NCBI GenBank assembly: GCA_903834845.1
Contig: CAILKW010000142.1
Span: 18-64,017, forward strand
Length of the DNA stretch: 64,000 bases
Source of the DNA: an uncultured Bacteroidia bacterium
Lineage (GTDB): Bacteria; Bacteroidota; Bacteroidia; Bacteroidales; Prolixibacteraceae
Direction: 5' to 3'
Part shown: positions 1 through 64,000 of the stretch, one piece after another
Layout: every line of letters begins with the position of its first letter
Position numbering within the stretch: the first letter of the stretch is position 1
Made by a program: the position numbers and the translations under genes
The notes under the pieces: model-generated
The model's database searches: none
Told to the model about the DNA's origin: nothing
The model's input: the letters and a program-made list of their open reading frames with translations, nothing else

Positions 1-209
1 ATAAATACCCCATCGAGTTAAAAATAATGTATTCAAAATCGGTCGTGCAGGAAGGTTTGGTGCAGCTTGGCAATTATATGACCACCCTCGGTGAAAAAAC
101 AGGCTGGTTGGTTATCTTTGACAGGGGCAATAAAAGAAGTTGGGACAAGAAAATATTCTGGAAAACTGAAATATCGGGAGGGAAGGTAATAAATATAGTT
201 GGTTGCTAA
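1..209 (+). CDS. 3' end of a gene cut by the window edge; PD-(D/E)XK-like C-terminal module of the kind that ends AAA-ATPase-like proteins
   Basis: Frame is open from base 3. The translation ..KYPIELKIMYSKSVVQEGLVQLGNYM..GWLVIFDRGNKRSWDKKIF..KVINIVGC* has an E-x-K strand (PIELK) and the LVIFD..W..KIF tail I associate with that family. Assignment is from memory only. Confidence 0.35.
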   Translation, partial: KYPIELKIMYSKSVVQEGLVQLGNYMTTLGEKTGWLVIFDRGNKRSWDKKIFWKTEISGGKVINIVGC

Positions 210-510
210 TTAACAGTAAATCAACAAACCATAATTTTACAAATTTCTTTTTTGAACCTTTTTTCGTTTTTTCTTATGATTTTAGTGACAAAGTAGTTTT
301 TCTACTCATTATTTTATATTTTTGTCGGGTCAAAAAGACAGATTTCAGAGAAATCAAACCTGTTCAGACCTTAACAAAAATGGGACTGAAGGGGCGAAGC
401 AGTGTAAGAGCACCACAGACGCAGTTCGTAACACGCTAAATATCAATCAATAACAAATATGGAACAACTCAGAGAATATCAACACAGTAACAAGCACCAT
501 CGCTTAACTA

Positions 511-580
511 TGTCCACAGATTTCACAGATTTCCACAGATAAATAAAAAACTCTGTGTTCATCTGAGTAATCTGTGGACA
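511..580. repeat. Palindromic word-repeat element (CACAGAT family)
   Basis: Perfect 12-nt inverted repeat TGTCCACAGATT (511-522) / AATCTGTGGACA (569-580). It encloses tandem CACAGAT words and an A-run. Related copies lie at 11959-12022 and, in opposite orientation, at 63205-63286. Confidence 0.7.
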
Positions 581-623
581 AAATATTCAAACTAATCATT
601 TAGTAATTGATAATAATCCTTCC

Positions 624-1000
624 ATGAAACAATCTAACCAATCACAACCAAATCCGGATTACCTTGTGTTAGGTTCAGGTATCAATGGGTTAGCCAATAC
701 CAAAGAACTAAACAATAGATTTCCAGAGGCTAAAATTGCATTATTGGAAAAGTAACATGATGTGGCCGAGCTCAGTAGCTGGCGAAATAGCGGAGTTCTT
801 CATGCCGGTACTATGTATATAGCCGATTCTTGAAAGGCAAAATTAAGGAGAGTTGATAGGGAATATTGTAGTAAATCAGCCTGCAATAATGCATCAGGTC
901 ATTTATTTAACAAATAGCTAAGGCGGGTAACCAAGACCAGTAGATTTCAGCAGGTTATGCAGGGCATGAATTACAAATCCGTGCCAGCTGGTTTAAAACT
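624..1000 (+). pseudogene. Decayed 5' part of an FAD-dependent 2-hydroxyglutarate-oxidase-like gene (lhgO-like)
   Basis: ATG at 624 gives MKQSNQSQPNPDYLVLGSGINGLANTKELNNRFPEAKIALLEK* with a GxGxxG dinucleotide-binding start. After the stop the frame reads ..NSGVLHAGTMYIADS*KAKL. The gene is broken by stops and deletions. Confidence 0.5.
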
Positions 1001-1084
1001 CGGTTTTGATCATGGTAATAACAAATAGTTAAGCATAGTTTATTTGATTACTAATTGTGAAGAATCATCTTAATACTAAGAGAA

Positions 1085-1294
1085 ATGAATAAATATGAAA
1101 TTATTCTTTATTGGAGCCGTGAAGATGACAGGTTTATTGCCGAAGTGCCTGAATTACCCGGCTGTATGGCTGACGGTGAAAATCAGATAGAAGCTCTTAA
1201 AAACGCAAATTTGGTTATAGATGAATGGATTGAAACTGCTATCCACACAAAGCGAAATATACCTATACCAAAAGGTAGGCTTATGTTTGCTTAG
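1085..1294 (+). CDS. hicB: HicB-like antitoxin (UPF0150 fold), no adjacent HicA
   Basis: 69 aa. YEIILYWSREDDRFIAEVPELPGCMADGENQIEALKNANLVIDEWIE matches the HicB-like pattern (..vPeLPGC.a.G.t.eEAl.n). Confidence 0.75.
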   Translation: MNKYEIILYWSREDDRFIAEVPELPGCMADGENQIEALKNANLVIDEWIETAIHTKRNIPIPKGRLMFA

Positions 1295-1345
1295 GTATCA
1301 GATTTGGTTTGTGCAATAGATTTTATATCTATTTATAACAAAAAA

Positions 1346-1633
1346 ATGAGGTTAAACAATTCTATCATCAATTTCTTTAAACAGGCTTTTGAAAAAGAGA
1401 TTCCGGGAGCAAAAGTTTATCTGTTTGGGTCCAGAGCAAATGATTCTGCTTTTGGCGGAGATATTGATCTGATGGTACTTACGCAAAATCAAGTTGACAA
1501 AAGGTTATTCAGGGCGATACGGATTGAATTCTACAAAAAATTTGGATGGCAGAAAATCGATCTCGTAAATTTCACTTTTGACGACCATTCTATATTCAGG
1601 CAGCTGATAACAACCAATGCTGTTGAACTATGA
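1346..1633 (+). CDS. MNT-type nucleotidyltransferase (antitoxin partner of HEPN)
   Basis: NTase motif LFGSRANDSAFGGDIDLMVL (GS...DxD). Start chosen at ATG 1346 inside ORF 1304..1633. The stop overlaps the next ATG (ATGA at 1630-1633). Confidence 0.8.
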   Translation: MRLNNSIINFFKQAFEKEIPGAKVYLFGSRANDSAFGGDIDLMVLTQNQVDKRLFRAIRIEFYKKFGWQKIDLVNFTFDDHSIFRQLITTNAVEL

Positions 1634-2094
1634 CAAATAACAAAGACCAACTTCTCCTCCTAATGCTTCAATCCGAATGGGTACTGCTTCAGGCATCACT
1701 GAAAACCCTTATTCAATCTGTTATAAAATGTAAAGCAATCGGAATAAAATCTGAATATTCTTTCGAAGAATAAGAGTCCGTTGATTCGCTTACATCAAAA
1801 TTTAACAGAACTTCGGACCTGTTTACCCAAAAAATAATCCGTACAACATGGATGTTGCTTCACGAACCGTTCGTGCCGTTTATTGATATGATGAATGGAG
1901 GAGAGAAAAATGGAATACTGCGTTCTTCTGATCAAATGATCGGAATTAGAGATATGCGTAATCAAATTGCCCACGAATACATTCCAGAAGTAATCCGTGA
2001 CCTTGTTCCAGAAGTGATTGAACTTACCAATCAATTATCAGAAAATATAACTTGTTGTCGTGATTTTCTGGAAGAAAGGAAATGGATAGATTGA
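1630..2094 (+). pseudogene. HEPN (DUF86/HepT-like) toxin gene interrupted by one in-frame TAA
   Basis: ATG at 1630 is translationally coupled to the MNT gene. The frame is open to 2094 except for TAA at 1771-1773. The C-terminal part carries the R-x4-H HEPN motif (RNQIAHEY). Confidence 0.7.
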
Positions 2095-2131
2095 ATTTAT
2101 TGATATAGGAAAATACACGCAATTTATTACC

Positions 2132-2479
2132 ATGCAAGTTCAGTACAGTCAAATAAAATCATATTTACATGGGAGGCAGACCATGCAAACTGAACAATAT
2201 GAGGAAATTCGTTTATCCGAATTGAATAATACTATTGAGATACTTCGAAAATATTTTACGAATAAAGTGGGTAAAGTATATATTTTTGGCTCAATTTGTC
2301 ATAAAGGCTGTTTCCTTAGCAATTCGGATATAGATATTGCTGTTGGTAATTTTCAGGGAAATAGAATTGATTTATATTGCGAGCTTTCAATACTATTCAA
2401 ACGTGAAATAGATTTGGTCTTTCTGGAAAAAACCAATATTAAAGACTATATTTTAAATGATAGCATTCAGATTATTTAA
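2132..2479 (+). CDS. MNT-type nucleotidyltransferase (second pair)
   Basis: IFGSICHKGCFLSNSDIDIAV NTase motif. Lies 2 nt upstream of a HEPN-like ORF. Confidence 0.75.
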   Translation: MQVQYSQIKSYLHGRQTMQTEQYEEIRLSELNNTIEILRKYFTNKVGKVYIFGSICHKGCFLSNSDIDIAVGNFQGNRIDLYCELSILFKREIDLVFLEKTNIKDYILNDSIQII

Positions 2480-2481
2480 TA

Positions 2482-2949
2482 ATGGAAAAAATAAAAATAC
2501 TTGTCGCATTTATTAGCAGGCAACTAAGGACAATTGAAAATCTAAAAGCCGCCATACTAAATCTCGATTTAAACGATTACAACCAACAATATGTATTTGC
2601 GTTGAAAACGCAACAACTCTATACCGCTGTTGAAGATTTGCTTAAATCTATTGCTGTTACATTTGAAAATAATATTGATTCGGCACAGAGTTATCATATT
2701 GAACTACTTAATCGAATGAAATTAGATATAAAAAACATTCGGCCTGCCGTTATATCCGATGATTCTTTTAAAATACTAAATAAACTCAGAGCTTTTCGTC
2801 ATTTTGTACGTCATGCTTACGATTATGAATTAGATAAGGACGAATTATTGCTCTTGCAAAAAAAGATGGGTGAGTCTTTTAAACACGTGAACAACGATAT
2901 TGGTATTTTTCTAAATTTTCTGGACGAACTATTAAAAACAGACATTTAA
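2482..2949 (+). CDS. HEPN-domain protein (HepT-like toxin candidate)
   Basis: 155 aa helical protein with R-x4-H in LRAFRHFVRHAYD. Paired with the preceding NTase. Confidence 0.65.
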   Translation: MEKIKILVAFISRQLRTIENLKAAILNLDLNDYNQQYVFALKTQQLYTAVEDLLKSIAVTFENNIDSAQSYHIELLNRMKLDIKNIRPAVISDDSFKILNKLRAFRHFVRHAYDYELDKDELLLLQKKMGESFKHVNNDIGIFLNFLDELLKTDI

Positions 2950-3049
2950 AGAGCGTTTTGCAAAAAAACGTCCTGTTATAAATTAGTAGGAAAGATCATG
3001 TTTACATTATAGTAAAAGCCGCGGTAAATCACAATAGCAACATTGAACT

Positions 3050-3195
3050 ATCAAAACGATAGGTAGCACAACCCAATCTGAATTACCTTGTGATAGGTAT
3101 CGGTGTTATTGGACTATCCATTGCCAGATAACTAAACAATAGATTTCCTGAGGCTAAAATTTCATTATTGAAAAAGTAACATGATGTGGCATAAT
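3050..3195 (+). pseudogene. Second copy of the decayed lhgO-like 5' fragment
   Basis: Aligns by eye to about 640-790, including the same premature-stop context (..GAAAAAGTAACATGATGTGGC vs ..GGAAAAGTAACATGATGTGGC). It is a direct repeat flanking the 1085-2949 TA patch. Confidence 0.6.
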
Positions 3196-3580
3196 AGAAA
3201 ATGGAAAAAGTAATCACTCAAAAAAAAAGTAACCCTGCATTCAATGCGATAATTCTTTTAGCTAACTTGGATGAATTAAGAAAACAAGCACGGCAAAAGA
3301 TCGCGTAATATTTGACAGTTGTGTTTTGATAAAAGCATTCAGGAGAGATGCTGCTGCAAAAAGCAATCTGAAAGTAATAATCCATCGTACAGCATATTCA
3401 GTAAATTGATTCAGTACCATATTCCCTGATTGCAGCAACCTCAATAATAACTAATTACCCTTTAATGACTTATAACAAAAAAAAATTTGAATTTATTGAA
3501 AGAATGATTTTTTACAAATAAGTGAGATTTTACAATAAAAATAACTCCATGTATCTCTGTGATAGTATAATCTGTGTTAA

Positions 3581-3745
3581 TATTTGACGTTTATAAATAT
3601 GTTTTAGATATAGTTAATTTATAACACTTTTTTACCATATTGGAGCATCATTAAAAGATTTGGGCAAAAAATGGTTCGCCTTCTCTAAAATCAACCTTGA
3701 TGTTGCAGAAATGTTAGCTAAATTGGAAAAGCCAAAATTATTTCA
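3581..3745 (+). pseudogene. ORF6N-family 3' remnant A (internally deleted)
   Basis: Matches the intact gene at about 6471-6505 and then 6728-6830 (..YHIGASLKDLGKKWFAFSKINLDVAEM.AKLEK). Shares the junction GTTAATTTATAACACTT with remnant B. Confidence 0.75.
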
Positions 3746-4044
3746 AAGACTTAATTATTAATAAATTAGGAAATTATAATCCTTGTGCAAGGTTGAAGTT
3801 ACAAATATCGGAGATTAAAATTCAATTACAAATAAAATAGTTTTGAAATTGAAATTTTCTTTATGCCTTTGTGCTTTTTAGATATTCCAGCGACCCAAAC
3901 AAATGGAATCCATAAGCCGTCCGGAATATAAACTTGATTACATTTTTCTTAAAAGTCTTCTCATAAACAAGTATAATCGTTGGCAGTTTTCAAAATAGGG
4001 TTTAATACCAGATTGCCGAGGAATATTATCGCAGACTTTATCAA

Positions 4045-5436
4045 ATGAAATCAGAACAAATCCAACAACTTATCAAGCAGGGAGAAGGTTTATCTGTTGA
4101 GTTTAAAAAAGCCAAAGATGAGCTTCCTTTAAATTTGTTTGAGACTGTGTGTGCATTTCTTAACAGAAATGGAGGTACCATCCTACTTGGCGTAAAAGAT
4201 GATATAACAATAGAAGGTGTAAACCCTCAAAAAGCAGATACTTTTTGCAAAAATATCGCAAATTTAAGTAACAATCCTCAAAAACTATTTCCCACATTTT
4301 TATTGGATGCCAGCATTGTTGAATATAATGGAAAAACTTTAATTTATATTTTAGTTCCCATCTCTTCGCAGGTGCATAAATGTAATAATAATATTTACGA
4401 CAGAAGTTCTGATGGAGATTTTGAAATATCATCAAGCGAACAGATCAAAAACCTTTACATTCGTAAGAGTACCTTGTATTCGGAAAACACTATCTACCCA
4501 TATTTATATGAATCTGATTTTGATAAAGGTATTGTTGAAAGAGTAAGAAAAATAATTAAGGTTCAGCGTCCCGAACATCCATGGAATGAACTTAATAATG
4601 ACGAATTTTTTAAAACCTCAGGTCTGTATCGAAAAGATTTCGCATCTGGATTAGAGGGATTTACTATGTCTGCACTATTACTTTTCGGAAAACCAGAAAC
4701 CATAAGTAGTGCTTTACCTCACTTTAAAATTGATGCTTTGCTAAGAGTTAAAGATATTGAGAGTTATGATGATCGCGAAAATATCCGTTGTAATTTAATT
4801 GATGCCCATGACAAACTAATGCAATTTGTTGCAAAGCATTTGCCAGACAAGTACTATCTCGAAGGCACACAACGAATTTCGCTAAGAGATACCATATTTA
4901 GAGAAATAGTAACAAATTTGTTAATCCATCGCGAATACACAAATGCATTCCCCACTACATTTATCATATATCTCGATCGTTTAATAGTTAAAAATGCAAA
5001 CAGGCCACATACTTATGGTCAATTGTTGCCAACAAAGTTTGAGCCGTTTCCAAAAAATCCTCATATTGCTCAGATTTTCACTCAAATGGGAAAATCGGAA
5101 GAGCTTGGAACAGGTATAAGAAAGGTGTACAAATATTCCAAGGCATATTCGGGAAGTGATGAAATTTTGTTTGAAGAAAATGATGTGTTTATAACTGTAG
5201 TGCCTCTCAATAATATTTCTCATTTTGATAATGTTACTGATAATGTTACTGATAAAAGATTACAAACCATATTAAATGAACTATCATTAAACTCGCAAAT
5301 CTCTTATGAACAACTTAGTAAAATTTTGGGTGTTGTTAGAATGACAATATATAGAGATATAGAAAAACTTAAAAAAGAAGGGAAAGTGAAACGAATAGGA
5401 TCAGCTAAAGCTGGCCATTGGTACGTAGTTGAATAG
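4045..5436 (+). CDS. AlbA_2 (Schlafen-type) domain / ATPase-like / wHTH protein, putative regulator or sensor
   Basis: N-terminal LSVEFKKAK ... AFLNRNGGTILLGVKDD (AlbA_2 signature). C-terminal wHTH-like MTIYRDIEKLKKEGKVKRIG. 463 aa. Confidence 0.7.
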   Translation: MKSEQIQQLIKQGEGLSVEFKKAKDELPLNLFETVCAFLNRNGGTILLGVKDDITIEGVNPQKADTFCKNIANLSNNPQKLFPTFLLDASIVEYNGKTLIYILVPISSQVHKCNNNIYDRSSDGDFEISSSEQIKNLYIRKSTLYSENTIYPYLYESDFDKGIVERVRKIIKVQRPEHPWNELNNDEFFKTSGLYRKDFASGLEGFTMSALLLFGKPETISSALPHFKIDALLRVKDIESYDDRENIRCNLIDAHDKLMQFVAKHLPDKYYLEGTQRISLRDTIFREIVTNLLIHREYTNAFPTTFIIYLDRLIVKNANRPHTYGQLLPTKFEPFPKNPHIAQIFTQMGKSEELGTGIRKVYKYSKAYSGSDEILFEENDVFITVVPLNNISHFDNVTDNVTDKRLQTILNELSLNSQISYEQLSKILGVVRMTIYRDIEKLKKEGKVKRIGSAKAGHWYVVE

Positions 5437-5502
5437 TCAGGATAATTTCAGGAATACTATCCTATAAAATATATAGACTTAAAAACAAATTTACCCCGTA
5501 AT

Positions 5503-5765
5503 GAAGGCATTTTTAATGATGGACAAATATTTGACGCTTATAAATATGTTTTAGATATAGTTAATTTATAACACTTTAATGCACAACATCCTAAATCGAG
5601 GTAAAAGTGTTTTCAAAATCGCACGATAGGTTTTTGATTATTGACAATAAAACAGTTTACCATATTGGAGCATCGTTAAAAGATTTGGGCAAAAAATGGT
5701 TCGCCTTCTCTAAAATCAACCTTGATGTTGCAGAAATGATAGCTAAATTGGAAAAGCAAAAATAA
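5503..5765 (+). pseudogene. ORF6N-family 3' remnant B
   Basis: Aligns to the intact gene from about 6445 to its stop, with an internal deletion (about 6505-6640). Ends ..AKLEKQK* like the intact copy. Confidence 0.8.
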
Positions 5766-5949
5766 CAAAAACACAACACCAATCTAAGAAAGCAAATCAG
5801 CTATAATATACAATTTTGTTATTAGAAGGCAATGGAAACTCAATTGAGTATTTCAGCAAAATGGAAAAAGAAACGCAATAATATATCTCTGGAACTGAAT
5901 GGGAGCTATCTCAAGTTTAGTTATATTTCTAATGTTTACTGTTCTTTAG

Positions 5950-6837
5950 ATGAAAGACTTACAGTTATACGATAATATTAAACGTAAAATTATCACGTTG
6001 CGCGGCACTGAAACAATTTTAGATAGAGATTTATCAGTAATGTATGGGGTTGAGACACGCGCATTAAAACAAGCAGTAAAGAGAAATATTACTCGCTTTC
6101 CGGATGACTTTATGTTTGAACTTAGAACAGATGAAATTGATTTTTTGGTATCACAATCTGTGATACCATCGAAGAGTTATTTTGGAGGTTCAAAACCTTA
6201 TGCTTTTACTGAACAGGGTGTTGCAATGCTTTCTTCAGTGTTAAATTCACAAACAGCTATTCAGGTTAGTATCCAAATAATGAAAGCTTTTGTGTTTGTG
6301 AGGTCTATCCTCAATGTAAATTACAATTTTTTCAAACAATTATCTAACTTAGAACAGAGACATACTGACCTTGAAATAAGCACTAACATTCGGTTTGACG
6401 AAGTTTTTAAGGCCATTTCTTCAAAAAAAAATTTGGCTGATCAAGGCATTTTTTACGATGGACAAATATTTGACGCTTATAAATTTGTTTCAGATATAGT
6501 TAAATCAGCAAATAGCACTATTGACTTGATTGACAATTATATAGACGAAAGTGTATTAACCTTACTTTCAAAAAGAAATATAACTGTAAAAGCGACCATT
6601 TATACCAATAAAATATCGAAGCAATTAACCTTAGATTTAGAACGCTTTAATGCTCAATACCCGAAAATCGAGGTAAAAGTGTTTTCCAAATCGCACGATA
6701 GGTTTTTGATTATTGACAATAAAACAGTTTACCATATTGGAGCATCATTAAAAGATTTAGGCAGAAAATGGTTCGCCTTCGCTAAAATCAACCTCGATGT
6801 TGCAGAAATGTCGGCTAAATTGGAAAGGCAAAAATAA
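5950..6837 (+). CDS. ORF6N (KilA-N related) DNA-binding domain protein, intact copy
   Basis: ITLRGTETILDRDLSVMYGVETRALKQAVKRNITRFPDDFMFEL...YAFTEQGVAMLSSVLNSQTAIQVSIQIMKAF is the classic ORF6N signature. The C-terminal half has HDRFLIIDNKTVYHIGASLKDLG. Confidence 0.8.
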   Translation: MKDLQLYDNIKRKIITLRGTETILDRDLSVMYGVETRALKQAVKRNITRFPDDFMFELRTDEIDFLVSQSVIPSKSYFGGSKPYAFTEQGVAMLSSVLNSQTAIQVSIQIMKAFVFVRSILNVNYNFFKQLSNLEQRHTDLEISTNIRFDEVFKAISSKKNLADQGIFYDGQIFDAYKFVSDIVKSANSTIDLIDNYIDESVLTLLSKRNITVKATIYTNKISKQLTLDLERFNAQYPKIEVKVFSKSHDRFLIIDNKTVYHIGASLKDLGRKWFAFAKINLDVAEMSAKLERQK

Positions 6838-6889
6838 CAAAAACACAGAACCCGTCAATGAAATAAATCCGGCTATGATACCTAAATTT

Positions 6890-7330
6890 GCAAGCAATAT
6901 GGTGAAATTACCAGCATATCCGACCATACAATGGATATTACTGTACCCGTAGCTTCCACGGTATATGGCTCAATGTTAATTGAAAAATACTTTACAACAG
7001 ATTGCACCATTTGTGGTACTGATTCATTTTTATTATCAAAATGACCAAGAATTTACAGACATGGTAAAGGCAGTCCTTGAAACAGAGGTAGCAATTGCAA
7101 AAATAGACAGTACGCTTACGGACAGAATGTTGAAAAGCTTTAAGTTTTCGCGATCGCTTTGTGTAGTTCATGAAATAAGTCAGGGAAGTTATCACTGAAA
7201 AGAATGTAAGAATCAATAGGTCAAGTTAAGGGAAGCATCAATAGTATTTTCCAAAGGTACTGGAGAAAATCGTAAGAGGATATGGAAAGAGGTACTCCAT
7301 TGAGAGATAGTGATATAAATTGCCCATAGA
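6890..7330 (+). pseudogene. Remnant of the 3' half of a pseI/neuB-type synthase gene
   Basis: Aligns by eye to 44915-45340 of the intact pseI: ..SDHTMDITVPVAS..IEKYF.. then MVKAVLETEVAIAKIDSTLTDRMLKSFKFSRSLCVV. It has several stops and frame changes. Confidence 0.65.
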
Positions 7331-7454
7331 GAAGAATTTGATTCTTTCATTTGCCAAGAATTTTAGGCAACTTCATTTAATTCCAAATCGTTGTTCCGAT
7401 TGATCCCCACTAAAAGATGAAACCATCACTAATAAATTAACATAAATAAATATC

Positions 7455-7664
7455 ATGACACTGACATTGGTAATTAAAAAAGGTAAAAATGGATACCTGA
7501 TTGGGCAGTTAAAAGAATTACCGGAAGTTTTTACGCAAGGACTTTCAGTTGAAGAGGTAAAAGAGAACATAGTTGATTCGTTAGAAATGTACCTCGAAGA
7601 TATGCGTGAGAAATATCAACCCGAAGGGGAAATGATACAGGAAAAGGAATTAATCTTCGCGTAA
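7455..7664 (+). CDS. hicB: HicB-family antitoxin
   Basis: 69 aa, LIGQLKELPEVFTQGLSVEEVKENIVDSLEMYLED. Lies 3 nt upstream of a HicA-like ORF. Confidence 0.7.
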   Translation: MTLTLVIKKGKNGYLIGQLKELPEVFTQGLSVEEVKENIVDSLEMYLEDMREKYQPEGEMIQEKELIFA

Positions 7665-7667
7665 TTC

Positions 7668-7856
7668 ATGAAGAGGAACAAATTTATCCAATATCTGAAT
7701 GAACATAACTGTGGTTTCATAAACCATGGAAGTAAACACGATAAATATATGAATCATGTCAACGGCAAAAGAACAAATATTCCGCGTCATCCCGACATTG
7801 ATGATGATCTTTGCCGGTTGATATGCAAACAACTAGAAATTCCTAAGCTGAAGTGA
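7668..7856 (+). CDS. hicA: HicA-family mRNA interferase toxin
   Basis: 62 aa, FINHGSKHDKYMNHVNGKRTNIPRHPDIDDDLCRLICKQLEIP matches the HicA pattern (GSKH...IPRH..i...l...I.kqL.I). Confidence 0.8.
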   Translation: MKRNKFIQYLNEHNCGFINHGSKHDKYMNHVNGKRTNIPRHPDIDDDLCRLICKQLEIPKLK

Positions 7857-8074
7857 CGAAAAACATCATTAAATACCTGCAAACTTTATCAACTTCATAG
7901 TTGAGCATTATTTAACTCTTCAAGAGTTTTTTCTTCTTTATTTACTCTTTCTCAAAAAAAAAATTCGTTTATACACAGTTTTCTCCTTTGGAGAAAAAAA
8001 CTTGAAAGGATTTCATAAGTAACTTAAATACAATTATGAGAGCATGTATTTTTTAACCAATATAATGCCAAATA

Positions 8075-8274
8075 ACCTTAGATTTAGAACGCTTTAATGC
8101 TCAATACCCGAAAATTGAGGTAAAAGTGTTTTCCAAATCGCATGATAGGTTTTTGATTATTGACAATAAAACAGTTTACCATATTGGAGCATCATTAAAA
8201 GATTTAGGCAAAAAATGGTTTGCACTCTCGAAAATCAACCTTGATGCCGCTGAGATGATAGCTAAATTAGAATA
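8075..8274 (+). pseudogene. ORF6N-family 3' remnant C
   Basis: Aligns to 6625-6837 of the intact gene (LDLERFNAQYPKIEVKVFSKSHDRFLIIDNKTVYHIGASLKDLGKKWFALSKINLDAAEMIAKLE*). It has no 5' part. Confidence 0.8.
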
Positions 8275-8345
8275 AAAACAAAAGATATTTAAAAAGGAAC
8301 ACCGATTTTGTCTAAACTAATCAAATAGATTTTTCAATTACCAAA

Positions 8346-9905
8346 ATGCAAACAATTATAAAACGCTTACCAATAGCTAAAACAGAAATTAAAGAATTAA
8401 TAGAAGGCAATTTTTGTTATGTTGATAAAACAAAATTTATAAAAGATTTGCTCGATGACGGTCATGGATATTACTTTTTATCTCGTCCACGTCGCTTTGG
8501 AAAATCTTTATTAATTGATACTATACGTGCCGCTTTTGAAGCTGAAAAAGAAATTTTCAATGGACTGTATATAGAAAATAATTGGGACTGGTCAATAAAA
8601 TATCCGGTTATTACGATTAGTTTTGGTGCCGGAACAGTTGACACTAATGATCAACTTGAAATACGACTAAATGAATTATTAAATAGAAATATTGATAATA
8701 ATAAAATAGAAATTAAAAATGTCTCTATTCCCGGCAGATTTGAAGAACTCATAAAAAAACTCTTCGATAAATTCAATTTGCCGGTAGTAATATTGATTGA
8801 CGAATACGACAAACCTATTCTTGATAATATCACCAATGAAAATGCAAATAAAATAAAAGAAGGACTAAGCAGTTTCTATTCTGTTTTAAAAGATGCAAGC
8901 AAATATCTTAAATTTGTTTTTTTAACAGGAGTTTCAAAATTCAGTAAAACAAACATTTTCAGCAAATTAAATAATATAACTGACATTTCGCTTGTTCCAA
9001 AATATGCAGATATTTGTGGTTATACACAAACCGACTTAGAAACTACCTTTGCGGATTATTTATACAATGTGGACTTGGAAAAAGTAAAAAATTGGTATGA
9101 TGGGTATAATTTTTTAGGAAGTAATTTATATAATCCGTATGACGTTTTATTGTTTTTGTGGGAAAAAAGATACCGTTGTTTTTGGTTCGAAACAGGTACA
9201 CCAACTTTTTTACTTGAACTTATAAAAAAACGAAATTACTATGTTCCCAATTTAGAAAGAATTCAAATCTCGGAATTTGAAATGGGTGAATTTGATATTA
9301 ACAATATTAAATTAGAGATCCTATTATATCAAACGGGCTATCTGACCATTGAGAAATTGGAAGAAATAAACGAAAACTATATTTATACCTTAAAAATACC
9401 CAATAAAGAAGTTAGAAAAGGACTTAACGAATATTTATTAACTGCTTTTTATGCTTCAGGAGTTAATGCTTACGAACGCACAAATGTTTCATTAATATTG
9501 AGCAAGGCATTAAACCAACATAATTTGGACGACCTAAAACTTGCATTTACAACTCTTTTTGCCGGAATACCAAATAATTGGTACACAAACAATAATATTG
9601 CTCAATACGAAGGCTTTTATTGCTCTTTATTTTATGCTTTTTTTGCTGCACTTGGTGTGGAGATAAAAAGCGAAGACACCACAAATAAGGGACGCATAGA
9701 TTTTACGATAATAACACAAACAGCTATATTTATTTTCGAAATAAAAATGAAACACATAAATAAAAAAGCTCTTGCACAAATAAGAGAACGGCAATACCAT
9801 CAAAAATATTTATCTGAAAAAAAAGATATTTATCTGATAGGTTTAGAATTTGACGAAACGGATAAAAATATTTCTACTTTTGAATATGAGAAGGTCATAG
9901 TATAA
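8346..9905 (+). CDS. AAA-ATPase-like protein with C-terminal PD-(D/E)XK (PDDEXK_9-type) domain
   Basis: N-terminus FCYVDKTKFIKDLL..YYFLSRPRRFGKSLLIDTI is the AAA-ATPase_like signature. C-terminus GRIDFTII..IFIFEIKMK gives D...E-x-K. Confidence 0.8.
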   Translation: MQTIIKRLPIAKTEIKELIEGNFCYVDKTKFIKDLLDDGHGYYFLSRPRRFGKSLLIDTIRAAFEAEKEIFNGLYIENNWDWSIKYPVITISFGAGTVDTNDQLEIRLNELLNRNIDNNKIEIKNVSIPGRFEELIKKLFDKFNLPVVILIDEYDKPILDNITNENANKIKEGLSSFYSVLKDASKYLKFVFLTGVSKFSKTNIFSKLNNITDISLVPKYADICGYTQTDLETTFADYLYNVDLEKVKNWYDGYNFLGSNLYNPYDVLLFLWEKRYRCFWFETGTPTFLLELIKKRNYYVPNLERIQISEFEMGEFDINNIKLEILLYQTGYLTIEKLEEINENYIYTLKIPNKEVRKGLNEYLLTAFYASGVNAYERTNVSLILSKALNQHNLDDLKLAFTTLFAGIPNNWYTNNNIAQYEGFYCSLFYAFFAALGVEIKSEDTTNKGRIDFTIITQTAIFIFEIKMKHINKKALAQIRERQYHQKYLSEKKDIYLIGLEFDETDKNISTFEYEKVIV

Positions 9906-9960
9906 AATATATAACAATATATTTCGATTTGGAAAGTGTAATAACTTTTTCGTTAGCATA

Positions 9961-10064
9961 AGAGAGCATCATTAAAAGATTTGGGCTAAAAATGGTTCGC
10001 CTTCTCTAAAATCAACCTTAATGTTGCAGAAATTTTATCAATATTAGAAAAACAAAACATTTAA
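9961..10064 (+). pseudogene. ORF6N-family 3' remnant D (shortest)
   Basis: GAGCATCATTAAAAGATTTGGGCTAAAAATGGTTCGCCTTCTCTAAAATCAACCTTAATGTTGCAGAAAT.. matches 6740-6815. It contains an internal stop. Confidence 0.7.
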
Positions 10065-10098
10065 TAATATCGGATGAATAAAACTAATTTCTCGGAGA

Positions 10099-11799
10099 AT
10101 GGTGCAGAACTATTCACGAAAGGAACAATGGGAAATATTGGATGCCAATGTAATGCCTTATCATTGGGAAGGTAAATCCAAATTTAACCACGACGCAAAA
10201 TTCCTAAGTTCATATTATGAGGAAATACTAATATTGGTGTCTTCTAAACTTAATGAGATTCATTGCACCAATAAAGGTCTTCGTTATTGGAGAATTTTTA
10301 TAGGGCCATGGTTGGCTTACTTTATTCAGATGCTGTTCGACAGATGGGAAAGTATTCATCATGCAATTGAAAAATAAGACTAAGGTGGAACTGTTGTATT
10401 GGAATTTGAGGAAGGCTCCTTCGTACCAAACGACATGAATGATTTTATTAAACTTTTTACTGAAGATAATTGGAATCATGAAATTTTCGGAATAATTCTT
10501 AAACAATATACAAAAACCAATTGCATTATTCAAAAACCATCGCACGTAGAATACACCGGTAGTTTATCCAAAAAACAATCAATAAAAAGATACACTAAAA
10601 AACAAACACGATCTTTTCTTTCTAAAATTGCATCAACATTTAAGAGGGATACCGATATGTTTTTAATAAACACTTATTTACCACTATATTTGGAAATATT
10701 GTTGCAGATTAAACTTGGACAGGTACCTCAGTTATGGAAATCCAACATCACACCTGTACGAACAAAACCAAATTTTAATTAACGGAATTGGGCTTTAAAG
10801 CATAATATGGATTCTCCTTTCGATGATTTTGTTAACCGTTTAATTCCAAAACATATTCCTGCAGTATTCTTAGAAGGATATAAAGCCATTGTCAAGCAAA
10901 CGGATGAATTATTGTGGCCCCAAAACCCAAAGGTTATCTACACAAGTAATGTATTATGGCATGATAGCGTTTCAATGGCATATACAGCCGAAAAAACTGA
11001 AAATGGAGCCGGACTTTTATATGGACAGCATGGCGGCTTTTACGGCTCGGCTCTTTACAGTTGGGCAGAAAGACATGAAATTGAAATAAGTGATAAGTAT
11101 TTAACATGGGGTTGGGATGAATTATTACAACCGAAAATAATTCCAACCGGTGTTTTAAAAACTGCCTCCTGGTACAATAATGCTGTTGATTTAAAAAAAA
11201 ATAAAACAAAAAAGCTCTTATTAGTACTGGTATCCACATCAATGTAAAGCTACAGAATTGATAGCGATCCTAAATCCGCAGAATTGATTCAACGTTTTGA
11301 GGAACACTTTCTATTTGTGAAATCGCTCCCAAAAACAATACAAAATCAAATCACTGTTCGGCTTCATAGAAATGAATATGGATGGTATATTGATAAACGG
11401 TGGAAAGATCAATTTTCAGATATTGTATTGGATGATGGTACTTCGAATATGGACCACCTTATGAGAAACAGCCGAATATTCGTCTATACATACAACTCAA
11501 CCGGATATTTAGAATCCTTATCTTGGAATATACCAACACTAATTTTTTGGAATTTAGATTCAAGTCCCCTGAGAGATGATGCAATGCCTTATTATAACAG
11601 GCTTAAAGAAGCAGGTATATTTCACCAAACCCCTCAATCTGCTGCTGCAAAGGTGGCTGAAATCTGGGATGTTGTACCAACATGGTGGAATCAACAGGAA
11701 ATTCAGGAGGCAAGAGAGTTATTCTGTTATCGCTTTGCACGTACCATTAGTAATCCTACGACAGTTCTAAAAAGTATTTTGCTGTCAATTAAAGAATGA
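10099..11799 (+). pseudogene. Putative polysaccharide-locus transferase (LIC12162-family-like, name from memory) inactivated by four in-frame TAA codons
   Basis: ORFs 10099..10377, 10399..10782, 10807..11247 and 11284..11799 are all in the same frame. They are separated only by TAA at 10375, 10381, 10780 and 11245, with no frameshift. Confidence 0.6.
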
Positions 11800-11958
11800 T
11801 AACACAATCGCTAAAAAACGTTATGTTGCCAAACTATCTGCAAATCTTGTGGGCATGGCGGTAGGTTTGGTTACAGCTACATAAACAAAAGTCGGTCTAT
11901 TGATAAACTTCGGAATAAAAAAGTTTTATAATACAAAAGATTCGTAAAATAAAGAAAA

Positions 11959-12022
11959 TGTCCATGTCCACAGATTACCACATAAAATAAAAAAATCTGT
12001 GCTACTCTGTGTAATCGGTGAC
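11959..12022. repeat. Palindromic word-repeat element (CACAGAT family), imperfect
   Basis: TGTCCACAGATTAC (11965-11978) ... A-run ... GTAATCGGTGACA (12010-12022). Same layout as 511-580. Confidence 0.55.
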
Positions 12023-12113
12023 AAAAAAAAGCCGACAATATATCCACCAACATAAAAAGCAACAAAGTTATAATAATATCGTTGCAAGAGTTATCAGAAA
12101 ATTAAATTACTAT

Positions 12114-13571
12114 ATGAAACAAATCGAAAAACTTAAATATTTTTTTAGTGAAAAAATAATTCTTCATCCAATTCTAATTGGAATTTTGTTCATAACAACG
12201 TCATTATATTCTAACTGGTTGATTTCTACAAGTAATAATAAATTATTTTTTATTGTATTGGTTATGGTTTTTTGTGTTGCTGTTAATAGACTATCCAGAT
12301 CTTTGGTTAGAAATAGAATAAAAGCCTCACTTATCGCAACTTTATTTATTACAATTAATCTCTATTACAAGTATATTGAAAAAATATTATCTGAATTTAG
12401 CCTCTTTAAATGGTTTATGGATTTATTTATAAATGAAAGGTTTGGATGGTTTATTTTTGCTTCAATATACATTAGTTTTTTAGCTGTAGCTTTTATAATT
12501 AGCAAAACAAGAAAAAAACTTTTCAGTCTCAATCTTTACCTAAATGTGGTAATTAGCTTGTTTTTAGCTTACGAAGTCGGTAGTATAATCTTTACAAAGC
12601 CCTTCAATGTTGAATTAGTTAATACACCAAAACAGCAAGAAAAAAAATTAATTAATTCCTTGATTCTGGATAAACCCAACGTTTACTTTATAATATTAGA
12701 TGCTTACACAAGCTCTGAAAGTTTAAAAAAGTATTGGGCCTATGACAATTCTTCTTTCGAAAATTCACTCACTAAAATGGGCTTTTTCGTTACACATACC
12801 AGTAAATCAGATTATGATTTTACACCTTACTGCATGGCATCATACTTAAATATGTCTTTAATAAAAGTTTATAACATCCAATTGTTATCTCAAAGATGGA
12901 ATTGGCAAAAAGACCACGTTCTTAAATTAATAGAGAATAGTAGCCTTATTCAGCAATTTGTATCTTCAGGTTACAAATTTATTAATTATTCCATATTCAA
13001 TATCGGAAACGACAAAGCACTTTTTTATACTCCCTTTCCAAAAGGGAATGAACCCATAGCTGTTTTTTTTCAACAAACAATTTATCCATATATCAATTAT
13101 AAAATTAAACGATTCACTCAGTCCTCAGAACAATTCCCATCCTATCCAAATCTAAAATTTTTCAAGCTATTAAGTGAAAAATACCCATTGAAAAGTGAAG
13201 TTCCAAAGTTCTATTATGCGCATATTTTAATGCCACACCAGCCATTTGAATATGATGAAAACGGAAACAAAATGAGTTATGAATACAGTACTTTAATAAA
13301 AAATGATAGTTATCTAAAACTATTACGCTATACAAATTCAATGGTTATTAAAACAATACAAAATATCCTGACTAATGAAAAGAAGAAGCCTTTTATAATT
13401 ATTCAAGGTGATCACGGTTATCGTTTTTTAGAAAATGTTGATACTAAAATTCAAAAAACTGAAGGTCATACAATTTTCAGTGCTTATCTCTACCCCAACG
13501 AACTTAAGATACAACTAAATGATTCAATTAAACCAATCGAGGCACTTTCATTATTATTTGATGAGAAATGA
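12114..13571 (+). CDS. Membrane-anchored sulfatase-like (alkaline-phosphatase superfamily) transferase/hydrolase
   Basis: Multi-TM N-terminal half followed by FIILDAYTSSESL, LMPHQPF and IIIQGDHGYRF core motifs. Start at ATG 12114 is preferred over the word-repeat-derived upstream extension. Confidence 0.65.
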   Translation: MKQIEKLKYFFSEKIILHPILIGILFITTSLYSNWLISTSNNKLFFIVLVMVFCVAVNRLSRSLVRNRIKASLIATLFITINLYYKYIEKILSEFSLFKWFMDLFINERFGWFIFASIYISFLAVAFIISKTRKKLFSLNLYLNVVISLFLAYEVGSIIFTKPFNVELVNTPKQQEKKLINSLILDKPNVYFIILDAYTSSESLKKYWAYDNSSFENSLTKMGFFVTHTSKSDYDFTPYCMASYLNMSLIKVYNIQLLSQRWNWQKDHVLKLIENSSLIQQFVSSGYKFINYSIFNIGNDKALFYTPFPKGNEPIAVFFQQTIYPYINYKIKRFTQSSEQFPSYPNLKFFKLLSEKYPLKSEVPKFYYAHILMPHQPFEYDENGNKMSYEYSTLIKNDSYLKLLRYTNSMVIKTIQNILTNEKKKPFIIIQGDHGYRFLENVDTKIQKTEGHTIFSAYLYPNELKIQLNDSIKPIEALSLLFDEK

Positions 13572-13624
13572 TCACAAAATTTACTTACCATAAATTATTA
13601 AAAACAAATATAATTTAAAATCCA

Positions 13625-14398
13625 ATGAAAGTTCTGATCTTAGCAGGAGGCCTTGGCTCACGGCTCTCAGAAGAAACAACCCTAAGGCCAAAACCAATGG
13701 TAGAAATTGGTGGAAAACCAATTCTTTGGCACATTATGAAAATATATTCACATTTTGGGTATAACGAATTTATCATTCTGTGTGGTTACAAAGGATATAT
13801 GATCAAAGAATTTTTCTCCCATTATTTTCTTCATACATCCGATATGACAATTGACATGACAACCAATACAATTACCCATCATAATAATCATTGCGAACCA
13901 TGGAAAGTAACCCTTGTGGATACAGGGCTCGACACAATGACTGGTGGGCGTATTAAAAAGGTACGGGATTATATTGGTAACGTACCCTTTATGCTTACTT
14001 ATGGTGATGGTGTTGGAGATGTTGATATTTCTAAGCTGGTTAAATATCATCAATCTCACGGTAAAGCAATAACAATGACCGCTGTACAACCTGAAGGAAG
14101 GTATGGTTCTTTGGTTCTTAACGAAAATGAAGAGGTAACCTCATTTCAGGAAAAACCAAAGGGAGATGGTGCATGGATCAATGCAGGTTATTTTGTTTGC
14201 CAACCTGAAGTATTCGACTATATTCCAGATGGAGATCAAATTATTTTTGAACGAGAACCTTTGGAAGGTTTAGCAAGTGCCTGTCAACTTCAAGCTTATA
14301 AACATGACGGATTATGGAAACCCATGGATACCCAACGCGACAAAAGCCAATTGGAAGATTTGATTGAAAAAGGGAAAGCGCCCTGGATACGCTGGTAG
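13625..14398 (+). CDS. rfbF: Glucose-1-phosphate cytidylyltransferase
   Basis: MKVLILAGGLGSRLSEETTLRPKPMVEIGGKPILWHIMKIYS.. at 257 aa is the typical RfbF/DdhA signature and length. Confidence 0.9.
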   Translation: MKVLILAGGLGSRLSEETTLRPKPMVEIGGKPILWHIMKIYSHFGYNEFIILCGYKGYMIKEFFSHYFLHTSDMTIDMTTNTITHHNNHCEPWKVTLVDTGLDTMTGGRIKKVRDYIGNVPFMLTYGDGVGDVDISKLVKYHQSHGKAITMTAVQPEGRYGSLVLNENEEVTSFQEKPKGDGAWINAGYFVCQPEVFDYIPDGDQIIFEREPLEGLASACQLQAYKHDGLWKPMDTQRDKSQLEDLIEKGKAPWIRW

Positions 14399-14445
14399 CG
14401 ATTACGAATTACACGAATTAAAACGAATTTTACGAACAAATTACA
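14399..14445. repeat. ACGAATT/AATTCGT word array (spacer after rfbF)
   Basis: ATTACGAATTACACGAATTAAAACGAATTTTACGAAC holds three ACGAATT words at 9-11 nt spacing. It is followed by CACAG-type words and an 8-bp hairpin (AAAGCACT..AGTGCTTT, about 14491-14520). Confidence 0.7.
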
Positions 14446-14550
14446 CAGTGTCACACAGAAAAAAAAGCACCGTGTCACACAATGTAGTTAAAAAGCACTC
14501 AGTTAAACTCAGTGCTTTCACTGAGATACCTTGTTCAACGAACACTTAAC

Positions 14551-15627
14551 ATGGAAAATCTTTTTGATAGAATATTTACCAATCGCAAGGTTTTGATCAC
14601 AGGGCATACCGGTTTTAAAGGATCGTGGTTGTGTTTATTATTGAATAAATTGGGTGCTGATGTTTTTGGTTATGCGTTAGACCCTCCTACTAACCCTAGT
14701 TTGTTCGTGGAAGCAAAAATTAACGAAATCATGACTTCCTTTATCGGCGATATTCGTGATTACGAAAATCTATTCAAAGTCATTCAGCAAGTTCAACCTG
14801 AAATTGTTATCCACATGGCTGCGCAACCGTTGGTTAGGGAATCATACAAGAAACCTGTTGAAACCTATGCGATCAATGTGATGGGAACAGTACACTTTCT
14901 TGAAGCATGTCGGCATACAAAAAGTGTAAAGGCCATTGTAAATGTAACAACCGACAAATGTTACGCAAATAAAGAGTGGCATTGGGGTTATCGTGAAAAT
15001 GAGCCAATGGGAGGTTACGATCCTTATTCAAACAGCAAAGGATGTTCGGAGCTTGTAACTTCTTCGTACCGCAATTCGTATTTTAATCCTGCAAAATACT
15101 CCGAACATGGTGTGGCTGTCGCTTCAGCTCGTGCAGGTAATGTTATTGGAGGTGGCGATTGGGCTAATGACAGACTTATCCCAGATTTTATCCGCTCCAT
15201 ATCCCAAGGTGAAAAAGTAAAAATCCGCAGTCCTTTTGCAATTCGTCCATGGCAACATGTATTAGAACCTTTAACAGGCTACCTTACTTTAGCTGCAAAA
15301 CTATTTACCGAAGGCGTAAAATATGCCGAGGGGTGGAACTTCGGACCCGATGATGAAGATGCCAAAAACGTGGAGTGGATCACATTAACAATCTGCGAAC
15401 TTTGGGGTGAGGGTGCCTCTTTCAGCATCGACAAAGACCCTCAGCTCCACGAGGCCAATTACCTGAAACTAGACTGTTCAAAATCTAAAGCCGAACTGGA
15501 TTGGACTCCCAAATGGAACATCCAAACAACTTTACAATCCATCGTAGAGTGGAACAAAGCTTATTTGCGTGGTGAAAACATGCGTACAGTATCGGAATAC
15601 CAAATAAATCAATATTATAACAATTAA
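14551..15627 (+). CDS. rfbG: CDP-glucose 4,6-dehydratase
   Basis: VLITGHTGFKGSWL Rossmann start, YSNSKGCSE (YxxxK) and about 358 aa. Start at ATG 14551 (MENLFDR). Confidence 0.9.
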   Translation: MENLFDRIFTNRKVLITGHTGFKGSWLCLLLNKLGADVFGYALDPPTNPSLFVEAKINEIMTSFIGDIRDYENLFKVIQQVQPEIVIHMAAQPLVRESYKKPVETYAINVMGTVHFLEACRHTKSVKAIVNVTTDKCYANKEWHWGYRENEPMGGYDPYSNSKGCSELVTSSYRNSYFNPAKYSEHGVAVASARAGNVIGGGDWANDRLIPDFIRSISQGEKVKIRSPFAIRPWQHVLEPLTGYLTLAAKLFTEGVKYAEGWNFGPDDEDAKNVEWITLTICELWGEGASFSIDKDPQLHEANYLKLDCSKSKAELDWTPKWNIQTTLQSIVEWNKAYLRGENMRTVSEYQINQYYNN

Positions 15628-15686
15628 AAACGAACCACTTCGTGTAATTCGTAATAATTCGTGTAATTCGTATAATTCGTAACAAT
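15628..15686. repeat. AATTCGT word array
   Basis: Four AATTCGT words start at 15646, 15656, 15665 and 15674, a 9-10 nt phasing. They lie immediately upstream of the antitoxin-like ORF. Confidence 0.8.
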
Positions 15687-15941
15687 ATGTTGGCAATAAA
15701 AGCAAATTATCATAATGGCATAATTACTTTTCTCGAAGCCATGCCAGAGAAAGTAAGGAATGCACGGTTGACCATTGTAGTGGAACCGGAGGAACAGGAC
15801 AATAGTTTTATCCCATCACAAGATTTTAAAAGTACACAAATTGATAGTGAAGTTGAATTTGAAGCCATGGGACTGAGTGCGCTTTTTGATGACGAAAACG
15901 ATAAAAACATTAATTGGGAGGATTATTTTGGACTCAAATAA
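15687..15941 (+). CDS. Small antitoxin-like protein (DUF104-like N-terminus)
   Basis: 84 aa, MLAIKANYHNGIITFLEAMPEKVRNARLTIVVEPE resembles the i.A.Y.NG.i..LE.. antitoxin family, with an acidic tail. Lies upstream of and overlapping a MazF-like module. Confidence 0.5.
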   Translation: MLAIKANYHNGIITFLEAMPEKVRNARLTIVVEPEEQDNSFIPSQDFKSTQIDSEVEFEAMGLSALFDDENDKNINWEDYFGLK

Positions 15942-16284
15942 ATTCAACATCGGCGAAATTGTCTTGATCGATTTCCCCTATTCTAATCTAAAAGGCTCTA
16001 AATATAGGCCTGCTGTTATCATTGGAGTAACTGACATTCAGAACGATTTAATCGTTGCATTTGTTACATCAGAAATTGAAAATTATAGTTGGAGCGAATA
16101 TGCTGTTAAGTTCAGCCAGGCACATTTACAATCTGGTACAATTAAACAAGAAAGTATCATACGCTGCGACAAAATGATCACCATCAGTCCGCAACGTATT
16201 TCACTCAGAAAAGTTGGGACATTAAAGAAAACAAAAACTGCAGAAGTTCTCCGGAAATTGTCTCGAATCAGTGTCAATGGGGTA
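15877..16284 (+). CDS. MazF/PemK-like toxin module with no stop codon, continuing in frame into rfbH
   Basis: NIGEIVLIDFPYSNLKGSKYRPAVIIGV... is the MazF/PemK N-terminal signature. Possible starts are ATG 15877, ATG 15889 and TTG 15928. The frame runs uninterrupted into ATG 16285. Confidence 0.6.
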
Positions 16285-17550
16285 ATGGAAACAATTCATG
16301 CCAAACAAGACTTTATCCCTGGCAAATCACGGGTTAATTATGCCGGACGTGTATTCGATGAGAAAGAAATCAACAACGCTGTCAATGCTTCTCTTGATTT
16401 CTGGCTCACTGAAGGACGTTTCTCTGAAGAATTCTCCGAAAAGATTGCAGAATTTATAGGTGTGGAACATGTATTATTGACCAATTCGGGTTCTTCAGCC
16501 AATTTGCTTGCGTTCTCGGCACTGACTTCCGAAAAACTTGGCGACAAACGATTACGTCCGGGAGATGAAGTGGTATCAGTTGCAGCCGGGTTTCCTGCTA
16601 CCGTTACGCCGATTATCCAAAATGGTTTGGTTCCTGTGTTTGTTGATGTTGAGATACCTACCTACAATATTGATGTAGAGATGATGCGTAAAGCGATCAC
16701 GCTTAAAACCAGATGTATCTTTATTGCACATACCTTGGGGAATCCATTCAATATCGATGCCGTAATGCAATTGGCCAAAGAACACGATTTGTGGGTAATC
16801 GAAGACAATTGCGATGCATTTGGAAGTGAGTACAACGGTAAGAAGACGGGATCTTTTGCTCATCTTTCAACCATATCCTTCTATCCTGCCCATCATATCA
16901 CCACAGGCGAAGGAGGTGCAATTTGTACAAATGATCCTCAATTGGCTCAATTAGTTCGTGCTTTCCGCGACTGGGGACGTGATTGCTATTGTGCAGGCGG
17001 TGAAAACAACACTTGCGGCAAACGTTTCTCGCAGTTGTTTGGAAACCTTCCTTTCGGATTCGATCATAAATATGTTTATTCCGAAATTGGTTATAACCTA
17101 AAGATGACAGATATACAAGCTGCAATTGGTGTAGAACAAATCGAAAAACTACCATATTTCTGCGAACGCCGGAAAGCAAATTTTCAGGAATGGGAACGAA
17201 TTTTCACGAAGTATCATGATTACTTTATTTTGCCGAAAGCAACCGAACGAGCCGATCCGGCATGGTTTGCATTTATTGTAACTCTTAAGGAAACCGCTCC
17301 TTTTAAACGTGATGATTTAACAGGTCACCTAAATGCAAAGCTAATTGAAACCCGTAATCTGTTTGCAGGCAACATCACCAAACAACCAGGCTTCATGGGC
17401 AAAAACTGGCGCATTGCCGATCATTTGAATAATACTGACTACATAATGAATAACACTTTCTTCCTTGGTACATACCCTGGACTAACGAAAGATATGTTTG
17501 ATTATGCTGAAGGCGTACTCGATTCATTTGTTCAAGATTTCACGAATTAG
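16285..17550 (+). CDS. rfbH: CDP-6-deoxy-D-xylo-4-hexulose 3-dehydrase (E1, RfbH/DdhC)
   Basis: From METIHAKQDFIPGKSRVNYAGRVFDEKEINNAVNASLDFWLTEGRF.. for about 421 aa. DegT-type PLP/PMP fold with the RfbH-typical N-terminus. It is part of the composite ORF 15877..17550. Confidence 0.85.
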   Translation: METIHAKQDFIPGKSRVNYAGRVFDEKEINNAVNASLDFWLTEGRFSEEFSEKIAEFIGVEHVLLTNSGSSANLLAFSALTSEKLGDKRLRPGDEVVSVAAGFPATVTPIIQNGLVPVFVDVEIPTYNIDVEMMRKAITLKTRCIFIAHTLGNPFNIDAVMQLAKEHDLWVIEDNCDAFGSEYNGKKTGSFAHLSTISFYPAHHITTGEGGAICTNDPQLAQLVRAFRDWGRDCYCAGGENNTCGKRFSQLFGNLPFGFDHKYVYSEIGYNLKMTDIQAAIGVEQIEKLPYFCERRKANFQEWERIFTKYHDYFILPKATERADPAWFAFIVTLKETAPFKRDDLTGHLNAKLIETRNLFAGNITKQPGFMGKNWRIADHLNNTDYIMNNTFFLGTYPGLTKDMFDYAEGVLDSFVQDFTN

Positions 17551-17570
17551 GACGAATTACACGAATCGAA

Positions 17571-17945
17571 ATGCCAGAGATTATCTACAAAGAAGAAAGC
17601 TACAAGATCATAGGGGCATGTATGGAAGTCCATAAAAAGCTTGGTTGTGGGTTTCTTGAAAGTGTATATTCTGAGGCACTCGAAATAGAATTTAAGAAGT
17701 CCGAAATACCCTACGAGCGTGAAAAAAAATTGCCCGTATTTTATGGAGACGTTCCGCTTAAAAAGTATTTCAAAGCCGACTTCGTTTGTTATAATTCAAT
17801 CATCCTTGAACTGAAGGCAACAAAGTTTATTATTGAAGCTGATCACCGTCAAACGGTTAATAATGTAAAAGCCACCAAATTTCAACTTGGTTTGCTTATC
17901 AATTTCGGTACTCCATCATTGACCTATAAACGAATCGTCAATTAG
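17571..17945 (+). CDS. GxxExxY protein (PD-(D/E)XK-like small nuclease-fold family)
   Basis: 124 aa with GCGFLESVY (G-x-x-E-x-x-Y) and D...ELK (ADFVCYNSIILELKA). Flanked on both sides by ACGAATT/AATTCGT words. Confidence 0.8.
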   Translation: MPEIIYKEESYKIIGACMEVHKKLGCGFLESVYSEALEIEFKKSEIPYEREKKLPVFYGDVPLKKYFKADFVCYNSIILELKATKFIIEADHRQTVNNVKATKFQLGLLINFGTPSLTYKRIVN

Positions 17946-17978
17946 TCTAATTCGTGTTCGTGTTATTCGTTTAAATTC

Positions 17979-18671
17979 ATGAAATCAATGCTACAAAAAA
18001 AATATAAATCAGCTGTTGTATCCGTAATAAATCCATTCTCAGGTATCTATACTTTGGAAATTAAATCCTTGGGAAACAAATTCAAATACTCGCCTGGCCA
18101 ATTTCTTCACATTGCGATTGATTCAGATTACGATGGTACCAGCCAATGGCCCGATTCCCGATGTTTCTCGATGCAAAGCAATCCCGACGAAGAAACCATC
18201 CGGATTACTTATGCGGTAAAGGGATCATTTACCAAACAGATGGAACAAAACTTTAAAGTAGGTTCCGAAGTCTGGTTGAAACTACCTTATGGCGATTTGT
18301 TTTCCCAGCCACACAACAAAATTAATACTGTATTTATTGCTGGCGGCACAGGCATCACCCCGTTCCTCTCCCTTTTTACACACGAATCTTTCAACGAATA
18401 CCTCAACCCAAAAATTTACCTCGGGTTTCGTTCCCAGTCTTACAACATATATCAGGATGAACTCGTCAGTTCGAGAAATTCGTCAAAATTCGTGAAATTG
18501 TATAACGAGGACACCGATGGAATTATTGACATCCAAAGCATCTTCAACGAGAATGGCCCGGAACCCAATTATTTTATCTCCGGACCACCGGCAATGATTA
18601 AAGCCTTCAAAAACACGCTGATCGGTAAAAAAGTTCCAGCAGGAAATATACTTACCGATGATTGGGAGTAA
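17979..18671 (+). CDS. FNR-like FAD/NAD(P)-binding oxidoreductase, candidate E3 reductase for RfbH (lacks a ferredoxin domain)
   Basis: 230 aa. FLHIAIDS..RCFSM (FAD-binding RxxS-like) and VFIAGGTGITPFLS (NAD-binding). Sits directly after rfbH. Confidence 0.7.
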   Translation: MKSMLQKKYKSAVVSVINPFSGIYTLEIKSLGNKFKYSPGQFLHIAIDSDYDGTSQWPDSRCFSMQSNPDEETIRITYAVKGSFTKQMEQNFKVGSEVWLKLPYGDLFSQPHNKINTVFIAGGTGITPFLSLFTHESFNEYLNPKIYLGFRSQSYNIYQDELVSSRNSSKFVKLYNEDTDGIIDIQSIFNENGPEPNYFISGPPAMIKAFKNTLIGKKVPAGNILTDDWE

Positions 18672-18747
18672 CATTCGTGAAATTCATCAAAGTTCATTGA
18701 TTTTTTTTCCCTTGATAAGGGCAACAATTCTCAATTTATTATTTCAC

Positions 18748-18755
18748 TAACTTTG
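18748..18755 (+). promoter_or_regulatory. Bacteroidota -7 promoter-like motif TAnnTTTG
   Basis: TAACTTTG lies 22 nt upstream of ATG 18777. The motif is short and the DNA is AT-rich, so a chance match is quite possible. Confidence 0.25.
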
Positions 18756-18776
18756 TAAAACAACAATGAAACCAGA

Positions 18777-19097
18777 ATGACGAGCAGTGACAGAGAAATA
18801 TTAAGCCAAAAACTGATTTCATGCAAAAGCTTTTGGTCTTTTAAAATACCACAGGAAATCCCTGATGATATTTTAATTGAAAAAACTCTGATATACCTTG
18901 ATCTGGTGGATATTAATGTATTGTTTAAACTATTTTCATCAAAAAAGATAAAACATATTTGGCGGTCCCGTGTCGTGATTCAGGACGATTATTACCATAC
19001 GCTAAATAAACTGCTTGCATGGATGTATTTTGAAATAAAAAACCCAGACCGTTACATAAAAATAACAATTCGTAACCACATTAACCATCTTTCATGA
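18777..19097 (+). CDS. Small protein upstream of an AbiEii-type NTase, putative cognate antitoxin
   Basis: 106 aa. SFWSFKIPQEIPDDILIEKTLIYLDLVDINVLFKLF resembles the LFWDvd..ld...fIIeRvL.yG family that I recall upstream of such NTases. The stop overlaps the next start (ATGA). Confidence 0.45.
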   Translation: MTSSDREILSQKLISCKSFWSFKIPQEIPDDILIEKTLIYLDLVDINVLFKLFSSKKIKHIWRSRVVIQDDYYHTLNKLLAWMYFEIKNPDRYIKITIRNHINHLS

Positions 19098-19741
19098 CGG
19101 CCTTAGCACCTAACACTGGTAAACTTTTCGATAAAGTCGCCGCTCTGGAATGTATAAAGCCTTATTTCCTGGTGGGAGGTACCGCTCTTTCTCTGCAACT
19201 AGATACCCGTCTTAGCGAAGATTTGGACTTCATGAACTGGAAGACACAGAAAAGGCAAAAACAAGAGGTTGATTGGTTTGCTATTGAAAAAGAATTATCA
19301 ACAATAGGAACTATTGAAGCCCACGATATTTGGGATTTTAATCACGTTGAATTTTTGGTTGCCGGAGTCAAATTCTCATTTTACAATTCCATGAAATCCT
19401 CTCCGATTGCAGCTCCGGTTTACTTAAAAGACAATTTACAACTTGCCGATATTGAAGCAATCGGTGCAATGAAAATGGAAGTAATGTTGCGCAGAAGCAA
19501 TTTTCGCGATTATTACGATATCTATGCTATACTTCAACATGGAATAGATTTTAAAAAGCTGGTTGATTTATCATTAAATTATTCGGGGCACATTTTAACA
19601 ACCAAAAATCTACTTGCTATACTAATCAATAGTTCACGTTTTAATATTGATCAAGGATTTGAACTGTTAAACCCAAAATATAAGGTAGGCCCTGCCGAAA
19701 TTGAGGCTTATCTGAAAATAAAGATTAAAGCATCATTTTGA
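19094..19741 (+). CDS. AbiEii/AbiGii-family nucleotidyltransferase toxin-like protein
   Basis: YFLVGGTALSLQLDTRLSEDLDFM is the AbiEii (DUF1814) N-terminal signature. 215 aa. Confidence 0.7.
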   Translation: MTALAPNTGKLFDKVAALECIKPYFLVGGTALSLQLDTRLSEDLDFMNWKTQKRQKQEVDWFAIEKELSTIGTIEAHDIWDFNHVEFLVAGVKFSFYNSMKSSPIAAPVYLKDNLQLADIEAIGAMKMEVMLRRSNFRDYYDIYAILQHGIDFKKLVDLSLNYSGHILTTKNLLAILINSSRFNIDQGFELLNPKYKVGPAEIEAYLKIKIKASF

Positions 19742-19784
19742 TTTGTAAAAATATATTACCTGGGTACAAATACTGGTAGTATAG

Positions 19785-19918
19785 AGATTTTTCATAGCAA
19801 GGCATCTGCTATCAACTACTTTATCTACGGCCCTCCGGCAATGATTAAAGCCTTTAAAAACACGCTGATCGGTAAAAAAGTTCCATCAGAAAATATTCTG
19901 ACCGACGATTGGGAGTAA
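19785..19918 (+). pseudogene. Reductase 3' remnant 1 (copy of the end of 17979..18671)
   Basis: ..NYFIYGPPAMIKAFKNTLIGKKVPSENILTDDWE* compares with the intact ..NYFISGPPAMIKAFKNTLIGKKVPAGNILTDDWE*. It has no 5' part. Confidence 0.85.
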
Positions 19919-19976
19919 CTTTCGAGTAATTCGTCTAAATTCGTGAAATCCGCAAAAATGTAATTCGTATTTTCTA

Positions 19977-20990
19977 ATGATTAATTCTGTACACACAAAT
20001 AATTTTGGGCCTTTAACTGATTTACAGTGGAATAAATTGGGGAATATTAACTTGATATTAGGCCCTAACAGTTGTGGAAAAACATTCTTGCTCAAAGCAT
20101 TGTACAGTGCAATCCGCACACTCGAAGATTACCGAAGGGGTGATGATCAGCGGACTGCCTCCGAAATCTTGCAAGAAAAATTATATTGGACTTTCCAATC
20201 CGATAAAATCGGAGATATAGTAACTAAAGGAGCTGAAACGCCCCTTTCATTTAAAATGCAAATTGACAACCACGATTTTCGATATTCATTTGGACGCGAT
20301 ACTGTGAAACAGATCTCTGAATTGGAAAACCATAATCCAAAGCGTGAAAGCAACTCCATATTCCTACCCGCTAAAGAAGTCTTGTCTATTCACCATATCA
20401 TCCTGAAGTCCAGAGAAATTGACAAAGTATTTGGATTTGACGATACCTATCTCGACTTGGCAAGGGCTATAAGGCAGTCACCGAAAAAAGGAAAAAACTT
20501 TGATGAATTTGCAAGGTCTCGGCAGAAATTAGAGGAAATGATTGGTGGCAAAATTGAATTTGATGAATTAACAGGCAAATGGCTTTTCAAAAAAGGCAAT
20601 GCAAAATTTACAATTGGCTCAACTGCTGAAGGGATAAAAAAAATTGCGATTGTTGACACGTTATTAGGAAACCGATATCTTGATGACAAATCGGTTGTAT
20701 TTATTGATGAACCCGAATCTGCCTTGCATCCTGATGCAATTGGCACATTGCTTGATATTGTGGCTCTTCTGGCCGAAAGGGGAATTCAGTTTTTTATGGC
20801 AAGTCACTCCTATTTTGTAGTCAAGAAACTTCTACTCATTGCATTGGAAAAGAACTTGTCCATCCCTGTAATTAGTTTTCAGGAAAATAGGTGGAATATG
20901 GCAGATCTAAGAGAAGGAATGCCATCGAATTCAATTGTCCAGGCCTCAATCGACCTCTACATGAAAGAGGTTGAAATTCAAACTACCTGA
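19977..20990 (+). CDS. ABC/SMC-like P-loop ATPase (AAA_21-like)
   Basis: Walker A LILGPNSCGKTF, Walker B VVFIDEPESALHP and H-loop-like MASHS. 337 aa with no transmembrane or transporter partner. Confidence 0.75.
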   Translation: MINSVHTNNFGPLTDLQWNKLGNINLILGPNSCGKTFLLKALYSAIRTLEDYRRGDDQRTASEILQEKLYWTFQSDKIGDIVTKGAETPLSFKMQIDNHDFRYSFGRDTVKQISELENHNPKRESNSIFLPAKEVLSIHHIILKSREIDKVFGFDDTYLDLARAIRQSPKKGKNFDEFARSRQKLEEMIGGKIEFDELTGKWLFKKGNAKFTIGSTAEGIKKIAIVDTLLGNRYLDDKSVVFIDEPESALHPDAIGTLLDIVALLAERGIQFFMASHSYFVVKKLLLIALEKNLSIPVISFQENRWNMADLREGMPSNSIVQASIDLYMKEVEIQTT

Positions 20991-20992
20991 TC

Positions 20993-21502
20993 ATGGTAAC
21001 AGTAGTAGAATCGGGAATGACTTTTGGTCCTTTCCATGAAGATCAATTTTTTTATATAGAAAAATGTATTGTTTACCGGGCAATTCAAGACCAGGTAAAA
21101 ATGGTCGAATTTGTTTTACATAAACCGAATGGAGTTGATGGACAAATATGGTTGATTGAGGCGAAACAAAGCTCACCTCAACCTAAAAATCAAGCAGATT
21201 GGGAGTTTTATTTGGGTGAACTAAAAGAAAAATTTGAAAATGGATTAAGCCTCTTTCTTGCTTTGTGTTTGAATAGGTATTCCGATCCGGATTTTCACGA
21301 AGCAATAAGAACTGTTGATATGGGGAACATACAATTCAAAATTACTTTAGTTATAAAAGGTCATAAAATCGAATGGTTACCTCCTCTTAAAGATGCACTT
21401 CAACAGAGACTTTTACCCCTTTGCAAATCCTTAAATCTTACACCCAACCCCGTGTTGGTAGTTAACGATGAAATGGCACGCGCGAAAGGATTAATCACTT
21501 AA
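20993..21502 (+). CDS. Uncharacterised 169-aa partner of the ATPase, possible PD-(D/E)XK-like fold
   Basis: Starts 2 nt after the ATPase stop. MVEFVLHKPNGVDGQIWLIEAKQS gives a D/E ... E-x-K arrangement. I recognise no family. Confidence 0.5.
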   Translation: MVTVVESGMTFGPFHEDQFFYIEKCIVYRAIQDQVKMVEFVLHKPNGVDGQIWLIEAKQSSPQPKNQADWEFYLGELKEKFENGLSLFLALCLNRYSDPDFHEAIRTVDMGNIQFKITLVIKGHKIEWLPPLKDALQQRLLPLCKSLNLTPNPVLVVNDEMARAKGLIT

Positions 21503-21552
21503 TTCGTGCAATTCGTGCAATTCGTTTTAATTCGTGTAATTCGTATTTTATA
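21503..21552. repeat. AATTCGT word array
   Basis: AATTCGTGCAATTCGTGCAATTCGTTTTAATTCGTGTAATTCGTATTTTATAAC carries five phased words. The same 3' junction (..GTAATTCGTATTTTATAACAAAACAAATAC) recurs at 22684-22712. Confidence 0.8.
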
Positions 21553-21947
21553 ACAAAACAAATACTGTATTTATTGCTGGTGGCACAGGTATCACCCCTT
21601 TCCTCTCGCTCTTTACCCACGAATCCTTCAACGACTATATAAAGCCAAAGATCTATTTAGGTTTCAGATCTAAGGAATATAACATCTATCAGGCTGAACT
21701 TGATCGAATGATACAACTTCGTAAAGAATCATCGGTCCCTGAGCGCGAAGCAGTCGAAGGGAAATTTGTGAAATCCTACATACAAGAAAGCGATGGTGTT
21801 ATAGATATAGAGGAAATCTTTCTTGACAACGGTATTCATTCGAACTACTTTATCTCCGGCCCTCCTGCCATGATCAAGAACTTTAAGCAGACTCTTCTTT
21901 CAAATGGAGTACCGACAAGAAATGTTCTAACCGACGATTGGGAGTAA
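21553..21947 (+). pseudogene. Reductase 3' remnant 2 (about the C-terminal half)
   Basis: The open frame reads NTVFIAGGTGITPFLSLFTHESFNDYIKPKIYLGFRS..NYFISGPPAMIKNFKQTLLSNGVPTRNVLTDDWE*. It has no start codon before M at 21708. It corresponds to intact 18330-18671. Confidence 0.85.
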
Positions 21948-22038
21948 ATTCGTGAAATTCCTGCCTACGGTAGGCAGACGTTTTGATTCGTGTAATCCGT
22001 ATTTACTAAATATGCGTATCTTAGCAAAAAAAAATGAT

Positions 22039-22245
22039 ATGACAGATGTTCAATTATATAAAAGGTTACAAAATCTCAAACCTTCTTTAAAAGCAGAGGT
22101 TTATGACTTTGTCGATTTTCTTTTGACCAAACAAGAGAAAGATATTAAACTTGTGAAACCTCAGTTTGGGTGCGCAAAAGGCAGGTTTAAAATGGCTCCT
22201 GATTTTGATGCACCACTAGATGATTTAAAAGAATATATGTACTAA
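22039..22245 (+). CDS. DUF2281-like antitoxin (VapB-type partner)
   Basis: MTDVQLYKRLQNLKPSLKAEVYDFVDFLLTKQ...GCAKGRFKMAPDFDAPLDDLKEYMY. The DFDaPL tail is typical. The stop overlaps the PIN gene start. Confidence 0.65.
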   Translation: MTDVQLYKRLQNLKPSLKAEVYDFVDFLLTKQEKDIKLVKPQFGCAKGRFKMAPDFDAPLDDLKEYMY

Positions 22246-22628
22246 TGGATATTTTACTGGATACACATACATTCATTTGGTTCTTTAATGGCGATGAACA
22301 ATTGTCTTTTAAAGCTAAAAAGCTTATAGAAGATTCAAAAATCAGAAAATTTGTAAGTATTGCATCAATTTGGGAGGTTGCAATTAAAATTGGGCTTAAA
22401 AAATTGTTTTTCGATGGTAACGTAAGTGAAGTAGCTGAACTAATTGAAAAAAATGGATTTCGAATATTGCAAATTTCAGTTGGTCACGCTGTTGCTTATG
22501 AAGCTTTGGAGTTGGTTCATCGTGATCCATTTGACAGGATTCTTGTAGCGCAGGGAATGGTAGAAAAGATGACAATAATTACGAAAGACGATAATATTAA
22601 AAAATACATAGTTAAAACAAATTGGTAA
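22245..22628 (+). CDS. vapC: PIN-domain VapC-family toxin
   Basis: MDILLDTHTFIWF.. at 127 aa, with DPFDRILVAQ near the C-terminus. Classic VapC layout. Confidence 0.8.
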   Translation: MDILLDTHTFIWFFNGDEQLSFKAKKLIEDSKIRKFVSIASIWEVAIKIGLKKLFFDGNVSEVAELIEKNGFRILQISVGHAVAYEALELVHRDPFDRILVAQGMVEKMTIITKDDNIKKYIVKTNW

Positions 22629-22707
22629 TAATTCAATTCTAATCAGCCTTTGCAAAAATTCGTGCCATTCGTTTTAATTCTTGTAATTCGTATTTTATAA
22701 CAAAACA

Positions 22708-23099
22708 AATACAGTCTTTATAGCCCGTGGAACAGGCATCACACCATTCCTCTCCCTTTTCACACACGAATCTTTCAACGAATACCTCAACCCGAAAATT
22801 TACTTTGGTTTCATTCAAAAGAATATAACATCTACCAGGAAGAACTGAACCGTATGATGGCAATTCGTACCATTCTTACAAATTTGGGTAATTCGAGTGA
22901 ATGTAATTCGTTTATATCCTTGAAATCTTACAATCAGGATACTGACGGAGTTATTGATATTCAGAAAATCCTAAATGAAAATGGTAAAAACTCGAACTAT
23001 TTTATCTCTGGTCCACCAATAATGATAAAATCTTTCAAGAAAACGTTGATTACCAACGGGATTCCATCTCAAAATGTGCTAATAGTTAACTGGGAATAA
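22708..23099 (+). pseudogene. Reductase 3' remnant 3 (frameshifted)
   Basis: NTVFIARGTGITPFLSLFTHESFNEYLNPKIYFGF.. then a frame break, then ..NYFISGPPIMIKSFKKTLITNGIPSQNVLIVNWE* (ORF 22854..23099). It begins at the same gene position as remnant 2. Confidence 0.85.
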
Positions 23100-23140
23100 A
23101 ATTAATACTAATCGTTTTAAATTCGTGCAATTCGCATTTT

Positions 23141-24064
23141 ATGAGGATTTTATTAACCGGTGCCACTGGGTTTATAGGTTCGAACATAGCCAGAGAACTA
23201 TTGGGAAATGGATACCAGGTTTCTGCAACGCATAGAACTACCTCTTCATTTGAAAAATGTTCTAGCATTAAAGACAAAATAAATTGGATTAACACAGATC
23301 TTCCGGATTGGAAAAAACAAGTAAAAGATGCAAAACCTGATCAATTAATTCATATTGCCTGGGGAGGTATTGAAGCAAAAGATAGGAACAATTGGGATAT
23401 TCAAATTAAAAATTTCTGGTTCTCTAAAGAATTATTCGATATCGCCAAAGAATATGAAATAAAAAAAGTAATTGGAATAGGTTCACAGGCAGAATATGGA
23501 GTATATGGATACCCGGTTAATGAGGAAACAGTGCCAAAGCCACAAGATGCCTACGGATCTACAAAAACATTAACTTGCAATTACCTTCGAAATTTATATG
23601 AAGGTTACCAAACAGAGTGGTACTGGATCCGTATTTTTTCTGTTTTTGGAGAAGGCGAAAACTCTGACTGGTTAATACCCACTGCTATATCAAAACTATT
23701 AAGAAATGAGTCAATCCAACTTACACCATGCGAACAGAAATATAATTACCTGTATATTGGTGATTTTGTGAAAGAAATTTATTCAGTAATTAATTGTTCA
23801 CAAAATAGATCAGGAATCTATAACCTATGTAATAATGAATCTATTGAATTAAAAGATTTATTGATTCAAATTTCAGAAATTATGAATGTATCTTCAGACC
23901 TACTTGAATTTGGGAAAATCCGGTATCGTAACAGCCAAAATATGTTAATTCATGGTGATAATTCAAAATTTAGAAAAACATTTTGTAGGGATCTTAACAA
24001 TTCAGGAAGTTTGAAAAAAGGATTATTAAATTCTATCCGTTATTTTAAAAATAAAGAATCTTGA
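23141..24064 (+). CDS. NAD-dependent epimerase/dehydratase-family SDR (candidate 4-keto or branched-chain reductase, YerF/RfbS/RfbJ-like)
   Basis: MRILLTGATGFIGSNIA Rossmann start and AYGSTK (YxxxK). 307 aa. Confidence 0.75.
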   Translation: MRILLTGATGFIGSNIARELLGNGYQVSATHRTTSSFEKCSSIKDKINWINTDLPDWKKQVKDAKPDQLIHIAWGGIEAKDRNNWDIQIKNFWFSKELFDIAKEYEIKKVIGIGSQAEYGVYGYPVNEETVPKPQDAYGSTKTLTCNYLRNLYEGYQTEWYWIRIFSVFGEGENSDWLIPTAISKLLRNESIQLTPCEQKYNYLYIGDFVKEIYSVINCSQNRSGIYNLCNNESIELKDLLIQISEIMNVSSDLLEFGKIRYRNSQNMLIHGDNSKFRKTFCRDLNNSGSLKKGLLNSIRYFKNKES

Positions 24065-25761
24065 AAGTAACTACATATATTGCAAAATTCCTAAAAAATA
24101 AAGGAATAGATACTGTATTCGAATTGCAGGGCGGTATGATTACCCGAATTATTGATGCCTTGCATCATGAAGTCGGAATAAAAATAGTAAGTATGCACCA
24201 CGAGCAGGCTGCAGCAATGGCTGCAGATGCTTACGGTCGTATAACAAATAAACCAGGGATTGCTTTGGCCACTAGTGGGCCAGGAGCTACTAACCTATTA
24301 ACCGGAATAGGCAATTGCTATTTTGATTCTGTTCCTGCCATTTTTATCACTGGACAAGTTAATATAAACGAACAAAAAGGTGATCGCCCTACCCGTCAAT
24401 TAGGTTTTCAAGAAACAGACATCGTGAGCATGGCAAAATCAATTACTAAAGAAGCTTTTGAAATTAACACCGCCAAAGAGATTCCTGTTATATTTGAGAA
24501 AGCATATCAAATTGCAATATCAGGCAGACCTGGTCCTGTTCTGATTGATATTCCGATGAACATTCAAAATCAGGAAATTGAATTACCTATTCCTGAAGTT
24601 TTTTCTCCTATTCTTGAAGTAAACAAAAGATATCATCAAGCTTTTTGTCGAAACTACCTTGATGCATTAAAAAAAAGCAAACAACCATTGGTTTTAGTAG
24701 GAAGAGGTATCCGATCTGCAGACGCAGTAGTACAGTTTCATAATTTCCTTGAAAAGCATCAGATACCCGTCGTTACTTCGCTTTTAGGTTTTGACGTTTT
24801 ACCTTATCAGTATCCCCAACGTATCGGTTTTATTGGAACCTATGGCAACCGTTGGGCCAATTATGCATTGGGAAGTTGCGATCTATTGTTGGTATTGGGT
24901 AGCCGTTTAGACCTTCGTCAAACAGGTTCTGACATTCCTTCGTTCGAAAGCGGAAAACAAATTTACCATGTTGACATTGAACAAGCGGAATTAAATAACC
25001 GGGTTACAGGATGCCACATATTAGAAGCTGACTTATCTGATTTCTTCACACAAGTAGCAAATCTTGATTCTGCCTACAACGCCCCAATAAGTTGGCTAAA
25101 TGAAATTGAAGAAAAGAAACAAGCCCGTTTAGATACCAGCGAATTGGGTTATATTAACGGAATTAACCCCAATGTATTTATTCATCAGCTCTCGCGTGCA
25201 TCACAACAAACCAAAGCATATACTGCCGATGTGGGTAATAACCAAATGTGGAGCGCACAGTCGTTGGAACTAACCGAGAACCAATTATTTCTGACTTCTG
25301 GAGGTATGGGGGCTATGGGTTATTCATTACCCGCTGCGATTGGTGCTTCAATTTCCTTGAAGAATGCTCCGGTTGTATGTATTGCAGGTGATGGTGGTTT
25401 TCAAATTAACATTCAAGAGCTGCAAACCATACGCAGAAATAACATGCCAATAAAAATCGTGATACTAAACAATAATTGCCTTGGTATGATTCGTCAGTTT
25501 CAGGATGCATACTTTGACAGTTGTTACCAATCAACAGTATGGGGATACAATACTCCCGACTTTACAAAAGTAGCTTTAGGCTATGGAATTGACTCATATT
25601 GTATTAGTAAAACAGAGGAAATTGGAGCTGGTCTATCTAAGCTTTGGGAAGATCCAACCCAACCTTTCCTACTCGAGGTTTCAATAGATATACACACCAA
25701 TGTATTTCCTAAAATGATGTTTGGTAGCCCGATAACAGAGATGGAACCGAAAATTTCATAA
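24061..25761 (+). CDS. Thiamine-diphosphate enzyme, acetolactate-synthase large-subunit-like (YerE-like candidate)
   Basis: 566 aa. ThDP-binding motif IAGDGGFQINIQELQTIRRNNMPIKIVILNNN (GDG..NN) and an ALS-like N-terminus. TTG start overlaps the SDR stop. Confidence 0.8.
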   Translation: MKVTTYIAKFLKNKGIDTVFELQGGMITRIIDALHHEVGIKIVSMHHEQAAAMAADAYGRITNKPGIALATSGPGATNLLTGIGNCYFDSVPAIFITGQVNINEQKGDRPTRQLGFQETDIVSMAKSITKEAFEINTAKEIPVIFEKAYQIAISGRPGPVLIDIPMNIQNQEIELPIPEVFSPILEVNKRYHQAFCRNYLDALKKSKQPLVLVGRGIRSADAVVQFHNFLEKHQIPVVTSLLGFDVLPYQYPQRIGFIGTYGNRWANYALGSCDLLLVLGSRLDLRQTGSDIPSFESGKQIYHVDIEQAELNNRVTGCHILEADLSDFFTQVANLDSAYNAPISWLNEIEEKKQARLDTSELGYINGINPNVFIHQLSRASQQTKAYTADVGNNQMWSAQSLELTENQLFLTSGGMGAMGYSLPAAIGASISLKNAPVVCIAGDGGFQINIQELQTIRRNNMPIKIVILNNNCLGMIRQFQDAYFDSCYQSTVWGYNTPDFTKVALGYGIDSYCISKTEEIGAGLSKLWEDPTQPFLLEVSIDIHTNVFPKMMFGSPITEMEPKIS

Positions 25762-25772
25762 AACTATTAAAT

Positions 25773-26795
25773 ATGATTAATTATGAGAAAAACAATATTT
25801 TGTCTTTTGTTATAACGACAAAAAATAGATGTGAAACCATAAAAGAAAGTTTGAGCCATCATTGTGCTGCTTTAAAACGTGAAGGTCTTGAAAATATTGT
25901 AAAAATTATCATTGTTGACAATGGATCGACGGATAATACACTTGACTTTCTAAGAGACTTTTGTTTATATCACGAGAACATCCTCGTAATTAGTAATGGG
26001 TACGATATTGGCTTCGATAAAAGCTTACTTGTAGGATTGGAATCTTCAAAAAGCAGATATGTGTGGTGTTTGCAAGATCACGCACTAGTTTTGATTGAGG
26101 AACTAAAATCCATTATTAGTTTACTTGAGAAACTTGAAATCGAGTACTCTTATGTCTTTGCACCTCTTCAGAATATAGAAAAGCTCAATAAAATAGACGA
26201 TAAGAAACTACATGTTATACTCAGAAGTGATATTCTAAACTCTAATATATTTAATAGAGAACTATTTTTACCCTATTATAAAAAACATATAGTTGAATTT
26301 GGCGGATCTGGACTCGTATTCTTTCTTGCTAATGTGGAAATGGTAATTAGTTATGGTATTGAAAGAATGTTGATATTGGATCGGGTTGCAACTATATATC
26401 AGCATTTCCAGGTTTTGCAGAAGGGGACTAATGATAGATGGCAAAAGTCGCATGGTGGGTACATTACCGTCAGCGTAGGTTACGCTAAAATAATTAAATA
26501 CTTTATCGGAAGAGGATTGTTATCTGAAGCGGCTATTAAGCGTCACTTAGCCGTAAATGACAATGGGCTAAACGCTCTTCACGCTTTTATTAAGTTTAGG
26601 AACTTGTTTTCTGTTAGTAATGTTTCTGTTGAGACAGCTCAAATTATAACCGGCATACCTAATTATAGTTACATTGAAAAACTTTTAATATCAGAAGCCC
26701 TGTGTGGGTCGAGATTTAAATTTGCTTTTTTAAAAGTGTTAGACTTTCCGTTGGTTGTATATTTAAAAGCCAAGAAGTGGTACTCCAATAACTAG
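25773..26795 (+). CDS. Family 2 glycosyltransferase
   Basis: SFVITTKNRCETIKESL...IIIVDNGSTDNT N-terminal GT-A signature. Confidence 0.7.
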   Translation: MINYEKNNILSFVITTKNRCETIKESLSHHCAALKREGLENIVKIIIVDNGSTDNTLDFLRDFCLYHENILVISNGYDIGFDKSLLVGLESSKSRYVWCLQDHALVLIEELKSIISLLEKLEIEYSYVFAPLQNIEKLNKIDDKKLHVILRSDILNSNIFNRELFLPYYKKHIVEFGGSGLVFFLANVEMVISYGIERMLILDRVATIYQHFQVLQKGTNDRWQKSHGGYITVSVGYAKIIKYFIGRGLLSEAAIKRHLAVNDNGLNALHAFIKFRNLFSVSNVSVETAQIITGIPNYSYIEKLLISEALCGSRFKFAFLKVLDFPLVVYLKAKKWYSNN

Positions 26796-26938
26796 ATGGA
26801 AGCAATACCACAAAAAGACCGAACATAAGCGAGCGGTGAGTTTAGGTTATATGTGTGCTTCAAAATCATTGATAAGCATAAAGAATGACTGAAAATTATT
26901 AAGATAGCCCATTGAAAGTAGAAATTTTGAAATAAACA

Positions 26939-28447
26939 ATGACCAGTAGAACAATTAAAGCCGTAAAGGGAACTGTTACAAGCCTTGTGTCTTATGGCGT
27001 GTTGGTATTGTTGCAAGCCGTGTTAGCCCCCATCGTTTTAAAAACAGCAGGACAGGAAGTATTGGGAGCTTACTCTATTATAATGCAGATAATTGGCTAT
27101 GGATTGATTTTGGATTTTGGGATAGGTGTTGCCCTCAGCCGGTACTTGGCACACAGCTTTGGTGAAGATGATCAAGGAGACAGATTCTCTACAATATTCA
27201 ATATTGGCAGATATTTTATCCTCGCAACCAACATGCTGCTAGCTGTTTTTATTCTTGTCCTTGCCTTTAATATTGATAACCTAATCACGGCCAGCTCTGC
27301 AATAATCATTGACGCCCGCGTTGCATTGTTACTTTTGTCAGCCTGGACAATTTTACGAACACCATTAACCTTATTTAGCCATGGCCTTTTTGCTTCACAG
27401 AACATGGCTGCTGTAAATATAATGGGGCTGATTAGCAGCACAAGTCGCTTATTGCTAACATTATATTTTGTATTTGCCGGGTATGGGTTAATCGGCATGA
27501 TTATAGCGAACATAGTGTCCGAATTTCTGGGTTTGCTATTACAAAAAGTTTATTTTAATAGGTTAAATCCCAAACTTGATCTAAAGTGGAAAAAACCGGA
27601 TTTACCATTATTAAAAGAGCTATTTTCTTTCGGGATAACCTACTGGGGTGTAAATATTGCAATTGTTCTTACAACAGGGAGTGACAGTATTGTTATAGGT
27701 CATCTGTATGGTGCTGCAGCAGCAGCTATTTTTTACACAACAAAGATCCCTTCATTTTTGATTATTCAAGTCATTTATAAAATATCGGATAATGCCGGGC
27801 CAGCAGCTAATGAACTACTGGCGCAAGGAAATTTTGAGGCCCTAAGGTCAGCTTACTTGAAAATATTACGTTATTCGCTATTACTGGCTGTCCCACTCGC
27901 GATTGGTATTGTCGGTTTTAACAAAGGCGTTATAACAGTTTGGGTTGGTGCAAATCAATACGCAGGCAATTTAATGTCTATTGCGCTTGCCTTGTTCGCA
28001 TTAACACAAGTTATCAACCATATTAACGCCATGATTACCTTGGCAGCAGGCAATATGCGAAACTGGATATCCATCTCGACTGTTACTGGTGGTTTAACGA
28101 TTACTCTGGCCTTTACATTAGGTAAATACTTAGGAATGCAATGGGTGATGGTTGCTATTGCCTTGATGGATTTACCTGGTTTTATTTTCCTGACGCGTCG
28201 TAGTTTTGCTGGTTTAGACTTGACATATGGACGAGCTTGGTGCGAAGCAATTTGGCCTGCTATTCTTGCTGCGATTCCAATGCTTGGATGGATGCTCTTT
28301 GTCATCGCGACCAACAGTGCAACCAGCTTTGTAAGTCTGGTTATCTGTATTGCTGTGTTTGCTTTCTTTTGGCTACTAGGAATGTATGCTTTTGGCATTA
28401 GCAAGTTAGAAATCAGATCAATAAAAAATAAACTTAGACTAATTTGA
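26939..28447 (+). CDS. wzx: Oligosaccharide flippase (Wzx / polysaccharide biosynthesis protein family)
   Basis: 502 aa polytopic membrane protein with many hydrophobic spans throughout. The N-terminal K.....G.......v..ll.....P pattern and the locus context support the call. Confidence 0.7.
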   Translation: MTSRTIKAVKGTVTSLVSYGVLVLLQAVLAPIVLKTAGQEVLGAYSIIMQIIGYGLILDFGIGVALSRYLAHSFGEDDQGDRFSTIFNIGRYFILATNMLLAVFILVLAFNIDNLITASSAIIIDARVALLLLSAWTILRTPLTLFSHGLFASQNMAAVNIMGLISSTSRLLLTLYFVFAGYGLIGMIIANIVSEFLGLLLQKVYFNRLNPKLDLKWKKPDLPLLKELFSFGITYWGVNIAIVLTTGSDSIVIGHLYGAAAAAIFYTTKIPSFLIIQVIYKISDNAGPAANELLAQGNFEALRSAYLKILRYSLLLAVPLAIGIVGFNKGVITVWVGANQYAGNLMSIALALFALTQVINHINAMITLAAGNMRNWISISTVTGGLTITLAFTLGKYLGMQWVMVAIALMDLPGFIFLTRRSFAGLDLTYGRAWCEAIWPAILAAIPMLGWMLFVIATNSATSFVSLVICIAVFAFFWLLGMYAFGISKLEIRSIKNKLRLI

Positions 28448-28496
28448 ATGATTGATCAGACTAACAACGCTCCAAATAAAATATAATTGAAATAAA

Positions 28497-29519
28497 ATGA
28501 TGAAGTTAACTATAGCAATCCCAACCTATAATAGAGCTAAAAGACTTGAAAAAGCTTTGTTTGACTTATCCTCTGAAATTAATTCGGCAAGCAACAAAGC
28601 GCTGATTGCAGTTTATGTAAGTAATAATGGTTCTAAGGATAACACTTCCGAAGTTATTGAGCGGTTCAGTAAACGATTTAATGAAAATGGCATTCCTTTT
28701 TCTTCACGCGAAGCTGCCATTAATCAAGGTTTTGACGCAAACGTTCTTGCCTGTTACGCAGGCAGCCAAAGCGAGTATGTCTGGTTTTTAAGTGACGATG
28801 ATAATATAATTACTGGTGCGATTGATGCGATAATACAGGATATAAACCAATATAACCCAACAGTGGTCTATTATAATCATGACCAAAAACCTTATGACAA
28901 AACCCAACCTTACATTCAGAAGATTGAATACTTTGATAAAGTCAATAAAGATAATATAAATGCCTTGCGCAAAATTGTATTCTGGCCAAAGTTAACATCC
29001 CTCGTCATTAAAAGGTGTAAAGCAGGACTGAATGTACCTAATAAGAATTGCGGGTTTTCGCATGTAACGCTTGCTTTGCAATGTGGATTAAACGGGGGAA
29101 TGGTACTCCACTCTCCTGTTTTTACGGCCCATCCAGATGACGACTACACAGAAAATATAGATTTTCCACCATACATTGCCAATAACCTGGACATTGGTAT
29201 TCGATGGGTGTTGGAGGACAACAACAAGATGCATCTGTACAACGATCTTGCTATAGGTTTGACAGACCCTTTAATTTCTACTTTAAACACTTTAGGCGCA
29301 TATTATCGCGGACGACATGTGCTAACCCTTCCACTTAAAACTGAGCTTTGGGAAACCGTATTTCGTGAAATTAAAGGGAAATGGCTTAAGCGGATCGTGG
29401 ATTGGAAATCAATTAAAGAGCTTGTTAAATTTCCTGTTTCTGTGGCTTACGGTTTTGTTTTTACTATGATAACACGTAAAAGAATCACAAAAATTAGACA
29501 ACTACTATCTGATAATTAA
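28497..29519 (+). CDS. Family 2 glycosyltransferase
   Basis: LTIAIPTYNRAKRLEKAL..YVSNNGSKDNT..WFLSDDD (GT-A with DxD). Confidence 0.7.
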   Translation: MMKLTIAIPTYNRAKRLEKALFDLSSEINSASNKALIAVYVSNNGSKDNTSEVIERFSKRFNENGIPFSSREAAINQGFDANVLACYAGSQSEYVWFLSDDDNIITGAIDAIIQDINQYNPTVVYYNHDQKPYDKTQPYIQKIEYFDKVNKDNINALRKIVFWPKLTSLVIKRCKAGLNVPNKNCGFSHVTLALQCGLNGGMVLHSPVFTAHPDDDYTENIDFPPYIANNLDIGIRWVLEDNNKMHLYNDLAIGLTDPLISTLNTLGAYYRGRHVLTLPLKTELWETVFREIKGKWLKRIVDWKSIKELVKFPVSVAYGFVFTMITRKRITKIRQLLSDN

Positions 29520-29535
29520 CAATACAACAACTTTC

Positions 29536-30333
29536 ATGATAAAGGACTCTTTGATAAAACTCCATTGGATTCTCTCAAGCCAATTCAGCTTGAACCCTCT
29601 CATTTTTCTACGATCATTCAAAGGCTTGCCATTTTACTTTCGCGATTGGGCTGCTTTCCGAAAGGGCTATTCGGGCACAATGCGGTTCAAACCCTGTCTG
29701 AATGACCGCTATGAAGAAGGTGGCTCCACCAGTAGTGAATACTTTTGGCAGGACCTAATTGTTGCTCGTGCCATTAATGCTGCCAAGCCGGTCAAGCATG
29801 TTGATATAGGTTCGCGTGTGGATGGGTTTGTGGCGCATGTGGCTAGCTTTCGGGAAATTGAAGTCTTTGATGTCAGGCTAAATAGCACTGTGTTGCCTGG
29901 CGTGGTATTTTGCCAGGCTGATTTGATGAAACCAACCTCGTTTTTGACAACTGATGAGGTGGGCTACTGTGATTCGCTATCTTGCCTCCATGCCATTGAA
30001 CACTTTGGGCTGGGGCGTTATGGTGACTCTGTCAACCCACAAGGCTATCAGAGCGGGATTGCGAACATGGCTAAGCTGCTACAATCGGGTGGCACATTTT
30101 ATCTTTCTACTCCAATCGGACAAGAGCGAGTTGAATTTAACGCTAACTGGGTGTTCGACCCGAGAAGCATTGTGCACCTTACCAAGGCGGCTGGCTTGAC
30201 ACTACAAAAACTCATCATAATTACGCCAACCAAGGGTCCGCAGGAGTCGGCTATAGACACAGAATCACTTACTGTTTTAGCCTTACAGCACTATCAGCTT
30301 GGTTTGTTCATTTTTACAAAAAACAAGTTCTAA
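29536..30333 (+). CDS. DUF268-like SAM-dependent methyltransferase
   Basis: HVDIGSRVDGFVAHVASF and LSCLHAIEHFGLGRYGD. Assignment is from memory of the DUF268 pattern. Confidence 0.5.
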   Translation: MIKDSLIKLHWILSSQFSLNPLIFLRSFKGLPFYFRDWAAFRKGYSGTMRFKPCLNDRYEEGGSTSSEYFWQDLIVARAINAAKPVKHVDIGSRVDGFVAHVASFREIEVFDVRLNSTVLPGVVFCQADLMKPTSFLTTDEVGYCDSLSCLHAIEHFGLGRYGDSVNPQGYQSGIANMAKLLQSGGTFYLSTPIGQERVEFNANWVFDPRSIVHLTKAAGLTLQKLIIITPTKGPQESAIDTESLTVLALQHYQLGLFIFTKNKF

Positions 30334-30346
30334 AAAAGTATCCAAT

Positions 30347-31036
30347 ATGTTCATCAAAAACATCAATGAAATTAATCGCCAGGCTTGGCTCAAACAAACC
30401 CTGCTTTCTTTGCCTAAAGGTGCATGCATACTGGATGCCGGTGCTGGCGAACTCAAGAACAGGAAGCACTGCGACCATCTGCACTATACCTCTCAAGATT
30501 TTAATCAATATACTGGGGGGGGGGAGCTGAACGAAGGGCTGCAAACTGGTTTGTGGGACACCAGCGGCATTGACCTGATAAGCGACATTACTTCAATCCC
30601 AGCGCCAGATTCCAGCTTTGATGCCATTATTTGCAGCGAGGTGTTAGAACACATCCCTGAACCAACTCATGCTCTCGATGAATTTTACAGACTGCTAAAA
30701 CCTGGCGGGATAATGATTCTTACGGCCCCCTTTGCATCACTTGTTCATTTTGCACCATATCATTATTGCACTGGATTCTCACGTTACTGGTATGAGCATC
30801 ATCTTACAAATCGTGGATTCAAAATTACAGAGCTTACCCCAAACGGTGACTGGTACGCTTATACCGAGCAGGAAATCACCCGCCTCGGCGGACTTGAACG
30901 CCAACACGGCAACTGGAGTTGGCCTCTGGCATATTTGTACTCACTGTTGGGCTTGCTCTATTTCAAACTGCGCAGCAAAAAACAGGCTGTGGATTTAGCT
31001 TGTTTTGGCTGGCATTGTGTGGCGGTTAAACAATAA
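30347..31036 (+). CDS. Class I SAM-dependent methyltransferase
   Basis: ILDAGAGELKN (motif I), FDAIICSEVLEHI and LLKPGGIMILTAPF. Start at ATG 30347. Confidence 0.75.
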   Translation: MFIKNINEINRQAWLKQTLLSLPKGACILDAGAGELKNRKHCDHLHYTSQDFNQYTGGGELNEGLQTGLWDTSGIDLISDITSIPAPDSSFDAIICSEVLEHIPEPTHALDEFYRLLKPGGIMILTAPFASLVHFAPYHYCTGFSRYWYEHHLTNRGFKITELTPNGDWYAYTEQEITRLGGLERQHGNWSWPLAYLYSLLGLLYFKLRSKKQAVDLACFGWHCVAVKQ

Positions 31037-31044
31037 TATAAGTA

Positions 31045-32535
31045 ATGGTTTCTGTTATAAAGAAACTGGATAAACCAGTAAAAAAAAAGTTTCTTACTTA
31101 TGGAGTGGGCGGCATTTTGTTGTCTTCTTTTGGATTAGTATTAGTAGGTGAATATGAAACAATGATGGCTTGGTGGCTGGTGATAATATTATTGATGCCA
31201 CCACTTTTATGGGCATTGAAAACCCCTTATGTGGCGTTGAAAACCATTACTATTATCTCATTTGTTACACAATTTGTTACAGTTCCATTTTTTTACCTTA
31301 ACAGAGATACCTTTGCTTTTGGAAACGTTAAGCCATTTCATTTTACAGCTTGGGAAGCATTTCCAATGCTCGCCAAAGTTTCTATATTTTTGTTTGCCCT
31401 GGTACTATTTTTCAAATTGCTTTATCCTATCTCTTGGTTGGGCGGTACACCCAGCAAGGTTACAAACTCAAACACGCAGAACATCGCATCAAAAGACCGT
31501 CTAAATAAATACTCTGATTTTGACATTAGAAAAAATAGAAACCCATTATTTTTTGTATCCATTATCATTCTCATGTTGGCAGTACTGGCACCTCTTAATT
31601 TATGGTTATATTCGAAAGGTATTGGCCTTACAGGTGTTGAATCATACCGGCTACCCTACAGACTATCTGGTATTTTATTTTATTTAACGAAATACGTAAC
31701 CCCATTGATTTTAGGTTATTTATATTCAAAAACCAAACGGGATTGGCCTTTGATGATGCTATTTTTGGCTTATGCATGGGAGCTGGGATTATGTTCTATC
31801 AGTAAGGGCGCAGTCATTATGGTTATGTTTCCAGTTATTATTTTTGCTTGGTTGGATCATCGTAAGATTATGTTTACATTCGTAAGTCTCGTCGCGCTTT
31901 TAGGCGTTTCGTTTGCTTCAGAGGCACGTAATTATGTTTACTTTGTTGAGAGTGGTACGTCAGGAGCAGATACCAGTTTTAGTATTTTAACCCTATTAGC
32001 AAAAGTATTTAATAGCTCGGATAGCAAAATATGGGATCTTGATTTTATACCTTTACTTATTAGTGGAATTCTATCCAGAATCGAAGGATTTGGTAACCTT
32101 GTTATGGCACAATTTTATGACCCGGACGCAGTGGATGGGGCCTGGAGTTTTATTTTAAGAATGATATGGAGAAATTTAGCTCCATTCGACGTAGATTTAC
32201 ATTCAATTCAATGGCAAGGATATACATTACCAATTGGTTTTTATAATGGGGGCGCTTTATTATCAAATGCAGTGATTGTCGGAAATACCAGTCTATGGTG
32301 GGTAGTTATTAGTGCAATGGTTACTGCATTGATACTGGTAATTCTGGAAAAAAGCACGAAACGCCTGTTCCAAATTTACAAGTTACATGCATATATAACC
32401 ACTGTGGTTATAGGTTTTTTTTCTATGTTATATTTTGCTGAAACAGGTGGTTCAGTTACTTTCGTTTTCCCATTCCTATTAATATTTATTCTAAGTTGGC
32501 TACCTCCACTTTTTCATTTAGATGATAATCAATGA
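31045..32535 (+). CDS. Polytopic membrane protein, Wzy-type polymerase candidate
   Basis: 496 aa, mostly hydrophobic spans with one larger loop. Lies among the wzx and GT genes. No soluble-enzyme motifs seen. Confidence 0.5.
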   Translation: MVSVIKKLDKPVKKKFLTYGVGGILLSSFGLVLVGEYETMMAWWLVIILLMPPLLWALKTPYVALKTITIISFVTQFVTVPFFYLNRDTFAFGNVKPFHFTAWEAFPMLAKVSIFLFALVLFFKLLYPISWLGGTPSKVTNSNTQNIASKDRLNKYSDFDIRKNRNPLFFVSIIILMLAVLAPLNLWLYSKGIGLTGVESYRLPYRLSGILFYLTKYVTPLILGYLYSKTKRDWPLMMLFLAYAWELGLCSISKGAVIMVMFPVIIFAWLDHRKIMFTFVSLVALLGVSFASEARNYVYFVESGTSGADTSFSILTLLAKVFNSSDSKIWDLDFIPLLISGILSRIEGFGNLVMAQFYDPDAVDGAWSFILRMIWRNLAPFDVDLHSIQWQGYTLPIGFYNGGALLSNAVIVGNTSLWWVVISAMVTALILVILEKSTKRLFQIYKLHAYITTVVIGFFSMLYFAETGGSVTFVFPFLLIFILSWLPPLFHLDDNQ

Positions 32536-32771
32536 ATAAAATCTTTTGCCCCAATTGAAATTCATGATTTTTAAAATCTTGAACCGAAATACTGAAGTCA
32601 GAAATGGTTTGAATGACAATCCAAACATCTTGTGTTAGAAAGAAGTGGACCAATCCATTTATCTGCTTGGTATTGGAAATCATTGATTATGGTTTGGCAA
32701 TTCATTCAATTACGGATAACAAAAACTGAAAGGCATGGTCAGCTATGTATGCCAAATAAAACTAAGTTGAA

Positions 32772-33686
32772 ATGAACCATTACTCACCCAACACAGCACC
32801 TTCAAAAATCATATGTCGCATTTTTGGCGGTCTCGGTAACCAGCTTTTCTGCTACGCCGCTGCCCGCCGGCTGGCATTGGTCAACAATGCAGAACTGGTA
32901 ATTGACAATGTTAGCGGCTTTGAGTACGACGTTGACTATCAGCGCCACAATCAGCTTGATCATTTTGCCATTTCTTGCCGCAAGGCAACATATGCAGAGA
33001 GATTTGAGCCATTCTCAAGAGTGCGCCGCTACGTCAAACGCAAATGGAACCAACGCAAACCGTTTGAGCAGCGCTCTTACCTTGTTCAAGAGGGCATTAA
33101 CTTCGACCCACGCCTTATATATTTCAAGCCACATGGTACTGTTTATCTTGAAGGCTATTGGCAAAGCGAGGATTACTTTAAGGACGTGGAGTCCATTATA
33201 CGGAAAGATCTTCAAATTACCCCCCCGATGGATTCAATCAATCTGTTCATGGTCGCTAAAATAAAAAGTTGCACTTCCGTGGCAGTTCATGTACGCTTTT
33301 TTGACTCCCCTATAGAAAACAATATAAATAATACACCTATTGATTATTATGCAAAAGCCATTTGTAAAATGGAGACACTTGTCTCTGGTGCCCACTACTT
33401 TGTATTCTCTGATCAATCTTCATCCGCACGAACCCGGATTCCACTTCCAAATGATCGTTTAACAATGGTAACACATAATCAGGGAGACGAATACGCTTAT
33501 GCTGACCTTTGGTTAATGTGTCAATGTCAACACTTCATCATTGCCAACAGTACTTTTAGTTGGTGGGGGGCGTGGTTGGCTGAGTATGATTCAAAATTGG
33601 TGATCGCTCCAGGGTTTGAAAAGCGCGATGGAAAGATGAGTTGGGGATTTAAAGGTCTTTTGCCTGAAACATGGATGAAATTATGA
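32772..33686 (+). CDS. Family 11 glycosyltransferase (alpha-1,2-fucosyltransferase-like)
   Basis: RIFGGLGNQLFCYAAARRLAL, VAVHVRFFD and IIANSTFSWWGAWL are the GT11 motifs. Confidence 0.8.
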   Translation: MNHYSPNTAPSKIICRIFGGLGNQLFCYAAARRLALVNNAELVIDNVSGFEYDVDYQRHNQLDHFAISCRKATYAERFEPFSRVRRYVKRKWNQRKPFEQRSYLVQEGINFDPRLIYFKPHGTVYLEGYWQSEDYFKDVESIIRKDLQITPPMDSINLFMVAKIKSCTSVAVHVRFFDSPIENNINNTPIDYYAKAICKMETLVSGAHYFVFSDQSSSARTRIPLPNDRLTMVTHNQGDEYAYADLWLMCQCQHFIIANSTFSWWGAWLAEYDSKLVIAPGFEKRDGKMSWGFKGLLPETWMKL

Positions 33687-34714
33687 AAATGATTTATGTT
33701 AGTACGTTGTCCACGGGTCCAGATCGTGATTCAGGATGGATTTATTCTTTTGGAGAGCTTGGATGGGAGGTCGTTTCATTTAGCACAATTCACAAAACAG
33801 CTCATGGGTTTGTTGGCAAATTTCAACGCAGGTTCAATCTAAGTAAAGCAAACCTCAAAATGCAGAATTCCTTAATAGAACTTGTCCATAAAATAAAACC
33901 AAGATGGGTGCATTTTCGGTTACCAATTGAATTCGACAGAAAAACAATCGAAAATATACAAAACTTGGGTTGCTTTGTGACAGAATACTTCAACGATGAT
34001 CCATTTTCATCAAAAAGCCCATTTGGGTTACACTGGAAGTTCCGGAAAGCTTTAAGTGCTTATGATGGGCACTTTGTATATAGGCCTCTAAATATTGATA
34101 AATTCAAAAGTTATGGTGCAAAATATGTTGAGCATTGCCCACCTACGTATGATACTAAACGACATTTTCTAGAAACAGCTTTTGCAGACGAAACCGTTTT
34201 GGCTGATGTAGCATTTATAGGGCATTGGGAAAATGATTGGCGAGTTAAATGCCTCACTTCATTAAAGGAAACGGGTTTTCATGTGATCTTGCGTGGGGGA
34301 GGATGGGACAGGGCCATTCAATCTGGTACACTTTCTTCGTTTTCTCCTGTTCAACATGCTTTCGGTGAAGAGTATAATAAAATATATAGAAATGTTATTG
34401 CCGGTTTATGTTTTTTCTCCAAGATTAATCGCGATGCATGGACAGAAAGGGCGTTAGAAATAATTGCCGTTGGTGGCGTACTCGTTTGTGAGCGTACAGA
34501 CGAGGCACAAAAATATTTCATAGATGGCAAAGAGGCTTGTTTTTTTTCAACAATTGAGGAATTGATTAAAATTGTGAAGGAGCTAAAGGAAGATCCATCC
34601 AAAAGAATATCCATCCAACAAGCTGGATATAAACGCCTAATAGCAGGTAATCATACAATAAAGGATAGAGCAATTCAAGTATCCAAGTTGGTTAATAGCA
34701 AAATAAAAGAATAA
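33671..34714 (+). CDS. GT-B type glycosyltransferase (CgeB/Glyco_trans_1_2-like C-terminus)
   Basis: The C-terminal ERALEIIAVGGVLVCERTDEAQKYFIDGKEACFFSTIEELIKIVKEL pattern is typical of that domain. Confidence 0.5.
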   Translation: MDEIMKMIYVSTLSTGPDRDSGWIYSFGELGWEVVSFSTIHKTAHGFVGKFQRRFNLSKANLKMQNSLIELVHKIKPRWVHFRLPIEFDRKTIENIQNLGCFVTEYFNDDPFSSKSPFGLHWKFRKALSAYDGHFVYRPLNIDKFKSYGAKYVEHCPPTYDTKRHFLETAFADETVLADVAFIGHWENDWRVKCLTSLKETGFHVILRGGGWDRAIQSGTLSSFSPVQHAFGEEYNKIYRNVIAGLCFFSKINRDAWTERALEIIAVGGVLVCERTDEAQKYFIDGKEACFFSTIEELIKIVKELKEDPSKRISIQQAGYKRLIAGNHTIKDRAIQVSKLVNSKIKE

Positions 34715-34719
34715 TATAG

Positions 34720-35871
34720 ATGACCAAAATCCCATACGGACGACAAAATATTACAGATGATGATATTCACGCGGTTGTTGATGTTCTCAAATCAGACTAT
34801 CTCACCCAGGGACCACATGTTCCCGAATTTGAGCAATCTTTCGCAAAATATATAGGTGCAAAATATGCAGTTGCTGTTTCAAATGGCACCGCGGCATTAC
34901 ATTTATGTACTTTGGCCCTTGGTGTTAAAAAGGGTGATAAAGTAATCACCACACCCATCACATTTGCCGCTTCAGCAAATTGTGTGCGATATGCTGATGG
35001 TGATGTGGCATTTGCCGATATTGATCCAGTAACCTATCTGATTGATATTAATAAAGTTCGGGAACTGCTGGAATCCTCCCCCCAAGGAACTTATAAAGGC
35101 ATAATCCCAGTAGATTTTGCCGGTAGGGCTGTTGATCTGGAAGCCTATAGAAAGTTAGCCGATGAATTCAACCTTTGGATTATTGAAGATGCCTGCCATG
35201 CACCAGGAGGCTACTTCATTGATTCTAAAGGAAAACAACAAAATTGTGGCAATGGGTTGTTCGCAGAATTGGCCATATTCTCATTTCACCCTGTTAAACA
35301 TATTGCCTGCGGAGAAGGTGGAATGATCACCACCAATGATAAAGCTTTATACGATAAATTGCGTAATCTTCGGTCGCATGGTATCCAGCAAAATCCGGAA
35401 CTTTACCAATATAATCACGGTATATGGTATTATGAGATGCAGGAACTTGGTTATAATTACCGTCTGACTGATTTTCAGTCTGCTTTGGGCATGAGTCAGC
35501 TTAAACGTGCTTATGAAGGAATAAACAGGCGAACTGAAATAGCAACTTTATATGAAAATGAATTTGCAGGAAAGCCTTATATTATACAACAAACAGGAGT
35601 CGTCCATGGACATGCTTATCATCTGTACATTGTTGAATTTAATAATAGGGATGGCTTGATTCGGCACCTCCGAGATAACAATATCTTTGCCCAGGTTCAT
35701 TATATCCCGGTTCATTTGATGCCGTATTACAGACAATTTGGATGGAAAGATGGAGATATGCCAATTTCTGAGAACTATTATGCACATTGCCTGAGTTTAC
35801 CAATTTATCCCTCATTAACCAAAGAGGAGCAGTTATTTGTGATCAAATCAATTGAAGCCTTTTATGAGTAA
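34720..35871 (+). CDS. pseC: UDP-4-amino-4,6-dideoxy-N-acetyl-beta-L-altrosamine transaminase
   Basis: IPYGRQNITDDDIHAVVDVLKSDYLTQGPHVPEFE (PseC-type DegT N-terminus). SFHPVKHIACGEGG carries the PLP lysine context. Confidence 0.85.
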   Translation: MTKIPYGRQNITDDDIHAVVDVLKSDYLTQGPHVPEFEQSFAKYIGAKYAVAVSNGTAALHLCTLALGVKKGDKVITTPITFAASANCVRYADGDVAFADIDPVTYLIDINKVRELLESSPQGTYKGIIPVDFAGRAVDLEAYRKLADEFNLWIIEDACHAPGGYFIDSKGKQQNCGNGLFAELAIFSFHPVKHIACGEGGMITTNDKALYDKLRNLRSHGIQQNPELYQYNHGIWYYEMQELGYNYRLTDFQSALGMSQLKRAYEGINRRTEIATLYENEFAGKPYIIQQTGVVHGHAYHLYIVEFNNRDGLIRHLRDNNIFAQVHYIPVHLMPYYRQFGWKDGDMPISENYYAHCLSLPIYPSLTKEEQLFVIKSIEAFYE

Positions 35872-36568
35872 ACTTGCCATCATACCTGCCAGGGGAGGAA
35901 GTAAACGTATTCCAAGAAAAAACATTAAAGACTTTCTCGGAAAACCCATCATAGCCTATTCGATTGAAGCAGCCTTACAAAGCGGCCTATTTGACGAAGT
36001 AATGGTTTCGACCGATGACCATGAAATAGCCGAAATAGCAATAAAATATGGTGCAAAGGTTCCATTTTTCCGTAGCCAAGAAAATTCCAATGATTATGCA
36101 ACAACAATGGCTGTAATTCAGGAGGTTATTACTAAATATAATGAAAATTCAAACGCTTTAGTTAATCTTGTTTGTTGCATATATCCTACAGCACCACTTA
36201 TTCAAATTAAGCATCTCATCGAAGGATGCTCTATGTTAAACGAAAAAAACCTGGATAGCGTTTACCCCGTTGTTGCATTCGGATATCCAATTTGGCGTGG
36301 TGTTGAGATTTTGGACAATGGAAAAGCACAAATGATCTGGCCTGAATACTTAAATTCAAGATCACAGGACCTGAAAAAAGTTTACCATGATGCAGGTCAA
36401 TGGTATTGGATGAATATGTCTTATATATACGATAATACGATATTAAAAAAAAATATTGGCACTCTTGTAATGACCGAATTAGAGGTACAGGACATTGATA
36501 ATGAAACCGATTGGAAGATTGCAGAATTAAAATATAAATTGCTGGTCAATAATGGAAAGATTATATAA
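35864..36568 (+). CDS. pseF: Pseudaminic acid cytidylyltransferase
   Basis: LAIIPARGGSKRIPRKNIKDFLGKPIIAYSIEAALQSGLFDEVMVSTDD. Start at ATG 35864. Confidence 0.85.
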   Translation: MSKLAIIPARGGSKRIPRKNIKDFLGKPIIAYSIEAALQSGLFDEVMVSTDDHEIAEIAIKYGAKVPFFRSQENSNDYATTMAVIQEVITKYNENSNALVNLVCCIYPTAPLIQIKHLIEGCSMLNEKNLDSVYPVVAFGYPIWRGVEILDNGKAQMIWPEYLNSRSQDLKKVYHDAGQWYWMNMSYIYDNTILKKNIGTLVMTELEVQDIDNETDWKIAELKYKLLVNNGKII

Positions 36569-37547
36569 AAAAATATATTTCCGAACTGATGCCTCATTCA
36601 CAATAGGCTATGGCCATTTTATCCGTTCATTGGCATTGGCAGAAATGTTGCAGGAGGACTTCGAATGCGTTATAGTAACGGTTAATCCGACGCAATACCA
36701 AATCAATGAGATTAATAAAGTCTGTGAATATATTTCTTTACCTTCTGATCAATCTCATTTTGAAACCTTTTTACAGACATTAAAAGGAGATGAAATTGTA
36801 GTATTGGATAATTATTTTTTCACATCCGATTATCAAAAGGCCATAAAATCAAAAGGATCTAAATTGGTTTGCATTGATGATTTGAGGGATAAGCATTATT
36901 TCGCTGACCTAATCATTCATCAGGGAATCAGTGATCCTTCCATGTTCTCAGCAGAAGCTTACACTAAATTTTGTATAGGAATTGATTGGGTCTTATTACG
37001 TGCACCTTTTCTAAAAGCATATAACGAGACAAAATCAAGACCGTTTCCTAAATCAATTGGAAGGATTGCGGTCTGCTTTGGTGGATCTGATATGAACAAT
37101 ATTACGGAACTGACAATTAGTGCTCTTTGCAATCAGAAAAATATTACACAAATCGATATTATTAGTAATCAAAACAAGTCAATTTTTTTAGGTAATGATA
37201 AAATTAAGCTCATATATCATCAGAATATTAGTGCTGATAAAATTGTTGAAATCTTTACAAATTGTGATTTAGGAATTCTTTCAACAAGTACAATATGTCT
37301 CGAGGCTTTAGCGTGTCATACATTATTAGCCGTTGGTTATTACGTTGATAATCAAGCTGAATTTTATAAATATCTGACTCAAAATAAGATGGCTTTAGGT
37401 TTGGGAAATCTTTTAAATGATAAGTATTTAAATGAATTAGCACTAATATTTGAAAAATTTGGTGCATCTGAGATTTCAAGATTTGATTTTAATTTTGATA
37501 GTGTGAAAAGTCGGTATATCAAAAGCTTTAATGAATTATGTATATAA
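36552..37547 (+). CDS. pseG: UDP-2,4-diacetamido-2,4,6-trideoxy-beta-L-altropyranose hydrolase
   Basis: IYFRTDASFTIGYGHFIRSLALAEML is the PseG N-terminal signature. 331 aa. Confidence 0.8.
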   Translation: MERLYKKIYFRTDASFTIGYGHFIRSLALAEMLQEDFECVIVTVNPTQYQINEINKVCEYISLPSDQSHFETFLQTLKGDEIVVLDNYFFTSDYQKAIKSKGSKLVCIDDLRDKHYFADLIIHQGISDPSMFSAEAYTKFCIGIDWVLLRAPFLKAYNETKSRPFPKSIGRIAVCFGGSDMNNITELTISALCNQKNITQIDIISNQNKSIFLGNDKIKLIYHQNISADKIVEIFTNCDLGILSTSTICLEALACHTLLAVGYYVDNQAEFYKYLTQNKMALGLGNLLNDKYLNELALIFEKFGASEISRFDFNFDSVKSRYIKSFNELCI

Positions 37548-38155
37548 TAGATAAGAATAAACCATATTCTCAAGATGATTTTTCCTACCATAACTTTATT
37601 CATCTTTCTCCTGATGAAATTGTAATGGTGCTAAATTGGCGAAACCATCCATCGGTAAGAAAATGGATGTTGAATACTAATATAATTGAAATAGAAAATC
37701 ATTTAAATTTTATTAATTCCTTAAAAGACCGGGAAGATTGTTATTACTGGTTGGTATATAGAAATTCTGAGGCTGTTGGAGTTGTTTCTGTAACGAATAT
37801 TGATAATGAAAACCTTTCATGTGAGTCTGGCTTTTATTTAAATCCTGAAAGAATTAACCAAGGCGATGGATTCGATTTTACGCTAAGTTTTCAAAAACTA
37901 ATATTCATGGAATTTAAGTTTGAGCATCTGGTCGGGATAATATTGAAGACTAATAAGTATGCCATTATAAATGCTCTATTTTTCGGCGCAAAAATAATAA
38001 AAGAGGTTCTAATTGCTGACATGGAATACTATATAACATATGTTTCAAAAAAAGATTTCTGCTCAAATTTGGATATTAAAGCCGACAAAAAGCAATTTGC
38101 ACAATTTGTCTATTCGATTAAGAAGGGTTCTATTTCAATAAAAACAAACGATTGA
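37538..38155 (+). CDS. pseH: GNAT N-acetyltransferase, PseH-like
   Basis: LSPDEIVMVLNWRNHPSVRKWM..IENHLNFI is the PseH-type pattern. Sits after pseG. Confidence 0.65.
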   Translation: MYIIDKNKPYSQDDFSYHNFIHLSPDEIVMVLNWRNHPSVRKWMLNTNIIEIENHLNFINSLKDREDCYYWLVYRNSEAVGVVSVTNIDNENLSCESGFYLNPERINQGDGFDFTLSFQKLIFMEFKFEHLVGIILKTNKYAIINALFFGAKIIKEVLIADMEYYITYVSKKDFCSNLDIKADKKQFAQFVYSIKKGSISIKTND

Positions 38156-39678
38156 TCATGCAAATTAATATCCTTGAATATTTTGAAAAAACGGTAATTA
38201 CCGTTCCCACTAAAACAGCCGTAATCGATGGAGAACTAAAAATCTCCTTTAACGAATTAAGTCGTAAAGCAAAATCTTTAGCGTCAGAATTGTGTGGGTT
38301 TAATTGTCTTAATAAACCCATCGCCGTATTCCTGCCAAAATCAATCGAAAGCATTATTGCTGATATAGCTATTACATATAGCGGTAATGCATACATGAAC
38401 CTTGACATTAAGACACCACCTGCCAGAATAGGAAATATTTTGGAATTGATTAAACCTGAAGCCGTCATAACCAATAGAAAACTTGCTGTTTTTATTAGTG
38501 AAATAAATCCAAGTTTGCCTTTGGTTTTAATTGATGAATTGGATTTTTCAGATATTGCCCCAAAAGAATTTTTCTTTGAAAGGCTTAAAAGTATAATTGA
38601 TACCGATCCTCTGTGCATTATAAATACTTCGGGTTCAACCGGTACTCCTAAAGGTGTTGTTTTAAATCATAAAAGTTTCATTGATTTTACTGAATGGGCA
38701 ATCGATACACTTAAAATAACAAACAATGAAATAATTGGGTCATTGTCACCTTTGGTTTTCGATATTTACAGTTTTGAGCTTTGCATGTTAATGGCAAAAG
38801 GAAGTACGATTGATTTACTGCCGGATTCACTAGCACCTTTTCCTGCTAAGATCCTAAGTTTGATGCAGGAAAACAAAGTGACCTTTCTATTTTGGGTGCC
38901 AACAATTATGGTGAATATTGCCAACATGGATTTATTAAGTAAAATAGCTTTGCCTGATTTAAGAACAGTTTGGTTTGCCGGTGAAGTGTTTCCAACTAAG
39001 CAGTTCAATTATTGGAGGAAGCAATTATCAGAAGTAAAATTTGTAAACCTATATGGACCAATTGAAATCACATTGGATTGCACCTATTTTATCGCTGAAA
39101 GAGAAATAAAAGATGACGAACCAATTCCTATTGGTTTCCCTTGCCGGAATACAGATATTTTGATTTTAAATGACAAAGATGAACGAGCGTCAACAAATGA
39201 GGAAGGCGAACTTTGTGTGCGCGGCACCTCGCTTGCCATGGGGTACTACAACAATCCTGAAAAGACGGCTGCTTCTTTTGTTCAAAATCCTTTGAATACC
39301 TCTTATCCCGAAATAATTTATCGAACCGGTGATATTGTCTATACAAACCAAAGAGGAGAAATATTTTTTAAAGGTAGGAAAGACAGCCTGATTAAGCATT
39401 TGGGATATCGTATTGAACTTGGTGAAATCGAACATGTTATTATCAATACACTAAAATTGGTAGAGAATGGTTGTATTGTTTACAACCACAATAAAAAAGA
39501 GATAACCTTGTTTTACGAGAGCCAAAGCAATATTGCAATTGCTGAAATGAAAAAAGCAATAGCTGAAGTATTTCCCAAGTATATGATTCCAACCGTATTT
39601 CATCAAATGGAAGTTCTTCCTAGAAATATTAATGGAAAGATAGACAGGTTGAAATTAAGCAAAAATGTCAATTCTTAA
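38152..39678 (+). CDS. Stand-alone adenylation enzyme (DltA/AMP-ligase type) loading a carrier protein
   Basis: A3 core NTSGSTGTPKGV, A8 FKGRKDSLIKHLGYRIELGEIE and A10 NGKIDR. 508 aa. Confidence 0.85.
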   Translation: MIMQINILEYFEKTVITVPTKTAVIDGELKISFNELSRKAKSLASELCGFNCLNKPIAVFLPKSIESIIADIAITYSGNAYMNLDIKTPPARIGNILELIKPEAVITNRKLAVFISEINPSLPLVLIDELDFSDIAPKEFFFERLKSIIDTDPLCIINTSGSTGTPKGVVLNHKSFIDFTEWAIDTLKITNNEIIGSLSPLVFDIYSFELCMLMAKGSTIDLLPDSLAPFPAKILSLMQENKVTFLFWVPTIMVNIANMDLLSKIALPDLRTVWFAGEVFPTKQFNYWRKQLSEVKFVNLYGPIEITLDCTYFIAEREIKDDEPIPIGFPCRNTDILILNDKDERASTNEEGELCVRGTSLAMGYYNNPEKTAASFVQNPLNTSYPEIIYRTGDIVYTNQRGEIFFKGRKDSLIKHLGYRIELGEIEHVIINTLKLVENGCIVYNHNKKEITLFYESQSNIAIAEMKKAIAEVFPKYMIPTVFHQMEVLPRNINGKIDRLKLSKNVNS

Positions 39679-39682
39679 TCTT

Positions 39683-40555
39683 ATGAAAATCGTTTTTTTT
39701 GGAGAAGATTCATTTAGTAATGTAGTGCTACAGTCATTAATTGGGGCAGGACATAATATACTGCTTGTTGTTAGCCCTTATTATCAAAATCTTATTCATA
39801 AACGACTTGAAAACACTTGTATAAGTAACAACATCGTATATATGAGGGTCCCCGATATAAAAGACCTAGGTTTTATTCAAAAATTGGGAGCCTCGACCGC
39901 TGATATGTTTGTAGTATCTCATTTCGAAAAATTATTAAAAAAAGAAATTATCGAAATTCCCAAAGCCGGTTGCATAAATTTGCATCCTTCTTTATTGCCA
40001 TATTATAGAGGAATGTCTCCACAACATTGGCCCATCATCAATGGAGATAGTGAAACAGGTATTACTGTACACTATATCGATGAAACTGCGGATACAGGCG
40101 ATATAATATTGCAGCGAAAAATTGAGATAAGACCAAACATGTATGTATCTGACTTACAGTTAGAATTCATAAATATTTACAAATCAATAGTCGTTGAATC
40201 AATTCAATTAACACAAAATAGTCAATTTATTCCTTTTAAGCAATCTGCACTTGAAGGAAGCTATTACGGTAAACTTAAAAGAAATCAATGCCAAATTTCT
40301 TTGGAAAAAACTCAAATGCAAACAATGAATCTGATCAGGGCTGTTTCAAAACCCTACTTTGGCGCTTTTTTTGATAATATAATTATTTGGAAAGCACATC
40401 CTGCCAACCAGATTGAAAATCAGATAACTTCGGATTTTAGCGGTTTAGGATTACACTATTCGGATAAATTAGGTTTATTTTTAAAATTGTTCGATGGAGA
40501 CATAATCATTGAAAAACACGAAAAAACAAACAATAATGAAACAACAAATAATTAA
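39683..40555 (+). CDS. Formyltransferase (Fmt/ArnA-N-like), candidate sugar N-formyltransferase
   Basis: MKIVFFGEDSF.. and NLHPSLLPYYRGMSPQHW (SLLPxxRG motif), plus an Fmt-like C-terminal domain. Confidence 0.75.
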   Translation: MKIVFFGEDSFSNVVLQSLIGAGHNILLVVSPYYQNLIHKRLENTCISNNIVYMRVPDIKDLGFIQKLGASTADMFVVSHFEKLLKKEIIEIPKAGCINLHPSLLPYYRGMSPQHWPIINGDSETGITVHYIDETADTGDIILQRKIEIRPNMYVSDLQLEFINIYKSIVVESIQLTQNSQFIPFKQSALEGSYYGKLKRNQCQISLEKTQMQTMNLIRAVSKPYFGAFFDNIIIWKAHPANQIENQITSDFSGLGLHYSDKLGLFLKLFDGDIIIEKHEKTNNNETTNN

Positions 40556-40769
40556 TATTCTTCAAGAGATTCGTCCAGAATTTGATTTTACACAAGATAT
40601 AAATTTCATTGAAGAAGGAATGCTTGATTCCTTTGATGTCGTAAGTTTAGTTACAACATTAGATGAAAATTATGGTATATCGATTGATGGAATGGATATC
40701 CTTCCTGAAAATTTTGCGACAGTTGATTCAATCATAAACCTGTTGATCAAAAACGGTGTAAAACAATGA
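40536..40769 (+). CDS. Acyl/peptidyl carrier protein 1
   Basis: 77 aa with GMLDSFDVVSLV (the DS phosphopantetheine site). Directly after the adenylase and formyltransferase. Confidence 0.75.
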   Translation: MKQQIINILQEIRPEFDFTQDINFIEEGMLDSFDVVSLVTTLDENYGISIDGMDILPENFATVDSIINLLIKNGVKQ

Positions 40770-41830
40770 ACCTAACATTTCGTAACAAGGCAATTACGGG
40801 CATATTGACTGTTTTGCCCGCAAATGAAATTAAGTTTGAGGATGAAATGGATAACTATAATTTCTCTGTTGCCAAATCGCTTAAACTTAAAATGGCTATG
40901 GGCTATAACAAGCACCGCATTGTGGAAGATGGGGTTACCATATCCGATTTATGTGTTTTTGGGCTTAACCATCTTTTCGAAAATGGACTTCTAAAAAAAG
41001 AAGATATTGATGCCGTCATATTGATAACGCAATCTCCTGAATACTTTATGCCACCAACCAGCAATGTTATTCAAGGTAAACTTGGTTTAAAACATGATTT
41101 GATTTGCATGGACATCAATCAGGGTTGTGCGGGCTTCGAAATCGGCCTTTTTCAGGCATTTATGCTCCTTGATCAGGATGAAATCAATAAGGTTGTCTTG
41201 CTAAATGCCGATATACTTAGCCCAAAAGTTTCGAAAAGAGACAGGAACAGTAACCCACTTATTGGAGATGGCGCTTCAATTACAATTGTGGAGAAATCAA
41301 TTAAACCAAATACCGTTTTTGCGAATATCAAAATGGATGGAACTGCTTTTGATGCCCTGATTATTCCAGCGGGCGGTTTTAAAACTCCGTCAACTCCTGA
41401 AACTGCCACAATGGTTGAAGATACAGCAGGAAACTTTAGATCGTTGGACAATCTTGTAATGAAAGGTGATGATGTTTTTAATTTCGTACAACGCGAGGTG
41501 CCTCCAATGATTGAAGATCTACTTTTAAAAGCCGGAGTTGACAAACAGGCAGTTGATTATTATATGTTCCATCAGCCCAATAAATTTATGCTTAATAAGC
41601 TGGCAGATAAATTGGAGTTGCCACGCGAGAAAATGCCCAGCAATATTGTGGAAAATTTCGGCAATGCCAGCGGAGTTTCTATTCCAACTGCAATAACATT
41701 TAATCTCGGTGAACGATTAACAAAAGAATCTTTTTTAATTTGCCTGGCAGGCTTTGGAGTTGGGTTGACTTGGGCTTCATTATTGCTCACTCTTGAAAAT
41801 CTAAATTTCTCAAAACAAATAGATTATTAA
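40766..41830 (+). CDS. 3-oxoacyl-ACP synthase III (FabH-like)
   Basis: DINQGCAGFEIGL (active-site Cys context), FHQPN and NFGNASGVSIP (His/Asn triad contexts). 354 aa. Confidence 0.8.
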   Translation: MNLTFRNKAITGILTVLPANEIKFEDEMDNYNFSVAKSLKLKMAMGYNKHRIVEDGVTISDLCVFGLNHLFENGLLKKEDIDAVILITQSPEYFMPPTSNVIQGKLGLKHDLICMDINQGCAGFEIGLFQAFMLLDQDEINKVVLLNADILSPKVSKRDRNSNPLIGDGASITIVEKSIKPNTVFANIKMDGTAFDALIIPAGGFKTPSTPETATMVEDTAGNFRSLDNLVMKGDDVFNFVQREVPPMIEDLLLKAGVDKQAVDYYMFHQPNKFMLNKLADKLELPREKMPSNIVENFGNASGVSIPTAITFNLGERLTKESFLICLAGFGVGLTWASLLLTLENLNFSKQIDY

Positions 41831-41846
41831 TTAAAAAACATTATTA

Positions 41847-42065
41847 ATGGAAAAACTAATTGAAAAACTAGAAGTAATACTGGAAGTTCAAAATATTGAT
41901 CTATCAAAGAAATTTGAAGAATTTGAAGAATGGGATTCATTGACAAGTCTGTCAATTATTGCTATGTTAGATTCAGATTATAAATTGACAACGAATCACA
42001 AACAATTAACTGACTTTTTAACAGTGGGTGACTTTTGTTCTTTTGTACTTCAGAATGAAAACTAA
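41847..42065 (+). CDS. Acyl carrier protein 2
   Basis: 72 aa with EEWDSLTSLSII (DSL Ser site). Confidence 0.7.
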   Translation: MEKLIEKLEVILEVQNIDLSKKFEEFEEWDSLTSLSIIAMLDSDYKLTTNHKQLTDFLTVGDFCSFVLQNEN

Positions 42066-42789
42066 ATATACCCTGGTTTCTGCTTCAACATCAGCCATTG
42101 GTGAAGCAATTGTCAGTAAACTATCTCCCTTGGGCAATATTATTCTACATGGCAGAAATCAGGAAGAGTTGGAAAGAATTGCACGCTCAATTAACTCTTC
42201 TAAAACATTGATTTGGAACTTTGACCTATTAAATGTTGAAGAAATAGGTAACAATCTAACATCCTTTTTAAACAAGAATGAAATTATCATCGAGCAATTT
42301 GTTCACTGTGCCGGAACAATTAAAATATTACCGGTAAAACACTTTCGACTTGACTTTGCCCGCGAGATATTTAATGTAAATTTTTTTAGTGCACTTGAAA
42401 TTATCAAAGTGTTACTGTTAAAAGTAAACGAAAAAGGATTATCAAATATTGTTTATATTTCAGCAATGTTCAGCAAATTCGGTGATAAAGGAAATTCAGT
42501 TTATGCAGCAAGCAAAGGTGCAATTGATTCTTTTGTGAAGTCCTTAGCAGTGGAACTTGCTCCGAAGGTTAGGGTTAATTCGGTATTACCAGGAGGTTTG
42601 AGAACACGTATGACCAATCATTTATTTGAAGATACGGAATATATGGAAAAATATCACAATAAGTATCTGCTCGGAGAAGGTATTCCTGACGATATTGCAT
42701 CAATGGTTCGCTTCTTATTGTCAAATGAATCTAAATGGATAACCGGGCAAAATTATATGGTTGATGGAGGTTGTTCTATCCACTTATAA
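42055..42789 (+). CDS. Short-chain dehydrogenase/reductase (FabG-like ketoreductase)
   Basis: LVSASTSAIGEAI and YAASKGAIDSF (YxxxK). Start at ATG 42055. Confidence 0.8.
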   Translation: MKTKYTLVSASTSAIGEAIVSKLSPLGNIILHGRNQEELERIARSINSSKTLIWNFDLLNVEEIGNNLTSFLNKNEIIIEQFVHCAGTIKILPVKHFRLDFAREIFNVNFFSALEIIKVLLLKVNEKGLSNIVYISAMFSKFGDKGNSVYAASKGAIDSFVKSLAVELAPKVRVNSVLPGGLRTRMTNHLFEDTEYMEKYHNKYLLGEGIPDDIASMVRFLLSNESKWITGQNYMVDGGCSIHL

Positions 42790-42798
42790 AACAAAAAA

Positions 42799-43647
42799 AT
42801 GAAAGAAGTATTACTTTTTACCGGACAACTTGGTTCAGTTACAAACATTAACCTGTTGGATGCGCTGAATACAATTGGTGCTCAAAATGCTGATATCCTT
42901 TATATTCATACAGCATTAAACTTCGGAATTCCTAATAATTTAATCCCTAAAAAGGAACTTCTCTTTGAATTATTAGAAACAATTAAGAAATTAAATGTTT
43001 CAACTTTGATTTTTCCATCCTATACATTCAGCTTTTGCAATGGGTTAAGTTATAATGTACAGGAATCAAAGACCTCGATGGGTTTGTTGAATAATTATGT
43101 TTTATCGCAAGAAGGTGCAGTTCGTTCATGTGATCCTTTGATGTCGAATGTTTTACTCGGTGAACATAAAGAGTTTATAACAGATATTGGTAAAAGTTCA
43201 ATTGGAGAGGATTCTACTTTTGACTTACTCCATAAAACTCAACTTAAAGTCAAATTCTTATTCCTTGGTCCATCTGTAGGGGATTGTTATACATATATGC
43301 ATTTTATTGAGGAGCGGGTTAATGCACCTTATAGGTATAAAAGAAACTTTACAGGTTTAATTACCAATAATAGTGATACTTATGAGGATACTTACGAACT
43401 TTTCGTGCGTTATAATAACGTTCTGCCAGGAACTGGGTCATACATTTACGAAAATATACTTATAGAACGAGAAGAAGCAAAACGGATTAAGATTGGCAAT
43501 GGAACAATTACTATAACTGATGAAAAGTCATCTTTTAACACATACGTGGAACTAATTTCGCGTTATCCAAATTTCTTTCTGAAAGAACCCTTTTCAAGTC
43601 ATGAAAGATCTGAAGAATTCAATGTTAAGAATATGATTGCGCTCTGA
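42799..43647 (+). CDS. AAC(3)-family (Antibiotic_NAT-like) N-acyltransferase
   Basis: LLDALNTIGAQNADILYIHTALNFGIP...STLIFPSYTFSF matches the AAC(3)-fold N-terminal pattern, from memory. Confidence 0.55.
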   Translation: MKEVLLFTGQLGSVTNINLLDALNTIGAQNADILYIHTALNFGIPNNLIPKKELLFELLETIKKLNVSTLIFPSYTFSFCNGLSYNVQESKTSMGLLNNYVLSQEGAVRSCDPLMSNVLLGEHKEFITDIGKSSIGEDSTFDLLHKTQLKVKFLFLGPSVGDCYTYMHFIEERVNAPYRYKRNFTGLITNNSDTYEDTYELFVRYNNVLPGTGSYIYENILIEREEAKRIKIGNGTITITDEKSSFNTYVELISRYPNFFLKEPFSSHERSEEFNVKNMIAL

Positions 43648-43659
43648 GTTTCATTTTGA

Positions 43660-44280
43660 ATGATAGAAATTACTGCTTTTCGCAATTCTCCAGTAAATTC
43701 AAACTGCTTTGTAGTTCAATCAACCAATACCAATAAATGTATTATAATTGATCCAGGCAGCGAGGATTCTTCTATTATAATAAATTTTATTACAAATAAA
43801 GCCCTAACTCCGGATTACATTGTTTTAACGCACGAACATTTTGATCACATTTGGGGCATCAATCATCTTAAAAAGGAATATCCGATTCAGGTTATTTGTT
43901 CAATCGAGTGTGCAAAAAACATTGCTGATCCCAAAAAAAACATGTCAATTTTTTATGATCAGGTCGGATTTAATGTTCAACCTGCAGATATAATCTTAAA
44001 AGAAAGCCATAATTGTTTTTTCTGGAATAACACAGAACTAAACTTCTTTTCTACACCAGGTCATACAAAAGGTAGTATTTGTCTATATTTTAAAAATTAT
44101 TTGTTTACAGGTGACACCTTGATAAAGGGTCTAAAAACCGTCACAAAACTACCTGGTGGAAGTATTACTGAACTCAATAAATCACTTAATTTTATCTCAA
44201 AAACTTTCAAATTGAGTAATCCAATGGTCTATCCTGGTCACAACGATTGCTTTTTTTTAAACGATTATCGATTTTTTTAA
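43660..44280 (+). CDS. Metallo-beta-lactamase-fold hydrolase (candidate thioesterase)
   Basis: LTHEHFDHIWG (HxHxDH), TPGHTKGS and a later GD and H. Confidence 0.8.
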   Translation: MIEITAFRNSPVNSNCFVVQSTNTNKCIIIDPGSEDSSIIINFITNKALTPDYIVLTHEHFDHIWGINHLKKEYPIQVICSIECAKNIADPKKNMSIFYDQVGFNVQPADIILKESHNCFFWNNTELNFFSTPGHTKGSICLYFKNYLFTGDTLIKGLKTVTKLPGGSITELNKSLNFISKTFKLSNPMVYPGHNDCFFLNDYRFF

Positions 44281-44338
44281 GCTTGAGATATTGATTCAGA
44301 ATATTTATTTATTAAAAATCATCAGTTAAAATATTTTC

Positions 44339-45352
44339 ATGAATAAAATCCTAATTGTTGCTGAACTTTCAGCCAACCATAATGGCAAAAAAGAAATTGC
44401 AATTGAAACCATTAAAGCCGCGAAGCGAGCCGGTGCTGATGCGATAAAACTGCAAACTTACACTGCTGATACGATAACGATAGATTGTCGCAATAAAGAT
44501 TTTTATATTCCATCTGGATTATGGGGTGGCAGATACCTTTATGATTTATATAAAGAAGCTTATACTCCTTGGGAATGGCATAAAGAGCTTTTTGAAGCTG
44601 CACGCAAGGAAGGGCTGATTTGTTTTTCATCTCCATTTGATAAAACAGCAGTTGATTTACTTGAGTCATTAAATAATCCTATTTATAAAATTGCGTCTTT
44701 TGAAATAACCGACATTCCGTTGATTGATTATGCGGCTAAAAAAATGAAACCCATGATAATTTCAACAGGTATTGCATCAATTGAAGATATTCAACTTGCC
44801 ATTGATACCTGTCGAATTGCTGGAAATTATGATATTACGTTATTAAAATGTACATCAGCGTATCCAGCTGCCTTAGAGGATGCCAATTTAGCAATGATAA
44901 AGGACATGGCTGAACAGTTTAATGTTAAGGTTGGCCTTTCTGATCACACAATGGGATCTACCGTTCCAATAACTTCAATTGCTATGGGTGCAACAGTTAT
45001 TGAAAAACATTTCATCATTGATAGAAGCATTGGAGGCCCTGATGCTTCGTTCTCAATGAATGAAGTAGAATTTACCGAAATGGTAAAAGCTATTCGTGAA
45101 GCAGAGGCAGCAATCGGAAAAATTGATTACACCCTTACTGATAAAATGCTCAAAGGTAGAGAATCAGCGCGATCGCTATATGTAGTGGAGGATATTAAAG
45201 CAGGTGAAGTTATATCCGAAAAGAATATTCGGAGTATAAGACCTGGATTTGGAATGCATCCGAAGTTTTATCATGAGGTGTTAGGGAAAACTTTGAAATA
45301 TGATATTGAAAAAGGAATTGCATTAACCAGCGAATTAATTGAAGATTTATAG
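44339..45352 (+). CDS. pseI: Pseudaminic acid synthase (NeuB family)
   Basis: ILIVAELSANHNG, AIKLQTY, IASFEITD, LSDHT and a C-terminal SAF domain. 337 aa. Confidence 0.85.
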   Translation: MNKILIVAELSANHNGKKEIAIETIKAAKRAGADAIKLQTYTADTITIDCRNKDFYIPSGLWGGRYLYDLYKEAYTPWEWHKELFEAARKEGLICFSSPFDKTAVDLLESLNNPIYKIASFEITDIPLIDYAAKKMKPMIISTGIASIEDIQLAIDTCRIAGNYDITLLKCTSAYPAALEDANLAMIKDMAEQFNVKVGLSDHTMGSTVPITSIAMGATVIEKHFIIDRSIGGPDASFSMNEVEFTEMVKAIREAEAAIGKIDYTLTDKMLKGRESARSLYVVEDIKAGEVISEKNIRSIRPGFGMHPKFYHEVLGKTLKYDIEKGIALTSELIEDL

Positions 45353-45450
45353 GGATTCAATTGAAATTGGGAAAATCAATATGTTTTTATTCAAATTCTT
45401 TGTGAAGCTGTCGGTTTCTTTAATAGTTCCACAAAATAAAAAAATTAACA

Positions 45451-46731
45451 TTGGAAAAAGATACCAATAAAATCATAGCATTCGATAGTTGGACAGGTGG
45501 TTCTAATCATTTCAGACGACTGCTACCCGCTTTAGCAGAACGGAAAATGGAACTTTTATTGGTTCATATAGCTTCATGGGGCAACGAGCCAAACTGTCCC
45601 AAAGAGCAACAAATTGGTGATTTAATTATGCGTGATATTTCGTATTATGGGGGTGATTCCTTTGAACGCGTATTGGATATAGAGCAACCGGATGCAGTGC
45701 TTCTACTTTCAACAGATACTTTTGCTCATCGGGCTTTTATTCGCTATTGCACTCAAAGGTCTATCCCATCTTTAAATCTCTACCATGGTCTGGTCAATGT
45801 TCAGGATACAGAAGATGAATCTGATGGATATTCAACATCACGCAAAGCTTATGTAATATACGTTGTTTCAAAGCTTGGTAAGTTGTTTCGACATACATTC
45901 CCGTGCTACATAAAATCATTAATCAAAACCAATGGCAATCTAAAAGATTGGGTTAGGTTTATTGATGATATTTTTAGTATGGCAAGGGGACTTCCATCAA
46001 AACGTGCCGCCAAGGATACAAAAACTGATAAATGTGCGGTATATGTAAATGCTGATGTTGAACACGCAATGCGTTTCTATGGGTTTATAAAAGAGGATGT
46101 AGTAGTTGTCGGCAATCCTGATTTTTTGCATTTCGGATTGAACCAAGAGATGATCGGTAACTGGGTGATACCTTCAAAAGATATTGACAAAACAATCATG
46201 TATATTGAAACTGGCTATTCCTCTGTTGGCTTGTTTTATTCTGGGACACAGGATTTTTCTGATCATCTGATAACTACTTCATATTCATTATTGCAGCAAG
46301 GATATAGATTGTGCGTTAAGCTTAAACCACATCAAGCTAACATACAATTAATTGAGAAAAATCTTCAAAAATCTGGGATTGAACTAATTACAAATGAGCA
46401 ATTTTTGACCAAATTAATGGATTGTTCTGCTTGTATAGTTGAGGCCAGTACGCTCGCGATGTTGCCAACATTAGTGGGTATGCCTTCACTACTGGCTAAT
46501 TATGGTAAACTAAAAGTATTACCTTTTGGTAAAGTATTAACAAGCTATCCACGAAGTTACATGCTTCGCGAAATTTCAGATGTCGCTAAAATTCTGCTTA
46601 AAGATCAGCAAACTTTCGATAAAGACGAGCTTAAAGCATGGATTGATCTTAATGTGGGGCCGCTTCCTCCTGATAAAATGCCTAACCGAGTGGTAGATAT
46701 TCTTGCAGAAATGATCTCAAAAAAAAACTAA
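45451..46731 (+). CDS. Hypothetical protein, possible GT-B-like transferase for the nonulosonic acid
   Basis: 426 aa soluble protein with no family recognised. Its position immediately after pseI and before the GT4 genes is the only basis for the functional guess. Confidence 0.3.
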   Translation: MEKDTNKIIAFDSWTGGSNHFRRLLPALAERKMELLLVHIASWGNEPNCPKEQQIGDLIMRDISYYGGDSFERVLDIEQPDAVLLLSTDTFAHRAFIRYCTQRSIPSLNLYHGLVNVQDTEDESDGYSTSRKAYVIYVVSKLGKLFRHTFPCYIKSLIKTNGNLKDWVRFIDDIFSMARGLPSKRAAKDTKTDKCAVYVNADVEHAMRFYGFIKEDVVVVGNPDFLHFGLNQEMIGNWVIPSKDIDKTIMYIETGYSSVGLFYSGTQDFSDHLITTSYSLLQQGYRLCVKLKPHQANIQLIEKNLQKSGIELITNEQFLTKLMDCSACIVEASTLAMLPTLVGMPSLLANYGKLKVLPFGKVLTSYPRSYMLREISDVAKILLKDQQTFDKDELKAWIDLNVGPLPPDKMPNRVVDILAEMISKKN

Positions 46732-46754
46732 ACTAAACTAATCTACTTACCATA

Positions 46755-47465
46755 ATGCCTTCTATTTCCCAAATCTGTGTTGAAGGCAATTCTGGTTCTA
46801 CAGGCAGGATTGCTGAAGAGATAGGGATTTTAGCAATACACAAGGGATGGGAAAGCTATATTGCATACGGTAGGTTTACACGACCAAGTAAATCCAAAAC
46901 CATTCGGATTGGATCCGACCGGGAGGTGTTTTATCATGGTTTGGAAACCCGCTTATTTGACAGGCATTGTCTGGGATCAAAAGCAGCTAAAATAAGACTT
47001 GTCAAACAGATTGAATCAATTAAACCTGATATTATCTACCTACACCATCTGCACGGATATTATATTAATATTGAAACATTATTTGCCTATCTCCCAAAAG
47101 CAACTATTCCTGCCGTCTGGACTTTTCACGATTGCTGGTCAATTACGGGTCATTGTGCCCATTTTGATTATTTCGGATGTGACAAATGGAAAACTGAATG
47201 TCATCACTGCCCTCAAACAAAAGAGTATCCTGCAAGCTTATGGATCGACCGGTCAACAAAGAATTATCGCCTGAAGAAAAAACTTTTTACTTCCGTTCAA
47301 AATATGGTTATCGTTACTCCATCCGATTGGTTAGCACACATTGTAAAGGAATCTTTTATGCAAAGTATTCCTGTTCGAACAATTCACAACGGTATCGATA
47401 CATCCGTTTTTAAACCACAAATTAACCATCGGGAAACAAGAGAAAAATACAGAATTATAGGCTAA
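46755..47465 (+). pseudogene. 5' truncated duplicate of the GT4 gene at 48976..50202
   Basis: 236 aa nearly colinear with residues 1-235 of the intact copy (ICVEGNSGSTGRIAEEIG ... FKPQINHRETREKY), then diverging and stopping. The catalytic C-terminal half is missing. Confidence 0.8.
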
Positions 47466-47482
47466 ATTTGTTACAACAAAAT

Positions 47483-47516
47483 ATTAGTGGTTATTAGCGG
47501 TTATTAGTGGTTATTG
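47483..47516. repeat. GGTTATTAG word array
   Basis: ATTAGTGGTTATTAGCGGTTATTAGTGGTTATTG holds three tandem 10-nt words. It sits at the breakpoint of the truncated GT4 copy. Confidence 0.75.
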
Positions 47517-47550
47517 TTTATACTTTTTAGTATTAAATTTAGATTTATCC

Positions 47551-48767
47551 ATGAAGTTCAACCCATTCAGACCAAATAGTATTGCCTCAGCCGATCTTTT
47601 TCAAGGTAGGAAGGAATAAATGCTGATAATCGAACAGAGACTGTTCCAAACAAAGAATGGTAATCCTCAACATTTTTTAATAGAAGGCGAACGTGGTTTG
47701 GGAAAATCATCACTTTTTCTAATGGTTGAGAAACAAGCAACTGGCAAAATTCCACTACGAAACTCAGAAAAAGTAAACTTCGTTGTAATCAATATTGAAC
47801 TTGATTCCACCCAATCCTTTTTTGAAATATTAAAAGCAATTGCTGTAGATTTCAAACGTGCCCTGTCCGAAAGAGATAGAATAAAAACTCTTGCATCGGG
47901 GGTTTGGGTTTTTTGAGCAATTGGGAGATACTTGGCGTTCGATATCACAAGTTTGATGAGAACCTAATCCAACCTTATGAAATATTGATTGAGTTGGTAT
48001 TGAATTTTGAAAAAGTAGTTAAACTAATCAAAAACGAAATTGATGGTATCCTAATTCTCATTGATGAAGCAGACCGCCCCAGTGAGAAATCCTCCCTTGG
48101 CGAAATAGTGAAATTATTAACCGAAAAACTTTCAAAAAGAGGATGCGACCAAGTTGCAATTGGGATGACCGGCCAACCAGGATTGATAGCAAAACTTAAG
48201 GCAAGCCACGAATCGGCATCCCGCATTTTTACTGAACTTACACTTAAACCCTTAAGTGACGAGGAAAATAAGGCAGTAGTTATGAGCGGATTAACAAAAG
48301 CAAATCTGATAAATAAAGAGCAAGCAATGATTGATAATGATGCTTTTGATTTAATATCACAGTTGTCTGAAGGTTATCCCCACTTTTTGCAGGAATTTTC
48401 ATATAAAGCATTTGAAAAGGATAACGATTACCGGATTTGTGCCGAAGATGTAATAGATGGCGCATTTGGTGTTAATGGAGCACTCAACCAGTTGGGGAAT
48501 AAATATTTTAACGAATTGTATTTCACACAAATTGGTTCAGATGAGTACAGAAGAGTATTACAAGCTATGGCCAACTTTTCTGACTCATGGGTCAATAGGG
48601 ATAAAATAAAAAGTGAAATTACGATTAAAGACACTACCCTGAATAATGCTCTGCAAGCACTGAAAACGCGCAATATCATTATTCCGAATCCAGGACAGCA
48701 GGGTGAATTCAGATTACCAACCAAGTCATTTGCCGCTTGGATAAAAGCATTTTATATGTTAGACTAA
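47551..48767 (+). pseudogene. P-loop NTPase (AAA_22/ORC-like ATP-binding protein) with a nonsense codon and a frameshift
   Basis: MKFNPFRPNSIASADLFQGRKE then TAA at 47617-47619, then in frame LIIEQRLFQTKNGNPQHFLIEGERGLGKSSL (Walker A). A frame change near 47904-47916 leads into ORF 47904..48767, which has ILILIDEADR (Walker B). Confidence 0.7.
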
Positions 48768-48975
48768 GAACCTTTTAACAGCACAGATCACAAATATTAA
48801 ACTAACATGTTTACCGTAATAGGTTATAAGATCTAATTTACAATCATGCCAAATACCTATAATTTCTGTAATAGCAACGACTCAATGTTTAAATATGTAG
48901 AAGAGTTTAGCAGCTTTGAAAATGTAGTTGCAATAGAAATTGTAAAGCAAGAATATGCGATTCAGCATTGTTTTT

Positions 48976-50202
48976 ATGTCTAACATTTTCCAAATCTGTG
49001 TCGAAGGGAATACCGGTTCAACCGGTAGGATTGCAGAAGAAATTGGAATTTCAGCAATGCAGCAAGGTTGGGAAAGCTATATTGCATTCGGTAGGTTTCC
49101 ACGTCCAAGTAAGTCCAAAACCATACGGATTGGATCCGATTTGGCGGTATTCTGTCATGGTTTGGAAACCCGCTTTTTTGACCGGCATTGTCTGGGATCA
49201 AAAACAGCTACAATAAGACTTGTCAAACAGATTGAATCAATTAAACCCGATATCATCCACCTGCACCATTTGCATGGATACTACATTAATATCGAAATAT
49301 TATTTAATTACTTAGCAAAAGCAGCTATTTCTGTCGTCTGGACTTTTCACGATTGTTGGTCAATTACAGGTCATTGTGCCCATTTTGATTATATCGGATG
49401 TGACAAATGGAAAACCGAATGTAATCATTGTCCCCAAACAAAAGAGTATCCTGCAAGCTTATGGTTCGACCGGTCAACAAAGAATTATCGCCTGAAGAAA
49501 AAACTTTTTACTTCCGTTCAAAATATGGTGATCGTTACACCATCCCATTGGTTAGCAAATATTGTCAAGGAATCTTTTATGCAAAGTATTCCGGTTCAGA
49601 TAATTCACAACGGTATCGATACTTCAGTTTTTAAACCACAAATTAACCATCGAGAAACAAGAGAAAAATACCACATTGGTGAAAGGTTTGTGATTTTGGG
49701 GGTTGCTAATCCATGGACACAGAAGAAAGGTTTTGATGATTTTATTGCTTTAAGTAAGCTATTATCTAAAGATGATGTTATAGTTTTGGTAGGATTGGAT
49801 AAGTCTCAAATAAAACAATTACCAAAGAACATCATCGGTCTAACCAAAACAGAAAACAGACAAGAATTGGTGGATTTGTATTCGGCTGCCGACCTGTTTG
49901 TTAATCCAACCTGGGAAGATAATTTTCCAACAACCAATATCGAGTCATTGGCTTGTGGAACACCTGTGGTAACCTATCGCACCGGTGGAAGTATTGAGGC
50001 GGTTTCACCGGAAACAGGATTTATTGTGGATAAAGGAGATATTAACAGTCTTGTTGAAATCGTCAGAAGTGTTAAAGTAACTGGTAAGCTTGCCTACACA
50101 GCATCATGCCGAAAACGGGCAGTTGATTTTTTTTCGAAAAATGACCGTTTTGCGGAATACATGGTTTTGTATGAAAACCTGCTCAGACAAAAAAATGGTT
50201 AG
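48976..50202 (+). CDS. Family 4 glycosyltransferase (intact copy)
   Basis: N-terminus ICVEGNTGSTGRIAEEIG. C-terminal GT-B motif NPTWEDNFPTTNIESLACGTPVVTYRTGGSIE (EX7E-like). Start at ATG 48976. Confidence 0.8.
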   Translation: MSNIFQICVEGNTGSTGRIAEEIGISAMQQGWESYIAFGRFPRPSKSKTIRIGSDLAVFCHGLETRFFDRHCLGSKTATIRLVKQIESIKPDIIHLHHLHGYYINIEILFNYLAKAAISVVWTFHDCWSITGHCAHFDYIGCDKWKTECNHCPQTKEYPASLWFDRSTKNYRLKKKLFTSVQNMVIVTPSHWLANIVKESFMQSIPVQIIHNGIDTSVFKPQINHRETREKYHIGERFVILGVANPWTQKKGFDDFIALSKLLSKDDVIVLVGLDKSQIKQLPKNIIGLTKTENRQELVDLYSAADLFVNPTWEDNFPTTNIESLACGTPVVTYRTGGSIEAVSPETGFIVDKGDINSLVEIVRSVKVTGKLAYTASCRKRAVDFFSKNDRFAEYMVLYENLLRQKNG

Positions 50203-50242
50203 ATATTAAAAAAAAATGTTGATTAAAAATTGAAGGAAAAAC

Positions 50243-51385
50243 ATGAAAAACAGTAATTTCATTGAAATTATTCAACAAGGTGAAAATTCAGCCATCGAAT
50301 TTAAGTCGGCAGATGTTAAAACTGATAGTTTGGCGAAAGAGATAATTGCTTTTGCCAATATGAATGGTGGAATCATCCTGATTGGAATTGAAGATGATAG
50401 GACGATTAGCGGTGTTTCAAAAGAAAAAAACTGGGAGGAGTGGACGATGAATATTGCACGCAACAATATAAATCCACCATTAAATATTGGTTTCGAATAT
50501 ATTGAATTGAAGGAGAAAATAATTGCAATCATTACGGTTGATAAAGGAAAAAATAAGCCATACCAAACCATTGATGGCAAATATTATATCAGGATTGGTT
50601 CTACAAATCGAATAGCTTCCATTGCCGAATTAATGCGCCTGTTTCAGGAAAGTGGTGCGTTTAATTATGATTTGTTCAAGGTAGAAAAATCGAAAATTTC
50701 AGATTTAAACTCTAATAAATTAGATACTTATTTCAGTAAATATGGTGTGGACTTCAGCTTGGATAAGGATAAAGAAAAATTGCTGGTGAATACAGATATT
50801 ATGACAGAAGAGGGCAACCTGACAGTAGGTGGGCTTCTTATTTTTGGAATAAATCCACAACGATATTTATACAATTCATACATTGTATTTGCTCATTTTA
50901 ATGGAAATATAATTTCTGATGAATTAATTGATAAGCAGAATATTGAAGGCACAATTGATATGCAGGTTGATTTAGCGGTATCAGTGATAAAAAATAACCT
51001 GCTTACACCTTCAAAAATTATTGGATTAAAAAGAGAACATAGTAAGCATTTATATGAAGATAAGGTATTTCGTGAAATTGTGTTAAATGCTGTTGTACAC
51101 CGTAATTATGCCATTTTGGGCAGCTCAATACGTATATTTTTATTTAGTGATAGATTAGAAGTAATTAGTCCTGGAAAATTGCCAAACACCGTAACCCTCG
51201 AAAAAATAAAAGCGGGTGTTTCGTATTCGCGAAATTCAGTAATTCTAAAATATTTAGAAAACCTAAGATATATTGATAAGCTTGGTAGGGGCATACCAAT
51301 GATCATAAATGAAACAAAAAAAGCCAATAAGAATGTAATTTTTGAAGAAATTGGCGAAGAATTTAAAGTTACTCTGGAGTTGTGA
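50243..51385 (+). CDS. AlbA_2 (Schlafen-type) + ATPase-like domain protein
   Basis: GENSAIEFKSAD ... AFANMNGGIILIGIEDD. 380 aa. Mosaic paralogue of 56997..58145. Confidence 0.7.
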   Translation: MKNSNFIEIIQQGENSAIEFKSADVKTDSLAKEIIAFANMNGGIILIGIEDDRTISGVSKEKNWEEWTMNIARNNINPPLNIGFEYIELKEKIIAIITVDKGKNKPYQTIDGKYYIRIGSTNRIASIAELMRLFQESGAFNYDLFKVEKSKISDLNSNKLDTYFSKYGVDFSLDKDKEKLLVNTDIMTEEGNLTVGGLLIFGINPQRYLYNSYIVFAHFNGNIISDELIDKQNIEGTIDMQVDLAVSVIKNNLLTPSKIIGLKREHSKHLYEDKVFREIVLNAVVHRNYAILGSSIRIFLFSDRLEVISPGKLPNTVTLEKIKAGVSYSRNSVILKYLENLRYIDKLGRGIPMIINETKKANKNVIFEEIGEEFKVTLEL

Positions 51386-51425
51386 AGTTAATTATTAAAA
51401 AAATAGTGCAGAAAAAAAACAAAAA

Positions 51426-52667
51426 ATGCCTATACTATTTCAAATCAACGTAGTACGAAATACCCGATCAACAGGGACGATAGCTGAGGAGATTGGCCGA
51501 CTTGCTATTGAACATGGTTGGGAAAGCTATATAGCACATGGCCGTTATACAGTGAAATGTGATTCCCAAATCATTAAAATAGGAACTGAGTTATCTGTTA
51601 TTTTGCATGGCCTTCAAACCCGGCTTTTTGACCGGCACGGTTTAGGTTCCCGTAGGGCAACTATAAAATTAATCGAACAAATTAAAACCATTAAGCCAGA
51701 TGTTATCCATTTACATAACATACATGGCTATTATATTAATATCGAAGTTTTATTTAACTTTCTTGCAATTTCCTCAATCCCTATTATTTGGACACTACAT
51801 GATTGTTGGTTGATGACTGGCCATTGTGCCCATTTCGAATATGTAAAATGTGATAAATGGAAAACTGAATGTAATAATTGTCCCCAATTGGGCGAATATC
51901 CCAAAAGTTTATTTGTGGACAGGTCAACTAAAAATTTCTATCTGAAAAAGACCTTGTTTACATCGGTATCAAATATGGTTCTTGTACCTGTATCAAATTG
52001 GCTTAAAAATCTGGCAAAAGAATCTTTTATGGGTAGTTTCCCTATAAAAACCATTTATAATGGATTAGATATTTCTATATTTAAACCACAAAATAACAAC
52101 GAAAACACAAGAACGAAATATGGGATTGGCAATCGTCTGATGATTTTAGGGGTAGCAATGCCTTGGACAAAGAAAAAAGGGCTTTATGATTTTGCCCAGT
52201 TAAGTAAACGGATAAAGTTGGATGAAGTGATTGTTTTAGTGGGATTAAGCGATAGGCAAATAAAAGAATTACCTAAAGAGATTATTGGTTTGCCTAAAAC
52301 AAATAATCATCAGGAATTAACAGATCTTTATTCGGCTTCCGATCTGTTCGTGAATCCAACCTGGGAAGATAATTTCCCGACCACCAATATTGAGGCTTTG
52401 GCGTGTGGGACACCTATAGTTACCTATCGGACTGGTGGAAGTATTGAAGCTGTTTCGCCTGAAACAGGTTTTATCGTCGAAAAAAGAGATATTGATGGAC
52501 TGTTAAAAGTGATCGCAACCATCAAGAAAAACGGCAAATCGTTTTATTCGGATGCCTGCCGTAACCGCGCAATAAAATACTATAATAAAAATGAACGTTT
52601 CGCCGAATATATCGAATTATATGAAAGGCGTTTAGAAAAAAAGATTGTAAAAGGGCCAGCAGATGTA
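51426..52667 (+). CDS. Family 4 glycosyltransferase module (third paralogue) lacking a stop codon
   Basis: Colinear with 48976..50202 to ..ERFAEYIELYERRLEKK, then reads through a CT-rich spacer into the next gene. It is part of the composite ORF 51426..53903. Confidence 0.75.
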
Positions 52668-52748
52668 GATTTGTCTCCCCCTCCCACTCTCCCCCCCTCT
52701 CTCCCTCTCTCCCACTCCCCTTCTCAACCCCTAAAAATCAAAACATTT

Positions 52749-53903
52749 ATGACAACACACTACAAACCAAAGGCAACTTACAGAATCTGCACCAACTGTA
52801 TAATGGATACCTCTGATCCCAACATCACCTTTGATGAACGTGGGTGGTGCGACTATTGCAGAAATTATTACAAAAACATTGTACCCTACTGGCATCCCAA
52901 TGAACAAGGGATGAAGGAATTGCAACCCTTGATTGATAAAATTAAAAGGGATGGTAAGGGCAAACCGCATGATTGTTTGATCGGCCTGAGCGGCGGTGTG
53001 GACAGCTCGTATGTTGTCTGGTTGGCAAAGGAAAAATTCGGGCTGCGACCCATGCTGTTCCATGTCGATGCCGGATGGAATTCACAGGAGGCAGTTAACA
53101 ACATTGAGAAATTAGTTGATGGGCTTGGGCTCGACTTATATACGGAGGTCGTTAACTGGGAGGAGATGAAAGACTTGCAATTGGCATTTTTTAAAGCGCA
53201 GGTTCCCCATATCGATACCCCACAGGATCATGCTTTCTTCGCAGGGCTCTATAACTTTGCGGCCGAACACAAACAAAAATATATTTTTACAGGTGCTAAC
53301 TATTCAACTGAATGTGTACGCGAACCACTCGAATGGCATTACCATGCCTCAGACCTGGTCCAATTACAAGATATCCACCGGAAATTTGGGACACGGCCTC
53401 TCAAATCATTTCCATTAGCCGATATCTTTAAATTCAAAATATATTATCGGTTTATCAAAGGAGTACAAGTCGTTAAGCCATTAAATCATGTCCATTACAT
53501 CAAAGAGGAGGCAATGAATATGTTGGTGGAGCGTTTTGGTTGGCAAAAATATGCGCACAAACATTACGAATCGCGCTTTACCCGCTTTTATGAAGGGTAT
53601 TGGTTGCCCACAAAATTTGGTTATCAGAAACACCGTGCCCACTATTCGAGCCTGATCCTCACGGGTCAAATGACACGCGATGAAGCCCTTGACCTGATTT
53701 CCAAGCCGGCATACGACCCCGAAACCATTGCACAAGATTTTGAGTACATTGCCAAAAAACTGGAGATCTCCGTCCAGGAATTGCAGGAATTGATGGATGG
53801 TGAGAACAAGACCTATCGTGATTATAAATCCAGAATGCCACTCATTAATCTGGGAACAAAAATATTAACTCTGTTTGGAATACAAAAATCTATCATACGA
53901 TAA
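52749..53903 (+). CDS. wbuX: N-acetyl sugar amidotransferase (WbuX/PseA type, PP-loop)
   Basis: From ATG 52749. Zn-ribbon-like CTNCIMDTS..CDYCRNY and PP-loop GLSGGVDSS. About 384 aa, the normal size for the family. Confidence 0.8.
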   Translation: MTTHYKPKATYRICTNCIMDTSDPNITFDERGWCDYCRNYYKNIVPYWHPNEQGMKELQPLIDKIKRDGKGKPHDCLIGLSGGVDSSYVVWLAKEKFGLRPMLFHVDAGWNSQEAVNNIEKLVDGLGLDLYTEVVNWEEMKDLQLAFFKAQVPHIDTPQDHAFFAGLYNFAAEHKQKYIFTGANYSTECVREPLEWHYHASDLVQLQDIHRKFGTRPLKSFPLADIFKFKIYYRFIKGVQVVKPLNHVHYIKEEAMNMLVERFGWQKYAHKHYESRFTRFYEGYWLPTKFGYQKHRAHYSSLILTGQMTRDEALDLISKPAYDPETIAQDFEYIAKKLEISVQELQELMDGENKTYRDYKSRMPLINLGTKILTLFGIQKSIIR

Positions 53904-53937
53904 TGTCTTTAACCCACTCATGCTTTTACATTTTTTT

Positions 53938-53945
53938 TATTTTTG
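53938..53945 (+). promoter_or_regulatory. Bacteroidota -7 promoter-like motif TAnnTTTG
   Basis: TATTTTTG lies about 26 nt upstream of ATG 53971. Weak evidence in AT-rich DNA. Confidence 0.25.
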
Positions 53946-53970
53946 CATTTTAAATCAAAAACAAAATGTC

Positions 53971-54168
53971 ATGAACACAAATGAGCACGAACAATATTTG
54001 AGCGAATTTAAATCTTATTTACTCGACGTGGTATCAACCCACAAGAAAGCTCAAGATTTTTTGATACGCTCTGGCATCAACACAAAATCAGGTAAATTGT
54101 CTAAACAATATTCACCTTCCCCAACTAAAAAAAGTCAAAGTACATGTATTCCAAAAGAACCGGCTTAA
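53971..54168 (+). CDS. Small (65 aa) protein overlapping the start of the DUF3990-like gene, antitoxin-like position
   Basis: MNTNEHEQYLSEFKSYLLDVVSTHKKAQDFLIRSGI.. is helical with a basic tail. Its 3' end overlaps ORF 54144 by 25 nt. Confidence 0.4.
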   Translation: MNTNEHEQYLSEFKSYLLDVVSTHKKAQDFLIRSGINTKSGKLSKQYSPSPTKKSQSTCIPKEPA

Positions 54169-54764
54169 TTTTGGGTTTTCATGGTTGCGACCAAACAGTA
54201 AGGGATGCCATTGTTTCGATGGAAGGAGGTAAGCTTCTTCCAAGCAGTAATAATTACGACTGGTTGGGTCATGGTGTTTATTTTTGGGAGAACAATTATA
54301 AAAGAGCACTCGAATTTGCAAAATTTCTAATGCAAAACACACCACATAATTCTAAACAGCGGATTAAAATACCATCGGTTGTTGGAGCAGTTATTGATTT
54401 GGGATATTGTTTGGATTTACTCGATTCTGAATATTTGAACCTCCTTAAAGCAGGCTATTATTCATTGAAAGAGACACATGTAAAATATGATTTAGAAATC
54501 CCAAAAAACTTGTCTTTGTTTAAAGATGGTGATTTATTAAAAAGACATCTCGATTGTGCTGTTGTAGAAACGATCCATCAGTTTAATATAGACACCAATA
54601 AACACGAATTCGATTCTGTTCGTGGAGTTTTTTTTGAAGGAGACGATTTGTATGAAAATGCAGGGTTTAAAGAAAAGAATCATATTCAAATTGCAAAAAA
54701 TCCGAATTGTATTAAGGGTTATTTTATACCTCGTAAATTAGATACAAAATATCCAAAGCCATAA
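54144..54764 (+). CDS. Distant DUF3990-like protein
   Basis: Shares LILGFHGC, DWLGHGVYFWENNYKRALEFA, FDSVRGVF and NHIQIA with LYHGG, DFGKGFYTTRNRDQSEKWA, FDIVIGAV and DQISF of 56132..56620. Confidence 0.5.
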   Translation: MYSKRTGLILGFHGCDQTVRDAIVSMEGGKLLPSSNNYDWLGHGVYFWENNYKRALEFAKFLMQNTPHNSKQRIKIPSVVGAVIDLGYCLDLLDSEYLNLLKAGYYSLKETHVKYDLEIPKNLSLFKDGDLLKRHLDCAVVETIHQFNIDTNKHEFDSVRGVFFEGDDLYENAGFKEKNHIQIAKNPNCIKGYFIPRKLDTKYPKP

Positions 54765-54794
54765 TTGTCCTTATCCATCTTAAATATTCAAATT

Positions 54795-55409
54795 ATGATC
54801 GCAATAATAGATTATGGGTTAGGTAATATAAAAGCTTTTGCCAATGTGCATAAACAGCAAAACATTCCGGCCACCATTGCACAGTTTCCGTATCAATTGA
54901 GGGAAGCAGATAAAATTATCCTGCCTGGAGTTGGTTCTTTTGATTATGCCATGCAGCGGCTCAATAGTTCCGGAATGCGCGAAACGCTTGATGATTTGGT
55001 ATTAAATAACCAAATACCGATTTTAGGGATCTGCGTGGGCATGCAGATGTTGGCCAAAACGAGTGAAGAAGGAGAGCTTCCGGGATTGGGATGGATCGAT
55101 GGGGTTGTCAAACGATTCGATCCGGCAACATTTAAAGATCCCGCATGTATCCCACACATGGGCTGGAACGATGTTAACCCAACGGGAAATTCGCTACTTA
55201 TGCAAAATCTTGAACAAAATGCAAGGTTTTATTTTCTTCATTCCTACTACTTTAGTTGCAACAACCCCGAAGATACAATCGCTGTCACCGATTACGGTAT
55301 TCAGTTTTCGAGTGCTGTTTGCCATCAAAACATTTACGGTGTTCAGTTTCATCCTGAGAAAAGCCATCAGTGGGGAATGCAGTTGCTCAGGAACTTTGCC
55401 TTACTTTAA
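54795..55409 (+). CDS. hisH: Glutamine amidotransferase, HisH paralogue of glycan loci (WbuY-like)
   Basis: MIAIIDYGLGNIKAF, GICVGMQML (nucleophile Cys) and GVQFHPEKS. Start at ATG 54795. Confidence 0.85.
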   Translation: MIAIIDYGLGNIKAFANVHKQQNIPATIAQFPYQLREADKIILPGVGSFDYAMQRLNSSGMRETLDDLVLNNQIPILGICVGMQMLAKTSEEGELPGLGWIDGVVKRFDPATFKDPACIPHMGWNDVNPTGNSLLMQNLEQNARFYFLHSYYFSCNNPEDTIAVTDYGIQFSSAVCHQNIYGVQFHPEKSHQWGMQLLRNFALL

Positions 55410-55675
55410 TGCAAAAGTGCGGTAGCACTGATAACCCCTTGAACACTGATAACATTTGGGAACACGGATGACAAGGATATTACGGGTTTAATAATTCTTA
55501 TCTGTGTAAATCTGTTCAACCCCCCGAGGGTTCCCGAAAATCGGGACAGGCAGGGGCAGGCTGTGTAGTCTCCCGATGCTCGGGACAAGTTGTGTTCCAA
55601 AAATGTAATCTATGTTCTAATCAGTCATCACTGTTCTAAAAAAATCCGATATTTTCGTGTTGAAATCCAAAAGCT

Positions 55676-55915
55676 ATGGACAATAATGTTTTCAAATCTA
55701 TACTTCCATTTAAGATACAGGATTTAATATCGATTATTAAGGATCGGAAGCATTTGAATTTTACGGAAGCGCTTCATTATCTTTATGAATCTAAACTTTA
55801 CAATGCTTTTTCAATAGAGGATACTAAACTTTGGCACCTAAGTTCAGAAAAACTTTTTGATATGCTTGAGAACGAGAAACTAACAAAAGAAATCATTTTC
55901 CCTGACTACGTATAA
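55676..55915 (+). CDS. Small helical protein, first of a DUF3791-like pair
   Basis: 79 aa, immediately upstream (3-nt gaps) of a DUF3791-like and a DUF3990 gene. Weak resemblance only. Confidence 0.4.
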   Translation: MDNNVFKSILPFKIQDLISIIKDRKHLNFTEALHYLYESKLYNAFSIEDTKLWHLSSEKLFDMLENEKLTKEIIFPDYV

Positions 55916-55918
55916 AAG

Positions 55919-56128
55919 ATGATCAAACTCAATAAAATAGAGCAGTTTCAGCTATTTTGTCTCGAATATTATAAGAATCAGATTAGTATTTCGGGCAAAA
56001 TGGCTTTGGATGTTTTTGAATCAAAAGGTGTCTTTAATTTTCTTGAAATGGGCTATGAAATATTGCATACACAAAGTATTAAGTATGTTGTTGACGAAAT
56101 TATCCTTTTCATTAAAAACAGATCGTAA
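55919..56128 (+). CDS. DUF3791-like protein
   Basis: QLFCLEYYKNQISISGKMALDVFESKGVFNFLEMGYEILHTQSIKYVVDEI matches my recollection of DUF3791 (..y.iLHt.s..y.v.di). Confidence 0.55.
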   Translation: MIKLNKIEQFQLFCLEYYKNQISISGKMALDVFESKGVFNFLEMGYEILHTQSIKYVVDEIILFIKNRS

Positions 56129-56131
56129 TTA

Positions 56132-56620
56132 ATGAACCTATACCATGGTGGCTTAAATGTGGTTGAATTTCCGGTTATACAGGATTCTCAAAGATTGTTG
56201 GACTTCGGTAAAGGGTTCTATACCACAAGAAATCGGGATCAGTCTGAAAAATGGGCTATAATCAAGCAAAACAGGGAAGACAATAAGCCTAAACCTATCG
56301 TTACCGTGTATAAAATAGACGAGGATATACTTAAAAACGAGACTTTTAATGTGAAGATGTTTGCAAAAGCAGATGAACAATGGTTGGATTTTATCTTTTC
56401 TAACAGAATGGGATTAAATGTTCACACTTTTGATATTGTCATTGGTGCTGTTGCCAATGATACACTATATTCAACACTTGTTTTATATGAATCCGGAGTG
56501 CTTTCAAAAATTGAAACCATCAGAAGACTTAAAACCCATAAACTCTTTGACCAAATCTCGTTTCATAATCAAACAGTTCTAAAAAAACTTCAATTCATTG
56601 AAAGCTATGTGGTTAAATAA
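56132..56620 (+). CDS. DUF3990 protein
   Basis: MNLYHGGLN..DFGKGFYTTRNRDQSEKWA... at 162 aa. Canonical DUF3990 N-terminus and the usual DUF3791 neighbourhood. Confidence 0.65.
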   Translation: MNLYHGGLNVVEFPVIQDSQRLLDFGKGFYTTRNRDQSEKWAIIKQNREDNKPKPIVTVYKIDEDILKNETFNVKMFAKADEQWLDFIFSNRMGLNVHTFDIVIGAVANDTLYSTLVLYESGVLSKIETIRRLKTHKLFDQISFHNQTVLKKLQFIESYVVK

Positions 56621-56996
56621 ATTTTCAGAAACACGGATGGAACTGATGTTACAGCCTGCCTCGTTTTTTCGGGAGATGATACAGATGGACGCAGTTTTAA
56701 TTTAGGAATACTTTATTAATCCGTGGAATCCTGTTTAATTTGTGTAATCTTTACTCCGAAAAAAAACATGAACTCTGTATTCCGAAAAAAAATCCTTACA
56801 TTTATCCACTACAACAGCAAATGAAGAAGTTGAATAACTGGTTGCAGCAATAAATAGTTTAAATAATTTCAAATACTTGATATAAATGAAACGAGCCATG
56901 AACAGCAATTCTCGTAAAGCAGGATGATTTTCATGGCGAGTTCCCCCGAAGGATCGGGGCTGGCTATGTGGCCATTAAAAAATAAATTATAAACAC

Positions 56997-58145
56997 ATGA
57001 ACCACAGTAATTTAATTGAAATTATTCATCAAGGTGAAAATTCCGCCATCGAATTTAAGTCAGCTGATGTTAAAACTGATAGTTTGGCAAAAGAGATAAT
57101 TGCTTTTGCCAATATGAATGGTGGAATCATCCTGATAGGAATTGAAGATGATAGGACGATCAGCGGAGTTTCAAAAGAAAAAAACTGGGAAGAGTGGACC
57201 ATGAATATTGCCCGCAACAATATAAAACCTCCATTAAATATTGGTTTCGAGTATATTGAATTGAAGGAGAAAATAATCGCAAGTATTACGGTTGAGAAAG
57301 GGAAAAATAAGCCATATCAAACCATTGATAGCAAGTACTATATCAGAATCGGCTCTACAAATCGGATAGCCTCCATTGCCGAATTAATGCGCCTGTTTCA
57401 GGAAAGTGGAGTTTTTCATTATGATTTGTGCAAGGTAGAAAACACGTCAATTAAATCGCTAAATTATTATAAGATAGCTGAATATTTTAAACATTTTGAA
57501 ATTGATTTTGAAAAGGAAATCGATGAAAATAGGGTCAATTTACTTACAAATACCGATATACTGACTGTGAACGGAGAAGTTACACTGGCTGGTTTGTTGG
57601 TTTTTGGAATCAATCCAGCCCGGTATCTTTTTCAATCGGGAATCACTTTTGTTCATTACAATGGAAATGATGTTACTGGCGATATAATTGATAGCAGGCA
57701 CATTGAAGGCGATATGGATTATGTCATTTCTACTGCATTTACATCAATAAAAAACAATATTTTAACACCTTCTGTAATTATCGGATTAAAAAGAGTTGAT
57801 ACCAAAGAAATATATCCTGATAAAGTATTCAGAGAGTTGATAACAAATTGTTGTGCTCATCGAAATTATGCAATTACCGGTTCAAAAATAAGGATTTTAT
57901 TATTTCACAATAGAATTGAATTTATCAGTCCCGGCAGGTTGCCAAATACAATAACTATCGAGAAATTATCCGCAGGCGTTTCATTTAGACGAAATCAGCT
58001 TTTGACAAAATTTATGGTTGTTCTTCGGCTAATGGACACTTTTGGAAGAGGATTGCCCAATGTAATTTCCGAAGCCAAAAGATTGAAAAAAAGTATCCTA
58101 TTTGAGGAAATTGGCGAAGAATTTAAAGTTACTTTAGATTTGTGA
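56997..58145 (+). CDS. AlbA_2 (Schlafen-type) + ATPase-like domain protein
   Basis: 382 aa. The first 147 aa differ from 50243..51385 at 11 positions (hand count), the centre is diverged, and the last 13 aa differ at one position. Confidence 0.7.
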   Translation: MNHSNLIEIIHQGENSAIEFKSADVKTDSLAKEIIAFANMNGGIILIGIEDDRTISGVSKEKNWEEWTMNIARNNIKPPLNIGFEYIELKEKIIASITVEKGKNKPYQTIDSKYYIRIGSTNRIASIAELMRLFQESGVFHYDLCKVENTSIKSLNYYKIAEYFKHFEIDFEKEIDENRVNLLTNTDILTVNGEVTLAGLLVFGINPARYLFQSGITFVHYNGNDVTGDIIDSRHIEGDMDYVISTAFTSIKNNILTPSVIIGLKRVDTKEIYPDKVFRELITNCCAHRNYAITGSKIRILLFHNRIEFISPGRLPNTITIEKLSAGVSFRRNQLLTKFMVVLRLMDTFGRGLPNVISEAKRLKKSILFEEIGEEFKVTLDL

Positions 58146-58147
58146 TT

Positions 58148-58338
58148 TATATCAATGAGGAGGCGATGAATGTATTGGTGGAGGTTCTGTTGCTAAAATC
58201 CTGATGATAAAACAGCAATAACCGAATATGTTATCCGTTTTTCGAGTGTTGTCAGCCATCAAGATATTTGCGGTGTACAATTCAATCCTGAGAAAAGTCA
58301 TTAGTGGGGCATGCCGTTGCGAAGGAGATCTGCCTTGA
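58148..58338 (+). pseudogene. Composite remnant: internal wbuX piece fused to a hisH 3' end copy
   Basis: 58148-58200 aligns to 53494-53550 (..IKEEAMNMLVERFGWQK). 58200-58338 aligns to 55265-55405 (..[32 protein letters not shown]), with stops. Confidence 0.7.
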
Positions 58339-58648
58339 AAGGAGAGTGGAAGAAATTACGAGGTTTATAAATTTAGAGATTATGAAGTTTGGCCTCTCTT
58401 CTCGTAAGTTTTTGATTCTATTCGTTTTTTTATATAAAGGGAGAAATGAAGAGGTTAGAAGGATAGATATTAGAAATGGTTGATATTAAAAACAATAGCC
58501 TCCTTTTTACCAACCTTCTAATCTCCTTACCTCTTAATTTCTTACCCTATTATTTTCAATATATTACCCTCTTATCCATTTAACCTCTAAACTCCTCATC
58601 TTCTAAACTCCTCACCTTCGAATCTTTTCACCTTCTAAACTCCTGCAA

Positions 58649-59434
58649 ATGCTACGACCCAGAATTATCCCCTGTTTACTTGTCCATGACAAAGGCCTGG
58701 TTAAAACCATTCGGTTTAGTGATCCCAAATATGTTGGTGATCCTATCAATGCTGTAAGGATTTTCAATGAAAAAGAGGTAGATGAGTTAATAGTGTTAGA
58801 TATTGATGCCACCCGTGAAAAAAGAGAACCTGACTATAGGATGATTGCTCATCTGGCAGAGGAATGTCGGATGCCTCTTTGCTACGGTGGCGGTGTAACA
58901 ACCAGTGATCAGGTGAGAAAAATAATTGGCCTTGGAGTTGAAAAAGTGGCAATCAGTGCAGCTGCAATCAATCATCCACATCTTATTGCTGAGGCAGCCG
59001 GTAAGGTAGGAAATCAAAGTATTGTTGCTGTACTTGATGTTAAAAAACTACTTTTCTCGGGGAAATATGAAGTAAAAATAAACAATGGAACCAAATCAAC
59101 AGGTAAGAGTCCTTTTGAATTTGCCAAAGAATTGGAACAACTTGGTGCTGGCGAAATCGTAATTAATTCCATTGATAACGATGGTATTATGAAGGGTTAC
59201 GATCATCAGTTGGTCGAAAAAATTTGTAAAGCTATTCATATTCCATTAACGGTTCTTGGCGGAGCTGGTTCACTTCAAGACATAGGTCAGCTATTTCAAA
59301 GACATGGTACTTTGGGTGCTGCTGCGGGAAGCCTATTTGTTTTCAAAGGAATTTATCGAGCTGTTTTGATTAATTATCCCAACCGTGATGAAAAAGATAC
59401 TCTTATCAGACAAAACATTCAATATCTGTCCTAG
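58649..59434 (+). CDS. hisF: HisF paralogue of glycan loci (WbuZ / AglZ-HisF2-like cyclase subunit)
   Basis: RIIPCLLVHDKGLVKTIRF..YVGDPINAVRIFNEKEVDELIVLDI. 261 aa. Confidence 0.85.
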   Translation: MLRPRIIPCLLVHDKGLVKTIRFSDPKYVGDPINAVRIFNEKEVDELIVLDIDATREKREPDYRMIAHLAEECRMPLCYGGGVTTSDQVRKIIGLGVEKVAISAAAINHPHLIAEAAGKVGNQSIVAVLDVKKLLFSGKYEVKINNGTKSTGKSPFEFAKELEQLGAGEIVINSIDNDGIMKGYDHQLVEKICKAIHIPLTVLGGAGSLQDIGQLFQRHGTLGAAAGSLFVFKGIYRAVLINYPNRDEKDTLIRQNIQYLS

Positions 59435-59585
59435 ATAATCACCACACTGATGGTATATTAACCGGTGGTAAGCAGTGATAAACACAAACTGCTCCACAGT
59501 TTAACACTGAGTCAACATTGTGAAGCACTTTTGAAAGATTAAAATACGATTAATAATCCAACATATTTTTCCTAATATTGATAGC

Positions 59586-59725
59586 ATGTTTAAAAACAAA
59601 ATACTTCTAATTACGGGCGGCACATACTCTTATGGAAATGCCCTAATCAACCGCTTTTTAGACACCGATTAAAAAAAAATCGTATTTTTTCGCGAGACGA
59701 GAAAAGCAGGCCGATATGAATGTTG
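59586..59725 (+). pseudogene. fnlA 5' remnant 1
   Basis: ATGTTTAAAAACAAAATACTTCTAATTACGGGCGGCACATACTCTTATGGAAATGCC.. aligns to 62182-62320 (MFKNKILLITGGTYSYGNALINRFLDTD*). It has a stop and an indel. Confidence 0.8.
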
Positions 59726-59747
59726 TTTTTAGCAATAACAATTCGCA

Positions 59748-60810
59748 GTGGATATTAAAACAATTATAACCCAATCAGAAGGCCGTCGCCTTGAGTTTAA
59801 GGAGACAATGCCTAAACGTTCGGATTTGGCAAAGACAGTTATTGCCTTTGCCAACGATGCCGGTGGAGATATAATCATTGGGATAGGGGACAAACCTCGT
59901 GCTGTTATCGGTCTTCCGGAAGTAGAACTTGTGTCTATGGAGGAACAAATCAGCGACATTATATACAGTCGTTGTTATCCTGGAATATTGCCTGAAATAA
60001 CATTTCTGAGTGTTGCCGACAAACACCTGATTAAGGTTACTGTTTATAGAGGAAGTATGCCGCCATATTACATTAAAGAGAAAGGTAAGTTACAAGGAAC
60101 ATATATTCGTGTTGGTTCTTCAAACAGATTAGCCGACGAGTCAATAATTACAGAATTAGAGCGTAGAAAACGAAATGTATCGTTTGATAGCGAACTTGTT
60201 TCGGATAAACTGGCAGAAGCATTAAAAACAGATCCCTTTGCTTCCATTTTCAATGAAAAAACCGGTAAAGAACTCAGTAAACAAACGTTGAAAAAATTGG
60301 AATTGACGAAAGAGAATCACGGAGTAATTTACCCAACCAATGCGTTGGTTTTGTTTTCAGATGATGAATTACGCAACTCACTATTTCACTATGCAAAAGT
60401 GGAATGTGCACGTTTTAAAGGAATATCCGAATATTGAATTCCGTTGGAAGGAAGTGGGTTTGTCATTTCAGGTACAGTTCGTAAAGTTGAATTATATTGT
60501 CGAGCAACAACATCAGCAAGAGTTAGGGCAAGAGTTAGGGCAAGAGTTGAGCCAAGAGCAAAAAGAGAAAACTCTTTTCAGTTTAATATTCAAACATTTA
60601 CAAGTTCGACCTCAGTCGCGTAATGAACTAAAAGAGGCATTTGGCCTTAAAAAAGTATCTGGTTACCTAAATAGAACCATAATAAAATTGCAATTATATA
60701 ATTTAATAGAACAAACAATCCCGAAAAATCTCAATCACCCCAGCCAAATGTTGCGTATTACAGAGCGTGGAGTAAATCTCATACAATTAGTTGAACAAAG
60801 ACATAAATAA
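59748..60810 (+). pseudogene. AlbA_2-family gene with its central region lost and a frame break
   Basis: N-terminal part (ORF 59748..60437) has EGRRLEFKE ... AFANDAGGDIIIGIGDK. The C-terminal wHTH-like part is in another frame (60340..60810). Total length is far below the 380-463 aa of the paralogues. Confidence 0.6.
60517..60558 (+). repeat. 12-nt tandem repeat (CAAGAGTTAGGG x about 3.5) inside the pseudogene
   Basis: CAAGAGTTAGGGCAAGAGTTAGGGCAAGAGTTGAGCCAAGAG encodes QELGQELGQELSQE. Confidence 0.85.
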
Positions 60811-60825
60811 AATATTATCCATTAC

Positions 60826-60975
60826 CATTTTTTAAAACAAAACCTCTTAATTACCGTGGCACAGGCTCTTATGGTACTGCCGTACTCAATCTCTTTTTTG
60901 ATACCGATATCAAAGAAATCCGCTTCTTTTCAAGTGATGAAAAGAAGCAGGACGATATGCGATATGGTTTTTGAA
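60826..60975 (+). pseudogene. fnlA 5' remnant 2
   Basis: ..AAAACAAAACCTCTTAATTACCGTGGCACAGGCTCTTATGGTACTGCCGTACTCAATC..GATACCGATATCAAAGAAATCCGC..GATGAAAAGAAGCAGGACGATATGCG aligns to 62190-62330. Confidence 0.8.
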
Positions 60976-61026
60976 AGATGCCTTTGTTTGCGTAATACGA
61001 AGAGTTTTAAATTTTCAATAAAATAG

Positions 61027-61059
61027 TTCTGATTATTTCAGAACAATTACATATCTTTG
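61027..61059 (+). promoter_or_regulatory. Possible HigBA promoter/operator: inverted repeat TTCTGA-N5-TCAGAA plus TAnnTTTG
   Basis: TTCTGATTATTTCAGAA (61027-61043) is followed by TATCTTTG (61052-61059), 10 nt before ATG 61069. Short motifs, so weak evidence. Confidence 0.3.
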
Positions 61060-61068
61060 TACACGCTT

Positions 61069-61407
61069 ATGAGATTAATTGGTAAGCAAAAATTAGAAAA
61101 ACTTAAAAGAAAAAACAAAGGAAACGTTTCTTTGACAAAAGATATTAACAAGCTGATTGTTGATATTGAAATGAATGAGTGGAAAAGTAAGGCTGATTTA
61201 AAAGAAACAAGATCAGATGCCAATTGTGTGCATAGCGATGGCTTCTACTTCTTTAATCTGGAAGTAAGCCGAACTATGATACTTGTAGTATTTGAAGAAG
61301 GAGAAGCCTCGGTAGTATGGGTTGGTAATCATCAGGAATATGAAATTACCTTCAAAAATAATAAAGACACCATCAAAAAATGGTTAAAGGATAACAATTG
61401 GATATAA
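61069..61407 (+). CDS. higB: HigB-family (RelE-fold) toxin
   Basis: MRLIGKQKLEKLKRKN...YFFNLEVSRTMILVVFEEGEASVVWVGNHQEYE fits the HigB_toxin pattern (..f.i.gn.yRli..i......v.i..igtH.eYd). Confidence 0.7.
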   Translation: MRLIGKQKLEKLKRKNKGNVSLTKDINKLIVDIEMNEWKSKADLKETRSDANCVHSDGFYFFNLEVSRTMILVVFEEGEASVVWVGNHQEYEITFKNNKDTIKKWLKDNNWI

Positions 61408-61413
61408 TAGCTT

Positions 61414-61974
61414 ATGCAAACAGATTTCGACATAAATAAGGTTATTAAGTCAGGCAAAATTCAAAATGAATTGGATTTTGAAAAAGCCTTGATTGCCGAC
61501 AGAAAGTTAAGGGTACTTTCAAAAGAAAATCCCGAATATAGGTCAGTAAGGAGTAAATTACGCGATTTAATTGAGGCATGGGAAAGCAAGCATTGGATGG
61601 CAGATTCGGAAATATCGGATGAAAAAATCCGAGAAAGTGATCTGGCGGGTTCTATCGCGGAAAACGAACGTCAATTTATTGAAAAAAGAAAGAATCTGAT
61701 CAGAAATCAATTAAAAAGCCTGAACCTTACGCAGCAAGCCTTGGGTGGCCTATTAGGGCATAAGAATAAATCATATATTTCAGAATTAATGAATGGAGTT
61801 GCACCTTTTTCATTGCGGGATTTAATCGTTATTAACCTTCTAATGAAAATTGATTTGTCCGATTTGATACCGGCATTCTTATCTCATAACGAACGGTTAA
61901 GGATAAAAGCATCTCTGGAGAAACTGGAAAATACCAAATTAAAACTACGCAAGGCCGATTTTACAATAGTTTGA
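61414..61974 (+). CDS. higA: HTH (XRE-type) antitoxin, HigA-like
   Basis: C-terminal LKSLNLTQQALGGLLGHKNKSYISELMNGVAPFSLRDL is an XRE helix-turn-helix. Located 6 nt after higB. Confidence 0.65.
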   Translation: MQTDFDINKVIKSGKIQNELDFEKALIADRKLRVLSKENPEYRSVRSKLRDLIEAWESKHWMADSEISDEKIRESDLAGSIAENERQFIEKRKNLIRNQLKSLNLTQQALGGLLGHKNKSYISELMNGVAPFSLRDLIVINLLMKIDLSDLIPAFLSHNERLRIKASLEKLENTKLKLRKADFTIV

Positions 61975-62181
61975 TTTTTAGAGTCCAATTCTTTAAGCGA
62001 TTTTTACAGAATTACGCTCCATAGCGTAACGCCTGAAGGCGTAATATCAAAAATCAACCTAAAACAAACACACTACAGTGTTTCAAAACTTGTCCCGATT
62101 TGTCGGACGAGGTAACACAGTGTTACACTGTGAAATTAATTATCAATTTCAACAAATTGTTTTTTCTCAAAATTTACGATC

Positions 62182-63198
62182 ATGTTTAAAAACAAAACCC
62201 TCTTAATTACCGGAGGCACAGGCTCATTTGGGAATGCCGTACTAAACCGCTTTTTAGATACCGATATCAAAGAAATTCGCATCTTTTCACGTGATGAAAA
62301 AAAACAGGATGATATGCGCCATCAGTACCAAAACCCCAAGATCAAATTTTACATTGGCGATGTACGCGACAAACGTAGTGTGGACGGAGCAATGTTTGGC
62401 GTAGATTATATATTTCATGCCGCTGCATTAAAACAAGTACCGTCCTGCGAGTTTTTCCCTACACAAGCAGTAAAAACAAATGTGTTTGGAACTGAAAATG
62501 TTTTGGACTCAGCCATCGAACATGGCGTAAAAAATATAGTGATTTTAAGTACCGACAAGGCTTGTTATCCAATCAATGCAATGGGAATCAGCAAAGCCAT
62601 GATGGAAAAAGTAGCTATTGCAAAAGGACGGGCATTAGGTAAAGATTCGAAAACAACGATCTGTTGTACCCGGTATGGGAATGTAATGGCTTCGAGAGGA
62701 TCGGTTATTCCATTATTTGTCGATCAACTTAAAGCTGGAAAAGATTTGACCATCACCGACCCCAACATGACCCGGTTTATGATGACTCTGGAAGATGCCG
62801 TTGATTTGGTTCTCTATGCCTTTTCAAATGGCCAAAACGGCGATCTTTTTGTACAAAAAGCACCTGCAGCAACTATTCTTACCTTGGCTGAATCAATTAT
62901 TAACTTATACCAATCGAATCAACAAGTAAGAGTGATAGGGACTCGTCATGGGGAAAAGCTTTATGAAACACTGGTAACCCGTGAAGAAATGGCCAAAGCA
63001 GAAGATATGGGGAATTATTACCGGGTACCTTGTGATTCGCGCGACTTAAACTACGATAAATATTTTGTGGAAGGTGAAGAAGAAATCTCCAAAATCGAAG
63101 ATTATCATTCACACAACACACGCCGTCTGGACAAGGACGGGATGAAAGAGCTTTTACTCAAACTCCCGATGATCAGAAAAGACATTTTGAACGAATAA
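62182..63198 (+). CDS. fnlA: UDP-N-acetylglucosamine 4,6-dehydratase/5-epimerase (FnlA/CapE type)
   Basis: MFKNKTLLITGGTGSFGNAVLNRFLDTDIKEIRIFSRDEKKQDDMR..KFYIGDVRD is almost the CapE/FnlA N-terminus as I remember it. 338 aa. Confidence 0.85.
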   Translation: MFKNKTLLITGGTGSFGNAVLNRFLDTDIKEIRIFSRDEKKQDDMRHQYQNPKIKFYIGDVRDKRSVDGAMFGVDYIFHAAALKQVPSCEFFPTQAVKTNVFGTENVLDSAIEHGVKNIVILSTDKACYPINAMGISKAMMEKVAIAKGRALGKDSKTTICCTRYGNVMASRGSVIPLFVDQLKAGKDLTITDPNMTRFMMTLEDAVDLVLYAFSNGQNGDLFVQKAPAATILTLAESIINLYQSNQQVRVIGTRHGEKLYETLVTREEMAKAEDMGNYYRVPCDSRDLNYDKYFVEGEEEISKIEDYHSHNTRRLDKDGMKELLLKLPMIRKDILNE

Positions 63199-63204
63199 AT
63201 TTTT

Positions 63205-63286
63205 GAACGCAGATGACGCTGATTGAAAGGATTAACACAGATTTTTTTATCCGTATAAGTCATTAGCATTTGTGTCATCTGCGTTC
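63205..63286. repeat. Palindromic word-repeat element (CACAGAT family, inverted orientation)
   Basis: Perfect 13-nt inverted repeat GAACGCAGATGAC (63205-63217) / GTCATCTGCGTTC (63274-63286). It encloses ..TTAACACAGATTTTTTTATCCG.. Confidence 0.7.
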
Positions 63287-63299
63287 TAATCTTAAAATT

Positions 63300-63746
63300 A
63301 TGTCCGAACAACCAACTATTATTAAAGGTGGTAACTTCACCGATCACCGTGGTTCGATGCGTTTTGTCAATGATTTTCGTTTTGAAGACATAAAACGTTT
63401 CTATTTTATCAAACATCCTGAGACTTCTGTTATTCGTGCATGGCAAGGACATCAGTTTGAGAAAAAGTATTTCTACCCTATTTCGGGTCGTTTTGTGGTT
63501 GCCTGGGTGAAAATTTATGACTTTGAAAATCCATCAAAAGACTTGATCCCTGAATACCATTTCCTTTCAGCCGAGAACAGTGAAATCATTTCAGTTCCAA
63601 AAGGATATGCCAACGGATTAAAAGCTTTGGAGACAAACTCCGAACTTATGATCTTCTCTGACATGAATCTGGAAGAATCGGTCAATGAAAAAATACGCTA
63701 TCCTGCTTATTGGTGGCTTAACTGGGAAACGATAGAACACAGATAA
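63300..63746 (+). CDS. WxcM/FdtA-like cupin (sugar ketoisomerase-like)
   Basis: MSEQPTIIKGGNFTDHRGSMRFVNDF..FKRFYFIKH..IRAWQGHQFEKKYFYPISG is the cupin pattern of WxcM-like domains. Start at ATG 63300. Confidence 0.6.
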   Translation: MSEQPTIIKGGNFTDHRGSMRFVNDFRFEDIKRFYFIKHPETSVIRAWQGHQFEKKYFYPISGRFVVAWVKIYDFENPSKDLIPEYHFLSAENSEIISVPKGYANGLKALETNSELMIFSDMNLEESVNEKIRYPAYWWLNWETIEHR

Positions 63747-63776
63747 CACAGATTAAACGGATTTACACAGGAAAAG

Positions 63777-64000
63777 ATGGATCGGTATTTACATGAGGAT
63801 GTTACTAAAAAGATAATTCAGGCTTATTACAAAGTATATAATACGCTGGGATATGGATTTCTTGAAAAAGTATACCACAATGCTTTACTGATCGAGCTCC
63901 GAAAAATGGGGTTGGAATGTAAAAGTCAGTATCCCATTAAAGTCTTTTATGAAAATCAATCTGTTGGTGAATACTTTGCCGATATAATAGTGAATGATTG
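63777..64000 (+). CDS. GxxExxY protein, 3' end beyond the window
   Basis: MDRYLHEDVTKKIIQAYYKVYNTLGYGFLEKVYHNAL..GEYFADIIVND has G-F-L-E-K-V-Y. It is preceded by ACACAGAT words (63738-63770). This ORF is not in the supplied track because it is open-ended. Confidence 0.75.
   Translation, partial: MDRYLHEDVTKKIIQAYYKVYNTLGYGFLEKVYHNALLIELRKMGLECKSQYPIKVFYENQSVGEYFADIIVND

What the first reader, a model, noticed from the sequence alone, without database searches (positions are those of the whole stretch)
15687..17550. MazF-like toxin module has no stop codon and is fused in frame to rfbH
A DUF104-like/MazF-like TA pair is wedged between rfbG and rfbH.

The MazF-like reading frame (NIGEIVLIDFPYSNLKGSKYRPAVIIG...) is about 119 codons from TTG 15928. 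It runs straight into the ATG (16285) that begins a normal-length RfbH, reading ..RISVNGV|METIHAKQDF... There is no intervening stop, so the ORF track reports one 557-aa protein.

Three readings are possible:
- The toxin is translated as an N-terminal extension of an essential sugar enzyme.
- rfbH is expressed by internal initiation.
- The junction is a very recent insertion scar.

A toxin physically or translationally tied to an O-antigen enzyme would be an unusual addiction arrangement.
Basis: seen in the sequence. Interest (0 to 1): 0.7.

Follow-up and report, generated by a model that had tools for sequence, protein, structure and literature searches.

The report
Conserved MazF toxin–RfbH enzyme fusion
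A MazF-type toxin domain is joined in frame to the sugar enzyme RfbH and preceded by a small antitoxin-like gene; this is not an error or a fresh scar, because the same three-part arrangement recurs in O-antigen sugar operons of several bacterial phyla and I found no paper describing it.

Summary
From TTG 15928 a 119-codon PemK/MazF domain runs without a stop into RfbH, ending at 17550. An 84-aa gene (15687-15941) overlaps its start by 14 nt.

It is not a sequencing error or a recent scar. The same order, rfbF-rfbG-small ORF-MazF::RfbH (531-553 aa), appears in about 25 loci that I inspected. These come from Bacteroidota, Geobacter/Desulfuromonadaceae/Syntrophales, Verrucomicrobiota and Pseudomonadota, and in dozens of protein clusters. 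Most of them have no Met at the junction.

- **Junction:** Stand-alone RfbH proteins (437-440 aa) start about 18 residues upstream of Met-16285. The MazF C-terminal helix and the RfbH N-terminal helix are merged into one.
- **Selection:** The MazF domain (dN/dS 0.04-0.13) and the small partner (0.06-0.22) are under purifying selection. The positions that align with the MazF catalytic Arg and Thr/Ser are kept.
- **Mobility:** The partner plus MazF domain behave as a cassette exchanged by recombination (89-97% identity against 72-83% for the flanks in one pair).

Best reading: a MazEF-like pair hard-wired into the dideoxyhexose operon, with RfbH made only as the fusion. Toxin activity is inferred, not shown. 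I rate it a new variant of a known kind, of moderately high interest.

The parts
13625..14398 (+). rfbF, glucose-1-phosphate cytidylyltransferase (operon context)
   Evidence: NCBIfam TIGR02623 equivalog, 408 bits. Syntenic in all related loci.
14551..15627 (+). rfbG, CDP-glucose 4,6-dehydratase (operon context). The ORF is open from GTG 14512; the likely start is ATG 14551.
   Evidence: NCBIfam TIGR02622 equivalog, 502 bits. Syntenic.
15636..15680 (+). Intergenic array of 9-bp TAATTCGTG-type repeats upstream of the small ORF. They also occur in other intergenic regions of the window, so they are probably not specific to the module.
   Evidence: 11 matches in the window against 0.17 expected.
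15687..15941 (+). 84-aa antitoxin-like partner (AT). It has a small N-terminal domain, an acidic linker, and a C-terminal tail ..FDDENDKNINWEDYFGLK. Its stop overlaps the start of the fusion by 14 nt.
   Evidence: Conserved immediately upstream of every fusion examined. The family has 184 clusters, all about 84-85 aa, unnamed and without a Pfam domain. dN/dS 0.06-0.22.
15916..15922 (+). GGGAGGA, a Shine-Dalgarno-like run inside the W-E-D codons of AT, 5 nt before TTG 15928
   Evidence: Read from the sequence. The same TGGGAGGA...TTGG context is kept in Bacteroidales, Geobacter, Desulfuromonadaceae and one Verrucomicrobia locus.
15928..16230 (+). MazF/PemK-fold domain of the fusion (aa 1-~100). 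TTG start. R27-P28 and T47-S48 lie at the positions that align with the MazF catalytic residues.
   Evidence: Pfam PF02452, E 1.4e-15. AF2 model, pLDDT 87. Foldseek top hits are all MazF structures, TM 0.67-0.79. Alignment with E. coli MazF, B. subtilis MazF and Kid. Invariant residues G9 P17 R27 P28 D40 K82.
16228..16296 (+). Shared junction helix (aa 101-123). It serves as the MazF C-terminal helix and continues as the RfbH N-terminal helix. It contains Met-16285 (aa 120).
   Evidence: Single helix H101-123 in both AF2 models. The Pfam PemK match reaches aa 114 while the NCBIfam RfbH match starts at aa 104. Alignment with stand-alone RfbH N-termini.
16237..17550 (+). RfbH / E1 (CDP-6-deoxy-D-xylo-4-hexulose-3-dehydrase) domain of the fusion, including the stop at 17548-17550
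   Evidence: NF011936, 661 bits, aa 104-536. About 50% identity to E1 structures 3bcx/3bb8 in the Foldseek alignment, with the AHH and CYC..C motifs aligned.
17571..17945 (+). GxxExxY / PDDEXK_3 gene. This is a neighbour and not part of the module, because its position varies between related loci.
   Evidence: TIGR04256, 137.6 bits. PF13366. Variable position.
17979..18671 (+). 230-aa FNR-like FAD/NAD-binding reductase, the probable electron donor for RfbH (operon context)
   Evidence: Pfam NAD_binding_1 and FAD_binding_8. Conserved downstream of both fused and unfused RfbH.

Best explanation
The 540-aa product from TTG 15928 is a genuine, conserved two-domain protein. A MazF/PemK-fold domain is spliced helix-to-helix onto a complete RfbH (E1 dehydrase).

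Shown:
- The architecture recurs across several phyla together with the 84-aa upstream partner, always between rfbG and the RfbH body.
- Both the MazF domain and the partner are under purifying selection.
- The partner plus MazF domain move between operons as one recombining cassette.

Inferred, expression: the fusion is translated from TTG 15928, coupled to the partner gene through the 14-nt overlap and a GGGAGGA run 5 nt upstream. RfbH has no conserved start of its own, so it is made only as the fusion. Met-16285 is a lineage-specific residue inside the junction helix.

Inferred, function: the pair still works like MazE/MazF. The partner's acidic, Trp-containing C-terminal tail would mask the RNA groove of a MazF dimer carried on the RfbH dimer. 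The domain would remain a latent endoribonuclease, so a cell making RfbH must also keep making the partner.

The fusion would shield the toxin gene from nonsense and frameshift decay, because such mutations also abolish RfbH. It would also tie toxin dose to expression of the dideoxyhexose operon.

My confidence is about 0.9 for the architecture and expression part and about 0.45-0.5 for retained toxin activity.
For: - **No stop:**
- **Domain identity:** Pfam PemK E 1.4e-15. The RfbH equivalog scores 661 bits over aa 104-536. The AF2 N-domain model has pLDDT 87 and its Foldseek top hits are all MazF structures.
- **Recurrence:** continuous fused ORFs were found in 15 of the 16 rfb-linked loci returned by the scan of species-representative genomes. 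All of them show the order rfbF-rfbG-AT-fusion. The exception, L014, has the RfbH part continuing in another frame.
- **Abundance:** 76 of the top 120 protein clusters are fused, at 524-550 aa. NCBI names them simply RfbH; they include the isolate Microbacter margulisiae.
- **Reverse check:** starting from the partner family, three further distant loci again hold the fusion next door.
- **Junction:** stand-alone RfbH N-termini (MTDHKQLRKEIIAKTIEYYQARF..EFIPGKS) align with aa 104-128 of the fusion.
- **Selection:** dN/dS is 0.04-0.13 for the MazF domain and 0.06-0.22 for AT.
- **Catalytic positions:** R27 is invariant and T/S47 is kept in all three N-domain subtypes.
- **Partner tails:** the tails are acidic with one invariant Trp, and they differ between toxin subtypes.
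- **Nearest annotated relatives:** ordinary PemK/MazF toxins on plasmids at 30-36% identity, and about 110-aa stand-alone proteins.
- **Mobility:** the cassette is 89-97% identical between L006 and L007, where flanking genes are 72-83%. Fused and unfused RfbH bodies interleave in the tree.
Against: - No RNase activity, toxicity or partner binding has been measured.
- The partner matches no known antitoxin family and no DNA-binding domain.
- In several loci the partner gene abuts or overlaps rfbG. The pair therefore has no promoter or operator of its own, which is unlike a classical autoregulated type II module.
- Conserved Arg-Pro and Thr/Ser could be structural rather than catalytic.
- The Kid-like R-x-D motif of subtype A is lost in subtypes B and C.
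- The monomer AF2 model cannot show whether a MazF dimer is compatible with the RfbH dimer. The model is weak at aa 126-165.
- Free RfbH from Met-16285 cannot be excluded in this lineage.
Confidence: 0.6

Rival explanations
1. Domesticated module. The MazF-fold domain is no longer a toxin. Together with the small acidic partner it acts as a regulatory, assembly or oligomerisation device for RfbH, for example by gating E1 activity or its contact with the reductase. This would resemble the non-toxic MazF-like domains reused in other proteins.
For: - The pair is fully integrated into the rfb operon with no promoter of its own; the partner overlaps the end of rfbG in L026 and L028.
- The connection is a rigid shared helix rather than a flexible linker.
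- The partner has no recognisable antitoxin or DNA-binding domain.
- The pair shows strong purifying selection and is found across several phyla.
- 'MazF-like domain' wording appears in a paper on a CRISPR SAVED-Lon system found. I did not read the paper.
Against: - The positions that align with the catalytic Arg and Thr/Ser are kept in all three divergent subtypes.
- The partner tail has the acidic-plus-Trp character of MazE tails and differs between toxin subtypes, as cognate pairs do.
- Close RfbH orthologues work without the module, so it is not needed for catalysis.
- The cassette is swapped between lineages like a selfish or defence element.
Confidence: 0.28
2. Two proteins from one ORF. 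In this lineage RfbH is made mainly by internal initiation at ATG 16285, or the fusion is cleaved after translation. MazF and RfbH would then act as separate proteins.
For: - A Met occupies this position in the window and in its closest relatives L003, L004 and L005 (GVMETIH, GMMETIH, GAMATTH).
- A G-rich run precedes it.
Against: - Most fusions have no Met there: I, F, Y or other residues in L006-L011, and none in the Geobacter, Verrucomicrobia or Pseudomonadota loci.
- A 421-aa product would lack the roughly 18-residue N-terminal helix present in all stand-alone orthologues.
- The junction is predicted as one continuous helix, not a linker.
- No conserved start signal was found.
Confidence: 0.07
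3. Artefact or decay. The stop codon of an ordinary MazF gene was lost through a sequencing error or a very recent mutation or insertion. One candidate is an extra G in the GGGG run 16279-16282, which would otherwise give TAATG overlapping the RfbH start.
For: An out-of-frame TAA (16283-16285) overlaps ATG 16285 next to a G4 run.
Against: - Homologues keep the same reading frame with different nucleotides at this site (GGAATGATG, GGCGCTATG, GGCATATAT...).
- The fusion is conserved across several phyla.
- A protein identical to the window's own product is already on record in the collection (P0004, 28 member sequences on 2 contigs).
- dN/dS is far below 1.
- The ancestral RfbH start lies upstream of 16285.
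Confidence: 0.02

Closest known systems
MazE/MazF (PemI/PemK, Kid/Kis) type II toxin-antitoxin modules
   Same: - MazF fold (Foldseek TM about 0.7 to S. aureus, B. subtilis and M. tuberculosis MazF) and a Pfam PF02452 match.
- Arg and Thr/Ser at the positions that align with the catalytic residues.
- The small upstream partner gene overlaps the toxin start.
- The partner ends in an acidic, Trp-containing tail. From memory, this resembles the E. coli MazE C-terminus ..HENIDWGEPKDKEVW.
   Different: - The toxin has no stop and is fused through a shared helix to a 420-440-aa enzyme.
- The partner has no AbrB, RHH or other DNA-binding match.
- There is no promoter or operator of its own; the pair sits inside the rfb operon.
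- Activity is untested.
Stand-alone RfbH / E1 dehydrase (AscC; PDB 3bcx, 3bb8)
   Same: - Full-length equivalog match (661 bits).
- About 50% identity to the solved E1 structures, with the PMP-site His pair and the Cys motif aligned.
- Same operon partners: rfbF, rfbG and an FNR-like reductase.
   Different: - It carries about 100 extra N-terminal residues forming a MazF domain.
- Its own start codon and the first turns of the N-terminal helix are replaced by the cassette.
PhoH2 with the upstream phoAT gene in mycobacteria (a PIN toxin-family RNase domain fused to a PhoH ATPase and preceded by an antitoxin-like ORF). Recalled from memory, not checked here.
   Same: A toxin-family RNase domain fused N-terminally to a larger enzyme, with a small antitoxin-like gene overlapping its start.
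   Different: - The toxin fold differs (PIN rather than MazF).
- The fused partner there is an RNA helicase/ATPase that works with the RNase. Here the partner is a sugar-nucleotide enzyme with no evident link to RNA.
Single-chain or domain-fused toxin systems (CapRel, EzeT) and reused MazF-like domains (CalpT of type III CRISPR). Recalled from memory; a 'MazF-like domain' paper appeared but I did not read it.
   Same: They show that toxin folds can be built into larger proteins and controlled in cis or by a partner.
   Different: Those fusions join toxin to antitoxin or to signalling domains. None, to my knowledge, joins a MazF domain to a biosynthetic enzyme within a glycan operon.

Membership tests
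PemK/MazF toxin family (PF02452) | Sequence match to the family profile above the curated threshold | tested here: met
   57.9 bits against a cutoff of 23.1, aa 9-114 to profile 3-108/109. 903 library proteins at E<=1e-3; most of the 150 listed are about 110 aa.
PemK/MazF toxin family (PF02452) | MazF/Kid/CcdB-type beta-barrel with a C-terminal helix | tested here: met
   AF2 model with pLDDT 87, seven strands plus helix 101-122. The 50 listed Foldseek hits are all MazF-family structures, TM 0.64-0.79, prob 1.0.
PemK/MazF toxin family (PF02452) | Catalytic Arg (E. coli R29 / B. subtilis R25) and Thr/Ser (T52 / T48) present | tested here: met
   R27 is invariant across 49 sequences of three subtypes. 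T47 or Ser is at the aligned position in every subtype. The reference sequences and residue numbers are from memory.
PemK/MazF toxin family (PF02452) | Sequence-specific endoribonuclease activity and growth inhibition relieved by the partner | not testable with these tools
   Needs expression and RNA-cleavage assays.
PemK/MazF toxin family (PF02452) | Free-standing protein of about 110 aa | tested here: not met
   No stop before 17548. Homologues are 531-553 aa.
Classical autonomous type II TA operon | Antitoxin with a recognisable DNA-binding domain (AbrB, RHH, HTH, Phd) | tested here: not met
   No Pfam or NCBIfam hit for seven partner proteins even at E<=5. A profile search of PDB found nothing significant. 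A fold-level search of the partner was not done.
Classical autonomous type II TA operon | Own promoter/operator, making a separate transcription unit | tested here: not met
   The partner gene overlaps the rfbG stop in L026 and L028, and starts 20-60 nt after it in L012, L005 and L008. In the window the gap is 59 nt, filled by a repeat array found in other intergenic regions too.
Classical autonomous type II TA operon | Tight gene pair with antitoxin first, overlapping the toxin start | tested here: met
   14-nt overlap in the window. The pair overlaps or is closely adjacent in every fused locus examined (L017: 5-nt gap).
RfbH / E1 dehydrase (NCBIfam NF011936) | Equivalog-level profile match over the full length | tested here: met
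   661 bits against a cutoff of 423, profile 5-437/440.
RfbH / E1 dehydrase (NCBIfam NF011936) | Active-site His in place of the aminotransferase Lys, and the Cys motif of the iron-sulfur site | tested here: met
   FYPAHHITTGEGG and RDWGRDCYCAGGENNTCGKRF align with the same motifs of 3bcx. The roles of these residues are from memory of the E1 literature.
RfbH / E1 dehydrase (NCBIfam NF011936) | CDP-hexose operon context (rfbF, rfbG, reductase) | tested here: met
   No Pfam hit at any threshold tried. The N-terminal pattern MLAIKANY.NG.I resembles the family only by eye.

The most novel reading that the evidence does not exclude
The partner-plus-MazF unit is an in-frame, exchangeable cassette that plugs into the N-terminal helix of RfbH. 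It makes the cell dependent on continued expression of the dideoxyhexose (O-antigen or capsule) operon.

If operon expression collapses, through phage shut-off, phase-off switching or polar mutation, the short-lived partner would disappear. The long-lived enzyme-tethered RNase would then arrest the cell. This would be a toxin that polices, or senses attack on, a surface-glycan pathway. The three divergent cassette types would have been swapped at one site under diversifying selection.
Probability: 0.25. Interest if true: 0.85.

Novelty: new variant of a known kind. Interest (0 to 1): 0.65.

Why it matters
Toxin-antitoxin toxins are normally small free proteins on mobile DNA. Here a MazF domain is welded by a shared helix to a core enzyme of 3,6-dideoxyhexose synthesis, which builds a major surface antigen and phage receptor. 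It keeps its partner gene across several phyla and is exchanged between operons as an in-frame cassette.

- **If the domain is still an RNase:** this would be a new way for a toxin to persist and be dosed. It could not decay without killing the enzyme, and it would link growth control or abortive infection to glycan-operon expression.
- **If it is domesticated:** this would be a clear case of a toxin fold recruited to regulate a metabolic enzyme.

Either way, hundreds of database entries named only 'RfbH' hide an unannotated toxin-like domain, and an unnamed 84-aa protein family accompanies it. The question can be tested with simple expression assays, and a cultured carrier (Microbacter margulisiae) exists.

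Tried and rejected
1. **Homopolymer error.** An extra G in GGGG 16279-16282 would otherwise give ..NG-TAA overlapping ATG. Rejected, because homologues keep the frame with unrelated bases at that site.
2. **GxxExxY/PDDEXK_3 gene (17571-17945) as a third member of the module.** It follows the fusion in the window, L006, L007, L021 and one type B locus. Rejected, because it sits between rfbF and rfbG in L003 and L011 and is absent in L005 and L008.
3. **'Stand-alone' MazF next to rfbG as a natural unfused state.** L014 is a frameshifted reading in which RfbH continues in another frame. In L001/L002 a 23S_rRNA_IVP gene follows the MazF stop, which looks like an insertion that interrupted the fusion.
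4. **DUF104 or any other named family for the partner.** No hits.
5. **First homologue search with the 119-aa part alone.** It gave only 3 fragments. The full-length query was needed.
6. **Foldseek on the full-length model.** It returned only E1 and aminotransferases, so I modelled the N-domain separately.
7. **Promoter and terminator scan around the junction.** Nothing above background. The scan is not suited to Bacteroidota promoters.
8. **Phage origin.** No relative was found in viral contigs.
9. **Plasmids.** They hold only ordinary stand-alone PemK/MazF toxins at 30-36% identity.
10. **Literature.** Eight full-text searches and three papers opened found nothing on a MazF/PemK-RfbH fusion.
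11. **Single or multiple origin of the three N-domain subtypes.** Unresolved. BLAST places type C nearer to free toxins than to type A. Against that, the partners share an N-domain and a tail plan.
Full report
**Observation**

The ORF list gives one 557-aa ORF at 15877..17550. TTG 15928 is in frame, and 119 codons later comes ATG 16285 with no stop between them (..LSRISVNGV|METIHAKQDF). Pfam places PemK_toxin on aa 9-114 of the first 119 residues (E 1.4e-15) and DegT_DnrJ_EryC1 on the rest. The NCBIfam RfbH equivalog scores 661 bits. The upstream genes are rfbF and rfbG by equivalog models. The 84-aa ORF 15687..15941 ends 14 nt inside the fusion ORF. The label 'DUF104-like' could not be verified, because this protein hits nothing in Pfam or NCBIfam.

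**Error or scar?**

My first idea was a homopolymer error. A G4 run at 16279-16282 is followed by an out-of-frame TAA that overlaps the ATG. Comparative data rule this out.

- A scan of one genome per species with the MazF part returned 18 loci. In 15 of the 16 rfb-linked loci the MazF-like frame runs on into RfbH, giving ORFs of 533-657 aa or ORFs cut only by contig ends.
- These loci come from Bacteroidales (Mariniphaga, Sunxiuqinia and others), Geobacter, Desulfuromonadaceae, Verrucomicrobiota and a Pseudomonadota MAG.
- The nucleotides at the junction differ between loci while the frame is kept. Most loci have no Met there (for example ISVDGIYNKIHQ).
- The one exception, L014, is a frameshifted reading in which RfbH continues in another frame. 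The two Poribacteria hits are ordinary free toxins outside rfb operons.
- In L001/L002 the MazF ORF ends early and a 23S_rRNA_IVP gene follows, which looks like an insertion that broke a fusion.
- A full-length protein search found dozens of 90%-identity clusters of 524-550 aa carrying both Pfam domains. Where they are named at all, they are called 'lipopolysaccharide biosynthesis protein RfbH'. They include the cultured Microbacter margulisiae. A protein identical to the window's own product is already on record in the collection (P0004, 28 member sequences on 2 contigs).

**Where the two domains meet**

Close stand-alone RfbH orthologues (82-89% identical over the enzyme part) are 437-440 aa. 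They begin MTDHKQLRKEIIAKTIEYYQARF..EFIPGKS, which aligns with aa 104-128 of the fusion.

The Pfam PemK match runs to aa 114 and the RfbH equivalog match starts at aa 104. Both AlphaFold models draw one continuous helix over aa 101-123. So the MazF C-terminal helix and the RfbH N-terminal helix are one and the same.

Met-16285 (aa 120) lies inside this helix. A protein started there would be 421 aa and would lack about 18 residues that every stand-alone orthologue has. A Met at this position is confined to the window and its nearest relatives L003-L005.

DNA comparison with an unfused locus places the extra material at about 15622-16308. Homology stops at the rfbG stop codon and resumes at the codons for DFIPG.

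**The partner gene**

Every fused locus has a small ORF immediately upstream, usually overlapping the start of the fusion.

- In the window's subtype it is 82-85 aa, with a conserved tail E.EF..IGL..FFD..DDKN.NWE.YFGLK.
- A profile search finds 184 clusters, nearly all 84-85 aa, unnamed and without a Pfam domain.
- Three distant members checked for context (a Syntrophales MAG, a Pseudomonadota MAG and a hydrothermal-vent contig) each sit between rfbG and a PemK::DegT fusion of 534-553 aa. In two of them the partner overlaps the end of rfbG.
- An unfused locus has no such ORF, only a 72-bp spacer.

The TTG start with GGGAGGA 5 nt upstream (inside the W-E-D codons of the partner) is kept in Bacteroidales, Geobacter, Desulfuromonadaceae and one Verrucomicrobia locus. 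Other lineages use ATG nearby.

**Is the N-domain really MazF, and is it maintained?**

- The N-domain model (pLDDT 87) matches S. aureus, B. subtilis and M. tuberculosis MazF structures at TM 0.67-0.79.
- An exhaustive library search gives 903 relatives; most of those listed are proteins of about 110 aa at 30-40% identity. On plasmids the nearest relatives are annotated PemK/MazF toxins.
- Among Bacteroidia fusions there are three N-domain subtypes, only 21-30% identical to each other. RfbH bodies, by contrast, stay about 78-90% identical, for example 78% between the window and the type C locus L021.
- Across all three subtypes G9, P17, R27, P28, D40 and K82 are invariant. The positions that align with E. 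coli MazF R29/T52 and B. subtilis R25/T48 hold Arg and Thr/Ser throughout (reference sequences from memory).
- Nei-Gojobori estimates give dN/dS of 0.04-0.13 for the MazF domain, 0.06-0.22 for the partner and 0.01-0.02 for RfbH.

The N-domain is not a decaying relic.

**Mobility**

- Between L006 and L007, nucleotide identity is 72-78% over rfbF and rfbG and about 77-83% over the RfbH body. It is 89-97% over the roughly 600 bp that hold the partner and the MazF domain, and the right-hand boundary falls at the end of the MazF domain.
- In an NJ tree of RfbH bodies, the three fused subtypes and the unfused proteins are interleaved.
- One partner (L011) combines the N-domain typical of subtypes B and C with the tail of subtype A.

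The partner plus MazF domain therefore behave as a cassette that is exchanged in frame at the rfbG-rfbH junction. Whether the three subtypes share one origin is unresolved. BLAST puts type C nearer to free toxins, but the partners share a common plan.

**How it most likely works**

Shown: a conserved two-domain protein with a conserved, co-inherited small partner inside the CDP-dideoxyhexose operon.

Inferred: translation starts at TTG 15928, coupled to the partner, and RfbH is produced only as the fusion. By analogy with MazE/MazF, the partner's acidic Trp tail would cover the RNA groove of a MazF dimer. Both MazF and E1-type enzymes are homodimers (established knowledge), so a dimer-on-dimer arrangement is conceivable, but I could not model it.

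Retained catalytic positions, type-specific partner tails and persistence of the partner in every fused locus favour a still-active, partner-controlled RNase. I put this at about 0.45-0.5. Fusion would protect the toxin gene from nonsense and frameshift decay and tie its dose to the operon.

The main rival, at about 0.28, is a domesticated non-toxic regulatory pair. This is favoured by the lack of a promoter of its own, the lack of any DNA-binding domain in the partner, and the rigid helix junction. Internal initiation or processing gets about 0.07. Artefact gets about 0.02.

**Comparison with known systems**

As a fold and sequence family, the N-domain is a member of PemK/MazF. As a system, it fails two features of a classical type II module: a free-standing toxin and an autoregulated transcription unit of its own. 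The enzyme part is a full member of RfbH/E1.

The nearest concept I can recall is mycobacterial PhoH2 with phoAT, a PIN domain fused to an ATPase behind an antitoxin-like ORF. That comparison is from memory and was not checked here.

Eight full-text searches and three opened papers, including the 2009 comparative survey of type II systems (PMC2701414), gave nothing on a MazF/PemK-RfbH or DegT fusion. The architecture is visible in precomputed domain tables but appears undescribed.

**Verdict**

This is a real, conserved and apparently unreported arrangement: a new variant of a known kind. Interest is 0.65.

Noticed in passing
window 14404-14420, 15636-15680, 17552-17568, 17939-17955, 21500-21544, 21984-22000, 22675-22691: Arrays of a 9-bp unit (TAATTCGTG and variants, on both orientations) fill intergenic spacers of this gene cluster: 11 matches against 0.17 expected. 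Related loci carry other short intergenic repeat families in the same places, such as CACAGAGT/ACTCTGTG and CACAAAGT. Their function is unknown; they may be footprints of the small mobile ORFs seen here.
   Followed up: partly
window 17571-17945; L003 3190-3561; L011 2428-2664; L006 4640-4984; L021 7692-8063: A GxxExxY / PD-(D/E)XK (PF13366) gene sits after rfbH in some operons, between rfbF and rfbG in others, and is absent in yet others. It looks like a small ORF that hops between intergenic spacers of otherwise syntenic operons.
   Followed up: partly
window 18777-19741 and 19977-20990: Just downstream in the same polysaccharide cluster are an AbiEii-type nucleotidyltransferase toxin (19094-19741), preceded by an overlapping 106-aa ORF, and an AAA_21/AAA_15 ATPase. 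Related rfb loci also collect TA genes: ParE and Xre-RES in L025, a PIN pair in L026, and MNT/HepT in L028. These glycan operons may be hot spots for TA and defence genes.
   Followed up: partly
window 17979-18671: The reductase that follows RfbH is a 230-aa FNR-like FAD/NAD module with no match to a ferredoxin domain. From memory, the classical E3 partner is about 330 aa and includes a [2Fe-2S] domain. This short form is conserved next to both fused and unfused RfbH.
   Followed up: no
L001 565-951 and L002 22-831: In two metagenome contigs the MazF ORF ends at 128 aa with an unrelated C-terminus, and a 23S_rRNA_IVP/bAvd gene follows. This looks like a fusion interrupted by insertion of another small mobile ORF. 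The contigs end before any RfbH could be seen.
   Followed up: partly
L011 3949-4203: This partner protein is a chimera. Its N-terminal half matches that of subtype B/C partners (MQAIKRIIP..NIPESFG..) and its C-terminal tail matches subtype A (..DDKNINWEDYFGIK). This shows domain shuffling within the partner family.
   Followed up: partly
L014 6001-7926: In this Verrucomicrobiae MAG the RfbH part switches reading frame more than once downstream of the MazF domain. This may be assembly indel error or a pseudogene. It should not be counted as a natural unfused form.
   Followed up: partly
window 12018-13571: A 517-aa membrane protein with a weak sulfatase-like domain (Pfam E 3.3e-5, just under the gathering score) lies directly upstream of rfbF. 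It may be a phosphoethanolamine- or glycerophosphate-transferase-type enzyme belonging to the glycan cluster.
   Followed up: no

Follow-up and report, generated by a model that had tools for sequence, protein, structure and literature searches.

Genomic islands at tRNA and tmRNA genes, SCC elements at rlmH and tycheposons are borne by integrases directed to the 3´ ends of genes, where they stack in tandem. They encode their own recombinase and duplicate an att core that is short and fixed. The locus analysed here lies in a window of 64,000 nucleotides from a Bacteroidales genome (the whole stretch of DNA under study). It resembles these elements in that its units are bounded by a duplicate of the target-gene 3´ end while the gene stays intact. 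However, its duplicates measure 50–400 nt, have variable inner ends and are accompanied by no recombinase. With chromosomal integrons and CALINs it shares small cassettes, mostly of TA type, arrayed in one direction, a repeated separator, cargo that varies among relatives and a nuclease-family gene (GxxExxY) near the array head. Unlike them, it shows no IntI, its separators are tandem 9–10-nt words and gene-end copies instead of folding imperfect palindromes, and its cassettes are usually two-gene modules.

The rhs/cdiA C-terminal displacement arrays, with their orphan toxin/immunity modules, are thought to be built when an incoming allele recombines within a conserved gene portion, so that the former end is displaced downstream (Jackson et al. 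2009, PMC2935791). There, as here, a complete gene is followed by truncated 3´ copies, each with small accessory genes, and no integrase is needed. In rhs/cdiA, however, it is the variable toxin tip that is displaced, and the accessory genes encode immunity proteins to these tips, whereas the present locus repeats a conserved enzyme domain of a sugar-pathway reductase, its intervening genes are unrelated TA or defence modules and its breakpoints are spread over the last 120 codons.

Neisseria minimal mobile elements lie as cassettes between conserved genes and are exchanged through transformation with homologous recombination (PMC3787668, PMC3082526). The present locus shares with them lineage-specific whole-gene cassettes at one backbone site, the lack of own mobility genes and the use of shared flanks to do the work. 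It differs in having partial duplicates of a flanking gene and multi-slot arrays, and in that the exchanged stretch also has short word arrays as its limits. A further parallel is single-crossover (Campbell-type) insertion-duplication, together with merodiploids that arise in transformation (Johnston et al. 2013, PMC3784515). Campbell-type integration duplicates one homology segment in direct orientation around the insert and, when a gene end lies in that segment, leaves one intact copy, a match for the tail remnants of the window and for its 5´ head remnants alike. Such events have been described in laboratory constructs and as transient duplications, but are not known as a natural, recurrent stacking of defence modules inside a biosynthetic operon.

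The host operon, rfbF-rfbG-rfbH, belongs to the CDP-dideoxyhexose pathway. Its upstream backbone (13625..17550; all features lie on the forward strand unless indicated) keeps its synteny in about 25 genome loci and comprises an rfbF-like gene (13625-14398), an rfbG-like gene (14512-15627), an antitoxin and PemK module that runs in frame into RfbH (15687-16270; Pfam PemK_toxin) and RfbH itself, ending at 17550 (NCBIfam RfbH, E 6.7e-199). The operon also houses an intact FNR-type flavin reductase of 230 aa (17979..18671; Pfam NAD_binding_1 and FAD_binding_8), a sugar-pathway enzyme presumed to be the E3-like partner of RfbH. About 100 loci have a full-length homologue at this point of the operon, 93 of them being taken into the reductase alignment, and the nearest relatives reach only ~70–83% nucleotide identity. 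In most related genomes an SDR epimerase lies directly 3´ of the reductase; in the window, the epimerase gene (23141-24064) is the next backbone gene after the array.

Three modules follow the reductase, with a tail remnant after each. The first (18777..19741) is an AbiE pair, made of a 106-aa ORF without a family match (18777-19097) and an AbiEii nucleotidyltransferase (19094-19741; Pfam AbiEii E 9.7e-16, with matches to PADLOC AbiEii models). The second (19977..21502) is a HEC-02 candidate defence pair identified with PADLOC, with an AAA_21/AAA_15 ATPase (19977-20990; HEC-02A, E 3.5e-159) and a 169-aa partner (20993-21502; HEC-02B, E 1.9e-57). The third (22039..22628) is a VapBC pair, with a VapB-type (DUF2281) antitoxin (NF050009 TA_VapB, E 8.5e-22) and a PIN toxin (Pfam PIN, E 1.3e-17).

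The reductase, cassettes, word arrays and remnants reported in the initial annotation are all present, and the remnants resemble the reductase far beyond chance (tblastn E 4e-17 to 1.5e-48) and end, as described, in a common tail (..NYFI(S/Y)GPPxMIKxFKxTL..P..N.L...WE, then the stop codon). Remnant 1 (19742..19918; aa ~171-230, E 4e-17) has a decayed 5´ part; over its last 130 nt, identity to the intact gene is 87%, and in the last 36 codons 15 nt differ, 9 of them at third positions (dN 0.08, dS 0.50). Its start had been placed at 19785, but the frame runs from 19742, right after the AbiEii stop codon. Remnant 2 (21549..21947; aa 112-230) is a single open frame without a start codon that retains every invariant residue (tblastn 21549-21944, 63% identity, E 1.5e-48). 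Remnant 3 (22696..23099; aa 112-230) is matched in two stretches, 22696-22812 (aa 112-150 at 90%) and 22758-23096 (aa 133-230 at 47%), with E values of 4e-17 and 4e-24. Since these lie in different frames, a 1-nt frameshift is placed near 22812; the invariant TDD is also changed to IVN, making this the most decayed of the three. Decay grows with distance from the gene when remnant 3 is compared with the intact remnant 2. An assembly artefact was ruled out, as an identical reductase occurs with the same gene order on fifteen independent contigs, the six with fetched DNA being 99.94–100% identical to the window.

At least 16 remnants, in the window and at the related loci L001, L002, L023, L024/L025, L026, L056, L073 and L093, define a pattern in which the right end is always the stop codon, whereas the left end falls at any of at least seven breakpoints. 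One of these, the class I junction, joins a word array to codon 112. It occurs five times in four sources (remnants 2 and 3, L001, L023 and L056), with different upstream cargo and divergent remnants. Remnants 2 and 3 do share their start and the junction before it, as had been noticed (34 nt, 21538-21571 vs 22685-22718, 94% identical), but not at the codon first given: homology begins ~12 nt further upstream, within ..AACAAAACAAATAC. At least six other breakpoints, at about codons 117-121, 123, 167-171, 197, 206-208 and 213, stand against the position-specific insertion that had been suggested, which the recurrent codon-112 junction favours. The exact array/codon-112 junction in four sources fits a site-directed process at least as well and is counted against a homologous mechanism.

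The layout of cargo plus gene-end remnant is not confined to the reductase. Elsewhere in the window it involves a HisH-like GATase tail, PseB-like 5´ heads, a GT4 N-terminal half and ORF6N tails, and in L001 a TPP-enzyme tail remnant that abuts the start of the next gene. No AATTCGT match coincides with these other remnant sites.

The arms were found to derive from different alleles and not from one local copy. Frame-intact remnants compared with intact genes give dN/dS values of 0.10–0.17 (0.11–0.15 for remnant 2) at dS 0.8–1.6, and intact reductases compared with each other 0.08–0.18. In codons 116-150 of remnant 2, 17 of the 19 differences fall at third positions, as do 10 of 11 in another comparison. 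This bias, together with the low dN/dS, indicates that the remnants are pieces of other, formerly functional alleles that were still coding not long ago, and contradicts their being decaying local copies of the resident gene. In the tree the remnants are not monophyletic but scattered among intact genes: those of L001 group with the L001 gene (97% bootstrap), that of L024 with the gene of the same MAG (86%), and remnant 2, weakly, with a gene of another genome.

Cargo turnover is evident from the homologous loci. Reductase-tail remnants occur in at least seven other Bacteroidales sources and, where flanks are readable, the cargo differs; different cargo stands in the same place in L001, L002, L026, L056, L073 and L093. 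Wherever the sequence was long enough to tell, loci holding TA or defence cargo after the reductase also had one or more remnants. Remnants are absent from most related genomes, and in about 50 of the 56 loci with downstream sequence a biosynthetic gene comes directly after the reductase, with no cargo. A simpler ancestral state exists in L078 and L080, where HEC-02 homologues lie directly after an intact reductase tail, collinear with the remnant 1, array and HEC-02 order of the window. L056 and L073, whose reductase tails are 75–77% identical, share a ParE/RelE-like cassette at 94.8% identity over 580 nt; this cassette has moved between lineages. In this one resolvable case, the left end of the exchanged stretch lies inside the array, and an IS inserted into the array marks its right end; boundaries in arrays and not in tails are counted against a homologous mechanism. 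No sign of an excision product or circle, or of presence/absence polymorphism between strains, was seen, the same array being present in all 15 contigs with the identical reductase, and a search for a plasmid or phage copy of the tail-plus-cargo unit found none; these negative results count against the recombination account given below.

The proposed explanation, to which we assign a probability of roughly 0.5, is an accretion array built by homologous recombination through insertion-duplication, and not by a dedicated integrase. TA, abortive-infection and defence modules would be repeatedly inserted just 3´ of the reductase. Incoming DNA would carry, beside its cargo, sequence from another allele with homology to the reductase 3´ end. 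Recombination within the tail would then produce a complete hybrid reductase upstream and leave the older tail truncated, downstream of the new cargo; repeated events would yield reductase, cargo, tail, cargo, tail and so on, with the newest unit probably nearest the gene. Only events that spare an intact gene would survive, so the remnants keep the terminus while the inner breakpoint varies. Either a single-crossover or a two-arm homologous mechanism may have operated; this mechanism and the order of insertions are inferred. The recurrent junction may derive from microhomology, as the A-rich leader after the arrays (..ACAAAAC..) resembles codons 112-116. We know of no documentation of natural transformation or another entry route for homologous DNA in these uncultured Bacteroidales.

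A site-directed cassette system, integron- or homing-like, is an improbable alternative. A trans-acting enzyme, either the adjacent GxxExxY PD-(D/E)XK nuclease or an unlinked recombinase, would recognise the word arrays and insert or exchange cassettes there, and occasional use of pseudo-sites in the reductase (codon 112 with ..ACAAAAC.. and an array within the coding sequence) would give rise to tail remnants during break repair. The AATTCGT word occurs in 39 copies against 14 expected, a number reached in 0 of 100 shuffles, and is concentrated at 14.4–23.1 kb. In favour of the alternative, cargo 2 and cargo 3 each lie between two arrays: a spacer ending in GTAATTCGTATTTTCTA just before the ATG (19919..19976), a five-word array with the class I junction ..GTAATTCGTATTTTATAACAAAACA/AATAC (21500..21560), an array with a G+C hairpin CTGCCTACGGTAGGCAG at 21961-21977 (21948..22038), and an array with the second junction copy (22656..22707; repeats D3, D5 and D6). 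The last array lies at 23100-23140. Cargo 1 has a degenerate left array and abuts remnant 1 directly on its right. The in-frame words of the reductase (..SSRNSSKFVKLY.., 18467..18504; repeat family D3) encode a loop of variable length whose sequences are translated words, exactly where all the indels among the 93 intact reductases lie (codons 162-174); remnants of the remnant 1 type start there. The junction repeated five times with varied cargo and the L056/L073 exchange boundaries also suit such a system, as does the position of the subfamily A GxxExxY gene directly upstream of the reductase (17571..17945; TIGR04256, E 2.3e-40). Inverted arrays surround this gene (17536-17566, reverse strand, and 17946-17978, forward strand; inverted repeats I5, I6 and I8) and resemble terminal repeats. 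The word family co-varies with the GxxExxY subfamily: ACGAAT and/or ATTCGT words flank 14 of the 16 subfamily A members scored, with ACGAAT on the upstream side wherever that side was scored, one member excepted.

Against the site-directed alternative, no integrase or recombinase was found in the 43 ORFs scanned, the other breakpoints lie away from arrays, many loci have arrays, and some also the GxxExxY-A gene, yet no cargo, and a literature search gave nothing relevant on GxxExxY activity at such words. The arrays are also unstructured (folding test z -1.6 to +0.9), with no attC-like hairpins. The scan for an integrase, the folding test and the occurrence of the layout at other genes without the words do not sustain the initial comparison with an integron in which AATTCGT words formed part of the attC role; the last point also tells against the site-directed alternative.

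Local tandem duplication followed by cargo capture is likewise doubtful. Slippage, unequal crossing-over or template switching would duplicate the stretch between a point within the reductase and the intergenic array, the neutral joint would take up cargo, addictive TA modules would block collapse of the repeat, and later allelic replacement of the intact gene would account for its divergence from the remnants. The direct-repeat layout, in which one copy is intact and the other truncated, fits this scheme, as do the predominance of TA or abortive-infection modules among the cargo, the microhomology offered by the A-rich leader, and L023, where a short tail remnant, an array and a codon-112 remnant stand in tandem, the last matching the contig's other reductase tail at 100% identity. 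However, with dS of 0.5–1.6 between remnants and resident gene and a strong third-position bias, an extra allelic replacement would be needed for each remnant; the weak grouping of remnant 2 with another genome's gene and the cassette moved between lineages also argue against it. Retention of the remnants as useful sequences (silent gene-conversion donors for the C-terminal domain, translated NAD-binding fragments or expression signals for the next gene, as the abutting TPP-enzyme remnant might suggest) is very improbable: remnant 2, L001_r1 and L024_r do keep open frames and all invariant residues, but a recent derivation from functional alleles accounts for the low dN/dS, the head of remnant 2 has no start codon, remnant 3 is frameshifted, L023_r1 bears a nonsense codon, the 5´ part of remnant 1 is decayed and most related genomes have no remnant at all.

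Under the insertion-duplication explanation, the AATTCGTG arrays would be intergenic spacers of this operon segment, with the same sequence as the inverted flanks of GxxExxY-A. They would serve as a second short shared tract for cargo swaps between lineages, tail copies and arrays together acting as portable homology, and the array embedded in the reductase coding sequence would explain the breakpoint of the remnant 1 type. The serial duplication or displacement of the reductase 3´ end into a multi-slot cassette array, as originally described, is borne out, and so is a difference in cargo at homologous loci. Since related genomes carry different modules at the same spot, the locus would be a recurrent, recombination-built cassette array rather than an integron.

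The reductase array lies in a long polysaccharide-synthesis region of a Bacteroidales-like genome, in which all genes point in one direction. An rfbF-like gene (13625-14398) and an rfbG-like gene (14512-15627) are followed by an antitoxin and PemK module in frame with RfbH (15687-17550; NCBIfam RfbH, E 6.7e-199), a GxxExxY gene of the PD-(D/E)XK family (17571-17945) and an FNR-type reductase of 230 aa (17979-18671). The initial annotation had described an intact reductase, three remnants of its 3' end and their cargo, and this layout was confirmed: three truncated copies are interleaved with three modules, namely a 106-aa ORF with AbiEii, a HEC-02 pair (PADLOC E 3.5e-159 and 1.9e-57) and VapB with PIN. 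The first remnant, rem1 (19742-19918), covers aa ~171-230; rem2 (21549-21947) covers aa 112-230 in an open frame lacking a start codon, and rem3 (22696-23099) covers aa 112-230 with a 1-nt frameshift. Rem2 and rem3 have in common a 34-nt stretch of array plus junction at 94% identity. The short word AATTCGT, which is tandemly repeated in the arrays, is 2.8-fold over-represented in the window and restricted to 14.4-23.1 kb. The best-supported reading of this structure is an accretion array built by recombination, which lacks the defining features of an integron or of an integrase-borne island.

An identical reductase with the same gene order was found in 15 contigs, and the six that were fetched match the window at 99.94-100% identity. 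The structure is thus real, and it is fixed in this population; these independent contigs rule out an assembly artefact. The backbone of rfbF, rfbG, rfbH and reductase, with an SDR epimerase or a TPP enzyme next in line, occurs in ~25 genome and 80 metagenome loci, whose named sources are mostly Bacteroidales, Prolixibacteraceae and relatives. A biosynthetic gene stands directly 3' of the reductase in ~50 of the 56 loci with enough downstream sequence, across a short spacer that often consists of two to four words itself. In the window (15877-17550) and in the homologous loci L002 (7201-8799) and L073 (4444-6045), a PemK/MazF-like toxin domain reads into RfbH in the same frame without an intervening stop; gene callers report a single 532-553-aa product, and the fusion is found in several genomes. 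Just 5' of the operon, four small LIC12162-family paralogues (Pfam PF27859, gene table) lie in tandem (10099-11799).

Cargo at the same gene, the variability of which the initial annotation had proposed to survey, differs in the window, L001, L002, L026, L056, L073 and L093. Two remnants accompany a YoeB TA, AbiE, an epimerase and an ATPase in L001, and four remnants alternate with a DUF3990 module, a PIN TA, an MNT/HEPN-type pair, AbiE and further nucleotidyltransferase-like pairs in L026. There are two or three remnants in L023, one in L024/L025, one in L093 and one short remnant in L002; L056 and L073 carry a ParE/RelE-like TA, with an additional IS insertion in L073. At least one remnant occurs in every locus with TA/defence cargo and sequence sufficient to judge. 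A HEC-02 ATPase (69-71% aa identity) is found immediately 3' of the intact reductase in L078 and L080, collinear with rem1, array and HEC-02 in the window. This fits an ancestor in which the reductase was followed by HEC-02, the AbiE unit with a new tail having been inserted later at the array within the coding sequence.

Exchange between lineages is seen in L056 and L073, whose reductase tails are 75-77% identical. Their TA stretch, which begins with the final word of the left array, includes the TA pair and reaches into the right array, has 94.8% identity over 580 nt. Identity drops on the left inside the array, and on the right the stretch ends where the IS entered the L073 array. On these alignments, cassettes move from one lineage to another, with the arrays at their boundary. 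The MNT/HEPN pair common to L026 and L023 is likewise more similar (82%) than the reductases of these loci (70-72%). The IS (L073, ~8430-10000) lies in the right-hand array of the TA cassette and has a DDE transposase (8560-9894) and inverted ends GTCGAACGTGA/TCACGTTCGAC. One end of contig JBBIHV010000109.1, which contributes L019 and L023, falls within a reductase tail at the start (aa 131-230), the other within a reductase (aa 4-174); its two tail copies are 100% identical and could reflect circular mis-assembly or a very recent duplication.

The remnants themselves are not local copies that have decayed in place. The dN/dS of frame-intact remnants against intact genes is 0.10-0.17, compared with 0.08-0.18 between intact genes (dS 0.8-1.6). 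Third positions account for 17 of 19 differences in rem2 and 10 of 11 in rem3 over the first 30-35 codons, and for 9 of 15 in rem1 over the last 36 codons. These values rule out local decaying copies. The phylogeny of remnants and intact reductases that the initial annotation had outlined as a check on different donors was run by neighbour-joining, and the remnants are interspersed with intact genes instead of forming one clade, which contradicts a single monophyletic mobile module. Two remnant cases cluster with the reductase of the genome or MAG in which they lie (97% and 86% bootstrap), and rem2 clusters weakly with the L002 gene. Given the dN/dS, the third-position bias and the scattered tree positions, each remnant is a fragment of a separate allele, one that had been functional until not long ago. 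Marks of decay are present nonetheless in rem3 (the frameshift, and TDD changed to IVN), in a remnant of L023 (L023_r1, a nonsense codon) and in rem1 (a decayed 5' third), and decay grows with distance from the reductase from rem2 to rem3. The tail sequence corresponds to the conserved NAD-binding end of the protein, and all invariant residues are shared. When the 5' and 3' parts of the intact reductase are compared separately in search of a mosaic, the closest relatives are only 62-83% identical per segment.

The geometry of the remnants is asymmetric. The right end is the stop codon in every case, followed in the rfb operon by a word array, and the left end falls at no fewer than seven distinct breakpoints between codons 112 and ~213. 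Five cases begin at codon 112 (two in the window, and L001, L023 and L056). Others begin at ~117-121 (L024/L025 and L073), at ~123 (L001 and L093, with a hairpin-bearing junction common to both), at ~167-171 (rem1 and L026, at the array of words embedded in the coding sequence), at ~197 (twice in L026), at ~206-208 (L002 and L026) and at ~213 (L023). Often the start of a remnant and the stop codon of the cargo gene before it are 0-25 nt apart. Insertion-duplication through one homology segment would give such a fixed terminus and variable inner end if only products with an intact gene survive.

The same arrangement recurs at other genes. In L001 (13299-16642), a TPP-enzyme gene precedes an MNT/HEPN pair, beyond which the last ~48 codons of that gene are repeated, directly against the start of the next gene; no AATTCGT words are present there. 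In the window, a HisH-like GATase (54795-55409) is followed by DUF3990 and Schlafen/AlbA_2 cargo and by its own tail at 58170-58337 (aa 148-203, 57%), just before a HisF-like gene, and an ORF6N gene (5950-6837) has four tail copies (3633-3737, 5595-5762, 8015-8284 and 9957-10055). The mirror image of the tail case is seen at a PseB/CapD-like gene (62182-63198), where two 5' head copies lie upstream (59586-59705 and 60828-60971) and enclose an AlbA_2 gene plus a HigB/HTH pair. Similarly, an N-terminal half of a GT4 gene (46746-47456), 86% identical to aa 5-241 of the GT4 at 48955-50202, precedes cargo (47620-48767) and then the full GT4; within the same region (46746-53903), an AlbA_2 gene is situated between two GT4 paralogues. 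No AATTCGT match coincides with the TPP-enzyme, HisH-like, PseB-like, GT4 or ORF6N remnant sites, so the remnant-plus-cargo pattern is independent of the words.

Among known systems, one likeness is to Campbell-type insertion-duplication, with direct repeats of one homology segment around the insert and one intact and one truncated copy keeping the terminus; this signature comprises the tails of the reductase, the HisH-like GATase, ORF6N and the TPP enzyme, and the heads of the PseB-like gene and GT4. The loci also resemble minimal mobile elements, in which different cassettes without mobility genes occupy one site between conserved genes; here this rests on backbone synteny, empty and filled sites, and the 95% identity of a cassette against ~75% for the flanking gene. 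In rhs/cdiA displacement arrays, too, a full-length gene stands ahead of truncated 3' copies that have a conserved stretch in common with it. However, displaced rhs/cdiA ends are polymorphic toxin domains with cognate immunity, whereas the displaced part here is a conserved reductase end and the modules are independent TA/defence units.

It has also been considered that the array is formed by a site-directed activity, of which the junction joining a word array to codon 112 (class I) may be a sign. The same junction may have come from microhomology between the A-rich leader after the arrays (..TTTACAAAAACAA..) and codons 112-116 (CACAACAAAACAAATAC). An allele with a word array at codon 112 was rejected as the source, since none of the intact genes carries an indel at that position. 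Site-directed formation appears improbable. Neither an enzyme nor a mobile intermediate nor strain-level polymorphism was found in the ORFs scanned, the viral and plasmid searches and the 15 contigs. Pfam scans of 43 ORFs (all cargo, ten at 1.3-13.6 kb and selected ones at 40-63 kb) gave no integrase or recombinase domain, although an unlinked gene may exist. No reductase tail was found in viral contigs, plasmid searches returned only distant oxidoreductases and unrelated ATPase or TA matches, and a circular or one-armed intermediate carrying tail plus cargo appeared in neither; the population held no variant contigs, the array being identical wherever the reductase was, and no recent gain or loss was seen.

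A second proposal assigns the words to the GxxExxY proteins. Word family co-varies with GxxExxY subfamily in the loci compared (window, L001, L003, L005, L010, L013, L017 and L027-L093). Subfamily A (..EESYKIIGACMEVHKKLG..) has ACGAAT and/or ATTCGT words in the flanks of 14 of the 16 members scored, the upstream words being ACGAAT wherever that side scored, with one exception; around the window's copy, the two arrays (17536-17978) are mutually inverted. Neither ATTCGT nor ACGAAT ever occurs with subfamily B, where ACTTTG, ACTTAG, AATCTG or ACACAG words take their place. The standard array (TTCGTGCAATTCGTTTTAATTCGTGTAATTCGTA) keeps 88-94% identity across many loci in either orientation. Words also enter the reductase itself: a length-variable surface loop at codons 162-174 (18467-18504; ..RNSCNSS..KFVK..) is the in-frame translation of CGTAATTCGTGTAATTCG..AAATTCGTGAAA, the same loop occurs in ~90 homologues, elsewhere with other word families (CTCTGTG/CTTTGTG in L023), and all indels among 93 intact reductases are confined to it. 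The system could be a Bacteroidales counterpart of the integron without an integrase, in which families of 9-10-nt word arrays would be recognition or homology sites of small GxxExxY PD-(D/E)XK nucleases, one word per subfamily, breaks in the arrays would drive capture and exchange of TA/defence cassettes in surface-polysaccharide operons, and gene-end remnants and in-frame loops would be scars. We regard this proposal as doubtful.

Several further features adjoin the arrays. Short G+C-rich hairpins (CTGCCTACGGTAGGCAG; TCCGCC..GGCGGA) lie within them (some arrays only: window 21961-21977, L001 ~7540-7567, L093 8629-8692), and a conserved motif, TAATTAGCTTCGCTGA(A/T)CTTCG, adjoins arrays in L022, L024, L026 and L073. 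Other arrays of 9-10-nt words (TCCACAGATT, TATTAGTGGT and AACACAGAT) stand beside small cassettes at 513-540, 47482-47515 and 63736-63753, one of them preceding a second, truncated GxxExxY gene at the window end. Rfam gave no match over 12-25 kb of the window at E up to 1, and promoter and terminator counts were close to shuffle expectation, the sigma-70 consensus being inapplicable to Bacteroidota. Full-text literature searches for the word sequences returned nothing, and those for GxxExxY or intervening-sequence proteins in O-antigen clusters nothing relevant.

The integron analogy of the initial annotation stands in part. The locus works like a cassette array, and its content differs between relatives as in integrons and CALINs. 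The attC role given to the words is not supported: attC sites are imperfect inverted repeats of ~55-140 nt that fold as single strands, whereas the six inter-cassette spacers, folded as ssDNA, are tandem direct words with z of -1.6 to +0.9 against shuffles, only the small hairpin at 21961-21977 folding. A complete integron has an IntI-type tyrosine recombinase gene beside the array, and none was found among the 43 ORFs scanned. Integrase islands at gene 3' ends encode a recombinase per unit and use a short att core at one fixed target position, whereas the cargo here is AbiE, HEC-02, VapBC, YoeB, MNT/HEPN, PIN and DUF3990, the sole mobility gene is the transposase of the IS in an L073 array, and left breakpoints are multiple, with codon 112 recurring.

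Under accretion by recombination, tail copies and, in the rfb operon, word arrays would act as portable homology. Insertion-duplication would proceed through one homology segment, survivors being only those with an intact gene, and integration through a gene-end segment would have two viable products, head remnants upstream and tail remnants downstream. As to the exact molecular route of array building, we infer three candidates: a circle entering by a single crossover, a tail-flanked fragment pairing through both arms, or template switching.

These results describe a recurrent way for defence and TA modules to accumulate in a biosynthetic operon that looks essential and yet stays unbroken. 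With each arrival, one copy of the neighbouring gene remains whole and the old gene end is left as a datable scar. Such scars can be used to find hotspots of this kind by sequence alone and to order acquisition events, and they preserve allele fragments from lineages that exchanged DNA. GxxExxY genes and word arrays, common and unexplained in Bacteroidota polysaccharide loci, are now linked to cassette boundaries. Should an enzyme prove to act on the words, the array would represent a new cassette-capture system; if none does, it would be a clear natural case of cassette mobility by homology only.

Follow-up and report, generated by a model that had tools for sequence, protein, structure and literature searches.

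Two adjacent genes in the window (the whole 64,000-nucleotide stretch analysed, from an uncultured bacterium of the Prolixibacteraceae) very probably encode an anti-phage defence system of the HEC-02 type, composed of an ABC ATPase and a predicted PD-(D/E)xK nuclease. An HMM-level scan of the window proteins against PADLOC-DB v2 showed that HEC-02 models cover both proteins full length, with PDLC04214 matching residues 1-335 of the 337-aa ATPase (3.5e-159) and PDLC04221 matching residues 1-168 of the 169-aa partner (1.9e-57). Further HEC-02 models also matched, namely PDLC04213 (5.2e-58) and PDLC04146 (9.2e-43) for the ATPase and five more HEC-02B sub-models for the partner, whereas the next-best non-HEC match of the ATPase, to AriA, was far weaker (6e-24). 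The window genes adjoin on one strand and the ATPase gene leads, which is the gene order expected of HEC-02 and that of the Dickeya reference pair. An earlier, sequence-only reading of this DNA had proposed that an ABC/SMC-like ATPase and a PD-(D/E)xK nuclease here make up a defence pair, a guess that agrees both with the HEC-02 match and with an invariant E-x-K motif in the partner. The same reading considered the pair uncharacterised and the small protein to belong to no family, and had set a match to an already named system against its own claim. Neither description can be kept: the small protein has its end-to-end PDLC04221 match, and the pair is not uncharacterised because HEC-02 already carries a name and phage-plaque data.

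Both ORFs are real genes rather than chance ORFs: the ATPase matches AAA_21, the partner has 39 homologues (identity down to 36%) and dN/dS is low for both. Compared with close relatives, the ATPase gave dN/dS values of 0.03-0.04 and the partner values of 0.16-0.18, and both genes are under purifying selection. Each ORF starts with ATG, and the partner begins 2 nt after the ATPase stop. The ORF list thus returned the layout described earlier, with the same coordinates, strand and stop-to-start gap, and the motif strings then reported were also recovered (GPNSCGKT, VVFIDEPESALHP and MASHS in the ATPase and MVEFVLHKPNGVDGQIWLIEAKQS in the small protein). Coordinates of all features are collected in Table 1.

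Table 1. Features of the HEC-02-type pair and of the surrounding cassette array in the window.
Feature	Coordinates	Strand	Basis or remark
Intact FAD/NAD-binding reductase gene	17979..18671	+	3' part repeated after each cassette
Preceding cassette: 106-aa ORF and AbiEii gene (19094-19741)	18777..19741	+	PF08843, 9.7e-16
R2, short reductase 3' remnant	19742..19918	+	Well aligned ~19820-19918; ends ...GATTGGGAGTAA
Left cassette boundary	19928..19976	+	AATTCGT units at 19928, 19938 and 19962, plus ~20-nt leader
HEC-02A-type ABC ATPase, 337 aa	19977..20990	+	PADLOC PDLC04214, Pfam AAA_21, Dickeya homology
Walker A GPNSCGKT, residues 29-36	20061..20084	+	G29, G34 and K35 invariant in 73 ATPases
Walker B VVFIDEPE, residues 240-247 (VVFIDEPESALHP starts at 240)	20694..20717	+	D244 and E247 invariant
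MASHS, residues 274-278	20796..20810	+	S278 invariant, adjoining residues conserved (73 ATPases)
HEC-02B-type partner, 169 aa, predicted PD-(D/E)xK nuclease	20993..21502	+	PDLC04221, AlphaFold model, Foldseek
E39 ('D' position of PD-(D/E)xK), start of strand 40-44	21107..21109	+	Invariant in 32 homologues
E56-A57-K58, (D/E)xK motif, end of strand 51-58	21158..21166	+	E56 and K58 invariant in 32 homologues
Right cassette boundary	21501..21548	+	Five tandem AATTCGT(G)N units
R3, displaced copy of reductase codons ~113-230	21552..21947	+	74% identical to intact gene
Following cassette: DUF2281 antitoxin-like gene and PIN toxin	21952..22628	+	5.7e-17, 1.3e-17
AATTCGT tract, then R4 (frameshifted reductase remnant, 22699-23099)	22657..23099	+	76% identical

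The ATPase, a soluble protein, matched AAA_21 (6.7e-22) and AAA_15 (1.5e-14) in Pfam, which found no additional domain in its 337 residues, and was weakly similar to SMC_N and RecF N-termini in Pfam and NCBIfam. A PDB sequence search returned only a weak ABC-transporter match. The hallmarks of an ABC-type ATPase (Walker A, Walker B with its catalytic glutamate, and the H-loop) are intact and conserved, and in the 73 ATPase sequences from co-occurring loci H251 and P252, directly past Walker B, were invariant as well. We take MASHS to be the H-loop, or switch, position of ABC ATPases.

The 169-aa partner has no family in Pfam or NCBIfam. Its AlphaFold model (pLDDT 94.1, pTM 0.90) places E39, E56 and K58, all contained in residues 37-60 (MVEFVLHKPNGVDGQIWLIEAKQS), on the adjacent strands 40-44 and 51-58, and we predict that E39 and E56-x-K58 are the metal-binding and catalytic residues of HEC-02B. 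The best PDB fold matches identified by Foldseek were FokI (prob 0.92), BsmI, HamA, Mus81 and BamHI, all of them weak (E ~1e-2, TM ~0.38; about 0.3-0.4 overall). Because no match to PDB or BFVD was found at E <= 0.001, the restriction-fold (PD-(D/E)xK) assignment, which rests on the motif, the topology and the type of the top fold matches, is kept as consistent but weak. In its predicted fold class and its catalytic motif the partner resembles HamA of Hachiman, NERD proteins and the FokI cleavage domain, but it has no significant Pfam NERD or HamA sequence match, and HamA pairs with the helicase HamB rather than with an ABC ATPase. Even at E <= 10, Pfam gave no NERD (PF08378) match in any of 32 homologues, faint HamA matches in two of them and faint BsuBI/PstI hints. 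A PDB sequence search with the partner family profile found no match, and such searches returned no solved structure for either the ATPase or the partner family. The earlier suggestion of a nuclease, made from E-x-K, is strengthened by the invariance of E56, K58 and the upstream E39 and by a confident model in which they lie on the strands where such residues would be expected; AlphaFold and Foldseek pointed to a nuclease fold and not to the non-nuclease housekeeping fold that was named as the contrary outcome. The small protein was also correctly described as unlike HNH, Toprim or DUF4435 proteins, none of which matched.

HEC-02 (Hma-embedded candidate 02) was named by Payne, Hughes, Fineran and Jackson in 2024 (bioRxiv 10.1101/2024.01.29.577857), who tested the pair WP_024108366.1 and WP_024108365.1 of Dickeya dianthicola NCPPB 3534. 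Several phages plaqued less well on E. coli carrying this pair, and both genes were needed for the effect. HEC-02A was described as an ABC ATPase, for which an ABC fold was reported, and HEC-02B as a PD-(D/E)xK protein that carries a (D/E/Q)xK motif and is called NERD-like because of its structure (10.1101/2024.01.29.577857). In both the Dickeya and the window pair an ATPase (342 and 337 aa, respectively) is followed by a 169-aa partner, and the two partners have the (D/E)xK motif in common, its E and K being conserved in the tested HEC-02B, which has D in place of E39. The ATPases are clearly homologous (27% identity over 273 residues, E 5e-32), whereas the partners are only ~24% identical and barely similar by BLASTP (E 0.035). 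When a profile of the partner family was aligned to the Dickeya partner, the two were colinear across 155 columns (E 1.8e-4), although with an hhalign probability of only 49%, and PDLC04221 matched the Dickeya partner at 8.9e-6. In PADLOC the Dickeya proteins are covered by different sub-models (PDLC04146 and PDLC04145), and HEC-02 was discovered in an Hma-embedded context, whereas the window pair lies in a sugar operon. The window pair is therefore best regarded as a divergent HEC-02 copy from a sub-family apart from the tested one, and the phage-protection data are those of a pair to which its proteins are only 27% and ~24% identical.

By analogy with PARIS, Gabija and OLD, HEC-02A and HEC-02B would assemble into a complex, with the ATPase as its sensor and regulator. 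Detection of an infection cue by HEC-02A may then, through ATP binding or hydrolysis, activate or release the nuclease, and HEC-02B would cut nucleic acid and so stop phage replication, perhaps by direct cleavage of phage DNA or perhaps by the death of the infected cell. A literature search found no paper on HEC-02 mechanism. PARIS (AriA plus AriB) likewise pairs a small nuclease effector with a soluble AAA_21/AAA_15-type ABC ATPase, whose PADLOC model gave the AriA match above, and is a plausible model for a sensor-scaffold-release logic (PMC11464382). However, AriB is a Toprim/DUF4435 protein whereas the window effector is predicted to be PD-(D/E)xK, the window ATPase is much smaller (337 aa compared with the 55-kDa AriA), and the window pair gave no sign of tRNA targeting. 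Gabija (GajA/GajB) and OLD likewise couple ABC ATPase logic to a nuclease and gave weak HMM cross-matches, but in these systems Toprim is fused to the ATPase, whereas the window ATPase has no nuclease domain and its partner is predicted to have a restriction-endonuclease fold; in Gabija a UvrD-like helicase is present besides. Neither Toprim nor DUF4435 was matched by the window partner in Pfam or PADLOC, or in 32 homologues at Pfam E <= 10, and we rejected membership of PARIS, Gabija or OLD for want of such a nuclease, either as partner or as fusion. Septu was rejected on the grounds that there was no HNH (PtuB) match and that PtuA models matched only the C-terminal core of the ATPase (~1e-10). 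The pair is also not an AbiE type IV toxin-antitoxin system, since 'AbiEii' occurs only in the title of AAA_21 and the true AbiEii domain lies in the gene at 19094-19741.

The two genes are strictly linked and lie close together. Among the 74 genome loci with enough flanking sequence for the test, the ATPase gene lay directly upstream of the partner on the same strand in all 74, in Bacteroidota, Cyanobacteria, Proteobacteria, Verrucomicrobiota, Lentisphaerota and other phyla; the concern raised earlier that the genes might not co-occur beyond this genome is thereby answered. The window-type sub-family was found in at least 156 species-level genomes of many phyla. Its phylum distribution is patchy, almost every genome has different flanking genes, and the cassette is present in some close relatives and absent from others. 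About five of the surveyed loci lie between hsdS and hsdR of type I R-M systems, which is the kind of 'embedded' setting that led to the discovery of HEC-02, and in one locus (L211) the pair comes after an MNT/HepT pair. Embedding in Hma or another multi-gene defence system is absent in the window, where the flanks are reductase, AbiE and PIN genes. Phage and plasmid collections yielded two remote phage-contig matches and six plasmid matches; therefore, phages and plasmids are not the usual carriers of the family.

In the window, the pair forms a portable cassette of ~1.6 kb that is bounded by AATTCGT repeat tracts and lies inside a sugar-biosynthesis operon. Where the cassette recurs in other genomes, homology starts at 19955-19958, and homology with one of them (locus L005) stops at 21548. 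The same cassette, with 82-84% nucleotide identity, follows a different gene in another genome and is associated there with the same ~380-nt 3' duplication; it thus moves between unrelated insertion sites. It has no recombinase of its own, and no recombinase gene was found within 10 kb of it. The cassette is inserted co-directionally behind the reductase gene of a sugar-nucleotide/polysaccharide operon, with which the pair is probably transcribed. Around it, AbiE, HEC-02 and PIN cassettes stand in series after one reductase gene, and each has tandem AATTCGT tracts at its borders and is followed by a displaced, diverged reductase 3' end (the last ~40-120 codons). The AbiE-type and PIN-type neighbours proposed earlier are confirmed by the domain matches in Table 1, and a PemK-like gene is also among the array neighbours, so that the context is one of toxin-antitoxin modules in a sugar operon and not a classic defence island. 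The remnants are 20-26% diverged, yet the frames of R3 (pN 0.20, pS 0.79) and of the L005 remnant are still open, and in both pN is well below pS. The remnants must therefore have diverged while they belonged to working genes, and we rejected a tandem duplication of the reductase 3' end on the spot as their source.

One explanation for this arrangement is a dedicated cassette-capture process in freshwater Bacteroidota-like genomes, integrase-less or acting in trans, in which AATTCGT tracts serve as recombination sites and the target gene is regenerated at each insertion. We consider this rather unlikely; if true, polysaccharide operons would contain an integron-like platform that takes up defence and toxin-antitoxin cassettes. 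Integrative elements that replace the 3' end of a gene are known, for instance at icd of E. coli, where the prophages e14 and phage 21 are found. The window resembles these in having an intact target gene, an inserted element and a displaced, diverged 3' copy, but its cassettes are only ~1-1.6 kb, lack an integrase and have their junctions at AATTCGT tracts, several of them stand in series, and one and the same cassette is found behind two different genes. Within the HEC-02 family as a whole, a duplicated 3' end of the upstream gene is not the rule, being clear only in the window and L005 and possible in L022, L058 and L076 (rows with 100% identity, which were slicing artefacts from loci with incomplete upstream sequence, were left out). 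Nor does every AATTCGT tract mark a duplication; because only 6 of 70 metagenome tracts do, most of them unconvincing on inspection, we regard the tract as a general lineage-specific intergenic repeat. An Rfam scan of the window found no known RNA family.

The array context also bears on function, since the pair could be mainly an addiction or stabilisation module in which a nuclease toxin, checked by the ATPase, retains the cassette or the sugar operon. The toxin-antitoxin type of the array neighbours (AbiEii, DUF2281/PIN and the PemK-like gene), the MNT/HepT pair preceding the genes in L211, the Pfam title of the ATPase family ('putative AbiEii toxin, Type IV TA system') and the small, mobile, recombinase-free cassette are all consistent with this possibility. 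We nevertheless judge it unlikely: the tested HEC-02 protected against phage, HEC-03 and HEC-04, but not HEC-02, were reported to be toxic when induced (10.1101/2024.01.29.577857), and the family is also embedded in type I R-M systems. Moreover, addiction and abortive-infection defence can coexist. Much more doubtful is the proposal of the sequence-only reading that the pair is a new, unnamed system distinct from all described ATPase-nuclease pairs. Although the missing Pfam/NCBIfam family and the ~24% identity to the tested HEC-02B, with marginal pairwise statistics, could be taken in its favour, the sub-models that match so strongly and at full length are distributed by PADLOC as HEC-02, the supplement of Payne et al. 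shows extra families 'incorporated into HEC-02 model' (10.1101/2024.01.29.577857), the window and Dickeya ATPases are homologous, and sizes, gene order and catalytic motif agree between the two pairs. A housekeeping DNA-repair or recombination role for a RecF/SMC-like ATPase and its nuclease, outside any conflict with mobile elements, is hardly credible despite the weak SMC_N and RecF similarity, given the patchy distribution, the changing flanks, the presence or absence between close relatives, the occurrence of an 82-84% identical cassette at different insertion sites and a homologue with defence data (10.1101/2024.01.29.577857).

As a HEC-02-type defence system the window pair adds little, as a standard PADLOC run would call it. 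It does, however, represent a widely distributed sub-family that keeps the catalytic E...ExK and ATPase motifs together with strict gene linkage, and its ATPase evolves ~5x more slowly than the nuclease partner, the opposite of what might be expected if the ATPase were a fast-evolving sensor. Because HEC-02 is so far without a structure or mechanism, any member is a reasonable biochemical target. We conclude that HEC-02 itself is known and ordinary and that the mildly interesting part is its occurrence as a portable cassette in a sugar-biosynthesis operon. The architecture of the array could teach how small defence and toxin-antitoxin cassettes spread without recombinases of their own; while the system is known, the mode by which the cassette is installed may be new.

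The ATPase gene and the gene for its 169-aa partner are both real genes. The coordinates, 2-nt spacing and motifs quoted in the sequence-only reading were all present in the ORF listing and translations, and comparison with close relatives gave a dN/dS of 0.03-0.04 in the ATPase gene, against 0.16-0.18 in the partner gene. The ATPase matched AAA_21 (6.7e-22) and also AAA_15 in a Pfam scan, and 39 database homologues of the partner were found. That reading had been unable to place the partner in any family, which held for the Pfam and NCBIfam scans (no family) but not for the PADLOC library, where the partner matched PDLC04221 (1.9e-57) and the ATPase PDLC04214 (3.5e-159). Both matches run end to end, and the strongest non-HEC model was AriA (6e-24). 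The proposal that the pair was uncharacterised therefore fails, because the pair corresponds to the HEC-02 system.

HEC-02 ('Hma-embedded candidate 02') was described by Payne et al. as pairing an ABC ATPase with a NERD-like PD-(D/E)xK protein that carries a (D/E/Q)xK motif; in E. coli, a representative from Dickeya dianthicola NCPPB 3534 reduced the number of plaques for several phages, and both genes were needed (bioRxiv 10.1101/2024.01.29.577857). In the Dickeya pair the ATPase (342 aa) is encoded first, and its gene overlaps that of the 169-aa partner by 4 nt. The Dickeya ATPase is 27% identical to the window ATPase over 273 residues (E 5e-32), whereas the partners show marginal BLASTP similarity (E 0.035); the Dickeya partner is nevertheless colinear with the window-partner family profile over 155 columns (hhalign E 1.8e-4, probability 49%) and is also matched by PDLC04221 (8.9e-6). 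Because the Dickeya proteins score best with other sub-models (PDLC04146 and PDLC04145), and because additional families were 'incorporated into HEC-02 model' in the supplement of Payne et al. (10.1101/2024.01.29.577857), we assign the window pair by homology to an already catalogued sub-family of HEC-02, a named system validated through its Dickeya representative. The PADLOC-DB labels of these two sub-models look swapped: PDLC04146, labelled 'HEC-02B', matches the ATPases (Dickeya, 8.4e-183; window, 9.2e-43), and PDLC04145, labelled 'HEC-02A', matches the small Dickeya partner (1.2e-85), whose RefSeq name, 'cysteinyl-tRNA synthetase', looks like a misannotation.

Features of the cassette region, with positions in the window unless stated otherwise
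Feature	Position	Strand	Remark
AATTCGT tracts	14399-14430, 17542-17560	-	
AATTCGT tracts	15646-15680, 17949-17975, 18673-18685, 19928-19968, 21501-21548, 21947-21960, 22657-22691, 23120-23133		
AATTCGT-type units in reductase/remnant coding DNA	18477-18500, 22862-22911; L204 (relative with the same operon) 7666-7690		
Intact FAD/NAD reductase gene	17979-18671	+	
AbiE-type cassette	18777-19741	+	followed by R2
R2, reductase 3' remnant	~19820-19918	+	
HEC-02 cassette	19977-21502	+	followed by R3
ATPase ORF	19977..20990	+	337 aa; ORF listing
GPNSCGKT	ATPase residues 29-36		translation
VVFIDEPE	ATPase residues 240-247		translation
MASHS	ATPase residues 274-278		translation
Partner ORF	20993..21502	+	169 aa; 2 nt after ATPase ORF; ORF listing
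MVEF...IEAKQS	partner residues 37-60		translation
R3, reductase 3' remnant	21552-21947		from codon ~113, 74% identical, open frame
DUF2281/PIN cassette	to 22628	+	followed by R4
R4, reductase 3' remnant	22699-23099		76% identical, frameshifted

The suggestion that the partner is an E-x-K nuclease is supported, since the motif is invariant in the family and lies on the expected strands of a structural model. Residues E6, E23, E39, E56, A57, K58, K80, R95 and a few others are invariant in an alignment of 32 homologues; the Dickeya partner keeps E56 and K58 but has D at position 39. In an AlphaFold2 model built on this alignment (pLDDT 94.1, pTM 0.90), E39 starts strand 40-44 and E56-x-K58 ends the next strand (51-58), the two strands being preceded by a helix (26-31) and followed by a long one (67-92), an order and motif placement that we take to be the core topology of PD-(D/E)xK nucleases. 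Foldseek gave no match to the model at E <= 0.001; its weak top PDB matches, FokI (E 1e-2, probability 0.92), BsmI, Hachiman HamA, Mus81 and BamHI, are all restriction-fold nucleases, and a BFVD fold search gave similar weak hints. A PDB search by sequence yielded no solved relative, and none of the 32 homologues reached Pfam NERD, even at E <= 10; for the partner, 'NERD' thus refers only to a resemblance in structure that others have reported.

Across 73 ATPase sequences, G29, G34 and K35 of Walker A, D244 and E247 of the Walker B region, and H251, P252, E218, G219 and S278 are invariant. Of the best 80 among 156 partner relatives, 74 had sufficient sequence upstream, and every one of these carried an ATPase homologue (45-94% identity) that ends a few nucleotides ahead of the partner gene on the same strand, so that the two genes do co-occur outside this genome; at the remaining 6 a partial ATPase ran into the contig end. 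The ATPase is markedly the more conserved of the two, with 55-70% identity in most loci versus 38-47% for the partner, 94-95% versus 73-76% among close relatives (comparisons involving L005, L204 and L004-L083), and dN/dS of 0.03 versus 0.17. A slow ATPase with a faster nuclease partner is unexpected if the ATPase is a fast-adapting sensor. Architecture, conserved catalytic motifs, strict linkage and homology to a phage-defence pair in which both genes are required are all shown for the window pair, and the earlier functional interpretation, a defence pair of ATPase and PD-(D/E)xK protein, was essentially right. The ATPase would sense or regulate, and the partner would act as the nuclease effector. 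Payne et al. (10.1101/2024.01.29.577857) describe sensing and the part played by ATP as still to be worked out, and a literature search found no later mechanistic paper on HEC-02.

A more unusual feature than the pair itself is the array in which it lies. Within a long polysaccharide/sugar-nucleotide locus with all genes on the + strand, one reductase gene and three cassettes behind it form the array (17979-23140), after which the operon resumes with an epimerase. Behind each cassette lies a copy of the 3' end of the reductase gene (R2, R3 and R4; 74-79% identical to the intact 3' end), as if cassettes had been inserted one after another and each insertion had displaced the 3' end present before it. 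A PDDEXK_3 (GxxExxY-type) gene lies between DegT and the reductase (17571-17945) and, because it holds the same position in a relative (L204-L210), is probably a long-standing operon resident and not a recent cassette. Upstream (15687-17550), the frame of a PemK/MazF-like toxin ORF continues, with no stop, into a DegT-type aminotransferase (557-aa ORF, 15877-17550), and just upstream is an 84-aa ORF (15687-15941) that is a possible antitoxin; L204 has DegT as a gene of its own (439 aa), and the slot is filled by other TA cassettes (PIN, HicA, DUF2442).

Every window cassette is flanked by tandem AATTCGT(G)N units of 9-10 nt each. Within 14.4-23.1 kb nearly all boundaries of genes or cassettes have such a tract, whereas the rest of the window has almost none: 26 AATTCGT heptamers lie on the + strand, where ~6.6 per strand would be expected over the entire window, 21 of them within 15.6-23.1 kb, and the 13-mer ATTCGTGAAATTC has 12 matches versus 0.33 expected. 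The tract is present in L005 (a Prolixibacteraceae MAG), L204 and L211; from these shared tracts and the closest relatives of the cassette, the organism is probably a member of Bacteroidota related to Prolixibacteraceae. Freshwater metagenomes commonly contain the tract as well (in at least 120 stretches, many of them sampled from freshwater lakes), and there it usually does not mark gene-end duplications (6 of 70, most of those unconvincing). In one locus (L136, 53-589), a 178-aa ORF ~1.3 kb upstream of a tract contains '...AVDFLGF...LVLFEVKGF...' and resembles, by eye, the motif layout of the HEC-02 partner. The tract matches no Rfam family and could be a recombination site, regulatory element or REP-like repeat. 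Units are found within the reductase coding sequence too, where they lie in a loop of variable length at about codons 165-175, and likewise in the remnants; the repeats therefore seem to spread into coding DNA or to expand there.

The same signature occurs at a different target gene in L005 (DAITNH010000289.1, 1062-4566), where the cassette, with 83% nucleotide identity to window 19958-21548, follows a UDP-glucose dehydrogenase gene. Next comes a 380-nt copy of the last 126 codons of that gene, 79.5% identical and with its frame open; the duplicate length is similar (~380-400 nt). In L204-L210 the HEC-02 cassette directly follows the reductase, without AbiE or PIN between, and is again followed by a reductase remnant, and further TA cassettes (PIN, HicA, DUF2442) are found in other intergenic slots. 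In L211 the HEC-02 cassette comes after an MNT/HepT pair, with decayed pieces of a reductase 3' remnant behind it (7560-8060) and no reductase within 6 kb upstream; a remnant can therefore hitch-hike with the cassette. We conclude that the HEC-02 cassette is portable.

Substitution patterns (pN 0.20 versus pS 0.79 in R3; dN/dS 0.21 in the L005 remnant) indicate that the remnants diverged under purifying selection and are thus the 3' ends of once-functional alleles. In the simplest model, donor DNA comprising a gene 3' part plus a cassette would be inserted serially, with one crossover inside the gene and the other at a tract or A/T-rich microhomology, as in homology-facilitated illegitimate recombination, and every insertion would displace the resident 3' end. 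An alternative to these crossovers is 3'-end replacement of the e14/icd type. No recombinase gene was found within 10 kb. Decayed local duplication is ruled out by the signal of purifying selection.

The 156 partner relatives were found in species-representative genomes, the best 80 of them in Bacteroidota, Cyanobacteria, Alpha-, Beta-, Gamma- and Deltaproteobacteria, Verrucomicrobiota, Lentisphaerota, Acidobacteriota, Synergistota and others. The family is rare in sequenced phages (2 remote matches) and plasmids (6 records, the best from a Comamonas plasmid at 65%). At seven loci (L022, L024, L036, L050, L062, L074 and L075), from several Proteobacteria and Verrucomicrobiota genomes, an ORF of 777-1053 aa lies ~18 nt after the pair on the same strand. 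Among 131 nearest-neighbour ORFs at ~70 loci, type I restriction R subunits lay downstream in 5 cases and S subunits upstream in 4, two were type ISP enzymes, and the remainder were miscellaneous housekeeping genes; the embedding of some relatives in R-M systems is like the embedded context of the HEC-02 discovery paper. Because the neighbours vary in this way, we conclude that HEC-02 acts as a small unit of two genes that moves horizontally and is sometimes embedded in R-M systems.
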